In this document: piece after piece, positions 1 to 64,000 of the stretch
Position numbering within the stretch: position 1 is the stretch's first letter
How the letters are laid out: every line of letters begins with the position of its first letter
Assembly: GCA_022840695.1 (NCBI GenBank)
Contig: JALHDC010000001.1
Coordinates: 169,281-233,280, forward strand
From: a bacterium
GTDB taxonomy: Bacteria > Patescibacteriota > Dojkabacteria > SC72
Direction of reading: 5' to 3'
DNA: 64,000 nt
Notes under the pieces: generated by a model
Database searches by the model: none
Seen by the model: only the letters and a program-made list of their open reading frames with translations
What the model was told of the DNA's origin: nothing
Position numbers and translations under genes: made by a program

Positions 1-257
1 GAACATCTGAGATAGTTACAATCGAAAAACCGTTTCCAATCTCAAAGGTTATGTTGGTATGTCCAGTATGTGATAAGCCAACAAGAGTATCTTTGAAAAA
101 AGAAGGAGAAAAGATTATTAGAGTATGTAAAAAATGTGGAAAAGATATTGTAGAAAAAATAGAGAAATCAGATAAAGCTAAGAATTCTGAGAAAAAAGAA
201 AGTACAACAAAAAAGAAAAGTACAAAAGGAACTAAATCTAAATCTAAGAAAGAATAA
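1..257 (+). CDS. rplX: 50S ribosomal protein L24, C-terminal part (5' end lies outside the window; frame opens at nt 3). Carries a CxxC...CxxC motif and a Lys-rich tail.
   Basis: Open frame from the window edge reads [47 protein letters not shown]. This aligns with the L24 C-terminus (...[27 protein letters not shown]) and sits directly upstream of rplE as in the spc operon. Confidence 0.6.
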
Positions 258-811
258 TGGTAAGACTATTAGAAGAATATAATAAAACAGTAAAGAGCGA
301 GATAATGAAGGAAAAGGGATATGGAAATCCTATGCAAGTACCTACTTTAAAAAAGATAGTTGTGAATGTAGGAGCAGGAGATGCCGTATCCAATAGCTCA
401 GCATTGGAGGAAATAATTGGCATTCTAACATTGATAACAGGTCAAAAACCAATAGTTAACAAGGCTAAGAAAGCTATCTCTGCATTCAAGATAAGACAGG
501 GATTAGAAATAGGTGTATCTGTAACATTAAGAGGAGACAGGATGTGGGAGTTCTTTGATAAATTAGTTAATGTTGTACTCCCAAGAACTAAAGACTTCAG
601 AGGTCTAAATCCTGATTCTTTTGATGGTGCAGGTAACTATTCAATTGGAATAGAAGATCATACAGTATTTATAGAAATAGATCCTAACAATGTAACTAAG
701 GTAAGAAGTTTGCAAGTAACAATAGTGACTTCAGCAAAAACAGATGAAGAAGCAAAGTTACTTTTAGATAAATTTGGTTTCCCATTTAGAAAAGATGTCA
801 ACAGAAGCTAA
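257..811 (+). CDS. rplE: 50S ribosomal protein L5
   Basis: 184 aa. Typical L5 sequence ([11 protein letters not shown]..., ...FRGLNP..FDGRGNYS-like core). Position follows L24. Confidence 0.95.
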
Positions 812-989
812 AGAATACAAAGCAAGAAAGTTAAAGGAAAGTTCTAAATATAGCACTAAGGTCTACAACAGATGTAGCCAATGTGGAAGAGCTAGAGGAT
901 ATATAAGACATTATGGATTATGTAGAATATGTTTTAGAAAGTTAGCAAGTGAGGGAAGAATACCTGGAGTTAAGAAATCTATTTGGTAA
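774..989 (+). CDS. rpsN: 30S ribosomal protein S14 type Z (zinc-binding). The true start is probably the internal Met at 795.
   Basis: The C-terminal Cys4 pattern [25 protein letters not shown] is characteristic of short S14. It lies between L5 and S8. Confidence 0.9.
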
Positions 990-1010
990 TTTAATTTAAG
1001 ATAAAAGAGC

Positions 1011-1388
1011 ATGAACGATACAATAGCAGATATGTTAACAAGAATACAAAATGCAATCATGAGAATGAAGGAGAATGTTAATGTACCTAACACAAAAATT
1101 AATGCTGAAATATTAAAGGTTTTGAAACAGGAAGAAATGATTGAGGATTTTAGTCAAAAAGATAACGATTTGGAAGTTATTTTAAAATATGATGGCAATG
1201 AACCTGTTATTACAAAACTACAAAAAGTTAGTAAATTAGGACAGAGAATATATATAAGGCATGGTGAAATTAAACCAGTAATGAACGGAAGAGGGATATC
1301 TGTAATTAGTACCTCTCAAGGAGTTATGTCTGGAGCTATGGCTAAGAGTAAATCCCTTGGTGGAGAATTAATATGTCAAATATGGTAA
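1011..1388 (+). CDS. rpsH: 30S ribosomal protein S8
   Basis: The N-terminus MNDTIADMLTRIQNA matches the S8 signature. Operon position is as expected. Confidence 0.95.
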   Translation: MNDTIADMLTRIQNAIMRMKENVNVPNTKINAEILKVLKQEEMIEDFSQKDNDLEVILKYDGNEPVITKLQKVSKLGQRIYIRHGEIKPVMNGRGISVISTSQGVMSGAMAKSKSLGGELICQIW

Positions 1389-1392
1389 AGAA

Positions 1393-1938
1393 ATGTCTAG
1401 AATAGGACAACAAGAAATAAAAATAGAAGAAGGAGTTACAGTAACAGTAGAAGGAAAGAAAGTCACAGTTAAGGGGGCTTTAGGGGAAATAGCAGTATCT
1501 CTTCCTGAAAATTTAAACATTCAGATTAATGAAGGAATTATGTTATTAAATACTGAAGAAGAAACTAAACAAGCAAGATCAAACCATGGAACATATAGGA
1601 TGATATTAAGTAATGCTGTAGAAGGAGTTAAAAATGGATTTTCTAAAAATCTTGAATTAGTTGGAGTGGGATACAGAGCTAGGATGGAGGGAAGCAAATT
1701 AGTTATGAGCCTAGGATTAAACCATCCTGTAGAGGTTGAACCAATAGAAGGAATACAGATAGAAGTTCCTGAAGAAACAAAAATAGTAATCAAAGGTTAT
1801 GATAAACAAAAAGTTGGAGAAGTCGCAGCGAAAATAAGAGAATTAAAAAAACCTGAACCTTACAAAGGCAAAGGAATCAGATACCAAGATGAATATATAA
1901 GAAGAAAGAGCTCAAAATCTAACTTAGGAGCTGCTTAA
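1393..1938 (+). CDS. rplF: 50S ribosomal protein L6
   Basis: MSRIGQQEIKIEEGVTVTV..KKVTVKGALG is the L6 two-domain pattern. Operon position is as expected. Confidence 0.95.
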   Translation: MSRIGQQEIKIEEGVTVTVEGKKVTVKGALGEIAVSLPENLNIQINEGIMLLNTEEETKQARSNHGTYRMILSNAVEGVKNGFSKNLELVGVGYRARMEGSKLVMSLGLNHPVEVEPIEGIQIEVPEETKIVIKGYDKQKVGEVAAKIRELKKPEPYKGKGIRYQDEYIRRKSSKSNLGAA

Positions 1939-1943
1939 AGATA

Positions 1944-2270
1944 ATGAAAAACAAAAATAAACAACAAAAAAGAGAAAGAAGAAAAGCACATATTAGAAAG
2001 AATGTAAGAGGTACATCTTCTAAACCAAGAATATTTGTTTTCAAAAGTAACAAATACTTCTATGCAGGTTTAGCAGATGATGACAAAAGCATTGTCCTAA
2101 AATCCTTTATGTGCAAAAAAAGAAGTGATGATATAATTGCTATGGCTAAGAAATTTGCTAAAGAAGCAGTAAAAAGTGATAGCTTAGTATTCGATAGAAG
2201 TGGATATAGATATCATGGATTAATAAAGACATTTGCAGATGAATTAAGAAATCAGAAAGTTAATATTTAA
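1944..2270 (+). CDS. rplR: 50S ribosomal protein L18
   Basis: PRIFVFKSNKYFYAGLADD...FDRSGYRYHGLIKTFADELR matches the L18 consensus. Confidence 0.9.
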   Translation: MKNKNKQQKRERRKAHIRKNVRGTSSKPRIFVFKSNKYFYAGLADDDKSIVLKSFMCKKRSDDIIAMAKKFAKEAVKSDSLVFDRSGYRYHGLIKTFADELRNQKVNI

Positions 2271-2280
2271 AAATATTTAA

Positions 2281-2940
2281 ATGAGTCAAGATTTTAGAGG
2301 AAGAAACAAAGAAAGAAGTGAATTTGATAAAAAATCCTTACCAATAAGAAGGGTAGCAAAAGTTACTAAAGGTGGAAAAAGATTAAGATTTAGTACTGTT
2401 GTAGTTGTCGGAGATAAGAAAGGATCAGTTGGAGTAGCCTTGGGAAGAGGAGCTGATGTCAGAAGTGCAATAGAACAGGGAGAAAGACTAGGTACAAAAG
2501 CAGTAAAAAAGATAGAGTTAATAGGAGATACCATACCTCACGAAATCAATTATAAATATGGAGCAGCAAGAGTATTACTCAGACCTGCTAGACCAGGTAC
2601 TGGAGTAATTGCAGGGTCTTCAGTTAGAACCGTACTGGAACTCGCTGGAGTAGATAATGTATATGGAAAAATTTTAGGAAGTCCAGAGCCAAATGCCAAT
2701 GCATATTGTACATTTAAAGCTCTTAAAGCATTAAGAAAAGATAGAGTTTTGAGAAAAATGAGTAAGATGAGAGACAGAATAACACTTAAGGAAGAAATGG
2801 ACAAAGAGAAACAGGTTAAAGAGGAAAAAAGAAGGAAGGAACAGAAGGCAAAGAGAAAAGATAGCAAAAAATCTGAAAACAGGGGTAAATCGAGAACACA
2901 AAATAGAGTAAATAAATCTAAAGTAAGCAAAGAAGAGTAA
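2281..2940 (+). CDS. rpsE: 30S ribosomal protein S5 with a C-terminal K/E-rich extension of about 60 aa
   Basis: S5 core (RRVAKVTKGGKRLRFSTVVVVGDKKGSVGVALGRGADV...GTGVIAGSSVRTVLELAGV) followed by the tail KEEMDKEKQVKEEKRRKEQKAKRKDSKK... Confidence 0.9.
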   Translation: MSQDFRGRNKERSEFDKKSLPIRRVAKVTKGGKRLRFSTVVVVGDKKGSVGVALGRGADVRSAIEQGERLGTKAVKKIELIGDTIPHEINYKYGAARVLLRPARPGTGVIAGSSVRTVLELAGVDNVYGKILGSPEPNANAYCTFKALKALRKDRVLRKMSKMRDRITLKEEMDKEKQVKEEKRRKEQKAKRKDSKKSENRGKSRTQNRVNKSKVSKEE

Positions 2941-3383
2941 TGTATTTAGAAAACATACCAAAAAGAACAAATAGAAAAAGCAAAGGAAAAAGATTAGGAA
3001 GAGGATATGGATCTGGAGTTGGTGGCCATACAGTAGGAAGAGGTGTAAAAGGACAGAAATCAAGATCTGGTCATAAGTCCTTAGTAGCCTTTGAAGGAGG
3101 AAATGTTCCATTCTACAGAAGAATGCCTAAATATGCCGGTTTTAAGAGTATGTCATTAACTAAAACACAAGTTATCAATATTAATACTCTCTCAGAAAAC
3201 TTTAAATCAGGAGAGAAGGTTACAAAAGAATCTCTCGTGGAAAAAGGATTAATAAGCAAGAAATCCAACGAAATAAAAATATTAGCTGAGGGAGAAATTG
3301 AAAAGAAATTAGAAATTGAAGGATTAAAAATCTCTTCTACTGCCAAAGAAAAAATTGTAAAAGCAGGGGGAACAGTTAAATAG
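2940..3383 (+). CDS. rplO: 50S ribosomal protein L15. It directly follows S5, with no L30 gene in between.
   Basis: KGKRLGRGYGSGVGGHTVGRGVKGQKSRSGH is the L15 N-terminal signature. The ATGTAA start/stop overlaps rpsE. Confidence 0.9.
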   Translation: MYLENIPKRTNRKSKGKRLGRGYGSGVGGHTVGRGVKGQKSRSGHKSLVAFEGGNVPFYRRMPKYAGFKSMSLTKTQVININTLSENFKSGEKVTKESLVEKGLISKKSNEIKILAEGEIEKKLEIEGLKISSTAKEKIVKAGGTVK

Positions 3384-3394
3384 TTTAAAACCCG

Positions 3395-4660
3395 ATGAAA
3401 AAAACAATTGAGAGACTCAAATCTATATTAAGAACGAAGGAAATTCGGAAGAAAATAATCTTCTCGATATTGATATTAATTACATATAGAATTCTTTCTG
3501 CAATCCCTGTATCTGGTATTCCTGCAGAAGCAATTGTTAAACTATTTGAAGGAACCGGCTTTGGAGATATACTTTCAACCGTATCTGGAGGAGTTTTAGA
3601 AACAGCATCACTAGTTGCAATAGGGTTAACACCATACATTAATGCCTCGATCATATTTCAATTATTAGGCACAGTTATTCCTCAATTAGAAGAATTAGGG
3701 AAAGAAGGAGCGGAAGGTAGAAGAAAAATTTCTATGTACACAAGGATAGCTACTGTACCATTAGCAATCCTTCAATCATTTGTAATCTATTCCACTTTAC
3801 GAGGTTTTGGATTAGTAGAGACTTTAAATACCTTGGAATTAGCAACTATGTCTGCTACATTAACTGCAGGTTCAATGGTTATGATGTGGTTTGGAGAATT
3901 GGTCTCCGAAGATGGCCTTGGTGGAGGATCTTCATACCTAATAATGTTGGGAATATTGTCAGGAATACCTGGAACACTAAGATCAAATTTCCTAACCATG
4001 GATAATTTCCAAAAAAGTGTCTTTACTATTTTCTCAATACTATTAATCGTCGCAGTAATTATAATAAATCAGGCCGAAAGAAGAATTAAAATACAATACT
4101 CGAGAAGAGTTCGAGCTGGTGGTGCACTGGAAAGCTATATCCCAATCAAATTAACCCAATCTGGAGTTATGCCAGTAATTTTTGCAATGTCATTTCTCTC
4201 ATTCCCACAATTAATAGGAAAATTTATTGTGAGCCGAAATTTCAATGAAGAAGTTACTGTTATCACAGAAAAGATAATGAATCTACTTGAAAATCCATAT
4301 TTCTTTAATGGGGTATCATTTCTACTAATAATAGCATTCTCTTTCTTCTATTTAACTGTTGTTTTTAAAACTGACGAATTAGCAGAAAATTTACAAAAAC
4401 AAGGTGCTTTCATCCAAGGAATTCGACCTGGGGAAAGTACATCAAAATATTTACGAAAAGTAAGTTTTAGACTGACAGCAGTAGGATCAATTTTTCTTGC
4501 TTTGCTTTCTATTCTTCCAGACATCTTTGTTAGAACAGGTTTAATCTCTGCTGCAGTATTCTCTGGCACAGGGTTATTAATCGTTGTCGGTGTTATTCTT
4601 GATGTAAAAAGACAAGTTGAATCAATGATTACCGTCCGAAGCTACGATAAATACCTTTAG
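3395..4660 (+). CDS. secY: Preprotein translocase subunit SecY
   Basis: 421 aa, ten predicted TM segments. SecY-typical N-terminus (ILFSILILITYRILSAIPVSGI) and position after rplO. Confidence 0.95.
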   Translation: MKKTIERLKSILRTKEIRKKIIFSILILITYRILSAIPVSGIPAEAIVKLFEGTGFGDILSTVSGGVLETASLVAIGLTPYINASIIFQLLGTVIPQLEELGKEGAEGRRKISMYTRIATVPLAILQSFVIYSTLRGFGLVETLNTLELATMSATLTAGSMVMMWFGELVSEDGLGGGSSYLIMLGILSGIPGTLRSNFLTMDNFQKSVFTIFSILLIVAVIIINQAERRIKIQYSRRVRAGGALESYIPIKLTQSGVMPVIFAMSFLSFPQLIGKFIVSRNFNEEVTVITEKIMNLLENPYFFNGVSFLLIIAFSFFYLTVVFKTDELAENLQKQGAFIQGIRPGESTSKYLRKVSFRLTAVGSIFLALLSILPDIFVRTGLISAAVFSGTGLLIVVGVILDVKRQVESMITVRSYDKYL

Positions 4661-4713
4661 GTTGCTAAATATCACCGTGGTATCAAGGACTATATGCTTT
4701 TTATTAACGAAAT

Positions 4714-5214
4714 TTAATATTCTATAGGTGTATTGGATTCTATGAAGTTCAATACATAGAAATCAAAGAGAAATTTGTTAGTGAATAAATATTCGGATTT
4801 GTTAGACGAGCTGGTAATTGTAACATTATTTTCAATGTATTTGTAAACAATTTTCAATTGATCTTTAGTCGTAATGATCTTGCAATTGTAAGTACTTTGG
4901 AAAAGATGTCCAACAAAATTATATTTTTTGTTGAAATATTTTGTATATCTGGAGCTAATCTTTTGCATTACAGTTGCAATATTAACTTTTCCCTTTTGTT
5001 TTACTAATATGTGGTAATGGTTTGGTAGGAGACAATATGAAAGAATATCAAAATTGTTGGTTTGGAAGTGGTAGTGTAGTAGATTTTTAAAGAATAGGTA
5101 ATCTTTATTGCAAAGAAATATTCTCTCTTTTCTATTTCCCCTGTTATATAGATGTATAAGATAGGAACTTCTAGAAATTGTTTTAAATGTTTTTTTCATA
5201 ATTAGTTCTACCAA
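4714..5214 (-). mobile_element. REP-associated tyrosine transposase (RAYT) / IS200-like Y1 HUH transposase, 166 aa, antisense between secY and adk
   Basis: HUH motif LPNHYHILV. Also RAYT-like blocks (YLIHLYNRGNRKERIF, VGHLFQSTY, IVYKYIENN). Paralogous to the gene at 21882-22313. Confidence 0.7.
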
Positions 5215-5287
5215 ATAATTATGAAATCCTGATTAACTTGCCCTGTAGTATGTTAAAAACTGTTCATTTTATTGATATAGTTATTTA

Positions 5288-5296
5288 TGTTACAAT
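5288..5296 (+). promoter_or_regulatory. Candidate extended -10 promoter element (tgttacaat) upstream of adk, with AGGAGG Shine-Dalgarno at about 5323-5328
   Basis: TGnTACAAT, then the RBS AGGAGG 10 nt before the adk ATG. The -35 is weak or short-spaced. Confidence 0.3.
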
Positions 5297-5338
5297 CTTT
5301 CTAATTAATCTTGACATAGATGTAGGAGGATAATAAAT

Positions 5339-5983
5339 ATGACACTGCTTTTTCATGGGCCTTCCGGTTGTGGGAAGGATACGCAATCAGAGCTACTGGT
5401 TTCAAAATACGTTTTTCAAAGTATAGGGACAGGGGAAATGTTTAGAAAAATGTATTCTGATGGGGATATTTCCGCAATTAAAGCACATGAGTATTGGTCA
5501 AAGGGTCTTTTTGTTCCAAATGATTTAGTCTATGAAATGCTTGGAAGATGGATAAATAATTATGATCAAGAGAAGGATTGGATTTTTATTTCTGTTGTGA
5601 GGGAAGTCGGACAAATACCTTTATTTGATTCGCTTTTGGAGGGAAAGGGCAGATCTTTGGATAAATTCGTTCATTTTGTATTAAGTGAGGAAGCTGCTAT
5701 TGAAAGAATGTCTCTTAGAAGGGTTTGTGTGAATTGTGATGCCACATATCATAGTAAATACAAGAAAGAAAAGGTGGAGGGATATTGTGATAAGTGTGGT
5801 ACTATGTTGTCTCAGAGAGAGGATGACAAGCCAGAAAAGATTGTGAAAAGACTTGCAGAATACAATAGAACAATAGAGCCGATACTCCAAGAGTATCGTA
5901 ACAGAGGGATTTTACTCGAGATTGATGCAAATCCAAGTATAGAAGTGATCCATACAAATCTTGTGAAGCTTTTGAACTTGTAA
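5339..5983 (+). CDS. adk: Adenylate kinase with a zinc-binding LID (CxxC...CxxC)
   Basis: 214 aa. P-loop GPSGCGKDTQ, LID CVNCDATYH...CDKCGT. Classical operon position after secY. Confidence 0.85.
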   Translation: MTLLFHGPSGCGKDTQSELLVSKYVFQSIGTGEMFRKMYSDGDISAIKAHEYWSKGLFVPNDLVYEMLGRWINNYDQEKDWIFISVVREVGQIPLFDSLLEGKGRSLDKFVHFVLSEEAAIERMSLRRVCVNCDATYHSKYKKEKVEGYCDKCGTMLSQREDDKPEKIVKRLAEYNRTIEPILQEYRNRGILLEIDANPSIEVIHTNLVKLLNL

Positions 5984-6057
5984 AATAGACTTTTTTTTGT
6001 TATGCTTTCTCTGTTCTCTGATAGGTACCAAAATTACCGATATTTAATTACTTTTTG

Positions 6058-6086
6058 TTGAATTAAAGGTGTTCCTTTGATATAAT
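6058..6086 (+). promoter_or_regulatory. Sigma70-like promoter (-35 ttgaat, 17-nt spacer, extended -10 tgatataat) for the infA-rpmJ-rpsM-rpsK-rpsD-rpoA-rplQ operon
   Basis: Read directly: ttgaat at 6058-6063, tataat at 6081-6086 preceded by TG. It lies about 40 nt upstream of infA. Confidence 0.5.
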
Positions 6087-6124
6087 TCTGAGGATTGTCA
6101 CTAGATTGATAAAAAGAGATTTTT

Positions 6125-6358
6125 ATGAAAGAAAGCAAAAAAGTATTTGAATTTGACGGTATTGTAAAAGAGTGTCTGCCCAACACACAGTTTCTAGTTG
6201 AAATTGATGTAGAGGGTGTTAAGCATGAGGTTACAGGTTATCTGTCTGGGAAGATGAGAATGCATTACATTCGTATTCTTGAAGGTGATAAGGTGAAGAT
6301 CGAGATGACTCCATATGATAAAGAGAGGGGTCGTATAACATATAGATATATGAATTAA
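6125..6358 (+). CDS. infA: Translation initiation factor IF-1
   Basis: 77 aa S1-like OB fold. [21 protein letters not shown]...[24 protein letters not shown] is near-canonical IF-1. Confidence 0.95.
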
Positions 6359-6368
6359 AAATATTATT

Positions 6369-6485
6369 ATGAAAGTTCAGGCTTCTGTAAAAAAAAGGTG
6401 TCCAGATTGTTATGTAGTGAAGAGAGAAAGAAGGATCTATGTGTATTGTAAAAAGAACCCTAAGCATAAACAGAGGCAGGGTTAG
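6369..6485 (+). CDS. rpmJ: 50S ribosomal protein L36 (38 aa). Not in the ORF track because it is shorter than 60 aa.
   Basis: Manual translation gives [38 protein letters not shown], which is the L36 zinc-ribbon pattern. It lies between infA and rpsM as expected. Confidence 0.85.
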
Positions 6486-6511
6486 TTTTAATTAATTTTT
6501 TGTTATTAAAA

Positions 6512-6895
6512 ATGGCAAGAGTAGCAGGTATAGAAATATCAAATGAGAAGAGATTGTGGGTCTCTCTTATGGATGTCTATGGTGTTGGAGAAAGTAAAGC
6601 TAAGGAATTGTGTGAGAATACAAAACTTGATGGTAATAAATTAGTTAAAGATTTAAGTGAAGTTGAACTAGATGTTGTAAGAAGGTATATAGAGGAGAAT
6701 TTCAAGGTTGAGGGTGAATTGAGACAGGGAATATTTAGGGATATTAAGAGATTACAGGATATCAGAAGTTATAGAGGTGTTAGACATAAGTTAGGTCTTC
6801 CTGTTAGAGGACAGAGGACTAGACATAATGCAAGAACAAGAAAAGGAAAGAGTAGGCCTGTAGGTGGATTAAAACGTAAATTAGAAAAGACATAA
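6512..6895 (+). CDS. rpsM: 30S ribosomal protein S13 (start taken at MARVAGIEI; the track ORF begins 12 nt earlier)
   Basis: The MARVAGIEI N-terminus and RGQRTRHNARTRKG C-terminus are S13 signatures. Confidence 0.95.
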   Translation: MARVAGIEISNEKRLWVSLMDVYGVGESKAKELCENTKLDGNKLVKDLSEVELDVVRRYIEENFKVEGELRQGIFRDIKRLQDIRSYRGVRHKLGLPVRGQRTRHNARTRKGKSRPVGGLKRKLEKT

Positions 6896-6897
6896 AA

Positions 6898-7284
6898 ATG
6901 ACAACAGTTAAATCTAAAGGAAAAAATAAGAAGAGTGTACAGAGTGGGGTTGCAACTATTCAGTCCACTTTCAATAACACAATAATCAGTATTACAGATG
7001 AAGATGGTGAGGTTTTAGGTCAGGGTAGCCCTTCTAGAGTAGGTTTTAAAGGTGCCAAAAGAAGTACAGCATTTGCAGCTACTAAAGCAGCAATTGAGGT
7101 CGCAGATAGAGTAATAAAGAAATATGGATTAAAAGAAGTTAGAGTCTTCATAAAGGGACCTGGTGCAGGTAGAAATGCTGCAGTTAAGGGTTTGGATACA
7201 GCAGGGTTGAGGATTACAACATTGATAGATAGGACCCCTATTCCACATAATGGTTGTAGACCAAGGAAGGCTCCAAGAAAGTAG
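6898..7284 (+). CDS. rpsK: 30S ribosomal protein S11
   Basis: ATIQSTFNNTIISITDEDGEVL...GPGAGRNAAVKGL matches S11. Confidence 0.95.
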   Translation: MTTVKSKGKNKKSVQSGVATIQSTFNNTIISITDEDGEVLGQGSPSRVGFKGAKRSTAFAATKAAIEVADRVIKKYGLKEVRVFIKGPGAGRNAAVKGLDTAGLRITTLIDRTPIPHNGCRPRKAPRK

Positions 7285-7303
7285 TTAATATATTTTTATA
7301 ATT

Positions 7304-7915
7304 ATGGGTAGATATACAGGACCAAAAGAAAAATTAAGTAGAAGAGAGGGAGTGAATTTACACTTAAAGGGTGCTAGATCTTTCTCTGAAAAGAATGGGT
7401 TGGAAAGAAAGCCTTTTGCTCCAGGTCAACATGGTAATCAAAGAAGACCAAGATTATCTAACTACGGTTTTCAGTTAAGAGAGAAGCAAAAAGTTAAGAG
7501 AATCTATGGATTGAGAGAGAAGAATATGAAAAAAGCATTTAAAGAGGCTGATAGAAGATCAAAGTTGTTTAACTCTGATAAAGGATTAGAATTCCTTCGA
7601 TTATTAGAATTAAGATTGGATAATGTAATATATTTAGCAGGTTTAGCTGCTTCTAGAGCTTCTTCTAGACAGTTTGTTACTCACGGTCATGTAAAAGTTA
7701 ATGGTCAAAAGATAAATATTCCTTCATTAGAGTTAAAAGAGGGTGATTCAGTTGAATTAGTAAAAGCAAAATTGGCACCAAATGAGAAATTGTTTCAAAC
7801 ACCTGATTGGATTGAGAGTAAAGATGCTAAATGTAAAGTTGCAAGACTTCCAGTTAGAGATGATATTGATGAAGGTATTAAAGAGAACTTAATAATTGAG
7901 TTCTATTCTAGATAA
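7304..7915 (+). CDS. rpsD: 30S ribosomal protein S4
   Basis: MGRYTGPKEKLSRREG...QLREKQKVKRIYG; the S4/S4-domain sequence. Confidence 0.95.
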   Translation: MGRYTGPKEKLSRREGVNLHLKGARSFSEKNGLERKPFAPGQHGNQRRPRLSNYGFQLREKQKVKRIYGLREKNMKKAFKEADRRSKLFNSDKGLEFLRLLELRLDNVIYLAGLAASRASSRQFVTHGHVKVNGQKINIPSLELKEGDSVELVKAKLAPNEKLFQTPDWIESKDAKCKVARLPVRDDIDEGIKENLIIEFYSR

Positions 7916-7932
7916 TTTTATATTTTTTTTAC

Positions 7933-8898
7933 ATGGAATCATTTAAAGACATTAAAGTCACAATCAAAGAGGAGAAGGACAACTACGGTTTGTTTGAAAT
8001 ATCTCCTTTACCAAGAGGATATGGTCATACATTGGGTAATGCATTAAGAAGAATCCTCTACTCTAGTTTAAGAGGATCAGGTATTACCAGTGTACAGATA
8101 AAAGGAATAGATCATGAATATTCTACATTAGATGGTATCAAGGAAAATGTGGTAGATATAATTCTTAACCTCAAGCAGGTTAAATTTAGAACCAAGATGG
8201 ATGAAGTATTCACTTGTAAGGTATCTGCAAAGGGAAAGAAAGTAATAACAGCAGGAGATATAGAAGTTGCGGGTGATTTGGAAGTTGTAAATAAGGATGT
8301 AGTATTGGCTGAACTCACAGACTCATCTGCTGAATTAGATATGACATTAACTGTGGAATCAGGAGTTGGCTATAAAGCTATAGATGAAGGGGAAAGAAAA
8401 GAAGTTGGTTTAATTCCTTTGGATTGTGATTTCACTCCAGTTGAAAGAATTAGTTTAAGTGTAGAGCAGGCTCGTAAAGGTCAGGAAACAGATTTGGATG
8501 CTGTTTTGATAGGAGTTACAACAGATGGAAGTATTTCTCCTAAAGATGCCTTAGTTGAATCATCAAAGATTCTGCAAGAGTTCGCAGGTAAAGTTATGGT
8601 AGCAATGGGAATGTCAGAAAAGGAAGTCTTAGAATTAGAAGAAGAGGCAAATAAAGTAGAAATTACAGAAGATGAAGTAAAGGGAGAAGATGATGAAATT
8701 GGTGCTTGGAAAATAGAAGAGTTGCCAATATCTAAGAGATCAAAGACAGGTCTTCTAGCAGGAGAATTTAAAACAGTTGCTGATTTGAGAAATACTACAG
8801 CTACTGAGTTATTAAATCTTCCTGGTTTTGGTAATAAGTCATTAAATGAAGTCTTAGAACTCTTAAATGAGTACGGTATTAATATAAAAGGTGCATAA
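7933..8898 (+). CDS. rpoA: DNA-directed RNA polymerase alpha subunit
   Basis: 321 aa. The N-terminal dimerisation domain (FEISPLPRGYGHTLGNALRRILYSS) and C-terminal CTD (LNLPGFGNKSLNEV) are both present. Confidence 0.95.
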   Translation: MESFKDIKVTIKEEKDNYGLFEISPLPRGYGHTLGNALRRILYSSLRGSGITSVQIKGIDHEYSTLDGIKENVVDIILNLKQVKFRTKMDEVFTCKVSAKGKKVITAGDIEVAGDLEVVNKDVVLAELTDSSAELDMTLTVESGVGYKAIDEGERKEVGLIPLDCDFTPVERISLSVEQARKGQETDLDAVLIGVTTDGSISPKDALVESSKILQEFAGKVMVAMGMSEKEVLELEEEANKVEITEDEVKGEDDEIGAWKIEELPISKRSKTGLLAGEFKTVADLRNTTATELLNLPGFGNKSLNEVLELLNEYGINIKGA

Positions 8899-8907
8899 TA
8901 AAAAGTA

Positions 8908-9420
8908 ATGTATAAGAGAGTAAAAAGAAAAAAATTAGGTAGGGAAAAGTCACATAGGGAGTCTTTAATAAGAAATCTCTTGAGATCTCTTTTTGAATCT
9001 AACTATGTAGTTACAACTACACCAAAAGCAAAAGTACTAAAACAGGAGGCTTCATCTTTGATAGAAAAGGGAAAGAGTATAAAGGATGAGGTTGCTTTTA
9101 GAAGAAATCTTCAAAATCTTTTAGGTAAAGGCACTTTAGTTAATAAGTACTATGAATATGTAAAAAAGGAAAATGTAGGGGTAGGTTTTGTAAGAGTTGG
9201 ATTTAGAGGTGGTGATAATGCAGAGATGGCAAGAGTATTTCTTTTAGGTTTGGATAAGAAGAGGAAAAAAGTTGCAAAAGAAGATGAGAAAGATGAAAAG
9301 AGTAAGAGTGAGGAATCAAAAGTAGATAGAAAAGTTATAGAAAGAAATATCGACAAGAAGGTTGATAAAACTGCTGTAATAAGGAAAACAGAAAGAGCTA
9401 GAAGTAGAGCTGGTATTTAA
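8908..9420 (+). CDS. rplQ: 50S ribosomal protein L17 with a C-terminal K/E-rich extension
   Basis: L17 core (HRESLIRNLLRSLFE...) in the canonical position after rpoA. The last ~60 aa are Lys/Glu/Asp-rich. Confidence 0.9.
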   Translation: MYKRVKRKKLGREKSHRESLIRNLLRSLFESNYVVTTTPKAKVLKQEASSLIEKGKSIKDEVAFRRNLQNLLGKGTLVNKYYEYVKKENVGVGFVRVGFRGGDNAEMARVFLLGLDKKRKKVAKEDEKDEKSKSEESKVDRKVIERNIDKKVDKTAVIRKTERARSRAGI

Positions 9421-9436
9421 TTAACATAGTATAAAT

Positions 9437-9871
9437 ATGAAGTATAAAACTACTTGGACAAAAAAAGAAGAAATTGAAAGAAATTGGTACATAATTGATG
9501 TTAAGGATCAGATATTGGGTAGAGTTGCTACAAAGATAGCTTCCCTTTTAATAGGTAAGGAGAAAGCAGAGATAGTGCCTAATGTTGATTGTGGTGATTA
9601 TGTAATAGTTTTAAATAGTGATCTTGTTAAGTTGACTAGAGGTAAAGAGGTTAAAAAAATGTATTACAGACATTCAGGATATCCTGGTGCTTTGAAAGAG
9701 ACTAGATTTGATGAACAAATGAAAATAGATTCTAGAAAGATCATACAAGATGCAGTTAAAAATATGTTACCTCAAAACAAGTTAAAGGATCAGAGGGTAA
9801 ATAGATTGATAATATATAAAGATTCTGAGCATAAAAATTCTGCACAGAAACCAATAGAGATTAAATTGTAA
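9437..9871 (+). CDS. rplM: 50S ribosomal protein L13
   Basis: TWTKKEEIERNWYIIDVKDQILGRVATKIA is the L13 N-terminal signature. Confidence 0.95.
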   Translation: MKYKTTWTKKEEIERNWYIIDVKDQILGRVATKIASLLIGKEKAEIVPNVDCGDYVIVLNSDLVKLTRGKEVKKMYYRHSGYPGALKETRFDEQMKIDSRKIIQDAVKNMLPQNKLKDQRVNRLIIYKDSEHKNSAQKPIEIKL

Positions 9872-9882
9872 TTAAACAAATA

Positions 9883-10275
9883 GTGGAGAAATATATAGAA
9901 GGAATAGGAAGAAGAAAAACATCGACAGCTAGAGTAAGAATATATAAAGGAGATAAGGCTTGTACTGTTAATGGGAAAGCTTTAACTGATTATTTTTCTA
10001 CAAAAGCTGATGCAGAGAAGATTGTTAAAAGACCTTTGATAGTTGTTGGTATGGAGGGTAAATATTATTTCACTGCAAAAGTTTTAGGTGGTGGATTGAC
10101 AGGACAGTTAGAGGCTGTGAGATTAGGATTAGCTAGGGCTTTGTATGAGATGGATTCAGAATTAAAAACAACTTTAAGAAAAGAAAATTTGGTTAGTAGA
10201 GATCCAAGAGCTGTTGAGAGAAAGAAATATCATCACAGAAAGGCTAGAAAGAAACCTCAATTCTCTAAGAGATAG
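9883..10275 (+). CDS. rpsI: 30S ribosomal protein S9
   Basis: The C-terminus KYHHRKARKKPQFSKR is the S9 hallmark. It follows rplM. Confidence 0.95.
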   Translation: MEKYIEGIGRRKTSTARVRIYKGDKACTVNGKALTDYFSTKADAEKIVKRPLIVVGMEGKYYFTAKVLGGGLTGQLEAVRLGLARALYEMDSELKTTLRKENLVSRDPRAVERKKYHHRKARKKPQFSKR

Positions 10276-10336
10276 TTTCCATTGTAAATATTTTTTCAAT
10301 CCTCTATCATTTAGGATAATTTAAATATTTATATAT

Positions 10337-11245
10337 ATGGAAAAAAGAAAGAAATTTACCATAATCCTAATATTGGGTTTAATAGTTTTAGCTATACCAG
10401 TACTGCTTCTAGGAGGATTTTGGTTGTACAGGGTAAAAGATTCATATTCAAATATCACAACAGGTAACTATTATGGAGGAGTTGGTTTTGATAACTATGC
10501 TACTTCTGAAAGAGAATCTCTAATTACACCTCAAATTGATATGGTAAAAGAGGGTGATGCTGTAGAGTCTTCTTCAGAAGATGTAAATAAGAGTGTAATA
10601 CGAACTGGAAGTATGTCTGTTGCAGTTGATGATATCGATAATACTTTGGAAGAGGTTACAAACATAAGGAATGAGTACAGTGCTGATGTAGTTAGTTTGA
10701 ATGATTATGGAAAAGGTAAGGAGAGAGGTGTTGTTTTGACTATTAAGGTGGAGGAATCAAAATTTGATGAATTGTATAACAAATTGAAAGATTTAGATGG
10801 AGAGTATGAGGGATCTACAATCACTGAACAAGATGTTACAGATACAGTAATAGATTTAGAGGCGAGGTTAAAGAACTACAGGAGTGTAGAAACTCAATTG
10901 TTGGGTATTTTGGAAACAGCTACGAGTGTGGAGGATATATTAGCTGTGCATAAAGAATTGACAGATATTAGGTATAACATTGAGAGAATAGATGCAGAAT
11001 TAAAGAACATTTCTAACCAGACAGAATATTCCTACATATATCTTACTATTTCACAAAGTAGTACAGGTGCAGAGGTCTTAGAGGATGAATGGAAGCCTGT
11101 AGGGGTACTAAGGGATGCTGTGAGGGCTCTTGTAGAGTTTGCTAAGTTTATAGGTAGCATGTTTATATGGGTATTGGTATTTTCTCCAGTTATTGCTCTA
11201 ATAGTTGGTATTGTGTGGTTTGCTAAAAGAAAGGCTAAGAAATAA
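10337..11245 (+). CDS. DUF4349-like membrane-anchored protein (N- and C-terminal TM helices, central coiled coil)
   Basis: Sequence blocks recalled as typical of the DUF4349 family (IRTGSMSVAVDDID..., TDTVIDLEARLKNYRSVETQLLGILETATSVEDILAVHKELTDIRYNIERIDAELK). Hydrophobic at both termini. Confidence 0.55.
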   Translation: MEKRKKFTIILILGLIVLAIPVLLLGGFWLYRVKDSYSNITTGNYYGGVGFDNYATSERESLITPQIDMVKEGDAVESSSEDVNKSVIRTGSMSVAVDDIDNTLEEVTNIRNEYSADVVSLNDYGKGKERGVVLTIKVEESKFDELYNKLKDLDGEYEGSTITEQDVTDTVIDLEARLKNYRSVETQLLGILETATSVEDILAVHKELTDIRYNIERIDAELKNISNQTEYSYIYLTISQSSTGAEVLEDEWKPVGVLRDAVRALVEFAKFIGSMFIWVLVFSPVIALIVGIVWFAKRKAKK

Positions 11246-11267
11246 TCTTGTGTGAGTATTCTGAGGG

Positions 11268-11276
11268 TGTTATAAT
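11268..11276 (+). promoter_or_regulatory. Candidate extended -10 (tgttataat) for the toxin-antitoxin operon
   Basis: TGnTATAAT, 20 nt upstream of the antitoxin start. It sits in the loop of a weak hairpin (gagtatt..aatactc). Confidence 0.35.
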
Positions 11277-11296
11277 ACTCATATATAAGTTATATA

Positions 11297-11557
11297 TTGA
11301 GTATTATGGCTAAATATTCAAACAGAATACAGGTAAATTTATCCAACAAATTAAGAGATAGGGTATATTCAGAAGCAGAAAGTTTTGGAATATCTGTTCC
11401 AGAATATGTAAGGTATGTGATATTGAAGAATCTAGATAAGGCAGAAAATGATTATCTATTAAGAGATATTAAAAGAGCAGAGACAGAGTACGAGAAAGGT
11501 GAGATTATTAAAACAAATAGTACAGATGAAGCTCTTGATGTGTTGAGAAGTCTTTAG
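11297..11557 (+). CDS. Putative type II antitoxin (86 aa) upstream of a RelE/ParE-family toxin
   Basis: Small gene with 1-nt spacing to the downstream RelE-like gene. The N-terminal region could be a DNA-binding fold. Family not assignable by eye. Confidence 0.45.
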   Translation: MSIMAKYSNRIQVNLSNKLRDRVYSEAESFGISVPEYVRYVILKNLDKAENDYLLRDIKRAETEYEKGEIIKTNSTDEALDVLRSL

Positions 11558-11558
11558 A

Positions 11559-11843
11559 ATGATGGTTAAGATTACCTATTCTAAAACATTTTTAAAGAGA
11601 TATAAGAAATTAAAGAAGGGAAATAAAGAATTAGATAGGAGAATAGAAATATTCATTGAAAAGTTTGTAGAAAATCCTTTTTATTCAGGTTTGGAGACAC
11701 ATAAGATCTTTTTAGATAGTGGGTATGTGTATAGTTCTAGAGTTACAGGGGATATCAGGATATTATGGAGATTTATTAATGATGAAGAAGTATTCTTTCA
11801 GTCAATAGGTGGACATGAGGGAAAGCATTCAGTTTATAGGTGA
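11559..11843 (+). CDS. Type II toxin, RelE/ParE (plasmid stabilisation system) family
   Basis: 94 aa. YSKTFLKRYKKL..NPF..GDIRILWRFINDEEVFFQSIGGHEGKHSVYR resembles the RelE/StbE consensus (...Y.K.F.K....L........G.YRI.Y........I..IGHR...Y). Confidence 0.6.
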   Translation: MMVKITYSKTFLKRYKKLKKGNKELDRRIEIFIEKFVENPFYSGLETHKIFLDSGYVYSSRVTGDIRILWRFINDEEVFFQSIGGHEGKHSVYR

Positions 11844-11850
11844 TTTTTAG

Positions 11851-11856
11851 TATAAT
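11851..11856 (+). promoter_or_regulatory. -10 box TATAAT immediately upstream of the RNase P RNA 5' end
   Basis: tataatatcaa, then the P1 strand cgcaagta. The same 11-mer precedes tRNA-Pro at 42511. Confidence 0.4.
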
Positions 11857-11862
11857 ATCAAT

Positions 11863-12150
11863 GCGCAAGTATTACTAGATGATTGCACTTACTTTTTAAG
11901 TAAGTGAGGAAAGTCCGGACTCCTTAAAAGGGTGCCAACGAGAGTTGGGAGGGAGTGATCTTTCGGAGAAAAGGGCAGCAGAAAGATATACCGCCTAATT
12001 TATTAGGTAAGGGTGAAATGGTAGTGTAAGAGACTACCGGGTATTGTAGTAATACAGTATCGCGAGGTAACCCCCACCTGGAGCAAGGTTAAACCGCATA
12101 GACAGATAATCATCGTTATACAGAATCCGGCTTATTGTGTACTTGCGTAT
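11863..12150 (+). ncRNA. rnpB: RNase P RNA (bacterial type, compact, about 288 nt)
   Basis: Conserved P4 strands GAGGAAAGTCCGG (5' side) and ACAGAATCCGGCTTAT (3' side) are present. The P1 helix is cgcaagta (11864-11871) paired with tacttgcg (12140-12147). Contains GGTAACCCCCACCTGGAGCAAGG-type conserved loops. Confidence 0.8.
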
Positions 12151-12210
12151 TTTCTTTTTATGTTGTGATTTTTCTTAGGTGTTGATATGATTATGCTATA
12201 GGAGATTTAT

Positions 12211-12771
12211 ATGGAAAAAGAATTCAATATATTTGGAAATACAGAATTACATGATAGAGCTATAAGGGAGCTTTATACTGGTAATGATATTGATAAAGTA
12301 CTCCAAGATAAACCTTTTTCTAAGTATATATTCTACGATGTTCTAACTCCTCAGAATGAATTAGTTCCAATTGGTTTAATAGTATCTTGTAGTGGAAAGA
12401 AAGAGGATATGTTGAAAATGGTAGAAGATGATATGGTAGCAAGATTGTTTAATAGTGGTTATGCAGAAGAACTTGGGACGTCAAGAATATATGATACAGT
12501 TAGTAGGTTAGGTAATATTTTATCTGATAGATTTTCTAATGTTGGTAAAACTGTTTTTATTAAGGATATATCTATGAAAGAGGATTGCACTAATGCTAGT
12601 GAAAGAATATCAGGAGGTATTAGAGAATGCATAAATGAGAGTGGTAGTAGTACAGCTATATGTATTACAGATGCAGATAATGATGTAATGGATTTAATAG
12701 AAGATAGAAGGATTAATGTAGAATTAATAGATGAATTAGGAGATTTGAGAGTTTGGGGAATAGAAGCATAA
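12211..12771 (+). CDS. Hypothetical protein (186 aa)
   Basis: ORF with AGGAG RBS 10 nt upstream. No recognisable motif. Confidence 0.4.
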   Translation: MEKEFNIFGNTELHDRAIRELYTGNDIDKVLQDKPFSKYIFYDVLTPQNELVPIGLIVSCSGKKEDMLKMVEDDMVARLFNSGYAEELGTSRIYDTVSRLGNILSDRFSNVGKTVFIKDISMKEDCTNASERISGGIRECINESGSSTAICITDADNDVMDLIEDRRINVELIDELGDLRVWGIEA

Positions 12772-12854
12772 TTTGCTGATACTTTATATTTTCTATAGAC
12801 TTCACTTGTTTTTTCAATGTATAATTTCAGGATTAAAATTAATTAATAATCTTT

Positions 12855-14201
12855 GTGGAGAAAGAAAATTTCTTTGAAGAGGGAGGTTCAGGTGTTGCAA
12901 AAAGAATTGATAGGGAAGATCTTGTTGTAAAAAGTATTCAGGGAGAGGAATTAGAAGCCTCAAATATTGAAAATAAATTAGATGAGAACGATAATAATTT
13001 AAACGGGTTTCCCAAAAAAGAGACTGCTAATACAAATGTAGAATCTTCTCAAATGGTAATGGATAAAACACAAAGGGTATTATACTCAAAGAAAAATCAA
13101 GAATATTGGACAGATAAAAAAGATTCTTCTTTGGAGAGTGCCTATGCGATGATTGCTCCTGATATTCCTCTTGTCAATGTTGAACATAAAGAATTATTTT
13201 TGGAAAAATGTGCCAAATATTATAAAGAAATGGAACAAGATGCTCTTGGCATAAAGAAGATTGACAGATGGGATGAATATGAAATAGAAAGAATGTTTGG
13301 AAAAGGTCTAAATCCTACTTCTTTGAAAACAGCATTGAATAATATTAAATATCTTGTTGAAAATATTTCTTCTGATAACGATACCGTAAGGGTAGTAGAA
13401 TTTGGACCAGGTTCTGGGTGGTCAACATTGATGTTGAGAAATCAGCTACATAAGAAATTTCCTAATAAGAAAATAGAATTAATAAGTGTTGATAAATCAC
13501 CACATTCTGTTGTTGCTACTCAAAATTCTTTAGATTATTATGAAATTCCATGGCAGACAGAAATTAGGGATGGAAATGTTGAAACTATTCCAGATAAGGA
13601 CAAATATGTGACATTGGTCCTTGATGATTTTGTTGAGTTTGCTAATAAACAACCAAATAATTATTTTGATGGTTATTTTTCTAGTCATGGGACTGCATAT
13701 CTGTCTGAACAAGAATATGAGAAATTGTTAGCTTCAATAAAAACAAACGGAAAACCTGGTGCTGTTTTTGTTGCTGACTCACTAGATCCTCTTTATACAG
13801 TGAAATTGGATACATTACATTTGGTATTGTGTTCTATCTTCCCTTCTATCAGCAAGAATATGCAAGAATATACATATGGGAAAAGTCTATTAAGTAATTC
13901 TAAGTATTTTCCTGGACAAGAGGTAAAGAAACTAACAAGAGTACACAATGCCGAATCGGAGCTTTTTTATAATTGGAATAATTATCTTTTGTCAAAATTA
14001 AAGCTGAAGTATATATTACAGATGCTTAAATCTATTCGTATTACTACAGATGTTATTGAGGAGTATCGAGAAGACGTATATCCTTCCTATTTAGTTAATA
14101 ATCTTGTGAAGAAAGAAGCTTTGAATAATTGGGAAGAAATGAAGAATCTCCCCGAGTGTCCACTTTACATAACTAATTGTGCATTTAGGTTAAAGAAGTA
14201 A
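12855..14201 (+). CDS. Hypothetical protein with a class I SAM-dependent methyltransferase-like fold. Start codon uncertain: GTG at 12855, or an internal ATG.
   Basis: Motif I-like VVEFGPGSGWSTLML followed by the acidic ELISVDKS. The stop lies 2 nt before the HK start. Confidence 0.4.
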   Translation: MEKENFFEEGGSGVAKRIDREDLVVKSIQGEELEASNIENKLDENDNNLNGFPKKETANTNVESSQMVMDKTQRVLYSKKNQEYWTDKKDSSLESAYAMIAPDIPLVNVEHKELFLEKCAKYYKEMEQDALGIKKIDRWDEYEIERMFGKGLNPTSLKTALNNIKYLVENISSDNDTVRVVEFGPGSGWSTLMLRNQLHKKFPNKKIELISVDKSPHSVVATQNSLDYYEIPWQTEIRDGNVETIPDKDKYVTLVLDDFVEFANKQPNNYFDGYFSSHGTAYLSEQEYEKLLASIKTNGKPGAVFVADSLDPLYTVKLDTLHLVLCSIFPSISKNMQEYTYGKSLLSNSKYFPGQEVKKLTRVHNAESELFYNWNNYLLSKLKLKYILQMLKSIRITTDVIEEYREDVYPSYLVNNLVKKEALNNWEEMKNLPECPLYITNCAFRLKK

Positions 14202-14202
14202 T

Positions 14203-16434
14203 ATGACTGATTTGATCGGATTCATAAATCTGTCCTCCGGTATAATTCAAATATTGATGGGAATATTTGTTTTCTTGTCAGATACAACTAATAAAGTTAA
14301 AAAATATTACTTCGCATCAGCATTATTCCTAGGACTTTGGTCTTTATCTATATTTTTCTATTCTAATCCGATCATTTTAGATACAACTAATTGGTTGAAG
14401 ATTGTTTATACTATGGCATATTGCATGACTTTGGGATTGATTCTATTTGCAAGAGTTTATCCTAACGAATTAGAAAGAAAATTCAAGACATTCTTTTTTC
14501 TAGTTAGCACCTATATGTTAATATTTACTGCTATTTTGTGGCTGTCAGATTGGATACTCGTCTCGTCATACAATATATCAAAGGAATTTAACAGTATTGC
14601 GACAATGGGTCCCTTATATTTTTGGTATGGTCTCCCAGAATTTGTAACTGGAATATATATCGTCGGCTATTATCTTAATAGAATTAAGACACTGTCAGGA
14701 TTAGAGAAAAAGCAGGTTCAATATTATGTAATAGGTGGAGTTCTTATGTTAATTCCTGTGATAATATTTGACTTTGTACTTCCATTAGTTTGGAATGATA
14801 CAAGATATTATAAATTTGGAACGATAGGAAATGCAGTTTGGACAATGATAGTTGGATATTCTATCTTAACTACACGCTTTTTAGATACACGTGTTGTAAT
14901 CGGAAAGATCATAGGATCTATTCTAAAAACAGTATTTGTTTTCTCAATATTATCTGTATTGATATTTATAGTTGATCCTAAATGGGAGATAAGCTTTACT
15001 TTGTCAGGGTTGGTTAAATTAATAATTCTTTCTCTCCCAGTGGCATTGCTTTTAGAAAACATACTAAAAAGTATCGAGCAATTCCTTACAGAAAGATTTG
15101 TTTATGTAAAATATCATCCAATAAAAAGTTTGAGATTATTCATAAACAAGAATCTTGAAACAGTTGAGTTTGGAGATATTGTAAATAACTTAACCAGTTT
15201 AATAGAAGATTCTTTAAAACCTGGGTTTGTAAGGATCCTTCTATTTGATTCTTCTGGTAAATTGTTAATAAATACCGGAAAAGGGGATAAAAGTATGGAT
15301 ACCAGTAATATTATGGAGATTTTGGAAGTTTGGAATAGATTGAATAGTAATAGGATCTTAATTTTTTCAGAACTTAAAAATTATAAAAAAGTTGGAAAAA
15401 GTATCATAGATGAAAAAAGAGAATCGATACTATCATTTATGAAGACCAACTCTATAGAAGTGATATTTTCTTTGAAAGAACAGAATAAGTTTAATGGAGT
15501 TGTAATTGTTGGAGAGAATTATGATCGGGATGTATATACTGTTGGGGACATTGAATTCTTAGATAATATTATTCAAAATGCGCATATGTCCTTAGTAAGG
15601 GCATTTCTGTATTTAGAACTTCAACAATTCAACCAGACCCTCCAACAAAAAGTAAACCAACAAACAAAAGAATTACAAGTAAAAGTAAAACAATTACAAG
15701 AAGCAAGAAAAAAGGAAAGAGATATGATAGACATAATGGGTCAATTCACAGATGATGTACTAAATGATAAGGATAAATTCGAACTATACATTAAGAGAAT
15801 CAAAACAGCAGTTGATAATGAAATAAAATTAATTAATACTCTCCTTAGTAGTGCTAAGTTGGAAGGAGATAAAATAGAACTTAATCCTGAGAAAATTAAT
15901 ATTGTAGAAGATATAGAAATGGCTATACATGGACATGAAATAGAGGCTAAAGATAAAGGATTAGGATTAGTAAATAATGTATCTAAAGACACTCCAGAAA
16001 TATATGCAGATCATGCCAGAGTAATAGAAGTTCTTAACAACCTAGTAAGTAATGCTGTTAAATATACAAGTAAGGGTTCTGTAACCATATCCTCTAATCA
16101 TACAGAAGATGTAGTAAGCATATCTGTAGAAGATACAGGAAAAGGAATTCCTGAGGAAGAACTTTCAAAGTTAGGTCAAAAATTCTACAGAATTCAAAAC
16201 TATATAAGTGAGGAAGAGGGTAAACCAGATTTAGTAAGGCCAGGAGGAACAGGATTAGGCCTATATGTTACATTTGGTTTAGTAGAAAAGATGGGAGGAA
16301 AAATGGAAGTCGAAAGTGAAGTAGGAAAGGGTACGAAATTTACATTCTCTCTTCCTAGATACAATAATCAAGATAATGGAATTACAAAAGTAAATAGTAG
16401 GGATATGTTTCAAAGATTAGGACTTAAGAGATAG
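14203..16434 (+). CDS. Sensor histidine kinase with a polytopic (7-8 TM) N-terminal sensor domain
   Basis: 743 aa. About eight hydrophobic helices in the first 300 aa. Coiled coil (QQFNQTLQQKVNQQTKELQVKVKQLQE). HATPase_c G-boxes DTGKGIPEEEL and GGTGLGLYVTFGLVEKMGGKMEVESEVGKGTKFTFSLP. Confidence 0.8.
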   Translation: MTDLIGFINLSSGIIQILMGIFVFLSDTTNKVKKYYFASALFLGLWSLSIFFYSNPIILDTTNWLKIVYTMAYCMTLGLILFARVYPNELERKFKTFFFLVSTYMLIFTAILWLSDWILVSSYNISKEFNSIATMGPLYFWYGLPEFVTGIYIVGYYLNRIKTLSGLEKKQVQYYVIGGVLMLIPVIIFDFVLPLVWNDTRYYKFGTIGNAVWTMIVGYSILTTRFLDTRVVIGKIIGSILKTVFVFSILSVLIFIVDPKWEISFTLSGLVKLIILSLPVALLLENILKSIEQFLTERFVYVKYHPIKSLRLFINKNLETVEFGDIVNNLTSLIEDSLKPGFVRILLFDSSGKLLINTGKGDKSMDTSNIMEILEVWNRLNSNRILIFSELKNYKKVGKSIIDEKRESILSFMKTNSIEVIFSLKEQNKFNGVVIVGENYDRDVYTVGDIEFLDNIIQNAHMSLVRAFLYLELQQFNQTLQQKVNQQTKELQVKVKQLQEARKKERDMIDIMGQFTDDVLNDKDKFELYIKRIKTAVDNEIKLINTLLSSAKLEGDKIELNPEKINIVEDIEMAIHGHEIEAKDKGLGLVNNVSKDTPEIYADHARVIEVLNNLVSNAVKYTSKGSVTISSNHTEDVVSISVEDTGKGIPEEELSKLGQKFYRIQNYISEEEGKPDLVRPGGTGLGLYVTFGLVEKMGGKMEVESEVGKGTKFTFSLPRYNNQDNGITKVNSRDMFQRLGLKR

Positions 16435-16460
16435 TTTCCAATGCTTATGGACTTGCACAC

Positions 16461-17246
16461 TTAAATAAAAGTTTTCTCAAATAGTATTTTGTGCCATCTA
16501 CTGGGATATTTTTCTATCAAGATTTTACCCAAAATCCAAGAAAAAAAATGAGGATCTTCTAGAACTGAATCTTCCTCTTTTAGGTTCTTTTTCCTTTCTT
16601 TCTTTAAATGTTCTTGGAGAAATCTTGTAATTTTTTTATTCATTATAGAAAAATGTGTTGGGGCATATTTCCTAGAAAATTCATACTCAGTACAAAAGGC
16701 AAAAAGCTCTGAAAAATTTTTATATGATGGGATAAAAAATTTTTGTTCAAGGTTAGTTTCTTTATTCTTATATAACTTGATACTTGTATCTAGTATATTT
16801 ACTATTTCTTCTCTATCGGAATAATAGAATGGATTTTTATTATTGAAATATATATGGGCATATTCATGTATTATTGTCGCAATGCAACTCTCTTGATTTG
16901 TATAGATAGTCCCCAAGTTTCTTTGTAATTTGGAGAAATCGGAGCACAACCCTCCTGATATAATGTTTTGGATTTTATAATCTTTAGAAAAATATTTTCT
17001 AAAATCTTCTCCCTGTCTTAAATATGCACTCCATCCTTGTTTTGTTTTATCAAGAACATTCTCTTTATGAGGAATTTTTGACAGTTTGATATTTGAGTCA
17101 ATATTTTTATAAACATATAAGTTGTGATCATCAAAACTAACGATAGTAACTGTTTTAAGAATATTTCTATCTTTAAAGATAGTGGCTAATGAATTTGATG
17201 ATATGTATTGAATAGCTTTTTCTATTAATTCTGTATCACTTAACAT
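16461..17246 (-). CDS. Hypothetical HExxH-motif protein (putative zinc metallopeptidase-like) downstream of the rSAM-precursor pair
   Basis: 261 aa, soluble. IIHEYAHIYF contains HExxH. Same strand as, and 75 nt downstream of, the precursor gene. Confidence 0.35.
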   Translation of the reverse strand: MLSDTELIEKAIQYISSNSLATIFKDRNILKTVTIVSFDDHNLYVYKNIDSNIKLSKIPHKENVLDKTKQGWSAYLRQGEDFRKYFSKDYKIQNIISGGLCSDFSKLQRNLGTIYTNQESCIATIIHEYAHIYFNNKNPFYYSDREEIVNILDTSIKLYKNKETNLEQKFFIPSYKNFSELFAFCTEYEFSRKYAPTHFSIMNKKITRFLQEHLKKERKKNLKEEDSVLEDPHFFSWILGKILIEKYPSRWHKILFEKTFI

Positions 17247-17321
17247 AGGTAAATTCTTAACAGTAAAAATTAGAGGGGGAAGAAACCATATTTGCTGTCT
17301 TGTGGCTCCCCCTTTAGGTAA

Positions 17322-17477
17322 TTAATCGTGTGGATCACAGTCTGGATTACAATTACCCAATGGACCACAGTTAGGATTACAATCAAGCTGGGTGGGGATT
17401 AGTGAATCAGGTGATACACAAAGTACCATTGGATCTTCACTTTGATTTGCAATTACAATGCTTTTTAGGGTATCCAT
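17322..17477 (-). CDS. Cys-rich RiPP precursor peptide candidate (51 aa from the ATG at 17477; an alternative GTG at 17513 gives 63 aa)
   Basis: Manual reverse translation gives MDTLKSIVIANQSEDPMVLCVSPDSLIPTQLD-CNPNCGPLGNCNPDCDPHD. An AAGGAG RBS lies 7 nt upstream of the ATG. The gene lies 36 nt downstream of the rSAM stop on the same strand. Confidence 0.55.
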   Translation of the reverse strand: MDTLKSIVIANQSEDPMVLCVSPDSLIPTQLDCNPNCGPLGNCNPDCDPHD

Positions 17478-17513
17478 TTCTTTGCTCCTTTCTTTTTTGT
17501 TTAATTTTGTCAC

Positions 17514-18776
17514 TCACTCATTAAGAAGATTGTATGTCAAACCTTTCTCTGTATATTTCCAAGTGCCTTTACCCCATTCTCCTGTGTATGGATTATATGT
17601 ACATCTTGGATTGGGATATTTAAAAAATGAATCTATCACCTCGTAGGATGTTGCTGCAAGGGGCCTACAATCTGTACATACATATCGGTACTCACAATCT
17701 TGGCAAACTAAGATTTGATCTTTCGTTATAGATCTAATTTTTTCTGTCACAGGATCTGAAATAATATCTTCCAGAGTCTGAGATTTAATATTCCCAAGCA
17801 CTTTCTCTCTTGAAAAGACACATGGAATTACATCTCCAGTATCTATTATAGCCAATCTGTTGGACAAACAAGCATTAGAAACCTTATTTGAGAGGAATTT
17901 CTCTTTTGTTGTAATAAAATTTGGTGCCATAAAGAATCCATACTTCTTCATTGAATTTAATGATGGAGTTAGTAAGGAATCTATGCCTTTGCCAACAGGA
18001 CGAATAGGATCTGGTTTTCTATATTTAACTCCCAAGGATTTTAAGTATTCAACTGTTTCTTCTATGGTTTCTTCATTAATTGACATCAGGACAACTTCGA
18101 CTCTTACATTTATGTCCAAAGATATAAGTTTGTTTATAGCCTTCAATGATCTTTGCAGACTTCCTTGTTCTCCAGTAATTCTGTCATGTATCTTTTCATC
18201 TCTGGAATATATAGAAGTGGCTATCTTTACATTTAAATCTGAGATTTCTCTAATCTGTTTTTCAGATATTATTTGTGTATTTGTAAATATTTCAATGTCT
18301 GAGAAACCAACCTCCTTGGCATACATGACTAAGTCTATAAGATCTTTGTCCTCTTGGTGAAATAAGAAAGGTTCTCCGCCAATAAATTGACACCTTTTAA
18401 TCCCAAGGTTGTATGCTTGAGATATTGCATCTTTCCAGTTTTCAAAAGTTAGGGAATTTACTCTTTTTTGCGATTTTGAGTTCTGACCAATACAGCAATG
18501 TTTACATTTTAAATTACAAGAATTAGTGGCGATTTCGAACCATATAAAGGAAGGTTTATTAACAGTAACCTCTTGAATTTCTTCATGTTTATTCTTCTCT
18601 GAGGTTTGAAATATATTAAGTTTGGCTAATTCTTCTAAGAAAGATTGGTCGTGTTTCTTAAATAGCCTGGTCGCGACTTTATTTAGGGAATAAACTTTTC
18701 CACTATTACCATCGCAAATTGTTGAGTTTTTTGCTCCCTCTACAAAATAAACATTATTTAGTAGATTGTACTTCAT
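17514..18776 (-). CDS. Radical SAM enzyme with a C-terminal SPASM domain (peptide-modifying maturase candidate)
   Basis: CNLKCKHC (CxxxCxxC) at residues ~87-94. GGEPFLF SAM-binding motif. C-terminal Cys cluster C..C(x32)CQDCEYRYVCTDCR..C typical of SPASM auxiliary clusters. An ~85-aa N-terminal region precedes the core (possibly a precursor-recognition RRE domain). Confidence 0.85.
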   Translation of the reverse strand: MKYNLLNNVYFVEGAKNSTICDGNSGKVYSLNKVATRLFKKHDQSFLEELAKLNIFQTSEKNKHEEIQEVTVNKPSFIWFEIATNSCNLKCKHCCIGQNSKSQKRVNSLTFENWKDAISQAYNLGIKRCQFIGGEPFLFHQEDKDLIDLVMYAKEVGFSDIEIFTNTQIISEKQIREISDLNVKIATSIYSRDEKIHDRITGEQGSLQRSLKAINKLISLDINVRVEVVLMSINEETIEETVEYLKSLGVKYRKPDPIRPVGKGIDSLLTPSLNSMKKYGFFMAPNFITTKEKFLSNKVSNACLSNRLAIIDTGDVIPCVFSREKVLGNIKSQTLEDIISDPVTEKIRSITKDQILVCQDCEYRYVCTDCRPLAATSYEVIDSFFKYPNPRCTYNPYTGEWGKGTWKYTEKGLTYNLLNE

Positions 18777-18817
18777 GATCGTCTCCTTCTCTGTGTTTTT
18801 AAAGAACTATAAGAACT

Positions 18818-19747
18818 CTAGATTATAACATTTTCTTTAACAATTCTCTTCCCTTCAATTTGGTATTCTTGCAACTTAAGACATGCTAAAGGATCTCTTG
18901 TTGCAAACAAAAGAATATTCTTATCAATTATTAAATCTCCAGGATCTTTCTCTGAGCTATATTCTATTAGCGCTCCTTTATAAATTTTTATTCTCTTTCC
19001 TAATATACTCTTTCTAACATCTCCTTTTATAACACTCCATGCAATAGGCCAAGGAACAAAAGCCCTAACCATTCTGGCAATATATTCAGGAGTATATTCA
19101 TTCCATAGTATCTCTGCTTTTTCTTTGGATATATCCTTCTGCCAACAGTATGTAGCATCCTCATTCTTTTGTGATTTTGCCTCAATCTTTCCATTAACCC
19201 ATTTAAGCAATGTGGGTATTAGGACTTCAGTACTCTTTTTAACCAATCTTTCTCTTAATGTAATATTAGTATCATCTTCCCTAATTTCCTCTCTAAATAT
19301 TTCTAATACATCTCCCTCATCCAATCCTTCACTCATTAACATAATGGAAATACCAGTTTCCTTCTCTCCTTCCAGAATAGCTTTCTGTATTGGTACAGCA
19401 CCACGATATTTAGGTAGTATAGAGAAATGAATATTAATACATCCATACTTTGGATATTCTAAAAATTCTTTTGGCACTATTTCTCCAAAAGCCTTACATA
19501 CAACTATCTCAGGATCATATTTCTTTAAAACTTTAATATAGTTTTCCGTCTTGCCCTCAGTATGTACAACAGGAATACTATTTTCAATAGCATACTTTTT
19601 CACATCGGAAGGAGTCATCACCTGCTTTCTACCAACCGGCTTATCTGGAGTAGTAATTACACATACTACTTCAAAATTTGGATCATTGTGTAAAACTTTG
19701 AGTGTTTCCAATGATTCCCAAGCTGTCCCCAAAAATACTGTTTTCAT
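18818..19747 (-). CDS. fmt: Methionyl-tRNA formyltransferase
   Basis: 309 aa. N-terminal formyltransferase domain (VFLGTAWESLETL...VITTPDKPVGR) plus the C-terminal Fmt-specific domain. Confidence 0.9.
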   Translation of the reverse strand: MKTVFLGTAWESLETLKVLHNDPNFEVVCVITTPDKPVGRKQVMTPSDVKKYAIENSIPVVHTEGKTENYIKVLKKYDPEIVVCKAFGEIVPKEFLEYPKYGCINIHFSILPKYRGAVPIQKAILEGEKETGISIMLMSEGLDEGDVLEIFREEIREDDTNITLRERLVKKSTEVLIPTLLKWVNGKIEAKSQKNEDATYCWQKDISKEKAEILWNEYTPEYIARMVRAFVPWPIAWSVIKGDVRKSILGKRIKIYKGALIEYSSEKDPGDLIIDKNILLFATRDPLACLKLQEYQIEGKRIVKENVII

Positions 19748-19777
19748 CTCTTTATTTTATCCTAATTCATCAAGAAT

Positions 19778-19786
19778 TGGTATAAT
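19778..19786 (+). promoter_or_regulatory. Extended -10 promoter (tggtataat) for queA. It gives a very short leader (about 5-8 nt).
   Basis: The TGnTATAAT match ends 11 nt before the queA ATG, in the 50-nt divergent region between fmt and queA. Confidence 0.4.
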
Positions 19787-19797
19787 ACCGAGAATAT

Positions 19798-20838
19798 ATG
19801 AATATATCGGAATTCAAATACAACCTACAAGAGCAATTAATTGCACAATATCCTCCCAAAAAAAGAGGTACTACTAATCTTCTTATTTTGGAAAAGGAGA
19901 GTGGAAATATGGAAGATAAAAAATATTTCAATATTCCAGAATATATAGAGGAAGGGGATATAGTTGTTCTTAATGAAACGAAAGTGATAGATAGCAGGAC
20001 ATATTTTCTAACAACGAACAGAAAAAAGGTAGAAGTACTATTTTTAGAAGAAAGAGGAGAAGATACTTGGTATGTGCTAATAGGAAGAGCTAAATATGTC
20101 AAGAAAAAAGATTTTCTTGTTAATGAAGATTCGGAAAATATCCAAATTGAAATATTAGACAGAGAAGGAAATGGATTTCTAATCAAATTTCTAAAAGGAA
20201 ATAGCGAAGAACTTTTTGAAAAATATGGCCATACCCCGCTTCCTCCTTACATGAAAAGGCCAGATGAACAAAGCGATCATGAAAGATACAATACAGTATT
20301 TTCAAAACTACCTGGGGCAGTGGCAGCACCAACTGCAAGTCTTAACCTCACAGATGAAATATTAAAAGAAATTGAGAAGAAAGGTGCAAAGATAGTGAAA
20401 GTGGAACTAAAGGTGGGATGGGGCACATTTGCACCAATTAGGGAAGAAGATATAGAAGATCATCAAATACATGAGGAATATATCCATATATCGAAAGATA
20501 GCACAGAAAGTATTAATGAGGCAATATTAAATAATGGAAGAGTTTGGGCATTTGGTACAACAGTAGCAAGGACATTAGAAAGTGTTGCATACGAAGATAA
20601 TTCAAGTGGAAAATATCTAGTTAAAGAGTACCAAGGAAAAACATCTCTCTACATATATCCAGGTTATAAATGGAAGATTATTGATTGTTTAGTTACTAAC
20701 TTTCATATGCCTGACTCCTCATTAATACTACTTGTAAGCTCATTTGCAGGGAAGGAAAATATTAAAAATGCATATCTGCATGCAATTGATAATAAATACA
20801 AATTTCTAAGCTATGGTGATAGTATGTTAATAATTTAA
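19798..20838 (+). CDS. queA: S-adenosylmethionine:tRNA ribosyltransferase-isomerase
   Basis: 346 aa. Conserved QueA blocks (LQEQLIAQYP, GAVAAPTASLNLT, GTTVARTLES, NFHMPDSSLILLVSSF). Confidence 0.95.
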   Translation: MNISEFKYNLQEQLIAQYPPKKRGTTNLLILEKESGNMEDKKYFNIPEYIEEGDIVVLNETKVIDSRTYFLTTNRKKVEVLFLEERGEDTWYVLIGRAKYVKKKDFLVNEDSENIQIEILDREGNGFLIKFLKGNSEELFEKYGHTPLPPYMKRPDEQSDHERYNTVFSKLPGAVAAPTASLNLTDEILKEIEKKGAKIVKVELKVGWGTFAPIREEDIEDHQIHEEYIHISKDSTESINEAILNNGRVWAFGTTVARTLESVAYEDNSSGKYLVKEYQGKTSLYIYPGYKWKIIDCLVTNFHMPDSSLILLVSSFAGKENIKNAYLHAIDNKYKFLSYGDSMLII

Positions 20839-20840
20839 TT

Positions 20841-21872
20841 ATGAATGATCTAAATAGATTAAAAAACGAATACTTCTTCATGCCAGATGCAACTAGAGGT
20901 GCTGTTAGATATTTAACTACTAAACAGCTAAAGGAAACAGGTACAGAAGCAATAGTTACAAATACACTACATCTTCTTATACATCCAGGACCTGATATTA
21001 TTCAAAAGCTTGGAGGGATAAAGAAAATGATGGGATGGGATGGAATTGTACTAACAGATTCCGGGGGTTTCCAAGTATTTTCATTAATTCATTCAAAAAA
21101 ATGGCAGGGAAGTATAGATGAAGACGGTGCCAAATTTAAATCTCCCAGAGAAGGAAATACATATGAGTTAACTCCAGAATCATCAATTGATATACAAATG
21201 AAAATCGGGAGTGATGTGTTAGTTACACTTGATGATTGTAGAAAGAGTGATTTAGAAAAAGAAGAAGCCCAGGAATCAGTTGAAAGAACAATTAAATGGG
21301 CAAAGAGGTGTAAAGATCATTTTGAAAAAGAGTATGGTGGGACGAAGAAAACAGGTAAACTTCTAACTTGTGTCGTGCAAGGGGCAAATTATCCAGATCT
21401 AAGAGCTAGATGTGCGAAAGAATTAGTTTCCATAGGTTTCGATGGCTACAATTTTGGGGGTTTTGTAGTAGATAACGATCAGAAATTGGTTATAGACGAA
21501 ATGAGTGCAGTAATTGGAAATATTCCTAAAGATACTATTCGTTATGCAATGGGAGTTGGAAAGCCGGAAGATATTTTGGAAGCTGCTAGGATAGGGTATA
21601 ACCTTTTTGATACTGTATTGGTCACTAGAAATGCTAGACATGGGACATTGTATACATCCCAAGGGATTGTGAAGATTAACAATAGCTCCATGGCATTAGA
21701 TGAAAAACCTGTTGATCAGAATTGCGATTGCGAATGTTGCAGCAACTACTCTCGGGCATACCTTCATCATATGATGAAGAATGGAGAAGCTGTAGCACAG
21801 ACCTTAGCCACGATCCACAACCTCACCTATTACCAAAAGTTGATTAAGGGTCTGACCCCAGTCTGTCCCTAA
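20841..21872 (+). CDS. tgt: Queuine tRNA-ribosyltransferase. The last ~7 codons and the stop are supplied by the REP-like repeat.
   Basis: 343 aa. LTDSGGFQVFSL, zinc site CDCECCSNYSRAYLHH. The C-terminus ...GLTPVCP* is encoded by gggtctgaccccagtctgtccctaa. Confidence 0.95.
   Translation: MNDLNRLKNEYFFMPDATRGAVRYLTTKQLKETGTEAIVTNTLHLLIHPGPDIIQKLGGIKKMMGWDGIVLTDSGGFQVFSLIHSKKWQGSIDEDGAKFKSPREGNTYELTPESSIDIQMKIGSDVLVTLDDCRKSDLEKEEAQESVERTIKWAKRCKDHFEKEYGGTKKTGKLLTCVVQGANYPDLRARCAKELVSIGFDGYNFGGFVVDNDQKLVIDEMSAVIGNIPKDTIRYAMGVGKPEDILEAARIGYNLFDTVLVTRNARHGTLYTSQGIVKINNSSMALDEKPVDQNCDCECCSNYSRAYLHHMMKNGEAVAQTLATIHNLTYYQKLIKGLTPVCP
21848..21869. repeat. REP-like G/C palindromic repeat (left flank of the RAYT gene), inverted relative to 22354-22376
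   Basis: gggtctgaccccagtctgtccc. Its reverse complement is gggacagactggggtcagaccc, close to 22354-22376 (ggggacagaggagggtcagaccc). Confidence 0.6.
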
Positions 21873-21881
21873 TGTTTGTTG

Positions 21882-22313
21882 CTAGACCTTCGTCCATCGA
21901 TAATCCGAAGGCTTTTTGACGATGCCATCACGAACCGGATTCTGTTTGATATAGCTTAACACCCGCATCTGGTTCTTTTTGTATGGCAAGTAATTGGCAC
22001 TGTACCTTCCTTGAAAGATGTGGCCAACTCTATTTCTTTTTCTGTTTATGTTAACAGCATAACTAGTGGTGACTCTTTGCATATAATTTGATAATTTTTT
22101 AGGATCCTTTCCTGTTTTTATCAAGAGATGAAAATGATTATCCATAATACAATAACTTACAAGCTTTATTTCGCAAATATCTTTGTTCTTGTAAAGTTGA
22201 TTGATGAACAAATTCTTGTCATCAGCATATTTAAATACTTCTTCCTTGTTGTTTCCACGATTGTATACATGGTAAAAACTATTCGGTTTGTAATTCCTTG
22301 GAGCTCTGGCCAT
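21882..22313 (-). mobile_element. REP-associated tyrosine transposase (RAYT, TnpA_REP; IS200/IS605-like Y1 HUH transposase), 143 aa
   Basis: FYHVYNRGNNKEEVF, HUH motif MDNHFHLLI, GHIFQGRY, YIKQNPVRDGIV..PSDYRW. These match the RayT/YafM-type consensus and the gene is flanked by inverted REP-like repeats. Confidence 0.8.
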
Positions 22314-22353
22314 AATCTACTATACCAGCCAGTTGTGAAATTAAGATGAACTG

Positions 22354-22376
22354 GGGACAGAGGAGGGTCAGACCCT
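22354..22376. repeat. REP-like G/C palindromic repeat (right flank of the RAYT gene)
   Basis: ggggacagaggagggtcagaccc, the inverted partner of 21848-21869. Confidence 0.6.
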
Positions 22377-22586
22377 AGAAACAAATCTTCAAAAATGATA
22401 TTATTACAAAAGTCCTTAACAAAGACTCTTTTGGTAATTGGAAGTTTTGATAAAAACATTATTTTTGTATATGAAGTTTAAAATCGGAAAATCAGAGATT
22501 TTTTACTATTTAAATAGCCTCGCGGCTATTCTGTATTCCAAAAGTGTTTAGATAGAAGGACAATTTAAATTGTTAGATAAAAAGAC

Positions 22587-24110
22587 ATGGAAACATTGTT
22601 GTTGATTCTTTTGTCGATAATAGTTACTGCAATAGTTGTTGTCGTTGTTCTTAAAGTCTTTTTCCATTGGGTCGATGTGAATAAGATTCCGGAAAAAGAG
22701 ATAGAGCAAGCCGCAATGAAAATGATGAAAGAAAAATTTGAGAAAGCAGAAAGAGAAGTTGCCGAAATGAAAGCTCAGGAGGAAAGAAAATTGAGGGAGA
22801 TGAGAAAAGAAAGTACTGAGCATGAAGAGATATTGATTGAAAGAGAAAGAAAATTGAATAAGAGATCAAAGATCTTAGATGAAAAGAGTGAAGAATTGGA
22901 AAGTAAGGAAAATTATTTGAAAGAAGGTGTCAAAAAATTAGAAGGAGATAGAGGGCAATTAAAAACTCAGTTGGAAAAAATCTCTGGACTTTCCAGAGAT
23001 GAAGCTAGAGAGAAGTTAATGAAAGAAATTGATCAGGATTTGAAGGAGTATGAGGCTAAGAAGATAAGGCAAGCTGAGAAGAACATAGAAGCTGTTGCCG
23101 AAGAGGAAGCACAGAAGATATTGGTAGAGTCTATGCAAAGAGTTGCAACCGATTATGTAGGGGAAACAACCACTAGAGTTATAAAGGTTGAAGATGACAA
23201 GGTTAAAGGAAGAGTAATAGGAAGAGAAGGAAGAAATATTAGATCTTTCGAGCAAATGACTGGAGTTGATGTCATTGTAGATGAATCTCCAGATGCCATA
23301 GCCCTTTCATCCTTCGATCCATTGAGAAGAGAGATAGCCTATGTCGCTATGACAAAATTAATTGCAGATGGGAGAATTCATCCAGGATCTATAGAAGAAT
23401 CTGTCAAAAGGGCAAAGAACGAAATATCCAAGGAGATAAAGAAAAATGGTCAGATACTTGCAGACGAAGCAGGTTGGCCAGATATGGATATAGGTTTAAT
23501 GAAATTAGTTGGAAAAATGAAGTATAGAACAAGCTATGGACAGTCTCTCATGGCACATACTATAGAGGTTATTAGGTTAGCCGAGGTATTGGCTATAGAG
23601 ATTGGGGCAGATGTTCAATTAGCAAAAAGAGCTGCTTTGCTACATGATGTCGGTAAGGTTTTAACTCATAAGGTTGATAGCCCTCATCATCATATATCTG
23701 GACAGGTAGCAAGAAAATACGGTTTAGATGAGAAGTTAGTAAATGCAATTGAGGCACATCACTTGGATATTGATCCTCAGGGAGTGGAAGCTGTTGTAAT
23801 ATATTTGGCGGATGCTATATCAGGTGCAAGGCCAGGAGCAAGAAAAGATAGCTATGAGCAATATGTACAGAGGATTGAGGGTATTGAAAATGCTGCAAAG
23901 GAAATTGGTGGAGATAAAATCGAAGAGGTCTATGCAATTAAAGCAGGAAGAGAAGTAAGGATAATTGTAAAGCCTAAGTTAGTGACTGATGACGATGCCA
24001 AGGTTATGGCGAAGGATATAGCTCAAGAGATTGAGAGTAAGCAGAGCTATCCAGGTAATGTAGAAGTTACTGTTATTAGAGAAACAAGAGCTGTAGAAGT
24101 AGCAAAATAG
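22587..24110 (+). CDS. rny: Ribonuclease Y
   Basis: 507 aa. N-terminal TM helix, long coiled coil, KH domain (GRVIGREGRNIRSFEQMTGVDVIVDE), HD domain (LLHDVGK...HH). Confidence 0.9.
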   Translation: METLLLILLSIIVTAIVVVVVLKVFFHWVDVNKIPEKEIEQAAMKMMKEKFEKAEREVAEMKAQEERKLREMRKESTEHEEILIERERKLNKRSKILDEKSEELESKENYLKEGVKKLEGDRGQLKTQLEKISGLSRDEAREKLMKEIDQDLKEYEAKKIRQAEKNIEAVAEEEAQKILVESMQRVATDYVGETTTRVIKVEDDKVKGRVIGREGRNIRSFEQMTGVDVIVDESPDAIALSSFDPLRREIAYVAMTKLIADGRIHPGSIEESVKRAKNEISKEIKKNGQILADEAGWPDMDIGLMKLVGKMKYRTSYGQSLMAHTIEVIRLAEVLAIEIGADVQLAKRAALLHDVGKVLTHKVDSPHHHISGQVARKYGLDEKLVNAIEAHHLDIDPQGVEAVVIYLADAISGARPGARKDSYEQYVQRIEGIENAAKEIGGDKIEEVYAIKAGREVRIIVKPKLVTDDDAKVMAKDIAQEIESKQSYPGNVEVTVIRETRAVEVAK

Positions 24111-24140
24111 CAATATTTCGCTTGTCTTCTAGTAAACAAT

Positions 24141-24180
24141 GCTATAGGGGAGAATGCTTTAACAAAGGCATTCTCCTTAT
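24141..24180 (+). terminator. Rho-independent terminator after rny
   Basis: Perfect 9-bp stem ggagaatgc/gcattctcc, 10-nt loop, then ttatatttttta. Confidence 0.7.
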
Positions 24181-24489
24181 ATTTTTTACTCAGAATGTAA
24201 CAAAATACTTACTGCTTAAGGAAAATATTAACATATCTACTGAAAAGTGTTGATACATAAGGGTTTTAGATGGGGCCAGACCCTATTACTTTTTAATGAT
24301 TTGTACAAAAATATAATTCATTAAAAAATGCTATTAGATCAAACTTTGTAGCTAATTTGCTATTTACCCTATAATAAATATCAGCCTTGACGAAATGTTG
24401 AATATACAATATTTTAGAAGTGGATATACACAAATTCCTTTATTTACAGTGTTTGTGTATAGTATCTCTAAGAAAGGAGGCATCATGAA

Positions 24490-24759
24490 ATGTTAAAGAA
24501 AGACTTAATTGACAGAATCGCAGCTACAGGTCTCACAAAGAGACAAGCTGGAGATGCTTTAGACGCAATGTTAGAGGCAATCGAAGATTCTTTGAAGAGT
24601 GGAGATCCTGTTTTATTAACAGGTTTTGGTAAATTCGAAGTCAGAACAAGAGCTGCAAGGACTGGAATCAATCCTAAGACTCTTGAGAAGATTCAACTTC
24701 CTGCAACAAAGGTTCCTGCTTTCAAACCAGGTAAATCTTTGAAGGCTGCTGTGAAGTAG
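24490..24759 (+). CDS. hup: DNA-binding protein HU
   Basis: 89 aa. LIDRIA...TKRQAGDALDAMLEAIEDSLKSGDPVLLTGFGKFEVRTRAARTGINPKT matches the HU/IHF fold consensus. GGAGG RBS upstream. Confidence 0.9.
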   Translation: MLKKDLIDRIAATGLTKRQAGDALDAMLEAIEDSLKSGDPVLLTGFGKFEVRTRAARTGINPKTLEKIQLPATKVPAFKPGKSLKAAVK

Positions 24760-24803
24760 TAAATGGCCGGTATTTCTTTGTAAAGAAGAAATGCAACTGA
24801 ATT

Positions 24804-24830
24804 GGACCCTGAGGGGTCCTTTTCTTTTCT
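24804..24830 (+). terminator. Rho-independent terminator after hup
   Basis: ggaccc-tgag-gggtcc hairpin followed by ttttcttttct. Confidence 0.7.
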
Positions 24831-24892
24831 ATTGAATTAACAAATGTTTCTACTTCACAATTCCAATTAAATAGCTTAAACTATATCGAAGT

Positions 24893-26308
24893 ATGATAAA
24901 AAATCTGTTCATCCCAAATAAGAAGAATAATTACAAGGCTCTACTACTTAGAAAAATCGCAATACTTTCATATTCCGTTCTGTTAATATTCGTTAATAGC
25001 TTCGGAGGGTTTTTAGGAATAAATGAAGCACAGGCAAGCACTATAACGGCTGGTAATATAATTAGCTTAACTAATCAGGAAAGAGTTGCTTGGGGATTGA
25101 ATACTTTGCAAACAAATTCGCAACTTTCTGCCGCTGCATTGGCAAAGGCGAATGATATGTTTGAGAAGCAGTATTGGGATCATTTTGGTCCTAATGGTGA
25201 ATCTCCTTGGCAGTTTATCAGAGCTGCTGGATATAATTATGTGTATGCAGGAGAAAATCTTGCGAAAGGGTTTAAGACAGCAGAAGGAGTTCACGAAGCC
25301 TGGATGGCAAGCCCCACACATAAGGCCAACATTATAAGTGGTAATTATAAGGATATTGGTGTAGCTGTTGTGGAAGGAGTTCTATTGGGTAAACAGACTA
25401 CTCTTGTAGTGCAGATGTTTGGGAATTTAACTACAGAGGTTTTTGGTGTTGCTGTGCCTCCTGTTGAAAATAATGAAAAGGTAGTGGAGACTCCTCAAGT
25501 GGTAAATCCTCCATCCTCACAGGAAAAGGTAGTGGTGAATAAAGAGGTTGGAGAAATAAAAAGTATAAGGATTACATCTCCTCAGGAAGGTAGTGTTGTT
25601 ACTGATCCCAATACAAACATAAAAGGAGATACGAGTAATGTCTCAGGTAATTACACAGTAACTATATATGATGGAGATAATGCTGTTGGAGATGTCTCTT
25701 CTGGGGCACCTGAATGGGAATTTGATAAAGGTAGTGATTGGGAGGAAGGAAATCATTCAGTTATGGCAGAATTGAAAGACTCAACTGTTAAATCGGATAA
25801 AGTCTCTTTTACAGTAGATTCCAAAGCACCAGTTGTTTCTATGGAAACTATTCAAGTAAATAAAATAGATGGGAAATATACAATATTTTTCAAAATAGAA
25901 GGAGAGTGGAAGAGTATTTCTCTAGTTTTAGGTTCTGAGATAATAGAGGTGGAATATACGGAGGAAGAAGAGGGATTACTTATAGAGCTAACAGAGGAAC
26001 AGGTATTAGGTTCTGTGATAATTGTATTAGCTGATGAATATGGTAATACTTCTGAATTGGATATATCAGAGTACTTTATTGAGGAAGATAATCAAAAAAT
26101 AATCTTTCCTACTCTTAGACTGAATACAGGCGATAAAATTAGTGTTGGAATAGTATCTTTTGTCTTCCTATTACTCTTGATAGAGGTAGTTGTTTATTGG
26201 AAGAAAGGGAGGATTAAGGATGCTGTTAATGATATCTTCACCATAGGGGTATGGTGGATTGTTATAACTATCGCACTTTTTAATGGATTTTCTGGAATAA
26301 TTAATTAG
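24893..26308 (+). CDS. Secreted/membrane-anchored CAP (SCP/PR-1, YkwD-like) domain protein
   Basis: N-terminal TM/signal. CAP block GENLAKGFKTAEGVHEAWMASPTHKANIISGNYKDIGVAV. C-terminal TM anchor. Confidence 0.6.
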   Translation: MIKNLFIPNKKNNYKALLLRKIAILSYSVLLIFVNSFGGFLGINEAQASTITAGNIISLTNQERVAWGLNTLQTNSQLSAAALAKANDMFEKQYWDHFGPNGESPWQFIRAAGYNYVYAGENLAKGFKTAEGVHEAWMASPTHKANIISGNYKDIGVAVVEGVLLGKQTTLVVQMFGNLTTEVFGVAVPPVENNEKVVETPQVVNPPSSQEKVVVNKEVGEIKSIRITSPQEGSVVTDPNTNIKGDTSNVSGNYTVTIYDGDNAVGDVSSGAPEWEFDKGSDWEEGNHSVMAELKDSTVKSDKVSFTVDSKAPVVSMETIQVNKIDGKYTIFFKIEGEWKSISLVLGSEIIEVEYTEEEEGLLIELTEEQVLGSVIIVLADEYGNTSELDISEYFIEEDNQKIIFPTLRLNTGDKISVGIVSFVFLLLLIEVVVYWKKGRIKDAVNDIFTIGVWWIVITIALFNGFSGIIN

Positions 26309-26327
26309 TAACATTTACTGCCTAACA

Positions 26328-27122
26328 ATGAAATATAATTTGAAAATTAAAAATGACCTACTATATCTCTTTGTTTTATTATCCGTAACTCAGTTTTTTA
26401 ATTATGCAGTATTACATGCTCCATTTCATATACTGCTCCTTTTCGGTTCATTAGGTCTACTACTATTAGAAACATGGTTTGTTAGAGCTTTCACTGTTTA
26501 TTCTGGTAGAAAGATATCTAAGTACAGTGATGTTATTGTTAGGATATCATTAAAGGATAGATTTTTTGGATATTTTATTCTTCCTGCAATATTCTACATT
26601 TCAATACTGTTATTTCTATACTTCAATCGAAATGTTGTATTAGGTCATACAGTATTGGGTATATGTACAATACTGCTGTTAGTTCTTTTTCTTAATGTTA
26701 AAAGCTCTCTTAATAAAATGTACTCCTTGGCTATTGCTACAAGGGCAATATTTGATTTCATATGTATAACAATATTCTATCTTCTTCTAAATAGCTTTGT
26801 GAGAATGGGTATGAGTTTAGAAAATTTTTCTATAATAAGCACCATATCCTCGTTAATTTTACTTTTATTTGTTTTGAGAATACACGATAGGTTGGGGTTA
26901 TTAGAGATCTTTGTCTCTATCCTTAGCTCATTATTCATTACATTCTTCACAATTTATTTTTGGAATCACAATATCTTTGTAATTCCTGCGATTGGTTCAT
27001 TAGCCTTCTACTTAGTAATTTCTTTATGGAATATCCGTTTTGCTGGGAAAATAAAGGTTGTTGAATACTTAATTCCTTTCCTTTATGTTGTAGTTGCAAT
27101 TATTTTAGTATTAAATCTTTAA
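26328..27122 (+). CDS. Polytopic membrane protein, hypothetical
   Basis: 264 aa, about 8 hydrophobic segments, no motif recognised. Confidence 0.35.
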   Translation: MKYNLKIKNDLLYLFVLLSVTQFFNYAVLHAPFHILLLFGSLGLLLLETWFVRAFTVYSGRKISKYSDVIVRISLKDRFFGYFILPAIFYISILLFLYFNRNVVLGHTVLGICTILLLVLFLNVKSSLNKMYSLAIATRAIFDFICITIFYLLLNSFVRMGMSLENFSIISTISSLILLLFVLRIHDRLGLLEIFVSILSSLFITFFTIYFWNHNIFVIPAIGSLAFYLVISLWNIRFAGKIKVVEYLIPFLYVVVAIILVLNL

Positions 27123-27827
27123 ATGCAAAAAAGCTTTGTTCTTAAAATAGGAGGTTCTGTACTATATGATAATTTACTCAATCTTAATGAAGAATTGCTC
27201 AAGAAAGTTAAAGATTGGTATTTTGATGTAAGTGGTGAATATGAAAAGATTGTGATGGTAGTTGGAGGAGGGTCCCTTTCTAGAGATTTACAAAAGAAGA
27301 TCTCTACTTCTGTAGGGGGAGAGGAGTATCTACATAATATTGGGATGAGTGTTACTCAAACTAATGCTGCTGTAATTCAAGGATATATTGAAGATCCTAG
27401 TATATATGTACCTAAGAAATTGGGAGATGCATATGAATTTCTTTGGGAAGAGGGGAAAAGAACTATTCTAAGTGGTGGATTAAAGGTTGGTTGGAGTACA
27501 GATATGGATGCAGCAGTTTTTGCTGATATATTGGGAGTGGATAGGGTGTATAAGATCTCGAATGTTAGTCATATATATGAAGAGGATCCAGATTCAAATC
27601 CTAATGCTTCTTTGATAAAGGATCTTTCTTGGGATCAATACTTTGATTTATTTAATATCCTAGAAGATTCTGTACATAAAGCAAATAACAGCATTCCAAT
27701 TGATATTGAATGTGCTAGATTCTGCTCTACTAAAGGAATATCATTCTTTCTCTCAGGAGGAAAATATATTTACGAGAAATCAAACATAAAGGATATTCTG
27801 ACAGAAGGAACCTTAATCCATCCTTAA
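27123..27827 (+). CDS. pyrH: Uridylate (UMP) kinase, amino-acid-kinase family
   Basis: FVLKIGGSVL, VMVVGGGSLSRD, ILSGGLKVGWSTDMDAAVFADILGVDRVYKISNVSHIYEEDPDSNPNASL and the C-terminal ...GTLI align block-by-block with PyrH. Confidence 0.65.
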   Translation: MQKSFVLKIGGSVLYDNLLNLNEELLKKVKDWYFDVSGEYEKIVMVVGGGSLSRDLQKKISTSVGGEEYLHNIGMSVTQTNAAVIQGYIEDPSIYVPKKLGDAYEFLWEEGKRTILSGGLKVGWSTDMDAAVFADILGVDRVYKISNVSHIYEEDPDSNPNASLIKDLSWDQYFDLFNILEDSVHKANNSIPIDIECARFCSTKGISFFLSGGKYIYEKSNIKDILTEGTLIHP

Positions 27828-28297
27828 GATATTTTCTCTATAGTATATTCAATATCACCCTTAGGTGTTGATATTGTAACCTTATCTCCAACTCTCTTTC
27901 CCATAACTGCTATCCCTATTGGTGATTTATGAGAAATTTTTCTTTCCAAAGGATTTGCTTCATGTTCCCCAGTTATTTCATACTTAATCTTCTTGCCATT
28001 TTTCAATGTTACGAAATCTCCAATACCAACTACATTCTTGTTCGTATCCTTAATTATCTTTGCATCCTTAATCTTGTCTTTTAATTCTATGATCTTCTCT
28101 TCATTGATATTTTGCTCTTCTACAGCCATGGAGTATCCATCGTTTTCCCTAAGGTCTCCTTGATTCCGCATCTCATTTAAAGTATTTGCGATTTTAGCTC
28201 TTAATTCTTTTTCTCTAAATTTCAATTCTTCAACTAATTTTTCAAATCCTTTTTTCGTTGTTTCATATCTTTTTTCTTCTTTCATATAAAGTGACAT
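27824..28297 (-). CDS. greA: Transcription elongation factor GreA family
   Basis: 157 aa. N-terminal coiled coil with DLRENDGY...EQ, C-terminal FKBP-like domain (GDKVTISTPKGDIEYTIEKI). Confidence 0.8.
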   Translation of the reverse strand: MSLYMKEEKRYETTKKGFEKLVEELKFREKELRAKIANTLNEMRNQGDLRENDGYSMAVEEQNINEEKIIELKDKIKDAKIIKDTNKNVVGIGDFVTLKNGKKIKYEITGEHEANPLERKISHKSPIGIAVMGKRVGDKVTISTPKGDIEYTIEKIS

Positions 28298-28409
28298 TAC
28301 AACTTAGTCGGGACATAATATATGTTACGAATATGTAATGTCAAATAAATAGAAACCTGTAGTAACAGTTCAAAATAGTATAGTAATATGATAAAATCAC
28401 TATTTGTAA

Positions 28410-28484
28410 GCCGCTATCGTCTAACGGTTAGGACACAGGATTCTCAATCCTGCAATCGGGGTTCGATTCCCCGTAGCGGTACCA
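28410..28484 (+). tRNA. tRNA-Glu (anticodon CUC), CCA encoded
   Basis: Cloverleaf read by hand: acceptor gccgcta/tagcggt, D arm tcgtctaacggttaggaca, anticodon stem cagga/tcctg with loop ttCTCaa, T arm ggggttcgattcccc, then ACCA. Confidence 0.85.
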
Positions 28485-28502
28485 AATTGTTTAATCAAAA
28501 CT

Positions 28503-29147
28503 ATGACTTTCGATATCATCACAATCTTTCCCAATGTAGTGGAAGAATATATTAATACAGGTATTGTAAGCAATGCTCTTAAGAAAGGGTTTGTAGAGAT
28601 AAATGTACATGATCTTAGGAAATGGACTGATGATAAACATAAGACAGTAGATGATACTCCATACGGTGGTGGTCCAGGTATGATAATGAAAGTAGAGCCA
28701 ATATATAAAGCTATACAGGAATTAAAAAAGGAAAATACCATAGTAGCTATAACAACTCCCAAAGGTAAAATTCTTGAACAAAAAGAGCTTTCTGATTTCT
28801 CAGAGCAAAAAGACTTACATATGATAATTCTCTGTGGAAGATATGAAGGATTTGATCAAAGGATACACGATCATTTAGTTGATTATGAATTCTCCATAGG
28901 AAAATATGTCCTTTCTGGGGGAGAACTCCCTGCATTAGTATTGATAGACGGTATTACAAGATTAATTCCTGGAGTATTAGGTAATATTGAATCTCTAAAT
29001 GATGAATCCTTTACCGATGGTAAATTAGAGTATCCACAATATACCAAACCAGAAGAGTTTAATGGCTGGAAAGTTCCTGAAATCCTTCTTTCTGGGGATC
29101 ATAAAAAAATTGAAAAGTACAGACAAAAAAGACAGAAAATGATATAA
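28503..29147 (+). CDS. trmD: tRNA (guanine37-N1)-methyltransferase
   Basis: 214 aa SPOUT fold. FDIITIFP, TPYGGGPGMIM, LCGRYEGFDQRI, LSGGELPALVLIDGITR. Confidence 0.9.
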   Translation: MTFDIITIFPNVVEEYINTGIVSNALKKGFVEINVHDLRKWTDDKHKTVDDTPYGGGPGMIMKVEPIYKAIQELKKENTIVAITTPKGKILEQKELSDFSEQKDLHMIILCGRYEGFDQRIHDHLVDYEFSIGKYVLSGGELPALVLIDGITRLIPGVLGNIESLNDESFTDGKLEYPQYTKPEEFNGWKVPEILLSGDHKKIEKYRQKRQKMI

Positions 29148-29213
29148 TCAAAATCTATTTAAGAAATATTTGTTCCACATTTTCCTACCTTAATTCTTAG
29201 AAATATATTAGTT

Positions 29214-29678
29214 ATGAATGAAAAAATTGTATTAACAAAACAGAAGATAGAGGAGCTCAAAACTGAGCTAAATAAGCTTGAAAATGAAAAGAGAAAAGAA
29301 CTATCTCAGTCGTTAGAACAAGCTCGATTAAGTGATGTTAGTGAAGATACAGATGCAATAATTGCTGTTATGAGTGAATTGGAAAAGCTAGATCAAAGGA
29401 GTGAAGAGATTAAGGAAATCTTAGCTAATTCTTCAGAGTTAAAGAAAAGCCATAAAAATGGACATGAGGTTGGGATAGGATGCAGTGTTAAATTGAGAAA
29501 TAATGATAAAACTACTGTATTTCATATAGTCTCTGAGGTTGAATCTGATCCTTCTCAGAATAAGATATCTGACAAATCTCCATTAGGAAAAGAATTACTT
29601 AAATCCAAAGTGGGTGATTGTGTAACATTAAAGGTTGCATCAAGAACTATTGAATATAAGGTATTAGAGATAAGTTAA
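29214..29678 (+). CDS. GreA/GreB-family transcription elongation factor, second paralog
   Basis: 154 aa. Coiled-coil N-terminus and C-terminal domain (VGIGCSVKL...SPLGKELLKSKVGDCVTLKVASRTIEYKVLEI) parallel the greA at 27824-28297. Confidence 0.7.
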   Translation: MNEKIVLTKQKIEELKTELNKLENEKRKELSQSLEQARLSDVSEDTDAIIAVMSELEKLDQRSEEIKEILANSSELKKSHKNGHEVGIGCSVKLRNNDKTTVFHIVSEVESDPSQNKISDKSPLGKELLKSKVGDCVTLKVASRTIEYKVLEIS

Positions 29679-30979
29679 GAAAGATACTCTCTTAAATCCT
29701 CTATCTTAATCCTTTCCTGTTTCATACTATCTCTCTCTCTTACAGTTACAGTATCATTTTCTAAGGATTCATAATCAATAGTTATGCAGAATGGTGTACC
29801 TATCTCGTCTTGATATCTATATCTTTTACCAATATTCCCTCTATCATCCCAAATAACTTTGATATCTTCACTTAATAGCTCAAAGACATCCCTTGCTTTT
29901 TTGGTAATATCTTCCTTATTCGATACTAATGGGAATATTGCAGCCTTGTATGCAGCAATATCTTTGTGTATCTTTAAAACAGTCCTACTATTTCCATCCC
30001 CTAAATCCTCTTCTTCATAGGCATCAAAGAGTAACATTAAAAGTGTTCTATCTACACCTCCAGAAGTTTCAACTATCCATGGAATATATTTTTCTCCACT
30101 CTTAGGATCTGTATATGAAAGATCCTTGCCTGAGAATTTACTGTGTTGTGTTAAGTCATAATCACTTCTCCAATGTATTCCCTCATTCTCTGCCCAACCC
30201 CAAGGAGCTAAGTATTCAACATCATATGCATCCTTGGCATAGAATACTAATTTCTCTTTTGGATGTTGTCTAAATCTAAGATTTTCCTGTTTTCTGTACA
30301 ACTCCTTGTAGAATCTCATTCTTTCATCCATCCAATATTTAAACCATTTTTCCATCTCATCAGGATGTACAAAAAATTGCATATCCCACTGTTCAAACTC
30401 TCTAGAACGATATGTTAATTTGCCTGGAGTTATCTCATTTCTAAAAGCCTTACCAATCTGTGCTATACCGAAAGGAACTTGCATTCTTGTACTGTCGACG
30501 ACATTCTTAAAATCCAAATATATTGTTTGACAAGCTTCACCTCTCAAATATGCCTTCATTTTTGCACCTTCCAAAACACCAACCTCTGTTTCAAAAAGCA
30601 TATTGTAACTTCTAGGTTCTGTAAAATCAGAACTACCACACTTAGGACATTTTCCCTCTATATCCTCAGGCCTATATCTTTGATGACACTTCTTACACTC
30701 AACAACCTCATCTCCAAAGTTCTCAACATGACCACTTGCTTCCCAAACCTTAGGATGTGTAATTATAGTACCATCTATACCTACAACATTCTCCCTCCTG
30801 TCCACCATATCCTTCCACCAATACCTCTTCAAATTATTCTTCATCTCAACTCCAACTGGTCCGTAATCATAGAAACCACCAATACCTCCATATATCTCAG
30901 AGTTAGGATATATTATGCCTCTTCTTTTTGCTAAGGAAGTAACTTTCTCTAACAAATCATTTTTTTCTACATCAAGCAT
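29675..30979 (-). CDS. glyQS: Glycyl-tRNA synthetase, dimeric class II (GlyQS type). Start assigned to the internal Met; the ORF continues 75 nt upstream.
   Basis: RGIIYPNSEIYGGIGGFYDYGPVG, FEQWDMQFF, GGVDRT... are GlyRS class II motifs. Confidence 0.9.
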   Translation of the reverse strand: MLDVEKNDLLEKVTSLAKRRGIIYPNSEIYGGIGGFYDYGPVGVEMKNNLKRYWWKDMVDRRENVVGIDGTIITHPKVWEASGHVENFGDEVVECKKCHQRYRPEDIEGKCPKCGSSDFTEPRSYNMLFETEVGVLEGAKMKAYLRGEACQTIYLDFKNVVDSTRMQVPFGIAQIGKAFRNEITPGKLTYRSREFEQWDMQFFVHPDEMEKWFKYWMDERMRFYKELYRKQENLRFRQHPKEKLVFYAKDAYDVEYLAPWGWAENEGIHWRSDYDLTQHSKFSGKDLSYTDPKSGEKYIPWIVETSGGVDRTLLMLLFDAYEEEDLGDGNSRTVLKIHKDIAAYKAAIFPLVSNKEDITKKARDVFELLSEDIKVIWDDRGNIGKRYRYQDEIGTPFCITIDYESLENDTVTVRERDSMKQERIKIEDLREYLS

Positions 30980-31104
30980 GCTCAAATTATATATCATGAC
31001 AAGGACTATTGGTAGTAAATGAACGAAATTTAAGATTCTATAGGCAAAAATCATAGGAATGGTATGATATAATAATATTTAGTTAATATAATAAACTCAC
31101 AGCA

Positions 31105-32577
31105 ATGGCGATGTTAGATACCATCCGAGAAGGAAGAATAGAAAAAGCTAATAAATTTAGAGAAAAGGGAATAAATCCATATCCTTCCAAGTCAAACCGA
31201 GATACAAACAGTGGGGATATAATCGAAAACTACGAAAAATTTGAAGGAAAGAAAGTAACAGTATCAGGAAGAGTAATGCTATTTAGGGAATTAGGAAAAA
31301 TATCCTTTATGAAGCTAAAAGATATGTCTGGTGAAATCCAACTATATCTCAAAAGAGAGGAACTTGGGGAAGAAGAGTGGGAAGATCTCAAACTCTTTGA
31401 TGTAGGAGATTTTGTAGATGCAAGCGGTGTTGTATGTAAAACCAAAACAGGAGAGATATCAGTACAGATCGAAGAATTAAGAATATTAGCAAAGTCCATC
31501 AGACCTCTACCTGAAAAATGGTTAGGAATTCAAGATGAAGACAAAAGATTTAGACAAAGATATCTAGATTTTCTAGTGAACCCAGAATCTAGAGAAAGAA
31601 TAGAAAAAAGAGCAAAACTTCTAAAATATCTAAGAGAGTTTTTATGGAGTAAAGGATTCATAGAAATAGAGAACCCTTCCTTGGAAGTCAATCCAGCTGG
31701 AGCACAAGCAGAGCCATTTAAGACACATATAAATGCATATGACATGGATCTATATCTACGCATATGTGCTGGTGAACTTTGGCAAAAAATGTCCACAATT
31801 GGTGGCTTTGAAAGGGTCTTTGAAGTTGCTCGAGCATACAGAAATGAAGGTGTAGATGCAGAACATAATCCAGAATTTACAATGCTAGAATTCTACTGGG
31901 CCTATGCAACCATAGAAGACAATATTAAATTCCATGAAGAACTATTTTCCGGAATGGTTAAAGAAGTGGTGGGGGACTACAAATTCCAATACCAAGGTAA
32001 AACACTTGATATGACACCTCCATATAGAGTTGCTAGATATAATGACCTTTTCATAGAACATATTGGAATTGATCTTGATAAATATGAAGATTTAGAAGAA
32101 CTGAAAAAGGTTGCTATAGAAAAAGGTGTAGAACTAGAAGAAGGTCTGGGTTGGAGTACTACAATAGACCAAATATTTAAACAGAAGGTTAGACCAAAGC
32201 TCTTTGACCCTGTCTTCGTTACAGACTATCCGTACATTCTAACCCCTCTTGCCAAGAGAGTTGAAAACGGTAATGGGAAATATGTACAAATGTTCCAGTT
32301 TGTAATCGATTCCATGGAAATGTGCAGAACATATGGAGAGCTAAATGATCCAATAGACCAAATGAAAAGATTCGAAGAACAACAGGAATCTCAAGTTGAC
32401 GGAGAAGATGAAGATAACTGGGCAGCCGATTATGAATTTGTAGAAGCAATGGAATACGGTATGCCTCCACAAAGTGGTTCAGGCCTAGGAATAGACAGGT
32501 GGGTAAAAGTATTAACAGATGCCCAGAGCTTAAGGGAATGCATTGCATATCCAATTATGAAGCCTGAGAAAAAGTAG
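31105..32577 (+). CDS. lysS: Lysyl-tRNA synthetase (class II)
   Basis: 490 aa. N-terminal OB anticodon-binding domain. Motifs FIEIENP, YRNEGVDAEHNPEFTMLEFY, GMPPQSGSGLGIDRW. Confidence 0.95.
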   Translation: MAMLDTIREGRIEKANKFREKGINPYPSKSNRDTNSGDIIENYEKFEGKKVTVSGRVMLFRELGKISFMKLKDMSGEIQLYLKREELGEEEWEDLKLFDVGDFVDASGVVCKTKTGEISVQIEELRILAKSIRPLPEKWLGIQDEDKRFRQRYLDFLVNPESRERIEKRAKLLKYLREFLWSKGFIEIENPSLEVNPAGAQAEPFKTHINAYDMDLYLRICAGELWQKMSTIGGFERVFEVARAYRNEGVDAEHNPEFTMLEFYWAYATIEDNIKFHEELFSGMVKEVVGDYKFQYQGKTLDMTPPYRVARYNDLFIEHIGIDLDKYEDLEELKKVAIEKGVELEEGLGWSTTIDQIFKQKVRPKLFDPVFVTDYPYILTPLAKRVENGNGKYVQMFQFVIDSMEMCRTYGELNDPIDQMKRFEEQQESQVDGEDEDNWAADYEFVEAMEYGMPPQSGSGLGIDRWVKVLTDAQSLRECIAYPIMKPEKK

Positions 32578-32596
32578 TAGGTCATTTAGAAAAAAT

Positions 32597-32980
32597 ATGG
32601 ATTCAATAAAGGACATAGTTTCGCAATTTAGAAAGGATAATACCCCTGAAGAAAAAGAGGATCTAAATCAATCAAAACTATTCGATACTTCCAAACTAAA
32701 AACAAACCCCAATAAAATGTTTGGTAACAAACATAAATACATATCCAAAGAGTATCAATCATACGGACTTAGATTAGCAGGTAAGCTAGATGACAAGGAA
32801 AGAGCAACCATGTACATCAAATGGGCCAAAGAGAAGCCCAGAGCAGTACTAGAGAGAGCCCTAAGCTTCACAATAGACTACCCATCAGCCAAAGACAAAA
32901 GCAGAATCTTTATGTGGAAAGTAAAAGAATTGGAAAAGGAACACGAAGAAAACAAAACTAAGAAGAAACAACCTCATTAA
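32597..32980 (+). CDS. Hypothetical protein (127 aa, basic)
   Basis: ORF only. Its 3' end overlaps the convergent DHH gene by 23 nt. Confidence 0.3.
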   Translation: MDSIKDIVSQFRKDNTPEEKEDLNQSKLFDTSKLKTNPNKMFGNKHKYISKEYQSYGLRLAGKLDDKERATMYIKWAKEKPRAVLERALSFTIDYPSAKDKSRIFMWKVKELEKEHEENKTKKKQPH

Positions 32981-33956
32981 CTACACCTAAAACCCTCTCT
33001 ACCACTTCCTCCACTGTATTTGCTGTTATTTTTGTAGCTGAAGAATACTCATGACCCCCTCCATTTAATTTCTTTGCTATAACCTCAACATCCTGATACC
33101 CCTTAGTACTCCTAAAAGACACATACCATTTATTTACATAATCATAACTTGGTCTAACTATAAAACCCCAATGTACACCCTGTATAAATCTCAAATAGCT
33201 ATCCCTTAAAAATGCTTGTGCGGTATTCACACCCTGCTTACTCAGCCCTTTTTCATCAATAATCTCCTTAGGCATATACATATATGCCATATCACCTTCT
33301 ATTTTTAATGTCTTTAAGAACTCAACAACAGCATCCGTAGCATCCTTAGGGAACTTCTTAGACTTATATGCAAACTCCTCTAAATCAACCCTATGAAATT
33401 CCATAACTTCAGCAAAAACTCTCATGGTTTCAGGTGTTGTTATATCATATAGAAACCTCCCTGTATCATCCACTATCCCATACTGTACTAAACTAGCAAT
33501 ATCCTCATCAACTTTAAACTTCTTCTCAAAAATTCTTTTCAATGTAACATATACTTGCTCTGTTGCAGAACTTCTCAATTCATTTACAACCTCATCTCTC
33601 TCCTCATCAATTCTATGGTGATCAATAAAGAACTTTGTCACTTTGCTATTAAATATCCCATCCTTATGTTCATCTACAAATAATTCCCATTCTGAGCTAT
33701 CAGTACAGATTATTAAATCTTCATTTTCAGAATCAATTTCTTCAACTAAATTAATATTCTCCATCTGAGGTAATTTAACAGTAGGATACTGCCTTGTTTT
33801 CATTGTAATTCTTTTTGAAGGAAATATATTAATAAGTTCCTTGTAGAGTAATAACATACTACAAAATGCATCAATATCAGGTCCTCTATGTGTCAATATC
33901 AGTATATTTTTTGCTTTACTAATCTCCTTTTTTAACCTTTTCTCCTGCTTGTTCAT
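32958..33956 (-). CDS. DHH-DHHA1 family phosphoesterase (NrnA-like nanoRNase / pAp phosphatase)
   Basis: DHH motifs ILTHRGPDIDAF, CTDSS, IDHHRID. DHHA1 GGGH motif (LNGGGHEYSSATKI). Confidence 0.7.
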   Translation of the reverse strand: MNKQEKRLKKEISKAKNILILTHRGPDIDAFCSMLLLYKELINIFPSKRITMKTRQYPTVKLPQMENINLVEEIDSENEDLIICTDSSEWELFVDEHKDGIFNSKVTKFFIDHHRIDEERDEVVNELRSSATEQVYVTLKRIFEKKFKVDEDIASLVQYGIVDDTGRFLYDITTPETMRVFAEVMEFHRVDLEEFAYKSKKFPKDATDAVVEFLKTLKIEGDMAYMYMPKEIIDEKGLSKQGVNTAQAFLRDSYLRFIQGVHWGFIVRPSYDYVNKWYVSFRSTKGYQDVEVIAKKLNGGGHEYSSATKITANTVEEVVERVLGVVNEVVSS

Positions 33957-34020
33957 AATCTTGATAATACCAAGAATGCAGAATATAATACAATAATTTG
34001 CTAAATTAATAATTACAGAA

Positions 34021-35289
34021 ATGATAGATATTAAAAGAATTGTTGATCAAAGAGAAAAAGTAGAAGAAGGTTTGTTAAAAAGATTGTCTAAAGAGGAATT
34101 TGATCTAGATGAAATATTGAAAATATATGAAAAGAAGAAAGATTTACAATTAGAGTTTGATACAAAGAGAGCACAGCAGAATCAATTTAATGACAAAATG
34201 GCTTCCACAGAAAAGGGTAGTGATGAATTTAAAAAACTCCTAACCGATTTAAAAGAAAAAGCAGCTGAGGTTAAAGATTTGGAGAGTAAATTGAAGGAAG
34301 TTGAAAAAGAATTGGTCTCAAAATTAGAAGTACTACCCAACATTCCAGATGAGGATGTAGTAGCAGGAGGAAAGGAGAACAATGAAGTTGTGAAGACTGT
34401 AGGAGAGAAACCTAAGTTTGATTTTGAACCAAAGGATCATATTCAATTAGGAAAGGATTTGGGACTTTTAGATTTAGAAAGAGCAACAAAAATATCAGGA
34501 AACAACTTTAGTATGTACAGAGGAATGGGTGCCAGATTAGAATGGGCAGTAATAAATTTCTTCATTAATGAACATATTAAGGATGGATACGAAATGATAA
34601 TACCTCCTAACTTGGTTACAAGAGATTCTGCATATGCAGCTGGTCAACTACCTAAGTTTGAAAACGATGTCTACTGGACAACAGATGGTCTTTGTTTAGT
34701 ACCAACTGCAGAGACTGTTCTCACAAATATATTTAAAGATGAAATTGTCGATGAGAAGGATTTACCAAAGAAAATATTTGCATATACACCCTGTTACAGG
34801 AAAGAGGCAGGTAGCTACAGAGCAAATGAGAAAGGTCTCATAAGAATGCATCAATTTAATAAAGTTGAGATGTATCAATTTACTACCGATGAGAAATCAG
34901 AGGAAGCTTTGGAGGAACTAGTAAAGAAAGCAGAGAGTTTGGTAGAGAAGCTAGGTTTACACTATCAAACTGTAAAATTAGCTGCAGGAGATTGTGGTGC
35001 TGGTGCTGCAAAGACATTTGATGTAGAGGTATATATTCCTACAATAGATCAATATTATGAAGTAAGTTCTGTGTCCAATGTGAGAGAATATCAAACAAGA
35101 AGAGGAAATATGAGATTTAAACCTGCAAGCGGTGGAAAACCAAGATATATGCACTCATTGAATGGCTCAGGATTAGCTACAAGTAGATTAATGGTTGCAC
35201 TTTTGGAAACATATCAACAGGAAGATGGAAGCATAATAGTTCCAGAAGTTTTAAGACCCTATATAGGTGTAGATAAGATTACTAAATAA
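34021..35289 (+). CDS. serS: Seryl-tRNA synthetase
   Basis: 422 aa. N-terminal coiled-coil arm. Class II motifs (YTPCYRKEAGS..., FNKVEMYQF, GSGLATSRLMVALLE). Confidence 0.95.
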   Translation: MIDIKRIVDQREKVEEGLLKRLSKEEFDLDEILKIYEKKKDLQLEFDTKRAQQNQFNDKMASTEKGSDEFKKLLTDLKEKAAEVKDLESKLKEVEKELVSKLEVLPNIPDEDVVAGGKENNEVVKTVGEKPKFDFEPKDHIQLGKDLGLLDLERATKISGNNFSMYRGMGARLEWAVINFFINEHIKDGYEMIIPPNLVTRDSAYAAGQLPKFENDVYWTTDGLCLVPTAETVLTNIFKDEIVDEKDLPKKIFAYTPCYRKEAGSYRANEKGLIRMHQFNKVEMYQFTTDEKSEEALEELVKKAESLVEKLGLHYQTVKLAAGDCGAGAAKTFDVEVYIPTIDQYYEVSSVSNVREYQTRRGNMRFKPASGGKPRYMHSLNGSGLATSRLMVALLETYQQEDGSIIVPEVLRPYIGVDKITK

Positions 35290-35295
35290 TAGGAT

Positions 35296-35865
35296 ATGAG
35301 TTTCTTCTTAGGGTTTTCATTAAATAATGACTCTATTGACTCTGTTGAAAAAATTAGGGAGGAAGTAGGCAAAGTATTTGATGGATTCGAAATTCCTGTA
35401 AGATGGTCTAAAAAAGAAAACTATCACATGACCTTACTTTACTTAGGAAATACATTTCCCTTTTACAAAAAATTTCTACTACAGTACAGACTAAAGAGCT
35501 TAAAATTTAAAAGATTTAAAGTTAAGTTTAATACCGTTAAACTAGGTATATCAAGAAAGTACAAGGAATTAATATATCTTGATCTTTCTCAAGGTGGAGA
35601 GGAAATGAGGAATCTTCTATTGCAAGTAATGGATCTTTTAAAAGTGAAAGATAGTGATAACTTCATCCCCCATCTAACATTGGGTAGAGTTAGCAAAGAA
35701 TTAACTGATCAGGAATATTCAAATATTTGTAGAGATTTGGCTGTAGTTACGAAGAAGTTAGATATTAAATCTGTGGAATTTTATATTGATGATGTGAAAT
35801 TAATGAGGAGTGAGGATGGACAAAATTATGTGTTAATGAATTTCAAAGATTGTTCTAGTATGTAA
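35296..35865 (+). CDS. 2H phosphoesterase superfamily protein (LigT/ThpR-like RNA 2',3'-cyclic phosphodiesterase)
   Basis: Two H-x-T-x motifs (NYHMTLLYLG and IPHLTLGRV), spaced as in LigT. Confidence 0.6.
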   Translation: MSFFLGFSLNNDSIDSVEKIREEVGKVFDGFEIPVRWSKKENYHMTLLYLGNTFPFYKKFLLQYRLKSLKFKRFKVKFNTVKLGISRKYKELIYLDLSQGGEEMRNLLLQVMDLLKVKDSDNFIPHLTLGRVSKELTDQEYSNICRDLAVVTKKLDIKSVEFYIDDVKLMRSEDGQNYVLMNFKDCSSM

Positions 35866-36704
35866 TTATAATCGTTACTCCATTTCGCATGTTTATGCTT
35901 TCTAAACCAAGTCCTTTGCCTCTTTGCATACTGCTTTGTATGATTGATAATTTCTTCTTTTACTTCTTCTATACTTTTTTCTCCTTCAAAGTATCCATCA
36001 AATTCCTGATACCCAATCGTTTTTACAGAAATATATTTATCTAGACCCAATCCCCTAATCCTTTTATTCTCTTCCTCCAAGCCATTCTGAATCATCTTTT
36101 TTACTCTCTGCTCTATATTTTTATTTAATATTTCTTTTGGTTGATCAATGACGAAATAGATATGGTTAAGGGGTCTGTCCCGCTTCTTATCCGGCTTCCT
36201 ATCTAGGTTTTCTATGGCTCGGATTAATCTAACAGGATTCTTAGAGTCGCTCTCATTTAGAGAATTTAATACCGCTGTCGGTATCAGGTGTTGCAATTCA
36301 GTTGTTCCCATCTTGCTAAGCTTTTCCCTTTTTACCTGGTCTATCTCGTTATCAACTAAGTTATATTTGAAAAGGACTGAGTCAATGTACAGGCCTGACC
36401 CGCCTACTAATATCGGTATCTCATTATTTTTAAGATTTTTAAAAACATCCTCTACATCCTTTTGATATTGAAATATACTGTATCCATCTTTTAGTGATAT
36501 ATGACCAAATAGATAGTGAGGGATATTTCCCATCTCGGTTTTTGTAGGTCTTGCAGTTCCTATTGAAATCTCTTTATAGACCTGTTTGGAGTCTGCATTG
36601 ATAATAACTCCATTTATCTCTTTTGCTAATTTCATAGCGATGGAAGATTTCCCAGAGGCAGTTGGGCCAGCTATTACAATTATCGATCCGGAATATTCAA
36701 GCAT
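35826..36704 (-). CDS. miaA: tRNA dimethylallyltransferase
   Basis: P-loop IIVIAGPTASGKSSIA, then NADSKQVYKEISIGTARPT. Confidence 0.9.
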   Translation of the reverse strand: MLEYSGSIIVIAGPTASGKSSIAMKLAKEINGVIINADSKQVYKEISIGTARPTKTEMGNIPHYLFGHISLKDGYSIFQYQKDVEDVFKNLKNNEIPILVGGSGLYIDSVLFKYNLVDNEIDQVKREKLSKMGTTELQHLIPTAVLNSLNESDSKNPVRLIRAIENLDRKPDKKRDRPLNHIYFVIDQPKEILNKNIEQRVKKMIQNGLEEENKRIRGLGLDKYISVKTIGYQEFDGYFEGEKSIEEVKEEIINHTKQYAKRQRTWFRKHKHAKWSNDYNYILEQSLKFINT

Positions 36705-36705
36705 A

Positions 36706-37218
36706 CTACTTAATTAACTTGTGAAGAATAATGTAGTTTATCCAAATTACTGCTAAAGAAAGGACAGCTGTAATGAGAATGAATATGAAAAATGTTGATG
36801 AAAGAAAAACAGAAAATGCAGAGAAGAGGAGGAGAATAAAGATAGAAAGTTGTATAGAATCTTTTACATATTCTTTCTTCAAATCGCCCATACTAAAGTT
36901 TTTACTTTTGTTATGTAAGGTGTAATATCCTACAGATGTTCCAATACTTAGTGTGTTTATAAATAGAAGTATTATTGGGATTAGGAGAAATATATAGGTA
37001 ATTGTTATTGAAAAAATAATATTTAGAAACCAAATAAATATTATGGTTAGTATGGCACTTGAGATTAATGAAATTGTTGAGAAGAATATTAACTGTCTAC
37101 TATTTGTTATTAATTTGATTAATACAGGAAGAAGAATAAGAAGTAACGAGAAAATTATCAAAGTAGATACTTTTTCATAATTACTCCAGTTTTGCCACAA
37201 ATTTAAAAATATCTCCAT
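36706..37218 (-). CDS. Membrane protein, hypothetical (4-5 TM)
   Basis: Hydrophobic ORF translationally coupled to the upstream gene. Confidence 0.3.
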   Translation of the reverse strand: MEIFLNLWQNWSNYEKVSTLIIFSLLLILLPVLIKLITNSRQLIFFSTISLISSAILTIIFIWFLNIIFSITITYIFLLIPIILLFINTLSIGTSVGYYTLHNKSKNFSMGDLKKEYVKDSIQLSIFILLLFSAFSVFLSSTFFIFILITAVLSLAVIWINYIILHKLIK

Positions 37219-37220
37219 AA

Positions 37221-38441
37221 TTATATTTTTCTAACTTTATCTATATACCAGCCTGAGATAATTACACATAATTTGGAAAGGAGTATTAGTATTATCAGGT
37301 TGGTAGCAAGTGTCGAAATATATCCAATTCCTAATATTTTTATAATCAAAAGAGATAATATCAATCCAGATTCAATATATATAACGGAATCATCATTTTC
37401 GGAAAGAACCTTTATTAATATAAATGTTAATATCGCTTGTATGGGAAGAAGGAATGTATCTATGGGAATTTGAAGAATCTTTAGAACAGTTAAATATATA
37501 CTAATGGTAAGTACTGTTGCTAAGAAAGATTTTCTCAATACTTCAAAATCATTCTGTTTAATGAAAGCAAGATATATATATGCAAGAACTAAGGAAATAG
37601 CTAATCCTATACTTACCTTTACATGATCAATTTTGATAATCTCTGGATCTAGTTCATTTTCTGATTCTAATGTGTAATTAACAGGGATCACGCCGCTGTT
37701 ATAAAGGATATCGATTGCCTTAATTTGAATAGGATCTTCTGTAGACACTGGTATTGCAAATATACTTGTATCATCAAAAGGAACAAGGTATGGAGTTACA
37801 AAGCCATCTATACTAACTCCAAGATACTCTCCCTTGTGTTGTCCTATAAATGTATTAAATTCAGATTGTCTGTTTGGCCATAGCTTAAATATTGCAAAAT
37901 TGGCATATTCATTATTTGATGTTTTCAATTCTGTGATATATACATTTCTAAAATCACTCCTATCCCAATCTGTAGGATTGTAATTATCTGCAAATAGATA
38001 TGCATACGGATCCTCTTCACTCAAAAAATCAACATCTTCTTTCCTCGTCATTATTAACACATCAAACCTGTTATTTATTAATTCTTTAACTAAATCTCTA
38101 TCCTTAGATGTAGTTACAACTACTTTCAAAAATGTATTTCCTTCTTCATCTTTTCCTTCGTTATATATCTTTGCTCTTTCAACTCCAAATTTTCTTAACC
38201 TTGTTGAAAGTATATTTCTAGCTTCTTCTAATTTTTTTGAATCAGTATTAACAAGCTTTAAGTTGTATTCTGCCGACCAGTAGTATGGATCTTTTGTAAT
38301 TAGGTTGAAGGATGTTTTCTCTGATATTTTTTCCGTAAGAGGTAGAGCTACTAACATTGTAGCAATTCCAAATGCAGTGAAGAGTATAACTATTAGGTAA
38401 TTTAGAAACGGTTTTACATTAAATTTGAACTTTATTTTCAT
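37221..38441 (-). CDS. Membrane protein, hypothetical (N-terminal TM, extracytoplasmic domain, C-terminal multi-TM)
   Basis: 406 aa ORF only. Confidence 0.3.
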   Translation of the reverse strand: MKIKFKFNVKPFLNYLIVILFTAFGIATMLVALPLTEKISEKTSFNLITKDPYYWSAEYNLKLVNTDSKKLEEARNILSTRLRKFGVERAKIYNEGKDEEGNTFLKVVVTTSKDRDLVKELINNRFDVLIMTRKEDVDFLSEEDPYAYLFADNYNPTDWDRSDFRNVYITELKTSNNEYANFAIFKLWPNRQSEFNTFIGQHKGEYLGVSIDGFVTPYLVPFDDTSIFAIPVSTEDPIQIKAIDILYNSGVIPVNYTLESENELDPEIIKIDHVKVSIGLAISLVLAYIYLAFIKQNDFEVLRKSFLATVLTISIYLTVLKILQIPIDTFLLPIQAILTFILIKVLSENDDSVIYIESGLILSLLIIKILGIGYISTLATNLIILILLSKLCVIISGWYIDKVRKI

Positions 38442-38442
38442 T

Positions 38443-39015
38443 CTAGAGTAGATCAGATAATTGACCGAACATAATTATCTTATCCTTTTCTAAAATATTC
38501 ATCAAGAATGGCTCCTTTTTCTTTCTAGCAAAATCAAAATCTTCCTTTCTAATCGCACTAAATCTAATCTGTCTCTCTAATTCTTTCTCTACTTGTGAGA
38601 TCGCTGTTGAGAGATCTTTTATTTTCATATTTCCGATGAAAAGGAAATCTACATCTGTATCATGCTCATACTTTCCGGTAATGAAGCTCTCAGTTAAGAC
38701 AACAAGCTGTATGCCTTCAACATCCCTTACAACATCTGATATCTTTTGACCAATAGGGGACTCCTTGAAAAAGAGAGATCTTAATTCCCATAATATGGGG
38801 CAATCCTTGTTAACTCTATATACTATCTTGTTTCCATCTTTTTTTGATTTAAGAATACCTGCTGATTCTAGATTAAGGAGTTCTCTTCTTACAGCATTTA
38901 TCTCTTCATCGACCTTTCTAACCAATCCTCTAACATGGAAAGAAGCATTCAAATCAGACATAAACTCGTTAAGAACACAAATTCTAACTTTTGATATAAA
39001 TAGTTTCTTCAGCAT
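38443..39015 (-). CDS. Putative winged-helix transcriptional regulator
   Basis: The N-terminal segment FHVRGLVRKVDEEINAVRRELLNLESAGILKSKKDGNKIVYRVN looks like an ArsR/MarR-type wHTH. The C-terminal domain is unassigned. Confidence 0.3.
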   Translation of the reverse strand: MLKKLFISKVRICVLNEFMSDLNASFHVRGLVRKVDEEINAVRRELLNLESAGILKSKKDGNKIVYRVNKDCPILWELRSLFFKESPIGQKISDVVRDVEGIQLVVLTESFITGKYEHDTDVDFLFIGNMKIKDLSTAISQVEKELERQIRFSAIRKEDFDFARKKKEPFLMNILEKDKIIMFGQLSDLL

Positions 39016-39036
39016 AGTTCCCCAACCTGCTTAATA

Positions 39037-40374
39037 TTATTGCTCAATTATATCAAATTTCCCGAAAGATTGTGGAATCATCGATATCCATAGCCTTCCT
39101 CTGTTAAATTTGATGGGGTTTCCTGAACTATCATAATATTTTGTTCTATCGGTTCTAGATATCTTCTTCCATGATCCTTCCACTATTTTCCCATCTTGAA
39201 GTATTACTGCATCTCCCTCTCCAATTGTTGTAGTTATTAATCTTCCTGCACTATCTCCTGATTGTACTGACTTAACTTGTTGTATCACAACGACCTTTGC
39301 AGATATTTGTGTATTAGTTTCCGCATCCATATCTGCCTGTCCACCGATTTTTCTAAAATAGCTGTTTGTTGAACTATCGTATGTCCATATTGCATCATAA
39401 TGACCGCTATTTACCAATGCGGTATGAAATATTGTCTTAACGATTGTCTTGCTTCCTCGATCCTTTACATCAGCATCTCTCTTAAATTCATAACTCTGTA
39501 TACTAGTTGGGAAAGAATTCCATTCCATCTTTACTCCATACTCCCAAGCATTATTCACCGAACTATACTCATTATGTGGAGCAACTCTCCCTCCCTCATT
39601 TGATCTCCAAGCTCCCAATGTTGCTATATCCTTAATTCCATAGCTATATGTATTCCCACAAGCATTTGTTCGAGGATCATCTGTTTGTGCACATCCATCA
39701 TGTATCAATATCGGATCAAACTCACTTAACCATTCCAGATAGTACTGTCTTAAACTTCTAATAGGGCCAACCTTTGTAGGAGCCTTGCTCCAAAAGATTC
39801 CCAAATGCCTCGTTATTCCACTCTCCGCATTTGCCTCTATTACAATATCAGCACTATTCAAACCAGAAAGAGGTCTTGCTTCCACATGATTATTAATCAT
39901 CACCGCAACAGGCCTCCTCTTTTTCATAATATCCATTTCACTCTTAGAAAAAAGCAAACCATTAAGAGGACTCTCTTCTGTTCTTGGCTCTTCAGGCTTA
40001 GAAAGTAAAGGAAGATTATTCAGAAATGATTTCTCACTAGGATACGAAGAAACAAACATCTCATCAAAAGTTAAAACCTCATAAAGTGGAGTTGGTTTTA
40101 ATTTATATATCCCAAAATAATAGAACAAACCAATTCCAACCAATGTTAATAACGCCACAGTTGGGAAAAGGAAATTTTTCCAAGAAATATTTTTAAGAAA
40201 ACCTTTCTTCTCTTCCGTTGATTTTGGAAGATCCTCTGTTTGTTCAATCTCTTTCTCGACAGGAACTTCCTTAATTTGTTCTGAATCAGGAACAATCTCT
40301 TTTTCCTCTATAACAGCATCCTTTTTCTCTTCTACATCTCCCTTGCTGTCACTGATCTTGAATGTCTTTGCCAT
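39037..40374 (-). CDS. DUF3048 (YerB-like) domain protein, membrane-anchored
   Basis: RPVAVMINNHVEARPLSGLNSADIVIEANAESGITRHLGIF matches the DUF3048 N-terminal consensus. One TM helix near the N-terminus. Confidence 0.6.
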   Translation of the reverse strand: MAKTFKISDSKGDVEEKKDAVIEEKEIVPDSEQIKEVPVEKEIEQTEDLPKSTEEKKGFLKNISWKNFLFPTVALLTLVGIGLFYYFGIYKLKPTPLYEVLTFDEMFVSSYPSEKSFLNNLPLLSKPEEPRTEESPLNGLLFSKSEMDIMKKRRPVAVMINNHVEARPLSGLNSADIVIEANAESGITRHLGIFWSKAPTKVGPIRSLRQYYLEWLSEFDPILIHDGCAQTDDPRTNACGNTYSYGIKDIATLGAWRSNEGGRVAPHNEYSSVNNAWEYGVKMEWNSFPTSIQSYEFKRDADVKDRGSKTIVKTIFHTALVNSGHYDAIWTYDSSTNSYFRKIGGQADMDAETNTQISAKVVVIQQVKSVQSGDSAGRLITTTIGEGDAVILQDGKIVEGSWKKISRTDRTKYYDSSGNPIKFNRGRLWISMIPQSFGKFDIIEQ

Positions 40375-40459
40375 GCATCCATAGTATCACAACTCTTTCC
40401 TCTTTTAAACAATATTTAAAAAGTGTTAATATGTATTAATAATATTTAATGATATTAAA

Positions 40460-41449
40460 ATGAATAAAAAATTCGTATGGACTCTCCTGCTCCTAATTGT
40501 AATTGGAGTTGGAATATTTTTTCTAACTAAAAAACCAAAAGAAGAGGTTATAGAGGAAAATGAAGATGAAATAGTTGAGGAAACAGATGAAGAAGAGGAA
40601 GTAGAAGAAGAACCAGAATATACAGGAGATACAGATTTCACTTCATTCTCTACGGATACACAAACATTAGGAGAACAATCAGAAGCTACATTCAGCATAG
40701 AAAGCTTGGAACATTCATCCAAAGATGGATATCATGAATTTCTTTTCACTTTAAATACTGAGTACGAAGAAGAGCCATATGTCATAGCTTCATACCTTTC
40801 AAATATGTCAGTCATTAGGTTAGATTTTCAAGGAATATCAAAAGATAGTACAGGCATAGGGTATCAACAGGAACAGGCAATAAATAAGGAAGGCATAACA
40901 AAAATATATCACAACATTTCTGCCCAATCAGATCAAGAACTTTACGATATCGGTGTAAGTAAAAGTACAATATTTCATCTCTCTGCAGAAGAAATATCTG
41001 AGGGAGAGTGGAGTGTAATTTTGAAAATAAAATATCCTGGAGAAATAACAAAAGATATTGACTTAGGAAATGAAGAATTCTCAACAGAAGATCAGGAAAT
41101 AGAGGGAATTGGAGCAACCAAAAATGCATCAATAACCTCATACACATACGGGACAACGGGAGGTATTCTTAAATTAGTATGGAGTGTCTCAGGAGATGGA
41201 GATAACCCAATTCCTTCTGTGACTGCTAGTTACAATGATGAAGACGAACTTATTGTCACTTTCCCAAGTCTCTCTATTGATAGAGTTTCGAATATCTCCA
41301 CAGGAATGACTTTACCATTGGGAATAACCGCAACTCCTGAAAGATCTGGCGAGCAAAGCATATATACATTTACAGGGATGGAGGGTAAGGCAGAATATAG
41401 GATTAGTGCATCCTTAAGTCCTAATCAAGTAATACTAGAAATTAAATAG
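40460..41449 (+). CDS. Secreted/membrane-anchored acidic protein, hypothetical
   Basis: N-terminal TM/signal, an acidic low-complexity linker, then a globular domain. No motif. Confidence 0.3.
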   Translation: MNKKFVWTLLLLIVIGVGIFFLTKKPKEEVIEENEDEIVEETDEEEEVEEEPEYTGDTDFTSFSTDTQTLGEQSEATFSIESLEHSSKDGYHEFLFTLNTEYEEEPYVIASYLSNMSVIRLDFQGISKDSTGIGYQQEQAINKEGITKIYHNISAQSDQELYDIGVSKSTIFHLSAEEISEGEWSVILKIKYPGEITKDIDLGNEEFSTEDQEIEGIGATKNASITSYTYGTTGGILKLVWSVSGDGDNPIPSVTASYNDEDELIVTFPSLSIDRVSNISTGMTLPLGITATPERSGEQSIYTFTGMEGKAEYRISASLSPNQVILEIK

Positions 41450-41536
41450 ATTACGTTTTACCTTTAAGTTAGTCAAAAATACTTACTCTTAAGCAAACTA
41501 TATAGGTATTATTAAAGAAATTTAATATACTATGAG

Positions 41537-41971
41537 ATGATTAAAGCCATAGTTTTTGATTTTTACAATGTAATATATAAGCCTGGATTAAAAGAAATAG
41601 ATTCAAAAATTCTCTCGATCTTTAAATTTCTTTCTAAAAAGAAGATCCCCATTTACCTTTTCACTAATACTAATAAATCACATGTCGAGAGCTTTGATAA
41701 GAGAAAAAAGTTTCTTAATCTTTTCAGTGGACAAATATACAATGAAGAATATCCAAAACCACAACCAGAAGCATTTGAAAAATTAATAACAACTCTCGGC
41801 ATAAATCCCAATCAAATTATTCTAATAGATGATGACCTAAACAACATTAAAGTTGCACAGCAGTTTGGTATAATTGCTTTGCAATACATTAACCAGTCGG
41901 ATCTAAAAAATAACTTAAATAATTACATAAACAATGATAACTCGAGAAAAAGCCCAACAGCTCTTAGATAA
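41537..41971 (+). CDS. HAD-superfamily hydrolase (small)
   Basis: Motif I-like AIVFDFYNV and motif IV-like ILIDDDLNNIKVAQQFGI. Confidence 0.45.
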   Translation: MIKAIVFDFYNVIYKPGLKEIDSKILSIFKFLSKKKIPIYLFTNTNKSHVESFDKRKKFLNLFSGQIYNEEYPKPQPEAFEKLITTLGINPNQIILIDDDLNNIKVAQQFGIIALQYINQSDLKNNLNNYINNDNSRKSPTALR

Positions 41972-42515
41972 ATACATTTCAACAGAATGGCTTAAACTAC
42001 ACATGAGAGAAACAGAAGTTATTATGAAAGCCTTAGCAAAACACTTTGGAGAAGATGAAGAATTATGGGGAACATCAGGACTACTTCATGACCTAGACTA
42101 TGACTATGTAGAAAAAGATCCTCAAAGACATGTTGTTGAATTTGACAAAATATTGGAAATGGAAAATTTGAAAATAGGGGAAGATATCCCAGAAGATATG
42201 TATCATGCAATTAAGGCCCATTACGAAGAACATCCTCAAATATCACAAAAGAGAGAATCAAAACTAGACTATTCTCTAAGTGCTGCAGAGAATATTTCTG
42301 GATTTTTAGTAGCATGTGCATTAGTACAACCAGATAAAAAGATATCTAGTGTTGGAGTAGAGAGTGTAATGAAAAAATTCAAGAAAAAAGATTTTGCAAA
42401 AGCAGTAAACAGAAGTTTAATTTATGATATAGAAAAAACAGGTCTTTCCTTGGAAGATTTTATTAAAATATCCTTAGATTCTGTTAATGAAATTAGTAAT
42501 GAAATTGGGTTATAA
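41934..42515 (+). CDS. HD-domain phosphohydrolase
   Basis: H...HD pattern (LHMRETEVIM...SGLLHDLDY...D). Confidence 0.45.
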   Translation: MITREKAQQLLDKYISTEWLKLHMRETEVIMKALAKHFGEDEELWGTSGLLHDLDYDYVEKDPQRHVVEFDKILEMENLKIGEDIPEDMYHAIKAHYEEHPQISQKRESKLDYSLSAAENISGFLVACALVQPDKKISSVGVESVMKKFKKKDFAKAVNRSLIYDIEKTGLSLEDFIKISLDSVNEISNEIGL

Positions 42516-42524
42516 TATCAACCA

Positions 42525-42598
42525 CGGGGTGTAGTTCAGATGGCTAGAACGCTTGCATGGGGTGCAAGAGGTCGCTCGTTCAAGTCGAGTCACCCCGA
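42525..42598 (+). tRNA. tRNA-Pro (anticodon GGG), CCA not encoded
   Basis: Cloverleaf read by hand: acceptor cggggtg/caccccg, D arm gttcagatggctagaac, anticodon stem cttgc/gcaag with loop atGGGgt, T arm gctcgttcaagtcgagt. Preceded by tataatatcaa. Confidence 0.8.
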
Positions 42599-42620
42599 CT
42601 CCTAATGAATATCTCAATAA

Positions 42621-42629
42621 TGGTATAAT
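42621..42629 (+). promoter_or_regulatory. Extended -10 promoter (tggtataat) for the thioredoxin module
   Basis: TGnTATAAT lies 33 nt upstream of the GTG start of the thioredoxin gene. Confidence 0.4.
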
Positions 42630-42662
42630 AGAAGATATACTTAATTTCTCTTAATCTCATCA

Positions 42663-42929
42663 GTGAAAGTTCTTAAATTCGGTGCAATATGGTGTTCTGG
42701 ATGTTTAGTAATGAAACCAATATGGAAAGAAATTGAGGAAGAACTCTCTTGGCTTCAGACAGAATATTACGATGTAGATGAACAGAAAGATGTTTCAAAA
42801 AAATATGATATAGTTGATTTGCCCACTTTCATATTTCTAGATCAAGATGGAAATGAAATACATAGGGAAATAGGAGAGATAGGGAAAGAGACAATGATAG
42901 AAATAATTAACATGTACAAGAATAGATAG
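42663..42929 (+). CDS. Thioredoxin (GTG start)
   Basis: 88 aa. WCSGC active site in a thioredoxin-fold context (KVLKFGAIWCSGCLVMKPIW...DLPTFIF). Confidence 0.75.
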   Translation: MKVLKFGAIWCSGCLVMKPIWKEIEEELSWLQTEYYDVDEQKDVSKKYDIVDLPTFIFLDQDGNEIHREIGEIGKETMIEIINMYKNR

Positions 42930-42933
42930 AATC

Positions 42934-44175
42934 ATGAAGAAAGTAATAACAAAGATTTTGATAACCCTTTTTCTCTTCTTAACAGTATTTCTCTTCTTTT
43001 CTTCAAACAAATTAAATGCTCAAGAAGAGACAGAGAATTTGGAAACAGCAAAAGTTCTAAACCTACACTTTTTCCAAGGTATTGGTTGTCCTCATTGTGC
43101 TAAAGAAAAGGAATTTTTAAAAGGAGTGAAGGAGCAGTATGAAGAGAGAATAAAGATAAATGATTATGAAATATATTACAATCAGAAAAATCAGAAATTC
43201 TTTAACAAAGTAATAGAGGAATTAGAAATAGCTAGAGCGGGGGTTCCTCTTTTAGTAATAGGTGAGGAATATATAATTGGGTATTCTGATGATGAAACTA
43301 CAGGGGTGCAGATAATAGCTGCTATTGAAAGAAATCTTAATTCTGAATCAAAGGATATCGTTTCCGAGCTACTCGCTCAGGATCAAAATCCCCAAGAGCA
43401 AGAAGAGGAACTCCCAGAAGATACCTCTCCAATATATTTAAATATACCAATATTTGGAAAGATCAATCTTAAAAGTGTATCACTTCCTTTAGGAACTATG
43501 ATAATTGCTCTCTTAGATGGCTTTAATCCTTGTGCTATGTGGATATTAATATTCCTAATAACCATGTTAATTAACATGAAGGATAGGAAGAAGCTGTATA
43601 TACTTGGATCAGTATTTATAATTACATCTGGACTTGTATATTTTGTATTCTTAGCAGCTTGGTTAAATTTCTTTAAATATGTAGGGTTTGTATATTGGAT
43701 AAGGAGTGTCATAGGAGTAGTTGCAGTTGTAAGTGGAATATTACATCTCAAGGATGCTTTCAGTAATAAGGGGGAGTGTCGTGCTACAGATGAGAAAAAG
43801 AGAGAAACCGTGATGGAGAAAATAAAGAAAGTTCTTTCTGAGAAAAGCTTCATATTGGCAATTATAGGTATAGTAACATTAGCAATATCAGTAAATTTGA
43901 TAGAAGTTGTTTGCTCTGCAGGACTACCAGCAGTATATACCAGCTTGCTCTCTTCAGTACCTTTAAGTAACACTGAATACTATCTCTACCTTATACTCTA
44001 CATAATAATCTTTATGTTAGATGACCTAATAGTCTTTTTCATAGCAGTAAGGACATTTGAAGTAACAGGTATTGCTAAGAAATATACCAAATGGTCTAGT
44101 ATCATCGGAGGCATAATAATATTAGCTTTAGGAATAATATTAATAGTAAAACCTGAGCTATTAATGTTTGGATAA
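42934..44175 (+). CDS. Membrane thiol-disulfide oxidoreductase: an extracytoplasmic thioredoxin-like domain (CPHC) fused to a CcdA/DsbD-type six-TM electron-transfer domain
   Basis: N-terminal signal. FFQGIGCPHCAKEKEFL in a thioredoxin-like region. Six TM helices with single Cys in TM1 (GFNPCAMW) and TM4 (VVCSAGLP), as in CcdA/DsbD. Confidence 0.5.
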   Translation: MKKVITKILITLFLFLTVFLFFSSNKLNAQEETENLETAKVLNLHFFQGIGCPHCAKEKEFLKGVKEQYEERIKINDYEIYYNQKNQKFFNKVIEELEIARAGVPLLVIGEEYIIGYSDDETTGVQIIAAIERNLNSESKDIVSELLAQDQNPQEQEEELPEDTSPIYLNIPIFGKINLKSVSLPLGTMIIALLDGFNPCAMWILIFLITMLINMKDRKKLYILGSVFIITSGLVYFVFLAAWLNFFKYVGFVYWIRSVIGVVAVVSGILHLKDAFSNKGECRATDEKKRETVMEKIKKVLSEKSFILAIIGIVTLAISVNLIEVVCSAGLPAVYTSLLSSVPLSNTEYYLYLILYIIIFMLDDLIVFFIAVRTFEVTGIAKKYTKWSSIIGGIIILALGIILIVKPELLMFG

Positions 44176-44184
44176 TCTCATATC

Positions 44185-44841
44185 ATGTCTAGAAAAAAGA
44201 AAAAGAAATTTGAGGAAATGAAATCATTTCCTAATGTATTGCAATGGGATGATGAAGATGTGAAGGGGAAAGTAAAGAAAATAATTAATCAGTATGAAAA
44301 AGTAATATTAGAATTAGCATGTGGAAAGGGAGAATACTCTCTACATTTAGGAAATAAATACAGAGATACATTAATCATAGGTATAGATATTCAAGGAGAG
44401 AGGATATGGAAAGGAGCTAAGGATGCTTTAGAGAAGAATTTAAATAATGTATATTTTCTTAGAATTCAAATACAAAATATAGAAGAATATATTTCAGAAA
44501 ATAGTATTGATGAAATATGGATTACATTTCCAGATCCTTTTTTAAGAGAAAGAGATATTAAAAGAAGATTAACATCTCCTAACTTCTTACATATTTATAA
44601 AAAGATTTTAAAAAAGAATGGAATTATACATTTAAAAACAGATTCTGATGAATTGTATGAATATACATTAGAAACTATTAATTCTATGAAATTGAATATA
44701 TTAAAAAATATATCTGATATATATTCATTTGGGGATATAGAAAATGTTACAAATGTACAGACTACATTTGAAAAGAAACATTTAGAAAATGGAAAGAAGA
44801 TTAAGTATCTAGAATTTAATTTTTACATAATCTTTTCTTAA
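44185..44841 (+). CDS. trmB: tRNA (guanine46-N7)-methyltransferase
   Basis: LELACGKGEYSLHL, IGIDIQGERI, WITFPDPF match TrmB. Confidence 0.85.
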   Translation: MSRKKKKKFEEMKSFPNVLQWDDEDVKGKVKKIINQYEKVILELACGKGEYSLHLGNKYRDTLIIGIDIQGERIWKGAKDALEKNLNNVYFLRIQIQNIEEYISENSIDEIWITFPDPFLRERDIKRRLTSPNFLHIYKKILKKNGIIHLKTDSDELYEYTLETINSMKLNILKNISDIYSFGDIENVTNVQTTFEKKHLENGKKIKYLEFNFYIIFS

Positions 44842-45426
44842 AAAAGGATGCCTGTCTACATCTCTCTGTAAAAATGCTCCTCCAAAGAAATCATTAGTTC
44901 TACCACAGACTAGATTATAGAATTTATCCAAATCTTCCTCTTCTGTACTGTAATCTCTCAATACAAACTGAATTATTTGTTGCAAAGAAGTCTCGTCTGT
45001 AGTTGGTGATATATTATCATCAGTTATAATGTCTAGGAAAAAAGCATGAGCTATATTTTCAATGTCCTGCCTTATACACTCCGAATTAAAATCAACTCTC
45101 TCTGCTAATGGTACATCTTCCTCTATGAATTCACCTTCCTCATCTTCATCATCATCTTCATTCCCAAAATGTTCTGCATCAAGTATCTCAAGCTCTGTTG
45201 CCATGATATGTGTTTTCTCTTTGAGGTATCTTAGAGTTATCCTTGTATCCATATATTCACCTAATTCATACAGAAGTATCTGCTCTAGTGATGTTAGACC
45301 GTTTCTTCGTGAAGGATTGTCATCTGTAATTTCATTTAGGAGTAATGCATCTGCAATTTCTTCCAATCTCTCCTCTATGATATCCATTTTGCTAAGAGGA
45401 TCCTGTTCTAGTTCGAAATCTTCCAT
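44809..45426 (-). CDS. Acidic protein with an internal duplication, hypothetical
   Basis: Two ~35-aa repeats (IADALLLNEITDDNPSRRNGLTSLEQILLYELGEY and IAHAFFLDIITDDNISPTTDETSLQQIIQFVLRDY). Very acidic. Confidence 0.3.
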   Translation of the reverse strand: MEDFELEQDPLSKMDIIEERLEEIADALLLNEITDDNPSRRNGLTSLEQILLYELGEYMDTRITLRYLKEKTHIMATELEILDAEHFGNEDDDEDEEGEFIEEDVPLAERVDFNSECIRQDIENIAHAFFLDIITDDNISPTTDETSLQQIIQFVLRDYSTEEEDLDKFYNLVCGRTNDFFGGAFLQRDVDRHPFLRKDYVKIKF

Positions 45427-45570
45427 CAGTATTTCTAGTGTATGTAATTTTTAAGATAGTAGCATATCAAGTGTCAGTATAGCAAGAACTATGAGGTAAT
45501 ATATTTATACTTGTATTCTTTTTTCTTTTATGGATATAATCTCCAACGCTCTAAATTAATAGAATATACA

Positions 45571-46086
45571 ATGCATGAAATCTTTAAGAAGAGAAGAAGT
45601 ATTAGAGAATATAGTGATAAAGAGGTTACTGAGGAACAAATACACAATATTCTATGTTCTGCTATGGTTGCTCCCTCTGGTAATCATGCTAATCCGTGGG
45701 AATTTGTAGTAGTTAGAGAAAAAGAAAAATTATCCAAGTTAAGTAGATGTGGTAAATGGCAATCATTTGTTAAGGATTCTTCTGTAGCTATAGTCATAAT
45801 TGCAAAGGAAAGTGACACAGATATGTGGTTACAGGATTGTAGTATAGCTGCAGCACATATATATCTAGAAGTAGCTAATCAAGGATTAGGATGTTGTTGG
45901 GCTAATGTAAAGGATAGTAAAACAGAGGAGGGAGAGGATAGGGAGGAGTATGTTATAAAGGTATTAAATATTCCTAAGGAATATAGGGTTGTATGCATTA
46001 TGAGTATTGGATATCCACTAAAGGAAGTACAGGAACATTCAGAAGAGGAATATGATGAGACAAAGGTACATAGGGAGGTTTTCTAA
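45571..46086 (+). CDS. Nitroreductase-family protein (start at the internal Met; the track ORF begins at 45511)
   Basis: KKRRSIREYSDKEVTEEQIHNILCSAMVAPSGNHANPWEFVVV is the classical nitroreductase N-terminus. Confidence 0.75.
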   Translation: MHEIFKKRRSIREYSDKEVTEEQIHNILCSAMVAPSGNHANPWEFVVVREKEKLSKLSRCGKWQSFVKDSSVAIVIIAKESDTDMWLQDCSIAAAHIYLEVANQGLGCCWANVKDSKTEEGEDREEYVIKVLNIPKEYRVVCIMSIGYPLKEVQEHSEEEYDETKVHREVF

Positions 46087-46126
46087 TATACATATATTAT
46101 ACTAAATCTTTGAATCGTTCACAATA

Positions 46127-46156
46127 TTGACTCAATGTAATCATTTTTGCTAATAT
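46127..46156 (+). promoter_or_regulatory. Candidate promoter (-35 ttgact, 18-nt spacer, extended -10 tgctaatat) for the ABC exporter genes
   Basis: Read directly. It lies 29 nt upstream of the ATG at 46185. Confidence 0.35.
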
Positions 46157-46184
46157 GATGGACTTAATATATCATATTAACTAA

Positions 46185-47084
46185 ATGAGAAAAAAGAAAA
46201 AAGAAATTTCTTTTAAAGAGTATATTGATATAGCCTGGTGGTCTCTTAGGGTGAGCTGGGGAATATCAAAATGGGCTACATTGGGAGCATTATCAACTGA
46301 AGTCATTAGGAATCTCAGACCAATTATTAATACATATGTTTTTGCTAAGTTAATAGATAAGTTAGTAGCATGGGCTGTTAATGATTCTGCGAATATTAAG
46401 GATCTCTTTCCATATATTTTGATACTGTTAGTCTTAGACATATTCTTTTCAGCCATAGGAGAACTTCGTGGATACAGTACAGGAGTCTTGAGGAGATTAT
46501 CTGGATCATATCTGGATAAAATGGCTTATGAAAAAGTAAATTATCTTGGTGCTCAAACAATAGAATTACCAACTGTAGCTAATGCTCATCAAAGAATGAA
46601 AGATTGGTTAGGATTTACTTTGGAAGTTGGTGCTAATGTCTTAAGAATCATATCAGCAACAATCAAAACAATTGTTGCTGGAGTAATAATCTATAAATCT
46701 ATTCCAATAGTTATTCCAATGGTCTTGGCTGTTTCCTTTGCATTCTTTTTGCAAAGAAAATATTTCTTCAAGAAAGAATTTGATTGGCAAACAAATGATG
46801 ATCATGTTACTAGAAGAAGAATGAACGGTTGGGTAGCTGGAAGATTAGCAGATCCAAGAGACTTAGGGGAAATATCAATAACGGGAGCTTTTGGATATTT
46901 AAATAGAAAATTTGTTGAATTCTACAATTACTACAATCGTGGGCTTTTAAAAATAATGAAAAGTGCTACTCTTGGGAGCTTCCTACTTTCTGTATTAGGA
47001 AACTTTGTATTGATGGTAGGATATATACAGGTGTTTGGTCTTCTTTTGTTAAAAAAATATCCATTGGTGATACTACATTCTTGA
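46185..47084 (+). CDS. ABC exporter transmembrane domain (six TM), encoded as a separate ORF
   Basis: 299 aa with ABC_membrane-like six-helix topology. Its stop overlaps the start of the ATPase ORF (TGATG). Confidence 0.7.
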   Translation: MRKKKKEISFKEYIDIAWWSLRVSWGISKWATLGALSTEVIRNLRPIINTYVFAKLIDKLVAWAVNDSANIKDLFPYILILLVLDIFFSAIGELRGYSTGVLRRLSGSYLDKMAYEKVNYLGAQTIELPTVANAHQRMKDWLGFTLEVGANVLRIISATIKTIVAGVIIYKSIPIVIPMVLAVSFAFFLQRKYFFKKEFDWQTNDDHVTRRRMNGWVAGRLADPRDLGEISITGAFGYLNRKFVEFYNYYNRGLLKIMKSATLGSFLLSVLGNFVLMVGYIQVFGLLLLKKYPLVILHS

Positions 47085-48004
47085 TGAGTTCAATCGATAG
47101 CTTCTATGACGGAATAGAGTATCTTTTTGGTGAAATAGTTGTATTTAGAGACTTTGTTATGAAAAGCAGGGAGGTTTATAATTTCTTCAACTTAGAACCT
47201 TGTATCGAAGATGGAAATACTTTCCTTCCTCGATTTGAAGAACCACCTTTGATAGAGATAAAGAACATATCCTTCAATTATCCTAATGATAAGAGAAAGA
47301 TATTTGATAATTTCTCGTTAAGAATAGAGAAAGGAGAAAAAATAGCTATAGTAGGTGCAAATGGTGCAGGTAAAACAACCTTAGTTAAGTTACTTTCCCG
47401 TATCTATGACCCTTCGGATGGAGAGATATTTGTAAATGGTATTAGTCTAAAGGATATTAAGATAGATGATTGGTACAAGAATTTAGGAGTTCTTTTCCAA
47501 GACTATAACTTCTATGGGGAGTTAACTGTTGAGGAGAATATATATATGGGTAAGTCTGTTAAGAAGATAGATAAAGAAAAGATTATAGAAGCTGCTAAGA
47601 ATGCTGATGCTCACGAATTCATTATGAAGTATAAGCATAAATATAATACGATTATGAGTGAAAGGTTTAGAGAGGGGATAAGGCCAAGTAATGGACAGAA
47701 GCAAAAAATCGCTATTGCTAGATTCTTTTACAGAAATGCTCCTGTTGCTATATTTGATGAACCTACATCTGCAATAGATGCAGAATCAGAGTATAGAATA
47801 TTTAATAGAATATATGAATTTTTTGCTAATAAAACTGTATTAATAATTTCTCACAGATTTTCTACAGTTAGAAATGCAGATAGAATAATTGTATTAGATG
47901 AAGGAAAAATAGTAGAGGAAGGTACACATGGGGAACTAATGGCAAACAAGAAGAAATATTATGATGCTTTCACAAAACAGGCTGAAGGTTATACTAAGGA
48001 GTAG
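47084..48004 (+). CDS. ABC transporter ATP-binding domain (includes the linker region normally fused to the TMD)
   Basis: Walker A GANGAGKTTLVKLL. Signature-like SNGQKQKIAIARF, Walker B IFDEPTSAID, H-loop ISHR. Confidence 0.85.
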   Translation: MSSIDSFYDGIEYLFGEIVVFRDFVMKSREVYNFFNLEPCIEDGNTFLPRFEEPPLIEIKNISFNYPNDKRKIFDNFSLRIEKGEKIAIVGANGAGKTTLVKLLSRIYDPSDGEIFVNGISLKDIKIDDWYKNLGVLFQDYNFYGELTVEENIYMGKSVKKIDKEKIIEAAKNADAHEFIMKYKHKYNTIMSERFREGIRPSNGQKQKIAIARFFYRNAPVAIFDEPTSAIDAESEYRIFNRIYEFFANKTVLIISHRFSTVRNADRIIVLDEGKIVEEGTHGELMANKKKYYDAFTKQAEGYTKE

Positions 48005-48035
48005 ACCCTAAGGTCTACTCCTTAAATATCTATAC

Positions 48036-48650
48036 TTAGTTATTTCCTCTTCCGCTTGTACTACCTGATGAGTTCCCTGTATCACTACTATTTGAATTAT
48101 CTACATTCTGTTCCTGATTTTGTTGTTGAATCTGTGTATCAGTACCCTGATTCTGTAATGTATTCTTCTCCATCTCTAAGTTATCTCTAACCTCTTGTCC
48201 AATATTTCCATACTGCTCTTGTGCTTTAGTTGTTGTCTCTATTTGCTTCTGAATCTGCTCTTGATACTTGTTTTGAACTTGTTCCAAAGCCTTTACAACC
48301 TCTGTATTTCCTTTCTGTTCCATCTTCTCCTGTGTCTCTCCCAACTTTACAATCATTCTCTTTCTTTGTTCTTCCATCCTATTCATACACTCTTCTACAA
48401 CCTCCTCTGTTGCATCCTCTGTTCCAAGTATTTCTCCCAATTCTAATTCTCTCTCTTCCAAAATATTCTGCTCTAACTCAACCAATGCGACTTGATCTAA
48501 AGTGACTACCCTTTCCACACTCTCAAAGAAAAGATCAACAGGGTATAAAGTATCCAGTGGTGTAGCAGCATCTGCCTTTGTAGCTAGGAAATAACCTCCT
48601 ACACCTAGGATTACTACCACTCCTAGTAAAATAGAAAATACTTTCTTCAT
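48036..48650 (-). CDS. Secreted coiled-coil, Q/E-rich protein, hypothetical
   Basis: N-terminal signal/TM, low-complexity coiled coil. Confidence 0.3.
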   Translation of the reverse strand: MKKVFSILLGVVVILGVGGYFLATKADAATPLDTLYPVDLFFESVERVVTLDQVALVELEQNILEERELELGEILGTEDATEEVVEECMNRMEEQRKRMIVKLGETQEKMEQKGNTEVVKALEQVQNKYQEQIQKQIETTTKAQEQYGNIGQEVRDNLEMEKNTLQNQGTDTQIQQQNQEQNVDNSNSSDTGNSSGSTSGRGNN

Positions 48651-48722
48651 ATATATGATATATTTAATTTATATATATCTTAATATATTACACTCCTCCT
48701 ATTTAAGTTCAAGTTAAAAACT

Positions 48723-49427
48723 ATGAAAAAAATACTCTTAACCATACTATTTCTTTTAATTCCTTTTGGTATTACATATGCATATACATTGGAAGATGTG
48801 CAAGATCATAACACTCCTGGGGATTGTTGGATGATATTTGAGGAAAAGGTATATGACTTCTCAGAATATATACCATCTCATGACAAATATCTGGATATTA
48901 GAGAGTGGTGTGGTTTGGATATGACAGAAGATTTTAAGAGCAAGGGCGATTTAGGGAGAGATCATAGGGAATCAACATATGCTCTTCTAGAAATGTACGA
49001 GATTGGAGAGCTAGAAGCTACGGAGGGGAATGAGGTAGATTTAGTAGATGCAGAGATTATTTTGACTGAAGAGAGTAATGAAGATCAAGAGGTGGTAAAG
49101 GGTAGGAAGTATAATTTAGTTATACCTTTTCTCATATCAGTAATTACATATTGGAGTGGATATTTCTTAACTAAGAAAAATAAATTTTTTGGTTTAACAC
49201 TTGTTAAGTTTAATGCATTTTGGAATAGTATTCTTTTCTTAACACTACTTGTTCCTGCATTAGGGTTTGGGATTTTCATGGTAATTCGTACACAGAAACC
49301 TGAATTATGGAATATAGATTTTGATTTTCTGTATTGGCATGTAGAACTATCTATGGTTATGGGTATATTAGGGATGAATCATTTCATACAGCGGTTAGGA
49401 ATATATTTCAAACAATTGAAGAAGTAG
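48723..49427 (+). CDS. Cytochrome b5-like heme-binding domain protein, secreted/membrane (N-terminal signal, C-terminal TM helices)
   Basis: YTLEDVQDHNTPGDCWMIFEEKVYDFSEYI aligns with the b5 consensus (ytleEvakHn...cWvaihgkVYDvTkFl). The HPGG motif is replaced by PSHDKY. A second His lies in GRDHRES. Confidence 0.45.
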   Translation: MKKILLTILFLLIPFGITYAYTLEDVQDHNTPGDCWMIFEEKVYDFSEYIPSHDKYLDIREWCGLDMTEDFKSKGDLGRDHRESTYALLEMYEIGELEATEGNEVDLVDAEIILTEESNEDQEVVKGRKYNLVIPFLISVITYWSGYFLTKKNKFFGLTLVKFNAFWNSILFLTLLVPALGFGIFMVIRTQKPELWNIDFDFLYWHVELSMVMGILGMNHFIQRLGIYFKQLKK

Positions 49428-49488
49428 TGGTTTGACCAATTGGAATATATCTGCAAGAATATACAGTTAAATTTACACATATATATTA

Positions 49489-49692
49489 ATGAAAGTAAGT
49501 ATAGATAAAGAGAAGTGTTCTATGTGTGCTACATGTGTTGCAATATGTCCAGAAGTTTTTGAATTAAAAGATGATGGTAGTATAGATGTAAAGGATGAGT
49601 ATAAGGGGGTAGATGTACCTACAGAATTAGAAGCTAAGGTGCAGGAGGCTGCTTCTTCATGTCCATCTACAGCTATTGTAGTTGAAGCATAG
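49489..49692 (+). CDS. Ferredoxin (single [4Fe-4S]/[3Fe-4S] cluster type)
   Basis: 67 aa. CSMCATCVAICP ... SCP cysteine pattern. Confidence 0.75.
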   Translation: MKVSIDKEKCSMCATCVAICPEVFELKDDGSIDVKDEYKGVDVPTELEAKVQEAASSCPSTAIVVEA

Positions 49693-49695
49693 GTT

Positions 49696-50106
49696 ATGAG
49701 TGATTGTATATTTTGTAAGATAGTAAGTGGAGATATTCCCTCGTACAAGATATATGACGATGATAGGGTATTTGCTTTCTTAGATATTAAACCACTTAGT
49801 AAAGGTCATACATTGGTTCTGCCTAAGGAACATTTTGAAAATGTATTTGATATTCCTGAGGATTTGTATGCATATATGTTTGAGGTTGCTAAGAATATAT
49901 CTGCAAATATTAAGGAAAAATATCAACCTGAGGGAATTTTCATAAATCAAAACAATGGAGAGATGGCGGGACAGTCAGTACTTCATATTCATATACATGT
50001 AAAACCGATATATAACGAAAGTCAGAAACATAAAGAAGAAGATAAGGGAATGCAACTATCTACTGAAGAGATGGAAAAGATATGTAATGATTTAAAGATT
50101 GCCTAA
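49696..50106 (+). CDS. HIT-family (histidine triad) nucleotide hydrolase
   Basis: CIFCKIVSGDIPS...HLHIHIHV; the HxHxHxx motif is present. Confidence 0.9.
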   Translation: MSDCIFCKIVSGDIPSYKIYDDDRVFAFLDIKPLSKGHTLVLPKEHFENVFDIPEDLYAYMFEVAKNISANIKEKYQPEGIFINQNNGEMAGQSVLHIHIHVKPIYNESQKHKEEDKGMQLSTEEMEKICNDLKIA

Positions 50107-50934
50107 AAAATACAGTATTAATTCATCTATATACTCTGTATCTAAATCCCAATGACCTATACCCTCTACCGTGACTAATGGTATCTCTCTTCCCAATGAG
50201 CTTAGCCTATTCACAAATGTAGTACTCAATGAATACGGTACGTTCACATCGGCAGTACCATGCCATATCTGAATATCAATATCTGCTATCTTTTGTATCC
50301 TTGCTGTATTCCATTCCGCAGAGTATGTAGTTGGAGCAAGTAGTGCAATCTTGGATACCATTTCTGGATATGTAGTTGCAAAATTCATAGTAGGTAACCC
50401 TCCCATACTATATCCAATCATATATATCTTCTCTTGAGTATCGTAATTCTCTTTAATATATTCAATCATATTCAATGTATCCTGTATTGCTTGCGAGCTA
50501 CCCCAATTAGCACCATGTTGATTAGATGCTGCAAATATATAATTGTTTTTTGTAAATGCTTCTCCATACAGCTGTAAATCTTTCATAAAAGGATCTTCTG
50601 TATCTGTAGTGACTTCTGTATTAGAACCGTGACTGTATACTACAATGGTGGGAGTTGTAACTTCTGTAATCTTTTTCGGTCTAGCGATATATGCTATTTG
50701 TCCCTGTATATCTTGATATATCTCTTCATAGTGTGGAGTATCATATATATCTACCTTAATTTCTTCTTCATCCTTCTCTTCCTCTTCCTCTGTCTCAGCA
50801 TCAAATATCTCTACTCTAGGAAAAAGTACAGTGTATGCAAAGTATGTAGGTACTGAAAGGAGAATTAAGAAAAGTATTAATGCCAATATATCTGATGCAG
50901 TTATTTTTGCTTCTACCTTATTCATATTGCCCAC
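50092..50934 (-). CDS. Alpha/beta-hydrolase (esterase/lipase-like), membrane-anchored
   Basis: N-terminal TM helix, nucleophile elbow GYSMGG, and catalytic D/H candidates downstream. Confidence 0.6.
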   Translation of the reverse strand: MGNMNKVEAKITASDILALILFLILLSVPTYFAYTVLFPRVEIFDAETEEEEEKDEEEIKVDIYDTPHYEEIYQDIQGQIAYIARPKKITEVTTPTIVVYSHGSNTEVTTDTEDPFMKDLQLYGEAFTKNNYIFAASNQHGANWGSSQAIQDTLNMIEYIKENYDTQEKIYMIGYSMGGLPTMNFATTYPEMVSKIALLAPTTYSAEWNTARIQKIADIDIQIWHGTADVNVPYSLSTTFVNRLSSLGREIPLVTVEGIGHWDLDTEYIDELILYFLGNL

Positions 50935-51026
50935 ATCCTATTATATTCAGTTTTACTTAATGTGTCCATAAACGGTATAATATATATTACATAACTGTCT
51001 AGTATTTAAAATTAAAGTTTAGTTAA

Positions 51027-51779
51027 ATGGCAAATTCAAAAAAGAACGAGAAAGAAATGACTATTAACTTGGATACATTGGGAGTACCAATAGCTATCAT
51101 AGTATCAGGAATACTCATTGCTACAATGATATTTTTTGCTTCTAGGAATAATAACAATGTAGATAACGGAGCTGGGGATGATACTACTAATGTGGCTGAT
51201 GAGGGTACAGATGCACCTGTTGATTCTGAAATTAGTTTAGGTGATGATCCATATTTAGGAAATGCAGAGACTGCTAAAGTTGCTGTCATTGATTTCAGTG
51301 ACTATCAGTGTGGGTATTGTCAAAGACATAGTACTGAGGTATATCCAAGTATTAAGGAGAACTATATTGATACAGGGAAGATATTGTATGTATTTAAGGA
51401 ATTTCCTTTAAGTGGTGCTGGTCAGATTGGGTATGTAACTGCAGAGGGTGCATCATGTGTGTTCAATCTTTCAGATAGTGAGACATATGCTAAGTATCAT
51501 AAGGATGGATTCTTTCTTAATAGTAAGAGTGAGGTTGTATCATTGGCTACAAGCTTAGGTATAAATGAGGGTGAGTTTAATGCATGTTTAGATGAGGGTA
51601 AATATCAAGATGAGATAGAGGCAGATCAAACAGAGGGACAGGGTGCTGGTATTTCTGGTACTCCTGGTTTTGTAGTTGGATTGATAGGGGAGAATGGAGT
51701 TATACAGAATGCTACATTGATAGCAGGAGCATATCCATATGATACATTTGTTAATGCTATTGAGAAGTTATTAGAGTAA
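51027..51779 (+). CDS. DsbA-family thiol:disulfide oxidoreductase, membrane-anchored
   Basis: N-terminal TM. Thioredoxin fold with CGYC (FSDYQCGYCQRH) and the DsbA-like C-terminal GTPGFVV block. Confidence 0.7.
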   Translation: MANSKKNEKEMTINLDTLGVPIAIIVSGILIATMIFFASRNNNNVDNGAGDDTTNVADEGTDAPVDSEISLGDDPYLGNAETAKVAVIDFSDYQCGYCQRHSTEVYPSIKENYIDTGKILYVFKEFPLSGAGQIGYVTAEGASCVFNLSDSETYAKYHKDGFFLNSKSEVVSLATSLGINEGEFNACLDEGKYQDEIEADQTEGQGAGISGTPGFVVGLIGENGVIQNATLIAGAYPYDTFVNAIEKLLE

Positions 51780-51787
51780 TAGTTTTA

Positions 51788-52960
51788 CTATTTCTTCTTT
51801 ACAACCTTTTTAATAGTAACTTGCTTTTTAGCCATAGAGAAGTAATCATTCTTCATTCTGATTATTGCTCCTAATGCAAGTAATCCTATTATACTGCTAT
51901 AGAATCCTCCAACTACTGGAATTAGAGTAATTAGGACTGTAATAACTCTACCAATAAGGAATGATTTAAATGGTCTGTACTCTTTTACACCGAATAGTTC
52001 TAATACTTCTTTACCGAATGCTAACTCTACCCATACTTTTCCAAATATGAAAAGGAATGAGAGTAGTCCGGTTATGAGTAAAGCGAGGGGTGTCCCAATT
52101 ACTGAGAAAGAAAGAATTAATAATGGTAGAGGTATTATGACTGCAGCCAAGAAACCAATACCTAAACTACTTAGAAGGTCAGTTGTGGAATCAGTAATTC
52201 TTTTTCTAATCTCAATACTTTTTACAGGTGTTAATGTAATTAAAACAAATCCTACAAGTAGCATACTTAGGAAATTAATTAATATAATACTCAGGTTAAA
52301 TTTAAGATTTCTTTTTAATGTAGGCATATCTACATTAATACCATCATCAATATCTACTCCTTGTGATTTAGCAATATCCTTTAATGTAGTATTGTAGAAT
52401 ATATCTCCTGTTACATTCATATCATTTACAGTATGACCATCTCCTAATAGTATTGCATCACCTCTTACAATTGATTCAATATTGGATCTAAAACCTACAA
52501 TTCTAAGATCATCTCCTATTGTTCCTTTCATACTACTTTCTAAAAAGAAACCAAAGAGATCTTTCTGTGTATCGGCATTGTAGTTAAGTATTGAGGTCAT
52601 TATATATGTACTTTCTGCTAATGTTCCTTCTATAGATGTATTATTACCAAATACAAAAGTATTACCATATACTGTTGCATCTATGTTTATTTTTTCACCA
52701 ACCAAATATACATCTCCTGTTACTGTACCGTTTAGTTGTATTGTATTACCTAATACAACTACATCACCATTTACTACTCCATCTATTTTAAAGTCTTCCC
52801 CTACTGCATATATATCATCATCTATGCTTTGTTCTTGGGATAGGGTATATGATTTGAAATGGAATTGTGCAGCTTCTATTTTAGATGGAAGGAGAATAGA
52901 TAGTAATAGGAAGAGAAATGTAATGGGTAGTATCTTGTATATATTTTTAAATATATTCAT
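51788..52960 (-). CDS. Beta-helical repeat (bactofilin/DUF4097-like) protein with a C-terminal polytopic membrane domain
   Basis: Signal peptide, then repeating G-[DN]-[VT]-x-[VLI] units (GVVNGDVVVLGNTIQLNGTVTGDVYLVGEKINIDATVYGNTFVFGNNTSIEGT), then about 5 TM helices. Confidence 0.35.
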   Translation of the reverse strand: MNIFKNIYKILPITFLFLLLSILLPSKIEAAQFHFKSYTLSQEQSIDDDIYAVGEDFKIDGVVNGDVVVLGNTIQLNGTVTGDVYLVGEKINIDATVYGNTFVFGNNTSIEGTLAESTYIMTSILNYNADTQKDLFGFFLESSMKGTIGDDLRIVGFRSNIESIVRGDAILLGDGHTVNDMNVTGDIFYNTTLKDIAKSQGVDIDDGINVDMPTLKRNLKFNLSIILINFLSMLLVGFVLITLTPVKSIEIRKRITDSTTDLLSSLGIGFLAAVIIPLPLLILSFSVIGTPLALLITGLLSFLFIFGKVWVELAFGKEVLELFGVKEYRPFKSFLIGRVITVLITLIPVVGGFYSSIIGLLALGAIIRMKNDYFSMAKKQVTIKKVVKKK

Positions 52961-53066
52961 ATTTAGGACAGATTAGATTATTAGTATATGTTAGCAGATA
53001 TGAGTTTTTTGTGGAATAGGATTAAATGATTTGACGAGATTAGTAACTTCTTGGTAATATATTGGT

Positions 53067-53342
53067 ATGAAGAAAATAAAGAATTACACTACCACAGAGT
53101 TTTACAACAATCCTTCTAAAGCTTTAAACTATGTACGTGATGGAGGTGTTGTATATCTAGGGTATAAAAAGATAAAGGAGCCTATTGCAGTATTAACTAC
53201 CTATAAGGACTATACTTTCAAAAAAGAGTGTGTTGATAAGAGTAAATCTTTTTTGGAGAGGTACAAGGATAAAATAATGAGTGCCCCAGAATATCCAGAT
53301 AGTACCAAGTTAATCAGGGAGCAAAGAAATGCAGATGAATAG
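53067..53342 (+). CDS. Putative antitoxin partner of the PIN-domain protein
   Basis: 91-aa ORF overlapping the downstream PIN gene by 14 nt. Confidence 0.3.
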   Translation: MKKIKNYTTTEFYNNPSKALNYVRDGGVVYLGYKKIKEPIAVLTTYKDYTFKKECVDKSKSFLERYKDKIMSAPEYPDSTKLIREQRNADE

Positions 53343-53727
53343 GTATGTAGTAGATACAAGTTTTCTAGTTTCTTTCTTTAATAATAAAGATGTGAATCAT
53401 CTAAAGGCTTTGGAATTTATGAGTACTATGTATCATGAGTATTTAATAATCCCTACAGTTGTTATAGCTGAGTTAGCTAGTTTTAGAAAAAATAAAAAAT
53501 TTAGAGATTTAATAATAGGGAATGTTTTTAATATCGCATCGGAGATATGTTCGTTAAATGAGGCAAACATATTTGAATATCTCTCTTTTAGAGAGAATTT
53601 TGATATTAATTTGAGAGCAATGGATTCAGTAATTCTTTTTTCAGCGGTACAAGGTGATGCAGAGCTTTTAACTTTTGATGAAGAGTTATTAAAAGTGTAT
53701 TCTAAATTGCAAAAGCAAAGAAGCTAG
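53329..53727 (+). CDS. PIN-domain (VapC-like) ribonuclease toxin
   Basis: YVVDTSFLVSFF (Asp in first strand), later acidic residues (PTVVIAELAS, LTFDEEL), about 130 aa. Confidence 0.6.
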   Translation: MQMNRYVVDTSFLVSFFNNKDVNHLKALEFMSTMYHEYLIIPTVVIAELASFRKNKKFRDLIIGNVFNIASEICSLNEANIFEYLSFRENFDINLRAMDSVILFSAVQGDAELLTFDEELLKVYSKLQKQRS

Positions 53728-53912
53728 TATTTCCTTATAATCTAATAGAGTATACGGGTATATGACTAATCAGTTTTGTCTGGTAGAAGTTTTATTATTC
53801 TATCGGTGATTTCATCTTCTGATTCAGACACATATATTAAGATAATATCAAAACAAAGAGATTTAATGAAAATAGGTACATCCTTTCTTTAATTTTTCTA
53901 TGTCAATTTAGC

Positions 53913-53941
53913 ATTGAAGGAAATAAGACTATGCGATATAC
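53913..53941 (+). promoter_or_regulatory. Candidate promoter (-35 ttgaag, 17-nt spacer, -10 tatact) for the glycan-biosynthesis cluster
   Basis: Read directly in the 248-nt intergenic region upstream of 53976. Confidence 0.3.
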
Positions 53942-53975
53942 TAAGTGGAAATAAAATATAAAGACAAGAAGTCTA

Positions 53976-54995
53976 ATGATGAAACAAAATCAAGATATTT
54001 TTAAAGATAAAGTATTATTAATTACAGGTGGTACAGGTTCATTTGGAAATAGGGTTTTAAAAAGATTTTTGAATTCAGATATAAAGGAGATTAGAATATT
54101 TTCTAGGGATGAAAAAAAACAGGATGATATGAGAAAGAGATATGCAAACGATAAGATTAAGTTTTATATAGGTGATGTTCGTGATTTCAATTCAATAGAT
54201 AATGCAATGGTGGGAGTTGATTATGTATTCCAAGCTGCTGCCTTAAAACAAGTGCCATCTTGTGAATTCTTCCCTGTGGAAGCAGTGAAGACAAATATCT
54301 TAGGAACGGACAATGTTGTTAATTCAGCCATAAAGAATAAAGTTAAGAAAGTAATATGTTTGAGTACAGATAAAGCTGCATATCCCATCAATGCTATGGG
54401 TATGAGTAAAGCATTAATGGAAAAAGTAGCATTGGCAAAAGCAAGAACTGTAGATGGTAATGATACTACTATTTGTGTTACAAGATATGGAAATGTAATG
54501 GGTTCAAGAGGTTCTGTTATACCTCTTTTTTACAGGCTCATTGAAGAGGGAAAACCCCTAACTATCACCAATCCTGATATGACAAGATTTATGATGACTT
54601 TGGATGATGCTGTAGAGTTAGTATTGTTTGCATTTGAAAATGGCAGACCAGGAGATTTATTTGTTCAGAAAGCTCCGGCTGCGACTATAGAGACATTAGC
54701 AGAAGCTGTATGCAAGCATAAAGGAGTAGAAATAAATACAAAAATTATTGGTACAAGACATGGAGAAAAACAGGCTGAAACTTTAGTAACTAAAGAGGAA
54801 ATGTTAAGAGCAGAAGACTTAGGAAATTATTTTCGTATAGGAATGGATGATAGAGATCTTAATTATGAAAAATATTTTGAGAAAGGGATCAAAAGTATAG
54901 ATGATATATCTGAATACACTTCAGATAATACCACAAGATTAGATACTAACGGTATGATAGAACTCTTAATTAAAATGGGGGAAATAGAAGAATGA
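53976..54995 (+). CDS. UDP-N-acetylglucosamine 4,6-dehydratase/5-epimerase (CapE/FnlA/WbvB family)
   Basis: Near-canonical family sequence throughout (VLLITGGTGSFGN..., IRIFSRDEKKQDDMRK, YIGDVRD, FQAAALKQVPSCEF, CLSTDKAAYPINAMGMSKALMEK, TRYGNVMGSRGSVIPLF, IGTRHGEK). Confidence 0.85.
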   Translation: MMKQNQDIFKDKVLLITGGTGSFGNRVLKRFLNSDIKEIRIFSRDEKKQDDMRKRYANDKIKFYIGDVRDFNSIDNAMVGVDYVFQAAALKQVPSCEFFPVEAVKTNILGTDNVVNSAIKNKVKKVICLSTDKAAYPINAMGMSKALMEKVALAKARTVDGNDTTICVTRYGNVMGSRGSVIPLFYRLIEEGKPLTITNPDMTRFMMTLDDAVELVLFAFENGRPGDLFVQKAPAATIETLAEAVCKHKGVEINTKIIGTRHGEKQAETLVTKEEMLRAEDLGNYFRIGMDDRDLNYEKYFEKGIKSIDDISEYTSDNTTRLDTNGMIELLIKMGEIEE

Positions 54996-55858
54996 AAATC
55001 TTAATACTCGGTTGCGATGGTATGTTAGGTCATGTAGTTAAGCAGTACTTCAATGAAAGAGGTTCTGATGTTATCTGTACAACTAGAAGGGATGAAAAAT
55101 CACCCCTATATTTTGATATAACAAATAGTGTCTCGGGTATTAATACTATTGTAGATAGAGAAAAGCCTGATGTATTAATAAATTGTATTGGAATACTGAA
55201 TAAAGTTTGTGAAGAGAATAAAGCTTTAGCAGTTTTAATAAATAGCTATCTTCCTCACTATCTAGATAGACTCTCAGAAGAAAAGAATTTCAAATTTATA
55301 CATGTAAGTACAGATTGTGTTTTTGATGGAGAGGTAGGGAATTACAATGAAACAGATTTTCCTAATGCAAAAGATATGTATGGAAGATCCAAGGCATTAG
55401 GTGAGGTTATAAATGATAGAAGTGTTACATTAAGAACATCAATAGTAGGTCCAGATATAAATGAAAATGGTATAGGTCTTTTTAAATGGTTTATGGATCA
55501 AGAAGGTGAAATAGGTGGTTATGATAAAGTCATATGGACAGGGGTTACAACCATATGGTTTGCTAAGTGTATGGAGATAGCCATAGAGAAGAATTTAACT
55601 GGGTTACATCATTGTGTAAATAATGAAACAATAAGTAAGCATGATTTACTAAATCTATTTAAAAAGCATTTTAATAAAGATATAGAAATAAATGTAAATT
55701 CTGAAGTTGAAAGTAAAAAAACATTAGTTAGAACTGACTTGAGTTATGATTTTGGAATCCCAAGTTATGACAAAATGGTAGAAGAAATGAAAGAATGGGT
55801 ATTGGAACATAAGGATTTGTATCCAGAGCTAATTAAGAAAATGAAAGTTAATAAATAA
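54992..55858 (+). CDS. NAD(P)-dependent sugar-nucleotide 4-reductase, RmlD/WbvR-like (second step of a UDP-6-deoxy-L-HexNAc pathway)
   Basis: 288 aa Rossmann fold (KILILGCDGMLGH), RmlD-like length and YxxxK region (MYGRSKALGE). Translationally coupled to the CapE-like gene. Confidence 0.55.
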   Translation: MKILILGCDGMLGHVVKQYFNERGSDVICTTRRDEKSPLYFDITNSVSGINTIVDREKPDVLINCIGILNKVCEENKALAVLINSYLPHYLDRLSEEKNFKFIHVSTDCVFDGEVGNYNETDFPNAKDMYGRSKALGEVINDRSVTLRTSIVGPDINENGIGLFKWFMDQEGEIGGYDKVIWTGVTTIWFAKCMEIAIEKNLTGLHHCVNNETISKHDLLNLFKKHFNKDIEINVNSEVESKKTLVRTDLSYDFGIPSYDKMVEEMKEWVLEHKDLYPELIKKMKVNK

Positions 55859-55863
55859 ATTAA

Positions 55864-56985
55864 TTGGTTTTCAATATGAAAGTAATGACTATAGTGGGTA
55901 CAAGACCTGAAATTATTAAACTCTCTTGCGTAATTGAGGAATTAGATAAATATACGGACCATGTCTTAGTTCATACTGGACAGAATTATGATTATGAATT
56001 GAATGAAATATTTTTTGAGCAAATGGGTATCAGGAAACCAGATATATTTATGGAGGCTGCAGGAGAGACACCTGCTGAAACCATAGGGAATGTTATAAAA
56101 ATATCTGATGACCTATTTAAAGAGCATAAACCAGATGCTTTGTTAATCTATGGAGATACAAACTCCTGTCTATCCATAATATCAGCAAAGAGAAATAAAA
56201 TTCCTGTATTCCATATGGAAGCAGGTAACAGATGTTTTGATCAAAGAGTTCCAGAAGAAATTAACAGAAAAATAGTAGACCATCTAAGTGATATTAATAT
56301 GACAATAACGGAGCATGCTAGGAAGTATTTAGTATCAGAAGGTATTAGACCTGAAACAGTAATTAAGGTTGGTTCAAGTATGAAAGAGGTTTTAGAAAAA
56401 CAAAAGGAAAGTATAGAGAAGAGTAAGGTATTAGAGGAATTAGAGGTGAAACCTAAAGAATATTTTGTTCTAAGTACTCATAGGGAAGAGAATCTAGATG
56501 ATCCTAAGAATTTAGATTTTTTAGTGGAATCTATAAATGCTGTTGCAGAGAAGTATAAAATGCCTATTATCTTTTCTACTCATCCTAGAACCCAGAAAAA
56601 GATAGATGCAGGAGATATTAAATTTAATCCATTAGTAAAGATTATGAAGCCTTTGGGTTTTGCAGATTATATTACTTTACAAAAGAATGCATTTTGTGTT
56701 ATTTCTGATAGTGGAACTATTACAGAAGAATCTTCATTGTTAGGTTTTCCTGCAATTACAGTAAGGCAGGCTCATGAGAGACCAGAAGGTATGGATGAAG
56801 GAACGGTAATTATGAGCAACTTAGATAAGGAAAGTGTATTGGATAGTATAAAGGTAGTAACAGAACAGAATGTTAGGATGAATGTAGTTAGTGATTATGA
56901 TAATGATATTTTAGCTAGTAAAATAGTTAGAATAATACTAAGTTATACAGGATATATTAATAGGACTGTATGGAAGAAGTATTAA
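55864..56985 (+). CDS. UDP-N-acetylglucosamine 2-epimerase, non-hydrolysing (WecB/FnlC/WbvD family)
   Basis: VMTIVGTRPEIIKL, HTGQNYDYELNEIFF, GDTNS, HMEAGNRCFDQRVPEEINRKIVDHLSDIN, SDSGTITEESSLLGFPAITVRQAHERPEG. Confidence 0.85.
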   Translation: MVFNMKVMTIVGTRPEIIKLSCVIEELDKYTDHVLVHTGQNYDYELNEIFFEQMGIRKPDIFMEAAGETPAETIGNVIKISDDLFKEHKPDALLIYGDTNSCLSIISAKRNKIPVFHMEAGNRCFDQRVPEEINRKIVDHLSDINMTITEHARKYLVSEGIRPETVIKVGSSMKEVLEKQKESIEKSKVLEELEVKPKEYFVLSTHREENLDDPKNLDFLVESINAVAEKYKMPIIFSTHPRTQKKIDAGDIKFNPLVKIMKPLGFADYITLQKNAFCVISDSGTITEESSLLGFPAITVRQAHERPEGMDEGTVIMSNLDKESVLDSIKVVTEQNVRMNVVSDYDNDILASKIVRIILSYTGYINRTVWKKY

Positions 56986-57059
56986 AAAGATTATCGCTTT
57001 AAGAAGGTAGCTATCCAGGCATTCGTTGTCATTATAAATTTATATAAAAAGTTTTTCTA

Positions 57060-58487
57060 ATGAATTTTAAAAAGAATAAGAATAATGTAAAGGCATTTAT
57101 GGATCTAGAGGCAGGTAATAGGAATTATTGGATAAAAAGAGCAAAATATTATTATTCCGATTTGAGCAATTTTCTTATAAAGAATATTTCTTCCTCAGAA
57201 AGTATTTTAGAGGTAGGGTGTGGGATTGGTAATTTGATAGGAAAATTTAAAGCAAAAAGATTAGTAGGTGTTGATATCTCTCAAATAATGATAGATGAGG
57301 CTAAAAAGAATAATCCAGAAGTAGAGTTTTACAATATAAATATTGAAAGTAAATTTCAATTAAAAGGTAAGTTTGATCAAATAATAATTTCCGACACAAT
57401 TGGTTATTTTGAAGATGTTCAAAAAGTATTCACCAATCTAAAACCTCTTACACATAGTGGTACTAGAATAATAATAACTTATCAGAACTTCTTATGGAAT
57501 TGGTTATTGAGTATTTTAGAAATTTTACGTTTGAAAATGCCAACAAAGAACATAAAATTAAATTGGCTAGAAATTGAAGACATAAATAATCTACTTCGTC
57601 TATCGGGCTTTGAAGTTGTTAAAACTGGAAGAAGGATGCTTTTTCCAATCAACATACCATTATTATCTTATTTCATAAATAAATATATAGCGAATCTGCC
57701 TTTAATAAATAATCTTTGTTTGACTACCTATGTAATTGCAAGACCACTAGAACCAAAGGAAAAAGAAGTTGGTGTAAGTATAATTATTCCTGCTAGAAAC
57801 GAAAAAGGGAACATAGAAGAAGCAATTAATAGACTGCCGAATTTTGGAGCATGGCAAGAGATAATTTTTGTAGAGGGCCATTCCAGTGATGGTACTTATG
57901 AAGAAATCAAGAGGGTCTCCCAAAAATACCGAGGAGACTATATAATTAAATATTTTAGACAAGAAGGTAAGGGCAAAGGAGATGCAGTGAGAAAGGGTTT
58001 TGATAAGGCCAAAGGCGAGATATTAATGATTCAAGATGCAGATTTGACAGCCCCTCCTGAGGATTTGCCAAAATTTTATAATGCTATTGTTACTGGATTA
58101 GGCGAATTCATCAATGGCAGTAGATTAGTATATCCATTGGAAAAAGATTCTATGAGATTTCTTAATATCCTTGGAAACAAAATCTTTTCAATTTTATTTT
58201 CCTGGCTTTTATCCCAAAGAGTAAAAGATACACTTTGTGGTACGAAAGTAATTTCCAAAGAAAATTGGAAAAAAATATCTGCAAACAGAAAATATTTTGG
58301 AGATTTTGATCCTTTTGGAGATTTTGATTTAATTTTTGGAGCCACAAAATTAAATCTAAAATATGTAGAAATTCCTGTCAGATATAAAGCAAGAACCTAT
58401 GGATCAACAAATATCTCTAGATTTAAACATGGTTTACTATTGATTAAAATGGTATTCTTTGCAATGGGAAAAATAAAATTTGTATAA
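57060..58487 (+). CDS. Fusion protein: class I SAM-dependent methyltransferase (N-terminal) plus family-2 glycosyltransferase (C-terminal)
   Basis: Motif I ILEVGCGIGNLIG. GT2 block VSIIIPARNEKGNIEEAINRL ... MIQDADLTAPPEDL (DxD). Confidence 0.6.
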   Translation: MNFKKNKNNVKAFMDLEAGNRNYWIKRAKYYYSDLSNFLIKNISSSESILEVGCGIGNLIGKFKAKRLVGVDISQIMIDEAKKNNPEVEFYNINIESKFQLKGKFDQIIISDTIGYFEDVQKVFTNLKPLTHSGTRIIITYQNFLWNWLLSILEILRLKMPTKNIKLNWLEIEDINNLLRLSGFEVVKTGRRMLFPINIPLLSYFINKYIANLPLINNLCLTTYVIARPLEPKEKEVGVSIIIPARNEKGNIEEAINRLPNFGAWQEIIFVEGHSSDGTYEEIKRVSQKYRGDYIIKYFRQEGKGKGDAVRKGFDKAKGEILMIQDADLTAPPEDLPKFYNAIVTGLGEFINGSRLVYPLEKDSMRFLNILGNKIFSILFSWLLSQRVKDTLCGTKVISKENWKKISANRKYFGDFDPFGDFDLIFGATKLNLKYVEIPVRYKARTYGSTNISRFKHGLLLIKMVFFAMGKIKFV

Positions 58488-59226
58488 TTATTCTATGAAA
58501 GAAGAAGATCAAAGGTTAGAAAATGAGATTAATCATGGGAAATTTATTGCTAAACATGGTGAGGAAATTTGGAATTGGTCTTCTCCAGCAGGAAAAGTAA
58601 GATGGCAAAGAAGAGTAGACATTTTCAAAGATTATATTGGTAACAAAAACAAAAAAATATTGGAGATTGGATGTGGAACGGGTTTGTTTACATCAGAAAT
58701 TGCTTGTACAAGCAATCAAATTGTTGCAATAGATATTTCAAAAGATTTACTTGATATCGCAAGGAGAAAAGTGAATAAAAAAAATGTTGTATTTCAAATA
58801 GAAAATGCTTATAAATCATCTTTTAAGGATAAGTCTTTTGATTTTATAGTTGGTAGCTCAGTATTACATCATTTAGATGAAGATTTAGCCTTGCAAGAAT
58901 TCTTCAGAGTATTAAAAGATGGTGGGAAAATTATCTTTACAGAACCTAATATACTGAATCCACAAATCGCTTTACAAAAAAATATTGCCTTTATTAAGAA
59001 AGCTGTTGGAGACTCTCCGGATGAAAAGGCTTTCTTAAAATGGTCTCTTGAAAAGAAATTAAAAAAATATGGATTTAAAGACATAGAGATAATAAATTTT
59101 GATTTTCTCCACCCGGCAATTCCGAAGTTTATGCTATCTATTATGAGAAAAATTACATACATTATTGAAAAAATTCCTGTAATAAAGTTAATCAGTGGTT
59201 CCTTAATTATAAAAGCATCAAAGTAA
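58480..59226 (+). CDS. Class I SAM-dependent methyltransferase
   Basis: ILEIGCGTGLFTSEIA (motif I), DFIVGSSVLHHL (motif II/III). Confidence 0.6.
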   Translation: MYNYSMKEEDQRLENEINHGKFIAKHGEEIWNWSSPAGKVRWQRRVDIFKDYIGNKNKKILEIGCGTGLFTSEIACTSNQIVAIDISKDLLDIARRKVNKKNVVFQIENAYKSSFKDKSFDFIVGSSVLHHLDEDLALQEFFRVLKDGGKIIFTEPNILNPQIALQKNIAFIKKAVGDSPDEKAFLKWSLEKKLKKYGFKDIEIINFDFLHPAIPKFMLSIMRKITYIIEKIPVIKLISGSLIIKASK

Positions 59227-59231
59227 GAGAT

Positions 59232-59885
59232 ATGAAAAATGTAAAATTTGTTGTGCCAAGGAAAGGTGTCCTCACTTCAAACGGTCCGAGTGATCCTATT
59301 GATTTCTATTACAAACCTATATCTAAAAGTATGTATATTGGTCGTATACAAGTGGGACTTGATTTATTAAAATCTCATTATAAAAGAGTTATGGAATTTG
59401 GTTATGGTAGTGCAATTTTGTTCCCAACTTTGGATATAATTTCTGATGAATTATTTGGTTTAGATATCGACTCTGAACCAAAGATCATTTCCGAAAACAT
59501 CGCAGATTTAAATTTAAAAAACAAACCTATCTTAAGTCAGAAGGATTTGATAAAGGAGGGATATCCTGATAACTATTTTGACCTAATTGTAGCATTTTCG
59601 GTTTTTGAACATATTAAAAATCCTAATAAATTATTGAAAGAATTGTATAGAATAATGAGACCCAAGGGACAGTTATTAGTTGGTATGCCAAGGGTTGATA
59701 AATATATGAAACAGTTATTTAAATTGATAGGATTTGATAAAATCGATGACCATCATGTGGCAAGACATCAAGATTTTGTAATTAATGCAGCTAAATATTT
59801 TGAATTAATAGACAAACAACATTTTCCAAAGTGTTGCCCAGAAATATGCGGATTATATTTTAATATGCTCTTCGAAAAGAAATGA
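59232..59885 (+). CDS. Class I SAM-dependent methyltransferase (type 11-like)
   Basis: VMEFGYGSAIL and DLIVAFSVFEHIKNPNKLLKELYRIMRPKGQLLV. Confidence 0.5.
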   Translation: MKNVKFVVPRKGVLTSNGPSDPIDFYYKPISKSMYIGRIQVGLDLLKSHYKRVMEFGYGSAILFPTLDIISDELFGLDIDSEPKIISENIADLNLKNKPILSQKDLIKEGYPDNYFDLIVAFSVFEHIKNPNKLLKELYRIMRPKGQLLVGMPRVDKYMKQLFKLIGFDKIDDHHVARHQDFVINAAKYFELIDKQHFPKCCPEICGLYFNMLFEKK

Positions 59886-61267
59886 GAAGAAGACTATATG
59901 AATTTTTGGACAAATATAAGTTTTTCATTATTCTTGTCCTTATAATTTGTTTTTGGGTTGTACGATTACCTCTGTTTAATGAGAAATTTGGCTGGCATAT
60001 ATGGGAAGATGGAAATGGATTAGATACAGCAATTTTTGTAAATCAACCATTGTATCCTAATTATAGTTTAAGTGGAAGAATAAATGGTAAAGAATTATAT
60101 TTTCCAATTGTGGGGCATCCTTTGTTGCCATATGAAATGTTCAGATTACTTGGTAAATTTGTCAATTTTTTTCTTCCTTTCGAGAATTTCTCGGCTGAAC
60201 ATACTGTACTCTCTATAAAAATAATGGTTACTTCTTTTCAATTCTTAATATACTTCTTGATAGGTTTACAATTATTCAAGAGAGTTGAGAATCCTTTGAA
60301 AAAGACTTTATCATTTATTTTATTATTCCTATTAACCTGTGCTCCTATTTCCATATACAATTCGAATGAATTTCAAATAGATAGTTTTTGGGGATTCTTG
60401 ATGATAGGACTATTTTTTCTTGCATTTATTAACTTCCTTAATTACAAAAAAATGTTTCCAGGAATCTTTCTTCTCTTGTCATCAGCCTTTGTTGGCTTTG
60501 GAAAAAACGAGTGGAGTCTAATGTTAATTCCTTCCTGTATCTTTATTCTTTTGTTATATGTAGTTATTCAGAAATTGATGGAAAAAGAGAAATTTGATAG
60601 CTTCTTTATTAAAACAATTGTAATTGTTGTTGTTGGGAACCTGGTAGGTAATTTCATAAATTACTTACTTGATCCACAAATGTACATAAGTGGAATTAAT
60701 TTGATTGTTAAAATGGTTACAATTGGAACCATGTCTGGTGCTCCAAATACAGTTTCCTGGTTCGATGTTTTTGTTATTAGAATCCCGTTTATTAGTACTT
60801 GTATATTACTTGTATTTCTCATATTACTTTTTATTTGCCAATATAGGAAGAAAATCGATTATTATTATCTATTTTTATTTATTTACAGTTTTTCTTTATT
60901 TTTTGCTTTTTTTATATCCTCATGGGGAAATTATTCAAGATACTTTGCTCCCAGCTTAATAGGGTTGATATATGTATTTTTGCTTTATTTCACGACGTAT
61001 AAAATTAATAAGACCAATATAGTTGCAATAATAATTACAATGTTGATTACGATTTTTTTTGGTTATAAACAGATTAAGGAATTTCATATACAATCAAAAA
61101 ACAGTGAATATTTTAGTGTTGTGAAAGATCCTTCTTTGAACTGTATACCATTAATAGATGTTGGAAGAGTTTATAAAAATAAGGAAATAGACTTCATCCA
61201 TCTCTCAATTGGCTATTCAGAAGCACAGAAGATCGCAGATGATTTTGGGAAGGAGGTGTGTAGGTGA
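59882..61267 (+). CDS. Large polytopic membrane protein (about 12 TM). Possibly a GT-C-type glycosyltransferase or polymer polymerase; not assignable.
   Basis: 461 aa, highly hydrophobic, embedded in the glycan cluster. Confidence 0.3.
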   Translation: MRRRLYEFLDKYKFFIILVLIICFWVVRLPLFNEKFGWHIWEDGNGLDTAIFVNQPLYPNYSLSGRINGKELYFPIVGHPLLPYEMFRLLGKFVNFFLPFENFSAEHTVLSIKIMVTSFQFLIYFLIGLQLFKRVENPLKKTLSFILLFLLTCAPISIYNSNEFQIDSFWGFLMIGLFFLAFINFLNYKKMFPGIFLLLSSAFVGFGKNEWSLMLIPSCIFILLLYVVIQKLMEKEKFDSFFIKTIVIVVVGNLVGNFINYLLDPQMYISGINLIVKMVTIGTMSGAPNTVSWFDVFVIRIPFISTCILLVFLILLFICQYRKKIDYYYLFLFIYSFSLFFAFFISSWGNYSRYFAPSLIGLIYVFLLYFTTYKINKTNIVAIIITMLITIFFGYKQIKEFHIQSKNSEYFSVVKDPSLNCIPLIDVGRVYKNKEIDFIHLSIGYSEAQKIADDFGKEVCR

Positions 61268-61401
61268 TCTCAAAGATATTTCAGCAATGCTGTAATCTTT
61301 TAGTCTTGTATTGCTAAATATATTGAATGTTGTTCTGTAAGTACTCCCTAATATTACGAATTTGGATAGTTAACACCTATGTGTTATTATACAAAACATA
61401 A

Positions 61402-61674
61402 ATGCAAAAGACATTCAATACAAATAAAAATAATTATAACTTCCAAGAATCTCAGAAATTGTTAAGTGAAGTTTCAATATTACTCGCAAATATAACTAAG
61501 TATGTAGAAGGAAGAGAAGAATATATTATCTATTTAGAAAAACAAATAAAAGAACATGATAAAATTCGATTTTTATTAAAAAAGATTGGAAGATTAGTTA
61601 TTTGCAACATTAGGAAAAGAGTTTCTTTTGTCATCAATAAAATTAAGGATAAATTTAAATCATATATTAAATGA
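61402..61674 (+). CDS. Hypothetical small protein
   Basis: 90-aa ORF overlapping the next gene by 4 nt. Confidence 0.2.
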   Translation: MQKTFNTNKNNYNFQESQKLLSEVSILLANITKYVEGREEYIIYLEKQIKEHDKIRFLLKKIGRLVICNIRKRVSFVINKIKDKFKSYIK

Positions 61675-62897
61675 AGATATTGCAGGTAAACGATATAGAT
61701 TTGCCAGGCAGAAGATTTAATGGTTATGATCTACAATTAATGCTTAATGAAAATGGACATGAGGCTAAGCAGATAGTAATGAATAAACTTAGTAGAGATA
61801 ATAATGTTATTTCTTTGATTAATACCCAAGGAGGCCATTTTATAAGAGAGAAGTGTAGGGAGTTTGAAGAGAGGATATCCTTACAATCAGTGGCTTATCC
61901 ATTTGGAGAACTTCTATTGGAATCAAAATTCTTCAAAAAAGCAGATATTGTTCATTATCACCTTATTTTCAATCACTTACTATCGCTGTATTCTTTTAAA
62001 GATTTGGTTAATGCAAAGCCTTCTGTTTGGACTTTGCATGATCCGTGGGCTTTGACAGGACATTGTGTCCATCCTGTAGATTGCCAAGGTTGGCTTACAG
62101 GTTGTAAAAATTGTCCTTATTTGGATAGATATTCTCCTTTAAATAAGGATAACTCAAATAGTATTTGGAATATGAAAAAAGAGATATATAAAAGTATTGA
62201 TATAGATATAGTTGTTTCTTCCCAGTGGATGTACGACATGGTAAAGAGAAGTCCATTAACTAAGCACTTTGAGAGAGTACATTTAATACCATTTGGAATA
62301 GATCTTGAACATTTTAAGGCTAGGAAGAATAAAGAAGAAATTAGGGAAAATTTGGGAATAAAGAAGGACTCTTTTGTTATGATGTTCAGACAAGATGATC
62401 AAGAGTGGAAGGGATTACCTTTTATTAAAGAGATGCTCAATAATTTAAAAGTGAACAAACATGTGACACTACTAACAGTTGGCAAAATTGGATTATTAGA
62501 AGAGTATAAGAGTAGGTATGATGTAATAGAATATGAATGGGTAAATGATAATAATTTTTTGGTTGATTTATATTCTGCAGCAGATTTATTTCTAATGCCT
62601 TCAGTAGCAGAATCCTTTGGAATGATGGCAATAGAAGCAATGGCTTGTTCTCTACCGGTAGTAGTAATGGAGGGGACTGCTTTGCCACGTGTTACTTTTG
62701 CACCAGAATTTGGAGTATCCTTTTCAAAAGGTAATATTTTTGAATTTACTCAAAAAGTTTCTGACTTAATTATGACTGAGGAAGAGTTGAGACATAGGCA
62801 ATCTATAGTAAGAAAAAAAATAGAGGAAAACTACGATATAAAAATTTATAATTCGAAGATTCTCAAGATGTATGAAAAAATATATTCTAAGAAATAA
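61671..62897 (+). CDS. Glycosyltransferase family 4 (GT-B, group 1)
   Basis: C-terminal EX7E region LMPSVAESFGMMAIEAMACSLPVVVME. Confidence 0.75.
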   Translation: MKILQVNDIDLPGRRFNGYDLQLMLNENGHEAKQIVMNKLSRDNNVISLINTQGGHFIREKCREFEERISLQSVAYPFGELLLESKFFKKADIVHYHLIFNHLLSLYSFKDLVNAKPSVWTLHDPWALTGHCVHPVDCQGWLTGCKNCPYLDRYSPLNKDNSNSIWNMKKEIYKSIDIDIVVSSQWMYDMVKRSPLTKHFERVHLIPFGIDLEHFKARKNKEEIRENLGIKKDSFVMMFRQDDQEWKGLPFIKEMLNNLKVNKHVTLLTVGKIGLLEEYKSRYDVIEYEWVNDNNFLVDLYSAADLFLMPSVAESFGMMAIEAMACSLPVVVMEGTALPRVTFAPEFGVSFSKGNIFEFTQKVSDLIMTEEELRHRQSIVRKKIEENYDIKIYNSKILKMYEKIYSKK

Positions 62898-62915
62898 GAT
62901 TATTAGAAAGATAAC

Positions 62916-63629
62916 TTGATTGAATTAATAAGTCCTAAAAGTGTAAAAAAAGAAATGGAATTAATCCAAGATTTTGATTCATTTGGACTTAAACATTTGG
63001 ATATTAATTCTCCTCTTGGCTGGAATTATATACTTGATCACACTTGGTTATACAGGATGATAGAGAATTACTTAAATACTTCCCTTATACGAGAGCCTGT
63101 TATTTTGGATGTAGGTTGTGGTAATTCATCATTTCATAATTTTGTTGAAGACAAATTGAATATTGAAGTTCTTGGTCTTGATAGACCTGCAGGTTATTGT
63201 CATCAAAATAAACTTAAAAATGTTGATTTCAATGTTGACTTTCTCAAGTTTAAAAAATATGCGGAGGAGACAGTCGATATTATATATTGGTTATCATCTA
63301 TTGAGCACAACAAATTGGATGATATTAAGGCTTTGTATGAAAAGAGTATGTATTTCTTACGACCAGGAGGACTTTTATTAGTAACATTTCCGATAAGTCA
63401 GGAGACATCTTGGTTTGATCAATCACAACAGACCAATATGTCTATAAAAACAGCCTTGAAAGTTTTTGAGGAGAAAAAAGTCTGTGGTCGTTACAAGAAA
63501 ACTCGTAAAGAATTTCAAAATAATATCTTGTACCTGAAGGACAAATATGAAAAAAGATATGGGAAATTTGATAGGAATGACCCTGAATTTATAGTGGGAG
63601 GCTTGTATAAAATTAAAGCATCTCTTTAG
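62916..63629 (+). CDS. Class I SAM-dependent methyltransferase
   Basis: VILDVGCGNSSFHNFV (motif I), VDIIYWLSSIEH, LRPGGLLLVTFP. Confidence 0.5.
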   Translation: MIELISPKSVKKEMELIQDFDSFGLKHLDINSPLGWNYILDHTWLYRMIENYLNTSLIREPVILDVGCGNSSFHNFVEDKLNIEVLGLDRPAGYCHQNKLKNVDFNVDFLKFKKYAEETVDIIYWLSSIEHNKLDDIKALYEKSMYFLRPGGLLLVTFPISQETSWFDQSQQTNMSIKTALKVFEEKKVCGRYKKTRKEFQNNILYLKDKYEKRYGKFDRNDPEFIVGGLYKIKASL

Positions 63630-64000
63630 ATATATGGTGTTTCGTCATTTTATCCCAGTAATCCTCTCCGTACTTTCTTTTTAGAATGTCTCTCATGTTT
63701 CGATCAGCTAGTGTAACTCTATCTCCTGCCGACATATTCATTCTTTTCATCTTGTATCCTATATTTGTGATTTTTGTTACATTTACTCTTTCGTCTATCC
63801 ATAAGCTTAGGTGATTCTTTCTAGCTAAATAACAGGTCTCAAGATCAATTCCCCAAGCATATACCAATTCGGGGTCAAACCATCCTATTTTGTCAAACCA
63901 ATCAGCACGAAACATAGAAGCTATATTATCAATCATCCAAGTTTCTCTAGGCTTCTTAGTATCTCTAGTTATCAAATGAGTCCAGTAGGTTGTGCTTTCT
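63613..64000 (-). CDS. Glycosyltransferase-like protein, C-terminal part (GT2-like). The reading frame stays open to the window end, so the gene is truncated by the window.
   Basis: WFDPELVYAWGIDLETCYLARKN resembles GT2 C-terminal regions. No stop codon lies between 63976 and 64000 in this frame. Confidence 0.35.
   Translation of the reverse strand, partial: ESTTYWTHLITRDTKKPRETWMIDNIASMFRADWFDKIGWFDPELVYAWGIDLETCYLARKNHLSLWIDERVNVTKITNIGYKMKRMNMSAGDRVTLADRNMRDILKRKYGEDYWDKMTKHHISKEML

Follow-up and report, generated by a model that had tools for sequence, protein, structure and literature searches.

Organization of the gene cluster

The DNA analysed was a stretch of 64 kb, referred to as the window throughout. 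Judged from their sequence, positions 1–10275 are the distal part of an S10–spc–alpha ribosomal-protein supercluster. On the + strand, the 3′ part only of rplX (L24, 1–257; PF17136, E=1.5e-15), encoding a Lys-rich C-terminal tail, is followed by rplE (L5, 257–811; PF00281 and PF00673), the start of which shares a TAATG with the L24 stop, and by rpsN (795–989; PF00253, E=1.2e-23), which encodes an S14 of the short zinc type (64 aa, as in all relatives compared). The next genes are rpsH (S8, 1011–1388; PF00410, E=6e-40), rplF (L6, 1393–1938; PF00347, E=3e-31), rplR (L18, 1944–2270; PF00861, E=9e-24), rpsE (S5, 219 aa, 2281–2940; PF00333 and PF03719, covering residues 15–154 only), rplO (L15, 2940–3383; PF00828, E=1.3e-14), and secY (3395–4660; PF00344, E=9.5e-94). 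A Y1 (HUH) transposase homologue of the IS200-like/REP-associated type lies on the opposite strand (4714–5199; PF01797, E=4.4e-14). The + strand then continues with adk of the zinc-lid type (5339–5983; PF00406 and PF05191), infA (IF-1, 6125–6358; PF01176, E=7.7e-21), rpmJ (L36, 6369–6485), rpsM (S13, 6512–6895; PF00416), rpsK (S11, 6898–7284; PF00411, E=4e-33), rpsD (S4, 7304–7915; PF00163 and PF01479), rpoA (7933–8898; PF01000, PF01193, and PF03118), rplQ (L17, 170 aa, 8908–9420; PF01196, covering residues 20–110 only), rplM (L13, 9437–9871; PF00572, E=4.5e-40), and rpsI (S9, 9883–10275; PF00380, E=2e-41), the last with a GTG start.

A Pfam family was thus given to every gene in 1–10275, and the spc–alpha members all scored above the gathering thresholds. 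These members are collinear on one strand, and rpmD and map are the sole members missing from the canonical order. For rpsM the start was set at the ATG at 6512 and not at the TTG at 6500; gene prediction carried out independently on Logan contig L001 gave a product of 127 aa. The low GC content and the small, overlapping genes pointed out in the first-pass annotation were found as described (GC 32.5 %, two TAATG overlaps, and a 17 nt L5/S14 overlap in a densely packed region). No rRNA genes were found in the 64-kb window.

The source is a metagenome assembly, and the missing genes might accordingly be an artefact of assembly or binning, such as a collapsed or chimeric contig. The probability of this is vanishingly small: the identical layout was recovered for the same strain from two SRA runs assembled independently (L001 and L002), and the same junctions, with sequence divergence, occur in nine or more other species.

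The 38 aa L36 gene that had been reported as missed by the ORF track at 6369–6485 is genuine. It matches PF00444 over residues 1–38 of 38 with 79 bits (cutoff 26.1, E=2.6e-22) and is of the zinc type, with the motif C-x2-C-x12-C-x5-H formed by C11, C14, C27, and H33. The gene was found in all related loci and was skipped by the independent gene calls on L001 as well, on account of its short length (38 codons). Its absence from the ORF track is a limitation of the gene callers and not biology; rpmJ genes of 38 codons routinely go uncalled.

The S5/L15 junction

At 2938–2942 (+ strand) the S5 stop and the L15 start have one base in common (GAG-TAA-TG, i.e., a TAATG overlap). This is the site of rpmD (L30) in other bacteria, and the overlap is kept in nine related species. 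The first-pass annotation had given the shared string as ATGTAA, which is incorrect, but its statement that the overlap leaves no room for rpmD holds. A profile HMM for L30 was built from 52 Bacillota ORFs located between S5 and L15 (59–63 aa; two of them Pfam-confirmed as Ribosomal_L30); it matched nothing in a six-frame translation of the 64-kb window (best E=0.28), and tblastn of the window with the L30 sequences of E. coli and B. subtilis was likewise negative.

S5 and L15 adjoin without L30 in all of the Patescibacteria-group loci that hold both genes (17/17, i.e., 16 fetched loci and the window), with S5/L15 gaps between −35 and +63 nt. In its main text, the survey by Tsurumaki et al. 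(2022, bioRxiv 10.1101/2022.01.07.475337) reports L30 in 0 of 69 complete genomes of the Candidate Phyla Radiation (CPR), with S5 and L15 adjacent, and cites Brown et al. (2015) for the absence of L30 from all CPR. The window shows the same gene content, without rpmD and with S5 next to L15, and does not differ from that survey with regard to L30. The missing L30 is therefore an already published CPR hallmark, and the finding is already known.

The hallmark is not exclusive, a point on which the earlier claim has to be restricted: rpmD is also missing between S5 and L15 in five non-CPR loci of the panel, L041 (Syntrophaceticus), L052, L053, L064, and L076. L30, a surface protein, is often lost, and losses are recorded in Halanaerobiales, Mollicutes, and endosymbionts too (Galperin et al., preprint 10.1101/2021.01.31.429008). 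These independent losses resemble the one in the window in that rpmD has gone from between S5 and L15; they differ in being separate, lineage-specific events in unrelated phyla, whereas the loss seen in the window is the phylum-spanning one of the CPR. Among the gene-content arguments for a CPR origin, only the missing L30 carries weight, and the S5/L15 junction can be read quickly as a CPR marker, though not as an exclusive one.

Very probably, rpmD is missing from the window because the CPR lineage lacks L30, and its absence has brought S5 directly against L15. The TAATG overlap of the subclade is a classic arrangement for translational coupling, which is predicted here from the sequence.

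Taxonomic placement

The nearest homologues of SecY (75–87 % identity) are from named Candidatus Dojkabacteria (former WS6), whereas identity to the non-Dojkabacteria loci returned (Bacillota and other CPR) was only 36–42 %. The phylogeny of concatenated proteins called for in the first-pass annotation was run by neighbour joining on 12 proteins (2072 columns), with a panel picked by SecY similarity. Bootstrap support of 100 % was obtained for the group of the window with L003 and L004, for a close clade of six taxa, for a Dojkabacteria clade of nine taxa, and for a Patescibacteria clade of 13 taxa. The window is nested in the Dojkabacteria clade, which itself lies within the Patescibacteria clade. 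Loci L003–L015 are labelled as Dojkabacteria or other CPR; the labels of the closest loci conflict (Dojkabacteria, “Microgenomates”, and “uncultured Saccharibacteria”), and all of them denote CPR. The CPR affiliation that had been offered as a taxonomic hint was thus right.

A bacterium from outside the CPR whose genome is reduced and which lost L30 independently (a mollicute, a member of the Halanaerobiales, or an insect endosymbiont) would account for some of the same features, since L30 loss recurs outside the CPR, as in the five panel loci above, and low GC content with compact genes also fits mollicutes and endosymbionts. Both the SecY identities and the fully supported position of the window inside the Patescibacteria speak against such an origin, and in its mollicute version it is further contradicted by TGA, which serves as a stop codon in window genes, unlike in Mycoplasma and Spiroplasma. 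It is considered effectively refuted.

Taken together, the data very probably describe the supercluster of an uncultured member of the Dojkabacteria in which L30 is absent as it is CPR-wide, the loss of map is a later and narrower event, and rpmJ is normal. L9 gave no match in the 64-kb window, and the rpsF–rpsR neighbourhood, the usual site of rplI, lies outside the window; Dojkabacteria are among the groups listed as lacking L9 in the main text of Tsurumaki et al. (2022).

The adk–infA spacer

Between the end of adk (5983) and the start of infA (6125) lies a spacer of 141 nt (5984–6124, + strand) without an ORF. A map HMM gave no match in the 64-kb window, and no Peptidase_M24 domain was found in window ORFs of 70 aa or more, in agreement with the earlier observation that map is absent between adk and infA. 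The reading of this absence as CPR-like did not hold: map is kept between adk and infA in the deeper Dojkabacteria clade (L011–L013) and in other CPR (L016–L019), and many Negativicutes loci are also without map at this position. The close clade lacks map at this site (spacers of 127–145 nt). A missing map between adk and infA is therefore unfit as a CPR marker.

The spacer contains a near-consensus sigma-70-type promoter sequence at 6058–6086 (TTGAAT, 17 nt, TG-n-TATAAT) that is conserved in six species and probably drives infA-rpmJ-rpsM-rpsK-rpsD-rpoA-rplQ. Two other identities of the spacer were considered and rejected. For a remnant of a map pseudogene, the map HMM gave no match; for a structured RNA leader, there was no Rfam match and no conserved fold or covarying structure. 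The conservation of the spacer fits a promoter. Loss of map would have come later and been confined to a single subclade of the Dojkabacteria, leaving behind a spacer of about 140 nt with the promoter.

Instead of reflecting reduced gene content, the arrangement could be due to rearrangement, with rpmD and/or map moved elsewhere in the genome. As an account of the arrangement this is highly unlikely, although the searches for L30 and map covered 64 kb of a 239.6-kb contig from an incomplete genome; with regard to L30 it is opposed by the published surveys, which report none in any complete CPR genome. For map taken by itself, relocation elsewhere in the genome is likely. The window contains fmt, so proteins start with formyl-Met and would normally need a deformylase and a methionine aminopeptidase (MetAP), and map is located away from adk–infA in many bacteria, for example in the Negativicutes loci. 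Weak evidence to the contrary came from the best 120 homologues of the L011 MetAP (down to 52 % identity), none of which lies on the large SecY contigs of the close clade (400–760 kb). In a metagenome scan for a close-clade map, only generic MetAPs (≤48 % identity) were present among the matches listed. A literature search found nothing on MetAP in CPR, nor on a “sunset domain”.

Lysine-rich tails and a missing rpmC

The subclade without map at adk–infA, to which the window strain and no fewer than eight further species belong, is also without rpmC (L29) at the L16/S17 site, which lies shortly upstream of the window. Both genes are in place at these two sites in the sister Dojkabacteria clade and in other CPR. 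A search for L29 homologues of the close clade returned only ten proteins, all from the deep clade. Extensions of L23 or L22 as compensation for the missing L29 were discarded, the sizes of both proteins being equal in clades with and without L29.

Protein uL29 lines the exit of the polypeptide tunnel, where MetAP acts. One Dojkabacteria subclade may have lost rpmC together with map at conserved sites; if both genes were truly absent genome-wide, the tunnel-exit platform would be remodelled and N-terminal methionine excision would be unusual or absent. This reading is regarded as unlikely.

Lys-rich C-terminal tails were observed on S5, L17, and L24 in all Dojkabacteria loci compared; uL24 and bL17 are located near the exit of the polypeptide tunnel. 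The S5 tail, common to all Dojkabacteria loci, has approximately 60 aa and is rich in Lys, Glu, and Arg. The L17 tail of approximately 55 aa is Lys-rich and ends in a conserved TERA(K/R)SR(S/A)G motif. The full L24 gene, seen on locus L083, encodes 136 aa. An origin of the S5 tail from a fused or frame-shifted rpmD was rejected: in none of the Dojkabacteria loci did the L30 HMM (six frames, filters off) match the tail, and the tails also match no Pfam or NCBIfam domain. For Dojkabacteria, the missing map, the missing L29, and the S5, L17, and L24 tails are unmentioned in the main text of Tsurumaki et al. (2022).

Comparison with the Bacillus subtilis-type cluster and significance

Gene order and orientation are shared throughout with the spc–alpha cluster of the Bacillus subtilis type (…S5-L30-L15-secY-adk-map-infA-L36-S13-S11-rpoA-L17), which is also the order displayed by the Bacillota control loci. 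Relative to it, the window cluster is without rpmD and map, has rpsD between S11 and rpoA, carries L13-S9 directly after L17, and contains the Y1-like gene in antisense orientation between secY and adk.

The main use of the L30-less spc operon is as a correct taxonomic flag (Candidatus Dojkabacteria, CPR), and its practical value is small. The only possible new knowledge lies in the subclade in which rpmC and map are both missing from their canonical sites, and in the S5, L17, and L24 tails of the phylum; if confirmed on complete genomes, these would add to the lineage-specific ribosome reductions catalogued for the CPR.

The Y1 transposase-like gene

The gene at 4714–5199 (− strand) scored 53 bits against Pfam Y1_Tnp (cutoff 23). 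With the NCBIfam models it reached 40.6 bits for REP_Tyr_transpos (cutoff 80) and 21 bits for IS200 (cutoff 55). No convincing REP-like hairpins or repeats were seen in its flanks, only weak AT-rich inverted repeats. Homologues (38–45 % identity) occupy the same site in L006–L009.

Gene order of the ribosomal cluster

Genes were assigned from an ORF listing combined with Pfam scans. The ribosomal-protein genes from L24 to S9 form an unbroken run on the plus strand: L24 (<1–257, 3' end only), L5 (257–811), S14 (795–989, zinc type), S8 (1011–1388), L6 (1393–1938), L18 (1944–2270), S5 (2281–2940), L15 (2940–3383), SecY (3395–4660), adk (5339–5983), infA (6125–6358), rpmJ (L36, 6369–6485), S13 (6512–6895), S11 (6898–7284), S4 (7304–7915), rpoA (7933–8898), L17 (8908–9420), L13 (9437–9871), and S9 (9883–10275), each identified by Pfam. 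An IS200-like Y1_Tnp homologue (4714–5199, minus strand) lies between secY and adk. The rpmJ gene that the first-pass annotation had added was confirmed as a 38-codon frame with a complete match to PF00444 (E 2.6e-22) and a zinc motif; independent gene calls on the same-strain Logan contig L001 left it out as well. The G+C content of the window is 32.5%. The standard bacterial code is in use, because TAA, TAG, and TGA all serve as stops. The 20 nt upstream of most ribosomal-protein starts in 1–10275 are AT-rich, with no recognisable Shine–Dalgarno motif; adk, with a Shine–Dalgarno-like aggagga upstream of its start, is the clear exception.

Phylogenetic placement

The nearest SecY homologues (75–87% identity) include many named 'Candidatus Dojkabacteria bacterium' by NCBI (Dojkabacteria being the former candidate division WS6; NCBI taxonomy). 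A SecY alignment scan of one-genome-per-species contigs gave a panel of 80 loci: 13 Dojkabacteria-like loci (L003–L015, SecY 60–80% identity), other loci of the Candidate Phyla Radiation (CPR) at 36–42% identity (L016–L019, L032, and L075, titled Candidatus Peribacteria), and about 60 controls, mostly Bacillota. Concatenation of 12 proteins gave an alignment of 2072 columns, and a neighbour-joining tree with 100 bootstraps was computed from it. Bootstrap values of 100% were obtained for the window with L003 and L004, for a six-taxon close clade, for this clade plus the deeper Dojkabacteria L011–L013, and for these Dojkabacteria plus L016–L019 (Patescibacteria). The CPR origin first deduced from gene content was thus right, since the SecY homologues are named Dojkabacteria and the tree nests the window in Patescibacteria.

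Six loci grouped with Dojkabacteria by SecY identity (L003, L006, L007, L009, L010, and L013) carry the titles 'Microgenomates' or 'uncultured Saccharibacteria', and four of them are also in the tree; L019 is titled 'uncultured Pseudomonadales', yet is CPR by grouping and lacks L30. These loci with conflicting NCBI titles are probably mislabelled MAGs.

S5/L15 junction and absence of L30

The junction reads …GAGTAATGTAT…. The overlap of S5 stop and L15 start proposed initially is real, TAA and ATG sharing one base, but the string quoted for it, ATGTAA, was wrong and is in fact TAATG. L24 and L5 are joined by the same overlap, and both pairs may be translationally coupled through it.

An L30 HMM was built from 52 ORFs (59–63 aa) between S5 and L15 of Bacillota control loci (two checked: Pfam Ribosomal_L30, E about 1e-20), and a map (methionine aminopeptidase, MetAP) HMM from 48 ORFs between adk and infA (two checked: Pfam Peptidase_M24). 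Both were run with filters off against all stop-to-stop segments of at least 20 aa in six frames of the 64-kb window; the best L30 E value was only 0.28, and map gave no match in any frame. Used as tblastn queries, the E. coli proteins L30, L9, L1, and Map and the L30 protein of B. subtilis returned nothing credible in the window, and Pfam detected no L30, L9, L1, or M24 domain in any of the 58 further window ORFs of at least 70 aa. L9 is listed as absent in Dojkabacteria by Tsurumaki et al. (bioRxiv 10.1101/2022.01.07.475337).

S5 and L15 abut, with no ORF between them, in 17/17 Patescibacteria-group loci holding both (window counted). The 1-nt TAATG overlap is found in the window, in L001 and L002 (independent assemblies of its strain), and in L003–L009 and L015; the genes are 17 nt apart in L014, overlap by 32–35 nt in the deeper Dojkabacteria clade, and are separated by 26–63 nt in other CPR. 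L30 occupies this site in 52 Bacillota loci. The arrangement agrees with the CPR pattern published by Tsurumaki et al. (citing Brown et al. 2015), and following the literature rpmD (L30) would have been lost in the CPR ancestor. The L30-less cluster is real and was correctly read; it restates an established, already known CPR property. Absence of rpmD at this site is not CPR-specific, because five non-CPR panel loci share it: L041 (Syntrophaceticus schinkii) and L052, L053, L064, and L076, which are a Syntrophomonadaceae, a 'Thermotogae', a Clostridia, and a Tepidanaerobacteraceae MAG. Loss of L30 has also been published for Halanaerobiales, for Mollicutes, and for several endosymbionts (Galperin et al., 10.1101/2021.01.31.429008).

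map and the adk–infA spacer

As annotated initially, map is absent between adk and infA, where a 141-nt spacer holds no ORF. Its listing as CPR-like gene content did not hold: map lies at this site in L011–L013, in L016–L019, and in most Bacillota loci, and is missing there from the close clade (spacer 127–145 nt), so that its absence reflects a rearrangement or loss specific to this subclade. Many Negativicutes also lack map at this position, with a gap of 21 nt. In one close-clade species the same spacer (L008:12627–14864) carries a gene for an alpha/beta-hydrolase (Abhydrolase_2), together with an ORF of 504 aa without a Pfam match. Since fmt (methionyl-tRNA formyltransferase; 18821–19747, minus strand) is present, initiation with formyl-Met is expected, and a complete lack of MetAP in the genome is less likely.

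Conservation of the spacer extends over six species and includes a near-consensus extended −10 sigma-70 promoter (6058–6086; TTGAAT-17 nt-TGaTATAAT); no covarying RNA structure was found in the spacer, which is a putative promoter of the infA–rpmJ–alpha unit. A second conserved block, TGTTATnCTTaCTCTGTtCC (5998–6017), lies just after adk.

No L29 gene at the L16/S17 site; lysine-rich tails on S5, L17, and L24

The same-strain Logan contig L083 (L5 100% identical) extends the sequence beyond the window's upstream end by about 2.7 kb. Its gene order is L22-S3-L16-[57 nt]-S17-L14-L24-L5, without rpmC (L29); the L16–S17 gap (L083:1556–1614) precedes window position 1 by about 1.1 kb. A gap of 51–90 nt without an ORF was found in all close-clade loci, including L003–L009 and L014. 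An ORF occupies this site in the deeper clade of Dojkabacteria, in other CPR, and in >50 controls; six of these ORFs (63–69 aa) were checked and are Pfam Ribosomal_L29. An L29 HMM gave no match in close-clade loci or in the window. The subclade lacking map at adk–infA thus also lacks L29 at L16/S17; the main text of Tsurumaki et al. names L29 loss only for some Peregrinibacteria.

S5, L17, and L24 bear Lys/Glu-rich C-terminal tails of 20–70 aa in all Dojkabacteria loci (window: S5 2758–2937, L17 9253–9417, L24 153–254). S5 has 201–232 aa (controls about 170), L17 has 166–178 aa (controls 116–117) and a conserved TERAKSRSGL-like terminal motif, and L24 has 20–48 extra residues. The tails are absent from other CPR and controls, except for L17 of the CPR locus L017 (165 aa). 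They match no Pfam or NCBIfam domain; L17 matches NCBIfam '50S L17, sunset domain variant' weakly (53 bits, cutoff 280). The three proteins are not in the list of enlarged CPR ribosomal proteins given by Tsurumaki et al. The co-absence of L29 and map at their sites in one Dojkabacteria subclade and the tails are modest leads only, the evaluation of which needs complete genomes.

Other features

The Y1 transposase-like gene at 4714–5199 is syntenic at secY/adk in L006–L009 and absent there in L003, L004, and L010–L013. Its identity in L006–L009 is 38–45% versus 61–79% for its neighbours; it evolves faster than they do. A second Y1 homologue of the IS200-like/REP-associated type (21885–22313, minus strand) is divergent from it (32% identity).

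A class A RNase P RNA (11866–12149, plus strand) has only 284 nt versus the 367-position model; segments of 43 and 24 model positions and about 11 further positions are missing. It directly follows a small two-gene pair (11297–11557 and 11559–11843), the second member of which weakly resembles a YoeB/Txe toxin. A stretch of 379 nt without an ORF of at least 70 aa (24111–24489), upstream of the HU gene (24490–24759), gave no Rfam match at the gathering threshold. GreA/GreB-family paralogues (27827–28297, minus strand; 29214–29678, plus strand) flank tRNA-Glu (28410–28484) and trmD (28503–29147).

Follow-up and report, generated by a model that had tools for sequence, protein, structure and literature searches.

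The window, by which is meant the whole stretch of 64,000 nucleotides that was analysed, has a G+C content of 32% and includes a co-directional block of ribosomal genes in which secY and adk are separated by a gap of 678 nt (4661-5338). The gap carries a gene of the Y1 HUH tyrosine-transposase family on the opposite strand, the sole real minus-strand gene within at least the first 13 kb of the block. Among named genomes, the closest ones with this locus are Candidatus Dojkabacteria MAGs, found in a scan of a genome collection (best match 40% identical). The first-pass annotation, which was made from the sequence alone, had placed such a gene antisense in the 678-nt gap and had stated that its insertion disrupts no gene; the family assignment is borne out by Pfam, by profile-to-PDB comparison and by fold search, and the neighbouring genes are indeed undisrupted. 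The features of the locus, together with two further copies of one of its flanking sequences (module M), are as follows.

3395-4660, plus strand: secY (Pfam SecY, E 9.5e-94), whose stop codon (4658-4660) bounds the cassette site on the left
4684-4729, plus strand: secY-side arm (module M), with a distal box GGACTATAT at 4687-4695 and a proximal box ATTTAATATTCTATAGG at 4712-4728
4714-5199, minus strand: gene for a Y1 HUH tyrosine transposase-like protein of 161 aa, starting with the ATG at 5199 (Pfam, fold and orthologs)
5241-5284, plus strand: adk-side arm, M in inverted and degenerate form, with a proximal box CCCTGTAGTA at 5241-5250, TTAAAA at 5253-5258, a 17-nt spacer and a distal TATAGT at 5276-5281
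5288-5296, plus strand: extended -10 of the adk promoter, TGTTACAAT, a TGnTAnAAT box that is present in empty relatives too
5323-5329, plus strand: strong Shine-Dalgarno (SD) sequence of adk, TAGGAGG, read from the sequence
5339-5983, plus strand: adk (Pfam ADK and ADK_lid), right border of the cassette site
31000-31045, plus strand: solo module M between the divergent genes glyS and lysS (blastn 83% over 46 nt; nhmmer E 1.5e-9)
41493-41536, plus strand: solo module M ending just before the ATG (41537) of a HAD-like gene (blastn 84% over 37 nt; nhmmer E 7e-7)

The Y1 gene is the single sizeable open reading frame (ORF) of the gap. An alternative TTG start upstream (5214) would give a product of 166 aa (4714-5214); the ATG at 5199 is favoured by the orthologs and by the public gene call P0001 (161 aa). 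No SD was found for the gene, and the gap contains neither a tnpB partner nor a second ORF. An Rfam scan of 4300-6600 gave no match at E up to 1. A tblastn search of the 64-kb window for a further copy or remnant of the gene recovered only a second Y1 gene, a paralog of 31% identity at 21882-22313. A limited full-text literature search turned up no earlier description of a Y1 gene in Dojkabacteria or in the spacer between secY and adk.

The encoded protein matches Pfam Y1_Tnp (PF01797) with 53.1 bits (cutoff 23) over model positions 4-121 of 121, and 14 of 14 aligned relatives match the same model. The NCBIfam models of the REP-associated tyrosine transposase (REP_Tyr_transpos, NF047646) and of IS200 (NF033573) gave 40.5 and 21.2 bits, under their cutoffs of 80 and 55, respectively. 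Against the PDB the single sequence returned noise only and a profile of the orthologs was required for matches; the profile found E. coli TnpA-REP (4ER8, E 3.7e-4) and the TnpA of ISDra2, with HUH motif and catalytic Tyr in register. The AlphaFold2 (AF2) model has a pLDDT of 88.8 and places Y121 on helix 112-129. The best 30 Foldseek matches of this model in the PDB are all Y1 transposases; the lowest E-values belong to IS200/IS605 TnpA proteins, and the best TM-score and rmsd to 4er8 (TMq 0.57, 3.7 A, 130 columns).

The ORF contains the motif LPNHYHILV. Residues H16, Y18-N22 (HxYNRGN), H61/H63 (the HUH motif, NHYH), G97, H98 and F100 (GHLFQ), Y121 and N125 are invariant in 20 orthologs, and the invariant positions across these orthologs (n=20) number twenty, catalytic residues included. 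At position 126 most orthologs carry P and the protein of the window V (YIENNV; consensus YIxxNP). Pfam detects no C-terminal domain in the protein, which has a length of ~155-165 aa (161 aa in the window); distant homologs of 190-280 aa exist. Its recurrent C-terminus PIEY* is the translated proximal box where the ORF overlaps that box, and in the window ATTTAATATTCTATAGG runs over the gene's final codons and its stop. By the model and the alignments, the protein has an HUH/Tyr single-strand DNA nuclease-ligase fold with the catalytic residues all retained, and the signature NHYH / FQ / Y---N(P) places it in class 2 TnpA-Y1, with subclass 2.1 as the nearest subclass.

Orthologs at the same site are present in about 20 lineages of one Dojkabacteria-like clade, in which SecY is ~95 to 72% identical to that of the window. 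Homologs down to 37% identity (P0001-P0010) all lie antisense between secY and adk, as do those in three species-representative genomes, and the next homolog (P0013) sits in another context. P0002 (104 aa, 80% identical) was considered as a degraded ortholog and rejected, as its full 161-aa ORF is intact and the start had been missed by the gene caller; L003, which encodes an identical protein and was considered as a different context, proved to be this very locus, on a contig of low coverage that contains indels. From the nearest to the farthest lineage, identity to the window decreases from 95 to about 73% for SecY, from 93 to 61% for Adk and from about 81-82 to about 36% for the Y1 protein, which evolves ~3x faster than SecY and Adk. 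The ratio dN/dS (NG86) of the Y1 gene is 0.117, 0.098, 0.103, 0.062 and 0.065 in five close, unsaturated pairs, in which secY has 0.03-0.09; values of 0.06-0.12 in close pairs point to purifying selection. The ORF is intact in all ~20 lineages, and the clades of the Y1 tree agree with those of the host tree (neighbour joining, NJ, on SecY+Adk) at every resolvable node. The 31% paralog aside, no Y1 copy beyond the secY-adk site was seen in any locus or in the 64-kb window.

These comparisons show a single site adjacent to the secY stop that has apparently been occupied since the ancestor of the Dojkabacteria-like clade, by a gene that co-diverges with its host under purifying selection. A recent or strain-specific IS200-like insertion, as implied by the first-pass annotation, does not agree with the same gene at the same site across the clade, with co-divergence, purifying selection, the lack of a second-site copy and the sub-cutoff NCBIfam scores. 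The synteny comparison with relatives, suggested there as a check of strain-specificity, spoke against it, with orthologs at the same site in about 20 lineages. The annotation had also held that its reading would fall if relatives carried the same gene at this site with no transposase features; relatives do carry the gene there, but with its transposase features preserved, not lost.

A scan of metagenomes by SecY alone delivered 57 loci with both secY and adk. Within the clade with SecY at least 71% identical, 17 loci are filled (gap 650-727 nt) and 27 are empty (gap about 10-110 nt); among the loci with SecY below 70%, which serve as the outgroup, none is filled and 13 are empty. Filled and empty loci are interleaved inside terminal clades of the NJ tree of SecY+Adk. 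The simplest history would be a single ancient acquisition, after which the gene descended vertically and was many times lost or replaced by another allele. So frequent a loss speaks against an important role in the host.

Clean borders of the insert could be read from only two pairs, L129/L130 and L131/L132, the intergenic sequence of the other clades being mostly too diverged; both pairs have a clean indel 0-3 nt past the secY stop, with the native spacer kept. The filled locus L102 and the empty locus L104 are 99-100% identical over most of their flanks and differ by a swapped tract of about 1 kb, with identity down to 88-95% in the final ~250 nt of secY and throughout the gap, and with breakpoints inside secY. 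A divergent tract between near-identical flanks indicates, at least here, homologous recombination that imported another allele. This swap is the one resolvable gain or loss event, and it is one of homologous recombination rather than transposition. In L112 the Y1 gene has the opposite orientation, and the cassette is bounded by a terminal inverted repeat (21/22) which extends from the first base past the secY stop to 2 nt before adk; the repeat also duplicates, in inverted form, an SD, an ATG and ~six codons corresponding to a possible in-frame adk start further upstream. Taken together, the alleles show a cassette that appears to have been repeatedly lost cleanly or swapped by homologous recombination, and to have been inverted once.

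In the orthologous loci the conservation of the secY-side arm exceeds that of the coding sequence. Read outward from the gene, the conserved core consists of a proximal [CT]T[AG]TAG, then N24-36, then a distal ATAGT. This bipartite core occurs at fixed positions in 14/21 gaps on the secY side and in 6/21 on the adk side, against 1-2 predicted from the window background, and in ten lineages with saturated synonymous sites ATAG(T) does not vary on either side. In the window the secY-side arm is well conserved and the adk-side arm degenerate; the two are 28/47 identical, and this pair alone is not significant (shuffle p 0.32). The adk-side arm is the best non-training match of a leave-one-out M model in the 64 kb, with a weak E of 0.54; the equivalent arm is significant in the close relatives L119, L008 and L117.

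Inverted repeats around the gene are clearer in relatives: 17/17 in L008, 19/20 in L117, 21/22 in L112, 30-65 nt with gaps in L137/L140/L141, and 11/11 at the edges in L021. They are significant versus shuffles in L112, L117, L008, L137, L140, L141, L021 and L129, and those of L112, L117, L008 and L137/L140/L141 beat or nearly beat 300 shuffles; beyond the short boxes no inverted repeat was detected in L012, L016, L102, L103 and L132. In L112, L137-L141 and L021 the repeat reaches the edges of the gap, and its sequence varies among lineages with the two arms matching within each lineage. Inverted repeats are not limited to this locus. The paralog at 21882-22313 is flanked by inverted GC-rich 22-mers containing GGGGWSAS, and for eight other CPR Y1 homologs, in unrelated contexts, the flanking inverted repeats equal or exceed nearly all of 100 shuffles.

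The solo copy of module M at 31000-31045 has 1 mismatch in a 21-nt core (chance expectation 0 matches) and is 36/47 identical to the arm at 4684-4729, spacer included. As the copies share even the spacer sequence, they are best regarded as a small dispersed repeat family, with three strong copies in 64 kb. The REP or hairpin sequences for which the first-pass annotation had proposed a search of the flanks are absent from the flanks in the window, which fold no better than shuffles, with no local ssDNA hairpin beyond chance (z +0.75 to +1.65). Arms of this kind, without local hairpins, are TIR-like rather than REP-like.

That adk has its own promoter-like sequence and a strong ribosome binding site had been noted before and holds, with boxes at 5253-5281 and 5288-5296, both conserved in relatives, and the SD TAGGAGG. 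A promoter scan identifies TTAAAA-17-TATAGT with a TG extension at 5253-5281 as a sigma70-like promoter facing adk. The box TGTTACAAT starts 6 nt downstream of this arm promoter, as in filled sites it lies just downstream of the arm; since the TGnTAnAAT box is also found in the short secY-adk spacers of insert-free relatives, it is probably the native promoter of adk. The gene would thus have its own predicted start signals whether the insert is present or absent. A perfect TTGACA at 5311-5316 was considered as a further adk signal and rejected, as the nearest relative lacks it in this form.

Both arms, read outward, have the form TTAAA(T/A)-17-TATAGT, so that their boxes double as -35/-10-like hexamers, and on the adk side it may be as a promoter that they are conserved. 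The boxes on the secY side face the 3' end of secY, where no gene follows, and their ATAGT is nonetheless invariant, which argues that the conservation serves more than outward transcription. Module M as a forward (plus-strand) promoter was rejected, as no conserved -35 stands at the proper distance; it fits a promoter only when reversed (TTAAAT-17-TATAGT), and two of the three strong copies then face the 3' ends of upstream genes. TATAGT, often as TGnTATAGT, is also present in the window upstream of a tRNA gene and of the paralog. From the positions and conservation of the boxes we infer that they are recognised by the enzyme encoded between them.

Y1 genes flanked by TIRs have been described as TIRYT genes within TIRtrons (PMC3733652), and TnpA-Y1 subclass 2.1 was equated by its authors with the TIRYT proteins and with RAYT group 1 of Bertels (PMC6006769; PMC5581495). 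The present locus resembles these in having a Y1 HUH gene between inverted repeats and not REP hairpins; the repeats are clear in relatives, and the arms of the window are 28/47 identical and not significant alone. TIRtron repeats may overlap the end of the gene, as occurs here at its 3' end, and form small repeat families in some genomes, comparable to the three strong copies in 64 kb; further features in common are a patchy distribution with loss and a copy number per genome of one or two, the copies being divergent. Class 2 TnpA-Y1 genes are known for low copy number, divergent intragenomic copies and patchiness through transfer and loss (PMC5581495; PMC6006769), and the two copies in the 64-kb window are 31% identical, with a tree congruent with that of SecY+Adk. 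Subclass 2.1 is characterised by a C-terminal HTH-like domain, a median length of 238 aa and the motifs NH[YF]H, FQ and Y[IV]HLNP (PMC6006769). The first two motifs are represented by NHYH and GHLFQ, whereas the protein has only ~160 aa, lacks the C-terminal HTH-like domain, and carries YIxxN(P/V) in place of the Y[IV]HLNP or YIELNP of subclass 2.1 and TIRYT. The TIRs of TIRYT genes have been reported to contain the motif GGGGWSAS (PMC3733652); the arms described here are AT-rich, bipartite and promoter-like and lack this motif, in contrast to the other Y1 gene of the window, which has it. Different from the described TIRYT genes are also the site, which is fixed in the spc-alpha ribosomal super-operon, and the host, a CPR/Patescibacteria lineage that was unsampled in those studies.

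TnpA-REP/RAYT of the REPtron type (E. coli 4ER8) gives the best structural superposition and the best profile match, shares the class 2 motif Y---N(P), and likewise is a single resident copy with vertical inheritance and housekeeping-like behaviour. REPs carry a GTAG tag, which the conserved TAG-containing box beside the Y1 gene recalls, as a lead only. The differences are that the flanks in the window are without REP hairpins, that only two further arm copies and no large REP/REPIN population are evident in the 64 kb, and that the NCBIfam score is 40.5 against a cutoff of 80. The IS200/IS605 TnpA proteins (IS608, ISDra2, IS200) are similar in fold, in the catalytic core (HUH and one Tyr) and in size; they differ in having Y---Q where the present protein has Y---N, and the IS200 score is 21 against a cutoff of 55. 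Nor does the gene behave like such elements, as it occupies a single fixed site without near-identical multiple copies, subterminal hairpins or tnpB, and co-diverges with its host.

The gap is therefore described here as what it probably is, a TIRtron-type cassette in which a resident class 2 TnpA-Y1 (RAYT/TIRYT) gene is bounded by inverted bipartite repeats, and the comparisons suggest an old, vertically inherited and repeatedly lost cassette rather than a fresh insertion. The enzyme would act on ssDNA at the (A/G)TAG boxes of its own arms, and perhaps also at the solo copies of the arm. Cutting and rejoining at these boxes would account for the clean empty sites, for the flipped lineage and for the small repeat family. 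Expression of the enzyme would be low owing to the antisense orientation and the lack of an SD. That the spc-alpha super-operon tolerates the insertion may be due to adk having retained its extended -10 promoter, to which the arm adds the outward TTAAAA-17-TATAGT; with these promoters, expression of adk-infA-rpmJ-rpsM...rpoA need not rely on read-through from secY. The first-pass annotation had offered tolerated antisense transcription or a domesticated function as explanations, of which the domesticated function comes closer.

An active, site-specific element similar to IS200/IS605, which would leave by precise excision and re-insert, or arrive from close relatives, at the 3' end of secY, would explain the patchiness by repeated gain and loss. 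Peel-and-paste Y1 elements such as IS608 and ISDra2 excise seamlessly and need a short target sequence. Clean presence or absence right after the secY stop with an intact native spacer fits such behaviour, and the catalytic residues are intact. In addition, the dS between L102 and L103 is 0.13 for the cassette and 0.34-0.39 for the flanks, so that the cassette was shared more recently than the flanks. We nevertheless consider an active element unlikely, since the Y1 tree tracks the host tree at all resolvable nodes, no copy at another site was seen in any locus or in the window, there is no tnpB partner, and the one exchange that can be resolved has the breakpoints of homologous recombination inside secY. 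The flanks in the window also lack subterminal hairpins, the NCBIfam IS200 score is 21 against 55, and the motif is Y---N and not the Y---Q of IS200, class 2 TnpA-Y1 being defined by Y---NP (PMC6006769 Table 1). A decaying, functionless remnant, be it a pseudogene or a spurious ORF, would be in line with the loss in many relatives, the fast evolution of the protein (about 82% identity where SecY has 95%) and the missing SD, but is very hard to reconcile with an ORF intact in all ~20 lineages, a dN/dS of ~0.1, twenty invariant residues including the catalytic ones and a confidently predicted fold.

The flanking boxes could also be ordinary host signals, namely the promoters of adk and of Y1 and a terminator or antisense promoter after secY, with Y1 as an unrelated passenger or accessory gene and the symmetry as a by-product of two divergent promoters of the same consensus. 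TTAAAA-17-TATAGT with its TG extension is a good sigma70-type promoter, TATAGT precedes a tRNA gene and the paralog in the window as well, the solo copies of M are intergenic and adjoin gene starts, and the arms form no hairpins. An outward promoter on the secY side would however have no gene to drive, and yet its ATAGT is invariant; the copies of M share their spacer (36/47), which promoters do not conserve; the repeats of L112, L137-L141 and L021 extend far past the promoter boxes and are lineage-specific but matched between the arms; and inverted repeats are the rule around other CPR Y1 genes in unrelated contexts. Host signals alone are accordingly judged an improbable source of the symmetry. 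A quite speculative reading, to which we give little credence, goes beyond the resident TIRtron-type cassette and takes it as an excision- and inversion-competent element homing to the secY stop sequence, which acts as a removable insulator: arms with outward promoters would uncouple adk-infA-rpmJ and the alpha operon from the spc operon, and Y1 would be the recombinase that flips or removes the element. The recurrent clean empty sites, the one flipped lineage and the concerted evolution of the arms up to the edges of the spacer are compatible with an insulator and do not demonstrate it. If true, the host would be using a RAYT-like enzyme for regulation.

In kind the element is one already known, a TIRtron-like resident Y1 HUH cassette, and it is found here at a new location. 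Noteworthy are the fixed site in the spc-alpha super-operon, the arms that double as putative outward promoters and the series of filled, empty and flipped alleles. The locus offers a tractable natural case for studying what 'domesticated' HUH transposases of the RAYT/TIRYT type do, as it combines dozens of alleles, filled and empty, whose backgrounds are otherwise nearly identical, with one inverted allele and short candidate recognition boxes. It lends itself to asking whether enzymes of this type cut and rejoin the sequences that flank them, and at what cost or gain for the neighbouring essential genes. The TIR-flanked Y1 arrangement is extended to CPR bacteria with very small genomes, in which the keeping of a non-essential gene is informative, and an antisense gene can evidently persist for long inside the spc-alpha super-operon. 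For annotation, 'transposase' calls of this Y1 family (RAYT/TIRYT-type) in CPR genomes should not be taken as a sign of recent mobility.

The first-pass annotation had regarded an insertion into one of the most conserved operons as unusual. The location is correct and the surprise is softened: in L026 two unrelated genes lie between adk and infA, so this lineage tolerates other inserts adjacent to adk, and insertions of genes into the ribosomal cluster have been documented (PMC8046335).

The window encodes a second Y1 HUH transposase-like protein, 31% identical to the product of the antisense Y1 gene in the secY-adk gap and located between tgt and a ribonuclease-Y-like gene. Its features, and two solo copies of module M, the 46-nt secY-side arm of the secY-adk cassette (4684-4729, overlapping the 3' end of the Y1 gene), are as follows.

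Second Y1 gene and solo copies of module M in the window
21882-22313, minus strand: second Y1 HUH gene, 143 aa
21848-21869 and 22354-22375: inverted GC-rich 22-mers bracketing the second Y1 gene, with 3 mismatches between them
31000-31045, same orientation as 4684-4729: solo copy of M between the divergent genes glyS and lysS
41493-41536, same orientation as 4684-4729: solo copy of M that terminates just 5' of a HAD-like gene's start codon

The 22-mers contain GGGGACAG / GGGGTCAG, matching GGGGWSAS, the published motif of the terminal inverted repeats (TIRs) of the TIRYT class of Y1 transposases (PMC3733652). Each 22-mer forms a weak, imperfect single-stranded DNA hairpin (z about -2). Because TGGTATAGT lies only 7 nt upstream of the ATG, the sequence suggests a near-leaderless mRNA for this gene.

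Comparable brackets occur in other Patescibacteria (CPR). Y1 homologs at eight loci of Dojkabacteria, Saccharibacteria and Nomurabacteria (L033, L099, L051, L076, L036, L087, L069 and L020), in unrelated genomic contexts, are bracketed by inverted repeats of 16-44 nt, and the GC-rich cores of such repeats are themselves palindromic, e.g. AGGTCTGGCCTAGG and CTAGGCCTTGCCTAG. Y1 genes of this family in CPR genomes seem as a rule to have a TIR/REP-like bracket. In the two solo copies of M the likeness reaches about 30 nt past the core on one side; these copies may act as promoters, or they may be left over from lost cassettes or be mobilised repeats.

In one lineage (L112, 3428-4075) the entire secY-adk cassette is flipped, which puts the Y1 gene on the same strand as secY and adk. 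The 22-nt terminal inverted repeat of this locus contains an inverted duplicate of GGAG-N3-ATG plus about six codons, which matches a possible in-frame adk start upstream. Since adk-start-like sequence is duplicated in inverted form within the repeat, expansion of the repeat by gene conversion as far as the secY stop codon is suggested.

In the subclade L101-L105 an in-frame ATG lies 8 codons 5' of where adk usually starts (MKNFNKPM... / MKNILNKPA...), which suggests an Adk with a short N-terminal extension; this extension differs between alleles with the cassette (filled, L102/L103) and without it (empty). The filled alleles carry a perfect hairpin, AACAGGG-TTA-CCCTGTT, immediately 3' of the secY stop (first 30 nt). 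The empty alleles of the subclade lack this hairpin, a possible terminator or element end.

From the secY 3' end to the adk 5' end, L102 compared with L104 (also L101 and L103) is an identity mosaic, with long stretches at 99-100% and the last approximately 250 nt of secY plus the spacer at 88-95%. SecY identity to locus L024 is 84-85% in all of L101-L104, whereas Adk identity is widely spread (94%, 78%, 86% and 79% in L101, L102, L103 and L104, respectively). Homologous recombination appears to be frequent here in the ribosomal cluster of these populations.

Downstream, infA directly follows adk in the window (5984-6124) and the map gene is absent there. In the Dojkabacteria MAG JAGPFQ01 (L026) two non-ribosomal genes separate adk from infA.

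Genes between adk and infA in L026
1954-4191: one gene for a 209-aa product, the other for a protein of 504 aa and unknown function

In this lineage the surroundings of adk seem to tolerate the gain and loss of genes.

Follow-up and report, generated by a model that had tools for sequence, protein, structure and literature searches.

A compact class A RNase P RNA of Candidatus Dojkabacteria predicted to lack L15, P16, P17, P6 and P18

The housekeeping ribozyme RNase P RNA is universal and trims tRNA precursors, and the contact between CCA and L15 has been reported as essential in E. coli. Diverged RNase P RNAs were described in circularised genomes of the CPR by Lui, Nielsen & Arkin (2021, PLoS Comput Biol; PMC8172020). 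According to the available text of that article, 23 of 35 CPR RNAs are without the CCA-binding motif, which cyanobacteria and chloroplasts also tend to lack; many CPR RNAs lose P13/P14/P16/P17 or even P12, and near-total loss of P15 is singled out only for one Dojkabacteria genome, SRX1775579_bin_0, in one sentence and S7 Fig. Loss of P18, the breadth of the lineage, the promoter and encoded CCA are not mentioned in the same available text. In archaea, the type M RNAs of Methanococci and Archaeoglobus have lost the P15 recognition loop, P16 and P6 (PMC4919922); type M is also without P8, P13/P14 and P18, works with at least 4-5 proteins, and is accompanied by tRNA genes in which CCA is not encoded.

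In the present study, we analysed an rnpB locus in a 64,000-nt stretch of genomic DNA (the window). A cmscan search of the whole window against Rfam 15 gave two matches over the gathering score, one tRNA and RF00010 (RNaseP_bact_a). The latter was found at 11866-12149 (+) with 175.5 bits (E = 5.7e-55; gathering score 100 bits), model positions 1-367 of 367 were covered, and the class A model was the best match within the clan. The single-sequence fold was better than all 200 shuffles (z = -3.3). The region 11863-12148 (+) is thus very probably, as judged from its sequence, a functional single-copy rnpB of Candidatus Dojkabacteria (WS6, Patescibacteria/CPR), encoding the catalytic RNA of the ribonucleoprotein RNase P. 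The initial annotation had proposed a compact RNase P RNA of about 288 nt, 20 nt after the stop codon of a toxin gene. The compactness was borne out, with a measured length of 284 nt by the Rfam match and 286 nt from P1 to P1; the gene indeed lies directly downstream of the toxin gene, and the distance from the stop TGA (11841-11843) to P1 is 19 nt. The strings read there as the strands of P4 and P1 were all found in place: the CR-I string GAGGAAAGTCCGG at 11906-11918, the CR-V string ACAGAATCCGGCTTAT at 12120-12135, and the P1 core cgcaagta/tacttgcg at 11864-11871 / 12140-12147, which lengthens to 11863-11875 / 12137-12148 when one U is allowed to bulge. The gene was also said to be invisible to ORF tracks, and a 370-bp gap had been left empty at this place in all five metagenome contigs examined. 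Finding an RNase P RNA is routine annotation, and its practical value lies in this gap which ORF-based pipelines leave empty. The features of the locus are as follows (invariance, pairing and covariation refer to the alignment of 36 RNAs described below).

11246-11296: palindromes by the toxin-antitoxin cassette
11268-11276: the toxin-antitoxin cassette's own box, TGTTATAAT
11297..11557 (+): putative RelB-like antitoxin gene (ribbon-helix-helix type), 86 aa, ending 1 nt before the toxin start
11559..11843 (+): RelE-superfamily (YoeB/YafQ-like) toxin gene by fold match, 94 aa; not part of the RNA
11851..11856 (+): putative -10 box TATAAT for rnpB, 6 nt before the first P1 base and preceded by TAG
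11863..12148 (+): RNase P RNA gene (rnpB), predicted reduced bacterial class A (RF00010), 286 nt from P1 to P1
11863..11875 (+): 5′ strand of P1, pairing with 12137-12148 with one bulged U; covariation
11878..11884 (+): 5′ strand of P2, pairing with 12108-12114; changes on both sides in five of seven pairs
11886..11906 (+): P3 hairpin; covariation in six of nine pairs, 100% paired
11906..11918 (+): CR-I GAGGAAAGUCCGG, 5′ strand of the P4 pseudoknot, pairing with 12127-12133; invariant in 36/36
11920..11923 (+): 5′ strand of P5, pairing with 12080-12083; invariant, 100% paired
11924..11929 (+): J5/7, 6 nt (UUAAAA), without the P6 5′ strand and without an insert hairpin
11930..11964 (+): 5′ strand of P7, P8 hairpin (GAGA loop) and P9 hairpin (GUGA loop), from the Rfam alignment and covariation
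11965..12019 (+): 5′ strands of P10 and P11, J11/12, a short P12 (8 bp, UUUA loop) and J12/13
12020..12063 (+): P13 and P14 hairpins, both present, from the Rfam alignment and covariation
12066..12086 (+): 3′ strands of P11, P10, P7 and P5 and J5/15 (CAA, including the A248 equivalent); GGAGCAAGG invariant
12087..12095 (+): P15 remnant GGU-UAA-ACC, a 3-bp stem with a 3-nt loop standing in for L15/P16/P17/P6
12096..12107 (+): junction GCAUAGACAGAU, the J18/2 equivalent, where P18 is missing
12120..12135 (+): CR-V ACAGAAUCCGGCUUAU, carrying the 3′ strand of P4, from the Rfam alignment and covariation
12150..12159 (+): U-rich tract TTTTCTTTTT right after P1, possibly a 3′-end or termination signal

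Relatives were collected by a scan of one genome per GTDB species with the pattern GAGCAAGG-N(15-45)-ACAGAANCCGGCTTA, chosen to pick out RNAs in which J5/15 and the 3′ strand of P4 lie unusually close together. The scan yielded 52 loci, and about 40 of them had the junction type of the window, GAGCAAGG-YNNNR-CC-GCAYAGAYAGAT; nearly all of these were titled Candidatus Dojkabacteria/WS6 or 'uncultured Saccharibacteria', with one Microgenomates and one Thermococci. An alignment was made from 36 complete RNAs of different GTDB species (286-353 nt), on which the class A structure was placed (P1-P5, P7-P14, the P4 pseudoknot and the P15 stub). Standard pairs filled 98.2% of 2,938 cells, compared with 35-46% when the 3′ partners were slid by 1-3 columns; because the structure was derived from the RNA of the window and the aligned RNAs share ancestry, the count of paired cells is inflated, while counts of pair types are less affected. 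Changes on both sides were observed in 32 of the 86 pairs (208 cells), and none of 500 shuffles matched the observed pairing or covariation score. When RNAalifold was run independently on the same alignment, P1, P3, P4, P5, P8, P9, P13, P14 and the 3-bp P15 stub were recovered.

Both-side changes were seen in one to six pairs each of P1, P2, P3, P7, P8 and P9 among the 36 sequences. In P1, for example, columns 16/373 were CG in 20 and UA in 16 sequences, and columns 18/371 were UA in 23 and CG in 13. P5, P10 and P11 were 100% paired, with invariant positions or changes on one side only. The P4 pseudoknot formed by CR-I (GAGGAAAGUCCGG) and CR-V (ACAGAAnCCGGCUUA), the first G of CR-I belonging also to P3, had seven of seven pairs in 36/36 sequences. 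It was invariant within the alignment; a compensatory change from G-C to A-U (5′ CCAG / 3′ CUGG) was found in two metagenome relatives (L160 and L122), and a change from G-C to G-U in ten others. J11/12 and J12/13, the region which recognises the T-loop of tRNA, were nearly invariant in the relatives. P13 (12020-12038) was 100% paired with one covarying pair, and P14 (12039-12063), with GUAA as a GNRA-type L14, had four covarying pairs. The alignments thus show a predicted specificity domain that is complete, with P7-P14, the T-loop reader of J11/12 and J12/13, and GNRA loops L8, L9 and L14, and a predicted core of the catalytic domain that is kept, with P1-P5, the P4 pseudoknot, J5/15 and the J18/2 equivalent. 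Class B RNase P RNA has P10.1 in place of P13/P14; the window RNA has P13/P14 together with a GNRA L14, by which class A is told from class B.

It is clear from the Rfam alignment that large deletions occur at exactly two places in the RNA, within P15 (43 model positions) and at P18 (24). In the class A consensus, the 43 positions correspond to the internal loop L15, P16, P17 and the 3′ strand of P6; J5/7 is just 6 nt long, so that the 5′ strand of P6 is gone as well. P18 is wholly absent (0 nt in the window versus 24 model positions). The peripheral elements of the catalytic domain, namely L15/P16/P17, P6 and P18, are thus all shown as missing from the predicted structure, and with them features typical, although not universal, of class A: the L15 GGU with P16/P17/P6, and the P18 GNRA hairpin docking on P8. 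Since P15 is reduced to a stub of 3 bp with a 3-nt loop, there is no L15 GGU site for the 3′-RCCA of tRNA, and with P18 gone there is no L18-P8 brace between the domains. The annotation had expected P1-P4 to form, as they do, and had named P13/P14 or P16/P17 as the candidates for loss. This held for P16/P17, while loss of P13/P14 was ruled out since both helices are present, well paired and covarying. The L15 loop, the P6 pseudoknot and P18 are losses beyond those candidates. We also considered whether GGUUAAACC might be single-stranded, with its GGU free to pair with ACCA. At the third pair of the stub, 28 of the 36 sequences have U-A, six have C-G and two are unpaired; this covariation from U-A to C-G favours the P15 hairpin, and the idea of a free GGU was put aside.

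As the genome scan could find short forms only, metagenome contigs were additionally scanned with a signature of the S-domain (P13 and its flanks) which does not depend on P15-P18. The signature is not lineage-specific, and most of its 120 hits were high-GC full-length RNAs of other phyla; the hits became informative once they were ranked by P4-P7 similarity to the window RNA. All 26 window-like hits had 77-79 nt from the signature to the 3′ strand of P4, that is, the reduced form. Lower-ranked relatives were also short (82 nt in L060 and 52 nt in L110), and distances of at least 118 nt were confined to lineages plainly unlike that of the window, many of which are high-GC. In the genome and metagenome collections scanned, no relative keeping P16/P17 or P18 was found. 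The window RNA was the shortest of the 36 aligned relatives, followed by L043 with 288 nt, and the shortest among about 60 relatives (36 species genomes and 26 metagenome contigs). A hairpin insert of 21-25 nt between P5 and P7, which covaries, was present in 28 of the 36 relatives. It was absent from the window and seven others (L043, L052, L014, L006, L016, L038 and L042), and the window RNA, belonging to this insert-free subclade, is the most compact of the set.

Compared with canonical class A RNAs (E. coli M1 RNA and T. maritima), the window RNA shares P1-P5, the P4 pseudoknot, CR-I, CR-V, P7-P14, the GNRA loops L14 and L9, and J5/15, whereas it is without the L15 GGU loop, P16, P17, P6 and P18 and is about 80-100 nt shorter. 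Archaeal type M is an analogue and not the same family: the loss of the P15 recognition loop, P16 and P6 is common to both, with the shared consequence that no CCA-L15 pairing would be formed, and P18 is missing from both, but the window RNA has P8, P13 and P14, and a tRNA-Glu of its lineage encodes CCA. Other RNAs of the CPR and those of cyanobacteria and plastids are likewise without the GGU/UGG motif, as far as the available text of PMC8172020 describes them; in the window RNA, the S-domain is complete and the P15-P17 arm is gone. The closest described case is the RNA of SRX1775579_bin_0, from the same lineage and with the same near-absent P15 in an otherwise class A RNA, again by the available text (PMC8172020). 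Our alignment includes L022 (PHAO01000001.1, HGW-Dojkabacteria-1, 733,750 bp); L022 and SRX1775579_bin_0 probably stem from one population. The RNA of L022 could be aligned with that of the window throughout, with the same junction of 30-31 nt from J5/15 to P4 and no P16/P17/P18; it is 301 nt long with a covarying 24-nt hairpin insert between P5 and P7, whereas the window RNA has 286 nt and no insert. Because near-absent P15 had already been published for one Dojkabacteria genome in 2021, the architecture is prior art, and the increment is one of breadth and detail, not of kind. Relative to the available text of PMC8172020, all 36 species genomes and all 26 metagenome contigs recovered as relatives showed the reduction, P18 was also absent, the stub and core showed covariation, the -10 box was conserved, CCA was still encoded in tRNA-Glu, and the subclade of the window had no P5-P7 insert. 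A search on RNase P and Patescibacteria found no later relevant work in the library covered.

To see whether CCA is encoded in the lineage, the available tRNA genes were inspected. All five tRNA-Glu(CUC) genes, one in the window and one in each of four relatives, encode CCA (5/5), whereas the tRNA-Pro(GGG) gene of the window does not. The 39 eight-kb genome loci contained no tRNA genes and the larger metagenome loci contained tRNA-Glu only, in four loci, so that the evidence on CCA comes from two tRNA species and is a very small sample. Within this sample, a simple rule tying the loss of L15 to tRNA genes without CCA fails, as the tRNA-Glu genes encode CCA. An RNR-motif regular expression for rnpA gave no match in any ORF of at least 70 aa of the 64-kb window, and the protein partner of the holoenzyme is thus assumed. 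Together with this assumed RnpA, the RNA would cleave 5′ leaders from pre-tRNAs. Substrates would be recognised through the T-arm by the S-domain, through the acceptor stem and N(-1) by J5/15, and through the leader by the protein, with no CCA-L15 pairing, and RnpA would be relied on for leader binding and stabilisation. With neither GGU-RCCA pairs nor the L18-P8 brace, such reliance on the T-arm, on J5/15-N(-1) and on RnpA would follow from established biology (PMC4919922). By analogy, the enzyme may resemble those of cyanobacteria, chlamydiae, archaeal type M and eukaryotes, in CCA-L15-free recognition alone.

The gene upstream had been annotated as a RelE-type toxin. With this protein, Pfam gave no match at E < 0.01 (YafQ, 16.2 bits with a cut-off of 30; YoeB, 15.3 bits with a cut-off of 27), and the NCBIfam YoeB score of 25 bits was under the cut-off of 51.8; the sub-threshold matches to YoeB, YafQ and RelE models were mutually consistent. 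Sequence searches of the PDB with the single toxin and with a 6-sequence profile returned one weak match each (E = 0.3-0.7). A database homolog search found three proteins, and the identical protein has been named YafQ by JGI. As the sequence scores were under the curated thresholds, a fold comparison was needed for the RelE label. An AF2 model built from a 3-sequence alignment (pLDDT 84.5, pTM 0.74) was compared with the PDB by Foldseek, and the top 30 matches were all YoeB, RelE/RelK or YafQ (TM 0.64-0.82, E 2.7e-5 to 2.2e-3). Judged from the modelled structure, the name is right at the level of superfamily and fold; both the fold and the adjacency agreed with the annotation, although the sequence thresholds were not reached. 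The putative antitoxin ORF gave weak matches to the RelB family (E about 0.01) and to a NikA-like family (E = 0.007). A homologous antitoxin-toxin pair was found in the gap between DUF4349 and rnpB in L021, L024, L036, L044 and L045, and the 3′ end of the toxin gene is visible at the edge of L010; the pair was absent from the closest relatives of the window (L043, L052 and L014).

We then considered how the RNA might be transcribed. The sequence suggests a sigma-70-type promoter belonging to rnpB itself, with a start at about 11862-11864, no more than 1-2 nt from the mature 5′ end. The TATAAT at 11851 has no recognisable -35 element and no TG extension, and a consensus scan of 11500-12500 for promoters and terminators, having no -35 to work with, left the box uncalled; the promoter claim thus rests on comparative evidence and not on the window by itself. 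TATAAT was found in 36/36 relatives at a nearly fixed place, 5 nt (30 sequences) or 6 nt (6 sequences) before the first base of P1, in agreement with the promoter proposed by the annotation, and 22 of the 36 had the extended form TGnTATAAT. The other reading is that rnpB has no promoter of its own and is read through from that of the toxin-antitoxin cassette (TGTTATAAT, 11268-11276) and then processed, the TATAAT being incidental. The poor promoter context in the window would fit with this, as would the terminator searches: no terminator was called on the + strand in the 11500-12500 scan and no terminator-like site was seen in 11297-11863, so that some read-through from the toxin-antitoxin operon is possible. 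However, the 36 relatives with the box include 29 without a toxin-antitoxin pair upstream, and the window has otherwise fewer TATAAT hexamers than expected (88 versus about 145). Moreover, just two copies of the 11-mer TATAATATCAA exist in the window, and the other one stands 4 nt before the tRNA-Pro gene (expectation 0.42; two copies were reached in 5 of 100 shuffles). We therefore regard transcription by read-through only as improbable and retain a promoter of rnpB's own. At the 3′ end, the sequence after P1 was T-rich in roughly half of the relatives, and the tract was not kept in all of them.

Such a short RNA with two whole structural modules missing could also be a decaying pseudogene or an assembly artefact with internal deletions, the functional RNase P being encoded elsewhere or being protein-only. 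We consider this exceedingly improbable. Both deletions recur in the 36 GTDB species genomes and the 26 metagenome contigs, from many samples, and the compensatory substitutions in the remaining helices indicate selection on structure. Four independent metagenome contigs (L053, L054, L056 and L057) carried the exact 287-nt RNA, with flanks in L053 just 90-93% identical to the window; in L043 the RNA region was 92% identical, and the sole other segment that aligned, in another part of the window, 79%. An identical RNA between diverged flanks, and better conservation of the RNA than of the other segment, argue against decay or misassembly. The gene order rpoA-rplQ-rplM-rpsI-DUF4349-rnpB is conserved across relatives, as expected of a chromosomal housekeeping locus and not of a mobile element. 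An independently circularised genome has the same form, and the available text reports no other copy (PMC8172020). A further possibility, which we hold to be real although short of an even chance, is that the RNA is catalytically dead alone and far more dependent on protein, perhaps on extra or unusual cofactors, as a bacterial analogue of the RNase P of archaeal type M and of eukaryotes. All elements which stabilise the C-domain or bind the substrate there are gone (L15/P16/P17, P6 and P18), and the subclade of the window is also without the P5-P7 insert kept by most relatives. The missing L15 binds catalytically relevant metal ions, and type M RNAs, without the L15 loop, P16 and P6, are among the archaeal RNAs which mostly need protein (PMC4919922). 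On the other hand, the S-domain, P4, J5/15 and the J18/2 equivalent are intact and nearly invariant, and no candidate for an extra protein was found. Engineered E. coli RNAs without P18 or P16/17 also stay active at high salt. Strong protein dependence would refine the preferred reading of a functional class A RNase P RNA and not replace it.

For the insert-free subclade of the window, it is conceivable, although we think it rather doubtful, that among natural bacterial class A RNase P RNAs its members have the catalytic domain reduced furthest, with no L15/P16/P17, P6, P18 or compensating insert next to a complete S-domain and tRNA-Glu genes with 3′-CCA. If this were true, the subclade RNA would offer a natural 'minimal C-domain' for structural study, useful to specialists rather than very surprising; if, in addition, the RNA were inactive alone and needed RnpA or a new partner, it would represent an independent bacterial move toward the protein-dependent mode of archaeal type M and eukaryal enzymes. 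The lineage is also a natural case for testing how far the bacterial catalytic domain can be dispensed with in vivo, and whether the CCA-L15 contact can be bypassed.

Finally, the 13 hits of the genome scan from outside Dojkabacteria were searched against Rfam. Nine of them were class A, and the remaining four gave no RNase P match that passed the threshold. Eight of the nine class A RNAs were rejected as reduced forms, being normal-sized (340-486 nt) and having matched the pattern for other reasons. The only truly reduced one was L018 (JACPSW010000013.1), a 291-nt class A RNA with 226.5 bits from a 67%-GC groundwater MAG labelled Rokuibacteriota. It is an independent example in which P16/P17 (37 model positions) and P18 (24 to 3) are deleted; it differs from the window in lineage and base composition, and it keeps a larger P15 loop (AAAUAGGAGA).

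Of the 36 related RNase P RNAs of alignment A1, 28 have an insert of 21-25 nt located between P5 and P7 (columns 78-102), exemplified by the HGW-Dojkabacteria-1 locus L022 (PHAO01000001.1):

L022:1157-1180 (+), P5-P7 insert as placed in alignment A1

The window RNA is devoid of this insert, its J5/7 being confined to 11924-11929. The insert was found to fold as a hairpin of 5-7 bp that covaries strongly, each pair showing 12-16 double changes, and in 27 of the 28 insert-bearing RNAs the loop, ACAU(A), was complementary to the insert's own first four nucleotides, which read AUGU in 25 of these RNAs and GUGU in the other two. This 4-nt start segment occupies the usual position of the P6 5′ strand, and its possible AUGU/ACAU pairing was nearly invariant among the relatives. 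The insert could be a local substitute for the lost long-range P6 pseudoknot, or it could represent a P5.1-like hairpin.

Among the other loci recovered in our scans for related RNAs, L018 (JACPSW010000013.1, labelled Rokuibacteriota, 67% GC) carried a class A RNase P RNA of 291 nt at 7191-7481, scoring 226.5 bits. In a loss independent of the window's lineage, this RNA has shed both P16/P17 and P18, and a larger P15 loop was kept; compact RNAs of class A therefore also occur outside CPR. A window-like RNase P RNA was also observed on the metagenome contig Ga0076321_117 (L110:5968-6187). The distance from the P13 signature to the P4 3′ strand was 52 nt in L110 versus 77-79 nt otherwise; P14 and the 3′ strands of P10/P11 appear to be deleted, and this RNA probably reflects misassembly or a copy that is defective.

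Upstream of rnpB, a RelB-like/RelE-fold toxin-antitoxin cassette (window 11246-11843) fills the DUF4349-rnpB gap. The cassette has a box of its own:

window 11268-11276, cassette box TGTTATAAT

It also contains inverted repeats (GAGTATT...AATACTC...GAGTATT) that resemble an operator. Homologous cassettes fill this gap in five to six distant relatives as well (L021, L024, L036, L044, L045 and the edge of L010); in L043, L052 and L014, the relatives closest to the window, the cassette was absent. Either insertions recur at this gap, or an ancestral cassette was repeatedly lost. Directly after rnpB lies an ORF for which Pfam and NCBIfam gave no match:

window 12211-12771, 186-aa ORF

This ORF was found with rnpB in all five contigs bearing the exact toxin (L053-L057), and the strains, the window included, diverge past it. 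The window and L056 continue with a 448-aa methyltransferase-like ORF and then a HisKA sensor kinase; L053, L054, L055 and L057 continue with a 297-aa ORF, followed in L053 and L055 by an Orn/DAP decarboxylase gene.

TATAAT was strongly depleted over the whole window (88 observed, counting both strands, versus 145 ± 13 in dinucleotide-preserving shuffles), as would fit selection against spurious -10 boxes in a genome of 32% GC. An 11-mer identical to that upstream of rnpB was found before a tRNA gene:

window 42511-42521, 11-mer TATAATATCAA
window 42525-42598, tRNA-Pro(GGG)

Since the 11-mer ends 3 nt before the tRNA, the predicted primary transcript would begin only ~1-3 nt ahead of the tRNA, leaving RNase P a very short 5′ leader as substrate. 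This gene does not encode CCA, and CTC follows the discriminator A. The 3′-CCA is encoded by tRNA-Glu(CUC) in the window and four relatives:

window 28390-28484, tRNA-Glu(CUC) region
L069:10283-10357, same region
L093:2579-2653, same region
L073:1635-1709, same region
L169:10900-10974, same region

Genes for tRNAs with an encoded CCA thus occur alongside an RNase P RNA without the CCA-binding loop. A conserved extended -10-like box, TGATAAAAT (variant TGGTAAAAT in L093), precedes tRNA-Glu(CUC), at a spacing from the tRNA start that differs among the loci.

Follow-up and report, generated by a model that had tools for sequence, protein, structure and literature searches.

A Dojkabacteria radical SAM/SPASM enzyme paired with a repeated Cys-x-Pro peptide: a proposed RiPP-type cassette that may install cysteine thioether crosslinks

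New crosslink chemistry is known to come from radical SAM/SPASM enzymes that are paired with Cys-rich peptides. Such a pair is encoded in the 64,000-nucleotide stretch of a Dojkabacteria genome analysed here (the window), and a sequence-only reading had proposed that it represents a peptide maturase beside its own precursor, with ranthipeptide- or sactipeptide-like thioethers as the product. Is the short ORF the substrate of the enzyme, and if so, which modification does it receive? The question reaches beyond this locus: members of the family are frequent in candidate-phyla bacteria whose very small genomes make each kept gene one that needs explaining.

The enzyme belongs to the radical SAM proteins and carries a SPASM domain with seven conserved Cys. 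Its 420-aa gene lies on the minus strand (ORF 18776 to 17514; 17514..18776 including the stop codon). The CxxxCxxC, GGEP and multi-Cys SPASM features previously listed for it were all found, with Pfam matches above the gathering scores: Radical_SAM (PF04055) at E=6.8e-20 and 72.3 bits (gathering score 29.5), and SPASM (PF13186) at E=2.9e-9 and 37.5 bits (gathering score 21.5). The cluster motif C87-N-L-K-C91-K-H-C94 (18495..18518, minus strand) has its Cys residues in 100% of 79 family members, and FIGGEPF occupies residues 131–137. The SPASM domain (17601..17870, minus strand) is spaced C303-x10-G314-x4-C319, C358xxC361x5C367xxC370 and C392, with C303, C319 and C392 flanking the C-terminal run C358-Q-D-C361-E-Y-R-Y-V-C367-T-D-C370-R. 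This agrees with the SPASM consensus CX9-15GX4C...CX2CX5CX2-3C...C, the final spacing being CX2C and not CX3C. All seven Cys are kept at 99–100% in the 79 members, which belong to several phyla, and no eighth is conserved; seven Cys for two clusters were counted toward a thioether chemistry. In the predicted structure, residues 1–58 (18603..18776, minus strand) adopt an RRE-like fold. This putative leader-binding domain gave no match to the PqqD profile in 26 family members, and a fused PqqD domain is present in some distant relatives.

The candidate substrate is a 51-aa peptide encoded downstream on the same, minus strand (17322..17477 including the stop codon), as the sequence-only reading had described without stating the strand. 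Its ATG at 17477 lies 36 nt past the TGA stop of the enzyme, a Shine-Dalgarno-like AAGGAG can be read in the sequence 7 nt upstream (17485..17490, minus strand), and the gene has also been called in two other assemblies. The peptide, MDTLKSIVIANQSEDPMVLCVSPDSLIPTQLDCNPNCGPLGNCNPDCDPHD, comprises a leader region of residues 1–32 (17382..17477), which holds P16-M-V-L-C-V-S-P23 (17409..17432), and a core of residues 33–51, CNPNCGPLGNCNPDCDPHD (17325..17381), with four C-x-P units opening at C33, C37, C43 and C47 (all minus strand). Five Cys had been assigned to the 19-residue C-terminus; we count four, the fifth (C20) being located in the leader. A signal peptide is absent. Just 3' of the stop codon, GGGGGAG...CUUCCCCC and a U-rich stretch (17264..17313, minus strand) form a weak hairpin with a folding energy of −16 kcal/mol and a z-score of only −1.17. 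A terminator scan found none and did not pick up this hairpin, which is a possible attenuating terminator, not significant by z-score.

Enzyme homologues, which come from at least five phyla, nearly always have a repeated Cys-x-Pro peptide as partner. A segment with ≥3 C-x-P per 40 aa lies on the same strand within 1.5 kb of the enzyme homologue at 68 of 80 genome loci (58 downstream, 10 upstream), and with the threshold lowered to ≥2 C-x-P the peptide is found beside the enzyme at 73 of 80. Only four other segments with ≥3 C-x-P per 40 aa occur elsewhere in the ~312 kb searched in six frames. The adjacent, co-conserved precursor gene by which RiPP systems are recognised is thus present at 68–73 of the 80 loci, which supports the proposed pairing of a radical SAM/SPASM peptide maturase with its own Cys-rich precursor and its expected co-conservation in related genomes.

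Across 52 homologous precursors, the Cys and the Pro at position +2 are the only conserved residues. The Cys is followed by x-Pro in 412 of 432 cases (95%), a figure that is somewhat inflated because the 52 precursors were chosen partly by their C-x-P content; a prior filter on Cys only had returned the same peptides. Position +3 is occupied by R, D, N, C, T, S and others, and position +4 shows no family-wide enrichment for D. The Cys residues are mostly 3–7 residues apart, in even, tandem units. A leader motif, [ILV]-x-[LIVC]-V-[TS] (e.g. EPTIELVT), occurs 10–30 residues before the first C-x-P in most precursors from CPR, Chloroflexi and Clostridia, and PMVLCVSP of the window peptide matches it. 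The freyrasin-like logic of repeated Cx3D units, invoked earlier for this locus, applies to one of the four window units (C47-D-P-H-D51), and because C-x-P is the sole conserved feature, Cx3D is not the family rule. A substrate rule as sharp as x-Pro after 95% of Cys makes the modification site easily predicted and testable.

A conserved third gene, missed in the sequence-only reading, encodes a 261-aa HExxH protein (16461..17246, minus strand; H127-E-x-x-H131 at 16854..16868 and the invariant E180 at 16707..16709) and accompanies the enzyme-peptide pair in 21 candidate-phyla loci. The protein has a gluzincin fold whose matches are peptidases, and it is probably a zinc peptidase that removes the leader. 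An HExxH protein beside a radical SAM enzyme can also function as an alpha-ketoglutarate hydroxylase instead of a peptidase (PMC12636437). We disfavour this function here, as the protein matches no NCBIfam model, hydroxylase-type HExxH models included, and its fold matches peptidases. The fmt gene was rejected as a member of the system; it adjoins the enzyme in this genome and at no other locus, and the operon link previously drawn to it is incidental. The evidence for a histidine kinase gene (14203..16434) as regulator is too weak, with kinases in 8 of 81 loci and at varying positions.

No NCBIfam model of any kind reaches its cutoff on the window enzyme, and no curated NCBIfam or Pfam model captures the enzyme-peptide family. 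Among solved or curated enzymes, sactipeptide maturases come nearest in sequence: of the proteins with a solved structure, the sactisynthase SkfB gives the strongest sequence match (70 bits by profile), and the NCBIfam models for StsB, AlbA and SkfB score 84.7, 68.3 and 55.6 bits, far below their cutoffs of 625, 850 and 300. The grasp-with-SPASM model TIGR04193 scores 91.3 bits against a cutoff of 175 in a match limited to residues 292–402, and no ATP-grasp gene was found in the neighbourhood of the enzyme. A PDB search with the SPASM region alone gave a match to BtrN only, which was marginal. SCIFF and ranthipeptide models (TIGR03974, PapB/QhpD-type) are absent among the best 25 NCBIfam matches to the enzyme, the weakest of which has 55 bits. 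The suggested membership of a ranthipeptide or sactipeptide family was not borne out, since neither enzyme nor peptide reaches the cutoff of any SCIFF, ranthipeptide or sactipeptide model. The same reading had named, as observations that would speak against a RiPP maturase, clustering with sulfatase or cofactor maturases and the lack of an adjacent Cys-rich peptide in homologues, and neither holds. Relatives of the enzyme occur in at least 272 species genomes, spread over candidate-phyla bacteria, Chloroflexi, Negativicutes and Clostridia, and form 1738 clusters at 50% identity (E≤1e-30). A full-text literature search limited to papers from non-subscription journals returned no description of radical SAM peptides with C-x-P repeats. 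The family is apparently both large and undescribed.

With little more than even confidence, we favour a three-gene RiPP-type cassette of enzyme, substrate peptide and peptidase that installs Cys thioether crosslinks, one per C-x-P. The leader strand PMVLCVSP would dock on the RRE-like domain and the C-terminal core would then be fed into the active site, where a 5'-deoxyadenosyl radical would take a hydrogen from a nearby carbon once per C-x-P unit. The resulting carbon radical would be captured by the Cys sulfur, probably bound by an auxiliary cluster without a fourth Cys ligand; in CteB-type thioether synthases, the substrate Cys binds such an open auxiliary-cluster site. Each unit would end up with a small in-line thioether ring, so that the window peptide would have four, and the HExxH peptidase would remove the leader last. 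Since conservation across the family is limited to Cys and Pro(+2), a backbone C-alpha, or a carbon within the C-x-P unit itself, is a likelier acceptor than an Asp/Asn side chain, although in the window clade the invariant N42, D46 and D51 are still acceptor candidates. What we infer in this scheme is that thioethers form, at which atom they do so, and that the leader is cleaved off.

Could the small ORF have arisen by chance, or encode a Cys-rich protein unrelated to the enzyme, which would then act elsewhere? A direct homology search with the 51-aa peptide returned only itself, and its relatives were reached via the neighbours of the enzyme. The peptide matches no Pfam or NCBIfam family, and together with four homologous precursors it gave only a weak, sub-threshold match to a Cys-Gly-Pro-rich sperm protein. 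Against this stand the position, strand, leader motif and C-x-P content kept beside homologous enzymes across phyla, and the ribosome-binding site. Among 2321 stop-to-stop segments in six frames of the 64-kb window, moreover, the precursor, with four C-x-P, is alone in having ≥2 per 40 aa, a pattern beyond chance. The Dojkabacteria-like clade has kept the core as C-x-P-x-C-G-P-x-G-N-C-x-P-D-C-x-P-[HY]-D despite many synonymous codon changes: six loci share the same residue at 13 of the 19 positions, and pairs of these loci differ by 6–11 synonymous versus 1–6 non-synonymous codons, a pattern of purifying selection. Judged from its sequence, the peptide appears to be a conserved, translated gene product, and the reading of the ORF as a non-substrate is highly improbable and close to refuted. 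A true substrate might also be modified in a way that spares its thiols, by epimerisation or by a change on Pro or x, the mature (C-x-P)n acting through the thiols, for instance by buffering metals or redox state in the manner of a metallothionein. The very high thiol density of the precursors, the lack of a nearby exporter and the conservation of the core above that of the enzyme are in line with this, and SPASM-type radical SAM epimerases exist, with EpeE/YydG among the sequence and fold matches of the enzyme. We nevertheless regard it as distinctly unlikely, because Cys and Pro as the sole conserved substrate residues are explained most simply if the Cys reacts, and because the seven-Cys SPASM pattern suits thiolate binding.

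C-x-P also forms the first three residues of the sulfatase signature C-x-P-x-R, the target of anSME. As the sole invariant of the substrates here, it could be recognised as by a sulfatase maturase, each Cys being oxidised at its C-beta to give formylglycine, or a different product derived from Cys, without a crosslink. This is unlikely, given that the +4 Arg is missing from all four window units (C, G, C and D are found instead) and that no sulfatase gene or domain was found among the genes within ~6 kb. The anSME model TIGR03942 is absent among the best 25 NCBIfam matches to the window enzyme and scores 67.8 bits on relative L060 versus a cutoff of 349, and the anSME profile match of the window enzyme has 46 bits against 70 for SkfB. 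Whereas anSME ligates both auxiliary clusters fully, with eight Cys, this family conserves seven SPASM Cys; its substrate is a leader-bearing repeat peptide, and its RRE-like, putative recognition domain is lacking in anSME. The reaction would yield a peptide with 4–20 aldehydes, for which we know of no precedent. Ranthipeptide systems (freyrasin PapA/PapB, NxxcA/NxxcB, thermocellin CteA/CteB) resemble the locus in their radical SAM/SPASM maturase with an N-terminal RRE (RRE-like here, predicted) adjoining a short precursor, and in a core of tandem Cys units with one small thioether ring expected per unit. The window units each open with Cys and close with Asn or Asp, with the last unit fitting Cx3D; N42, D46 and D51, the last residues of three of these units, do not vary among six members of the clade, and candidate-phyla precursors often contain C-x-P-[DN] (D 14%, N 14% at +3). 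PapB, furthermore, accepts Cys-Xn-Asp with n=0–6 and C-terminal carboxylates (PMC9413430, PMC12373016). A freyrasin/NxxC-type ranthipeptide is still rather doubtful, since the residue closing unit 1 varies within the clade (N, D, T, I) and many precursor units have no Asp, Asn, Glu or Gln (CSPCSPCRP, CRPICSP, CVPACQPACMP), even though their enzymes are 33–45% identical. Negativicutes/Clostridia cores such as CWPRQQ or CSPCSPCRP likewise lack an Asp/Asn acceptor. SCIFF or ranthipeptide models are not among the matches for enzyme or peptide, and the precursor has neither a TIGR03973 match nor the repeated Cx3D/E units of SCIFF precursors.

The thioether cassette that we favour can be compared with other known systems. 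The S-to-C-alpha chemistry of sactipeptides is independent of the acceptor side chain and would fit the variable non-Cys/Pro positions. However, sactipeptide precursors form a hairpin whose two halves carry the donor Cys and the acceptors, respectively, whereas here the Cys are spread over tandem units of 3–7 residues. Triceptides (three-residue cyclophane RiPPs, e.g. ChlB) differ in that the residue opening each of their units is aromatic and takes part in a C-C bond, while aromatic residues are absent from the window core and the conserved first residue of each unit is Cys.

The core is identical to that of relative L003 at 15 of 19 residues, versus 45% identity for the enzyme. This higher conservation of the core, together with the lack of an exporter in the neighbourhood of the enzyme, argues for a conserved cellular role or target of the peptide (metal binding, signalling or envelope function) over that of a fast-evolving antibiotic. 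Such a conserved physiological role, if true, would mean that RiPP machinery is put to an unusual use. More tentatively, and with low confidence, we propose that the (Cys-x-Pro)n peptides and their radical SAM/SPASM enzymes are a distinct, unnamed class, with a crosslink new to RiPPs and a conserved cellular or envelope role other than antibiosis. An example of a crosslink new to RiPPs is a three-residue thioether that links Cys either to Pro(+2) or to the backbone of its own unit. If the chemistry consists of ordinary Cys-Asp/Asn or S-to-C-alpha thioethers, the precursor family, its leader motif and its peptidase partner would still be new.

A further parallel is offered by QhpD and QhpC, the gamma-subunit of quinohemoprotein amine dehydrogenase. 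Dehydrogenase genes are lacking here, the QhpC acceptors are Asp and Glu, and the window peptide has no signal peptide. In both cases, a radical SAM/SPASM enzyme acts, or in our reading would act, on a small Cys-rich polypeptide, and QhpD introduces several Cys thioethers in the cytoplasm before export. Similarly, relative L032 carries its C-x-P array inside a Tat-signal, peptidoglycan-binding protein.

The radical SAM/SPASM gene of the window (18776 to 17514, minus strand, 420 aa) is followed, 36 nt past its TGA stop, by a precursor ORF of 51 codons on the same strand (17322..17477, ATG at 17477), ahead of which an AAGGAG motif can be read from the sequence (17490..17485, minus strand). The encoded peptide, MDTLKSIVIANQSEDPMVLCVSPDSLIPTQLDCNPNCGPLGNCNPDCDPHD, has four Cys in its last 19 residues, each opening a C-x-P triplet (C33NP, C37GP, C43NP and C47DP), and a fifth, C20, is located in the leader. 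The genes and motifs are thus as described in the sequence-only reading, except that the latter counted five Cys in the C-terminal 19 residues. This peptide is the sole segment with at least two C-x-P per 40 residues among 2321 stop-to-stop segments in six frames of the 64-kb window, and its C-x-P pattern is above background. The identical 51-aa gene is annotated in two further assemblies of the source organism.

Direct sequence searches detected no homologues of the window peptide, and the neighbours of 80 homologous enzymes were therefore examined. A first filter for flanking small ORFs with at least three Cys in the last 30 residues, which did not require C-x-P, already gave C-x-P-repeat peptides in most loci. 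A segment with at least three C-x-P per 40 aa was found on the same strand within 1.5 kb of the enzyme in 68 of the 80 loci, directly downstream in 58 (as in the window) and upstream in 10, which bears out the proposed co-conservation of peptide and enzyme. Segments with at least two C-x-P adjoin the enzyme in 73/80 loci, and only four C-x-P-dense segments occurred elsewhere in the same loci (approximately 312 kb in six frames).

In 52 curated precursors, x-Pro follows 412 of 432 Cys (95%), a somewhat inflated figure because the set was partly picked on C-x-P content, with the same peptides coming from the Cys-only filter. The positions +1 (S, R, N, Y, G, P, F, A and others) and +3 (R, D, N, C, T, S and others) after Cys are variable, and Cys-Cys spacing is mainly 3–7 residues. 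Example cores are CSPDQNCSPDQ (Woesebacteria), CWPRQQCWPRQQ (Pelosinus) and CYPDCNPCSPCSPCRP (Clostridia). The leaders carry a common strand-like motif, [ILV]-x-[LIVC]-V-[TS], typically EPTIELVT, 10–30 residues ahead of the first C-x-P; the version in the window peptide is P-M-V-L-C-V-S-P. Many Microgenomates precursors have Pro-rich C-terminal tails, such as PPPKPPPPKPPN. An Anaerolineales MAG contains a multi-precursor locus (L024:3328-5721, plus strand), where a single enzyme homologue has at least four distinct C-x-P precursors beside it, two upstream and two downstream. In an Anaerolineae MAG (L020:2444-3048, plus strand), two paralogous Cys-rich peptides, e.g. ...GYCPKVDVGPGCSCNSHCACDSFCASD, lie upstream of the enzyme homologue; these are not C-x-P repeats and thus form a divergent type among the family's precursors.

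Five closer relatives (L003, L033, L083, L087 and L088), with enzymes 45–51% identical to that of the window, have precursors sharing its 19-residue C-terminal core, C-x-P-x-C-G-P-x-G-N-C-x-P-D-C-x-P-[HY]-D, in which 13 of the 19 positions are invariant across the window and these relatives. Pairs of precursor genes differ by 6–11 synonymous and only 1–6 non-synonymous codons, so that the precursor is a real gene under purifying selection at the protein level, rather than a product of DNA conservation. Between the window and L003 the core is conserved above the enzyme (15/19 residues versus 45% identity).

The enzyme contains the radical SAM motif C87-x3-C91-x2-C94, FIGGEPF at 131–137 and a C-terminal array of C303, C319, C358, C361, C367, C370 and C392, and exceeds the Pfam gathering scores of both Radical_SAM (72 bits) and SPASM (37.5 bits). 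More than 700 homologues were found in a word-indexed database, mostly in candidate-phyla bacteria (Woese-, Roizman-, Davies- and Amesbacteria, WWE3). A pattern scan with one genome per species identified relatives in 272 genomes; the nearest are Dojkabacteria (45–51% identity), and further hosts are Chloroflexi, Negativicutes (Pelosinus, Sporomusa), Clostridia, Latescibacteria, Elusimicrobia and one deltaproteobacterium. Searching 1.84 billion cluster representatives with the enzyme profile gave 1738 clusters at E ≤ 1e-30, with every score at least 284 bits among the 150 matches listed. No curated NCBIfam family was reached by the enzyme (top score 95 bits, cutoff 395, TIGR04053; grasp-with-SPASM TIGR04193, 91 versus 175, confined to the C-terminal 110 residues; StsB sactipeptide maturase, 85 versus 625), nor by its Sporomusa, Pelosinus, Woesebacteria and Clostridia relatives. 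Among solved structures, the family profile placed the sactisynthase SkfB first (70 bits), followed by anSME (46), SuiB (40) and CteB (37).

Fold comparison gave similar figures for ChlB (23.5), anSME (23.3), SkfB (23.3), SuiB (22.6), CteB (21.4, 325 residues aligned), PqqE (20.9) and TigE (20.3); the fold is thus no guide to the reaction. In 79 family members from several phyla, exactly ten Cys are kept, three for the SAM cluster and seven in the SPASM domain. As a pair of [4Fe-4S] clusters requires eight ligands, one auxiliary iron is left open or is bound by something other than Cys. In thioether synthases, substrate Cys reportedly binds the open auxiliary-cluster iron, according to work on CteB; by comparison, the open iron may be the substrate-Cys binding site here.

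What is established is a radical SAM/SPASM enzyme with a predicted RRE-like domain, a conserved peptide that resembles a substrate and carries the common leader motif, and a repeat unit that is sharply defined. From these we infer the chemistry, and lean slightly towards formation of a thioether of any kind, because the reactive residue that is conserved is Cys, the SPASM domain shows the seven-Cys pattern and thioether synthases are the nearest enzymes in sequence among those characterised. Such a Cys-based thioether would form one ring for each C-x-P unit. Since conservation is restricted to Cys and Pro(+2), and many family cores have no Asp, Asn, Glu or Gln, an acceptor independent of the side chain fits the family best; candidates are the C-alpha of the backbone, which is the acceptor in sactipeptides, and a carbon inside the unit, possibly on Pro.

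The sequence-only reading instead saw a fit to the freyrasin logic, in which Cys is linked to Asp. PapB joins Cys to Asp beta-carbons in Cx3D motifs and tolerates n=0–6 (PMC9413430). This logic holds locally, since Asn or Asp closes each window unit and N42, D46 and D51 are invariant, but the residue closing unit 1 varies between N, D, T and I within the clade, and with the many cores devoid of such acceptors we consider this linkage unlikely. Oxidation of Cys as by anSME is a serious rival because C-x-P is the start of the sulfatase signature used by that enzyme, C-x-P-x-R. However, Arg at +4 is absent, the enzyme is far from the model cutoff, no sulfatase gene is nearby and the SPASM Cys count differs from that of anSME, which makes this oxidation quite improbable.

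The next same-strand gene of the cassette (16461..17246, minus strand) encodes a 261-aa HExxH protein with no Pfam or NCBIfam family match and with invariant H127-E-x-x-H131, Y133 and E180. In 21 candidate-phyla loci, among them those of every close relative with enough flank, a homologue adjoins the enzyme-peptide pair; in nine further loci the same position is filled by a second, unrelated HExxH-containing family. Among HExxH proteins attached to radical SAM RiPP enzymes, some have a zincin-like fold but act as alpha-ketoglutarate-dependent hydroxylases (PMC12636437). The window protein, a probable peptidase with a gluzincin-like fold, may alternatively be such a hydroxylase, although it matches no NCBIfam model of any kind.

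The tailoring set of Clostridia differs from this cassette: in L043, L060, L067, L068, L074 and L082, genes for two paralogous GNAT-like acetyltransferases come after the pair, as does one for a Cys-rich protein of approximately 310 aa on the opposite strand. A DUF2238-like membrane protein is found near the pair in some Sporomusa. In Negativicutes (L037-L080; 25–27 genomes), the pair adjoins, and is divergent from, tig-clpP-clpX upstream of the enzyme gene, which may represent inherited synteny or a functional tie to proteolysis. Among the homologous loci compared, fmt adjoins the enzyme in the source genome only. The interval 12855..16434 (plus strand), convergent with the window cassette, encodes a 448-aa protein with weak methyltransferase-like matches and, after it, a multi-pass membrane histidine kinase of 743 aa. 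The Dojkabacteria locus L003 likewise has a kinase close to the pair, but this holds for only 8/81 loci overall.

Directly downstream of the enzyme homologue in a deltaproteobacterial MAG (JAFGNJ010000005; L032:5254-5772, plus strand), a 172-aa protein carries a twin-arginine-like signal (SRRGFIK) together with 14 C-x-P repeats, and its C-terminal domain is PG_binding_1 (Pfam E=1e-13). The C-x-P module can thus occur inside an exported, peptidoglycan-binding protein, an arrangement that recalls QhpD/QhpC, where crosslinks are made in the cytoplasm before export. This embedding, the conservation of the core above the enzyme and the lack of a conserved exporter in the neighbourhoods of homologous loci argue for a target or cellular role that is conserved, rather than for a fast-evolving antibiotic.

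A radical SAM/SPASM maturase with a Cys-rich precursor is an already known kind of system. The (C-x-P)n precursor rule, the leader motif and the gluzincin-like partner appear to be new; they fall outside all NCBIfam and Pfam models, and no description of a C-x-P-repeat radical SAM system was found in the openly accessible full-text literature. The locus is a strong and cheap experimental lead.

Other features of the window include tRNA-Pro(GGG) (42525..42599, plus strand), missing from the output of the Rfam gathering-threshold scan, and tRNA-Glu(CTC) (28410..28484, plus strand), reported by it. A 143-aa Y1 transposase ORF (PF01797, IS200/IS605-type TnpA; 21882..22313, minus strand) is present in the gene table of the identical contig. 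The bacterial class A RNase P RNA (11866..12149, plus strand, 175 bits) spans 284 nt against a 367-position model and is thus a shortened version.
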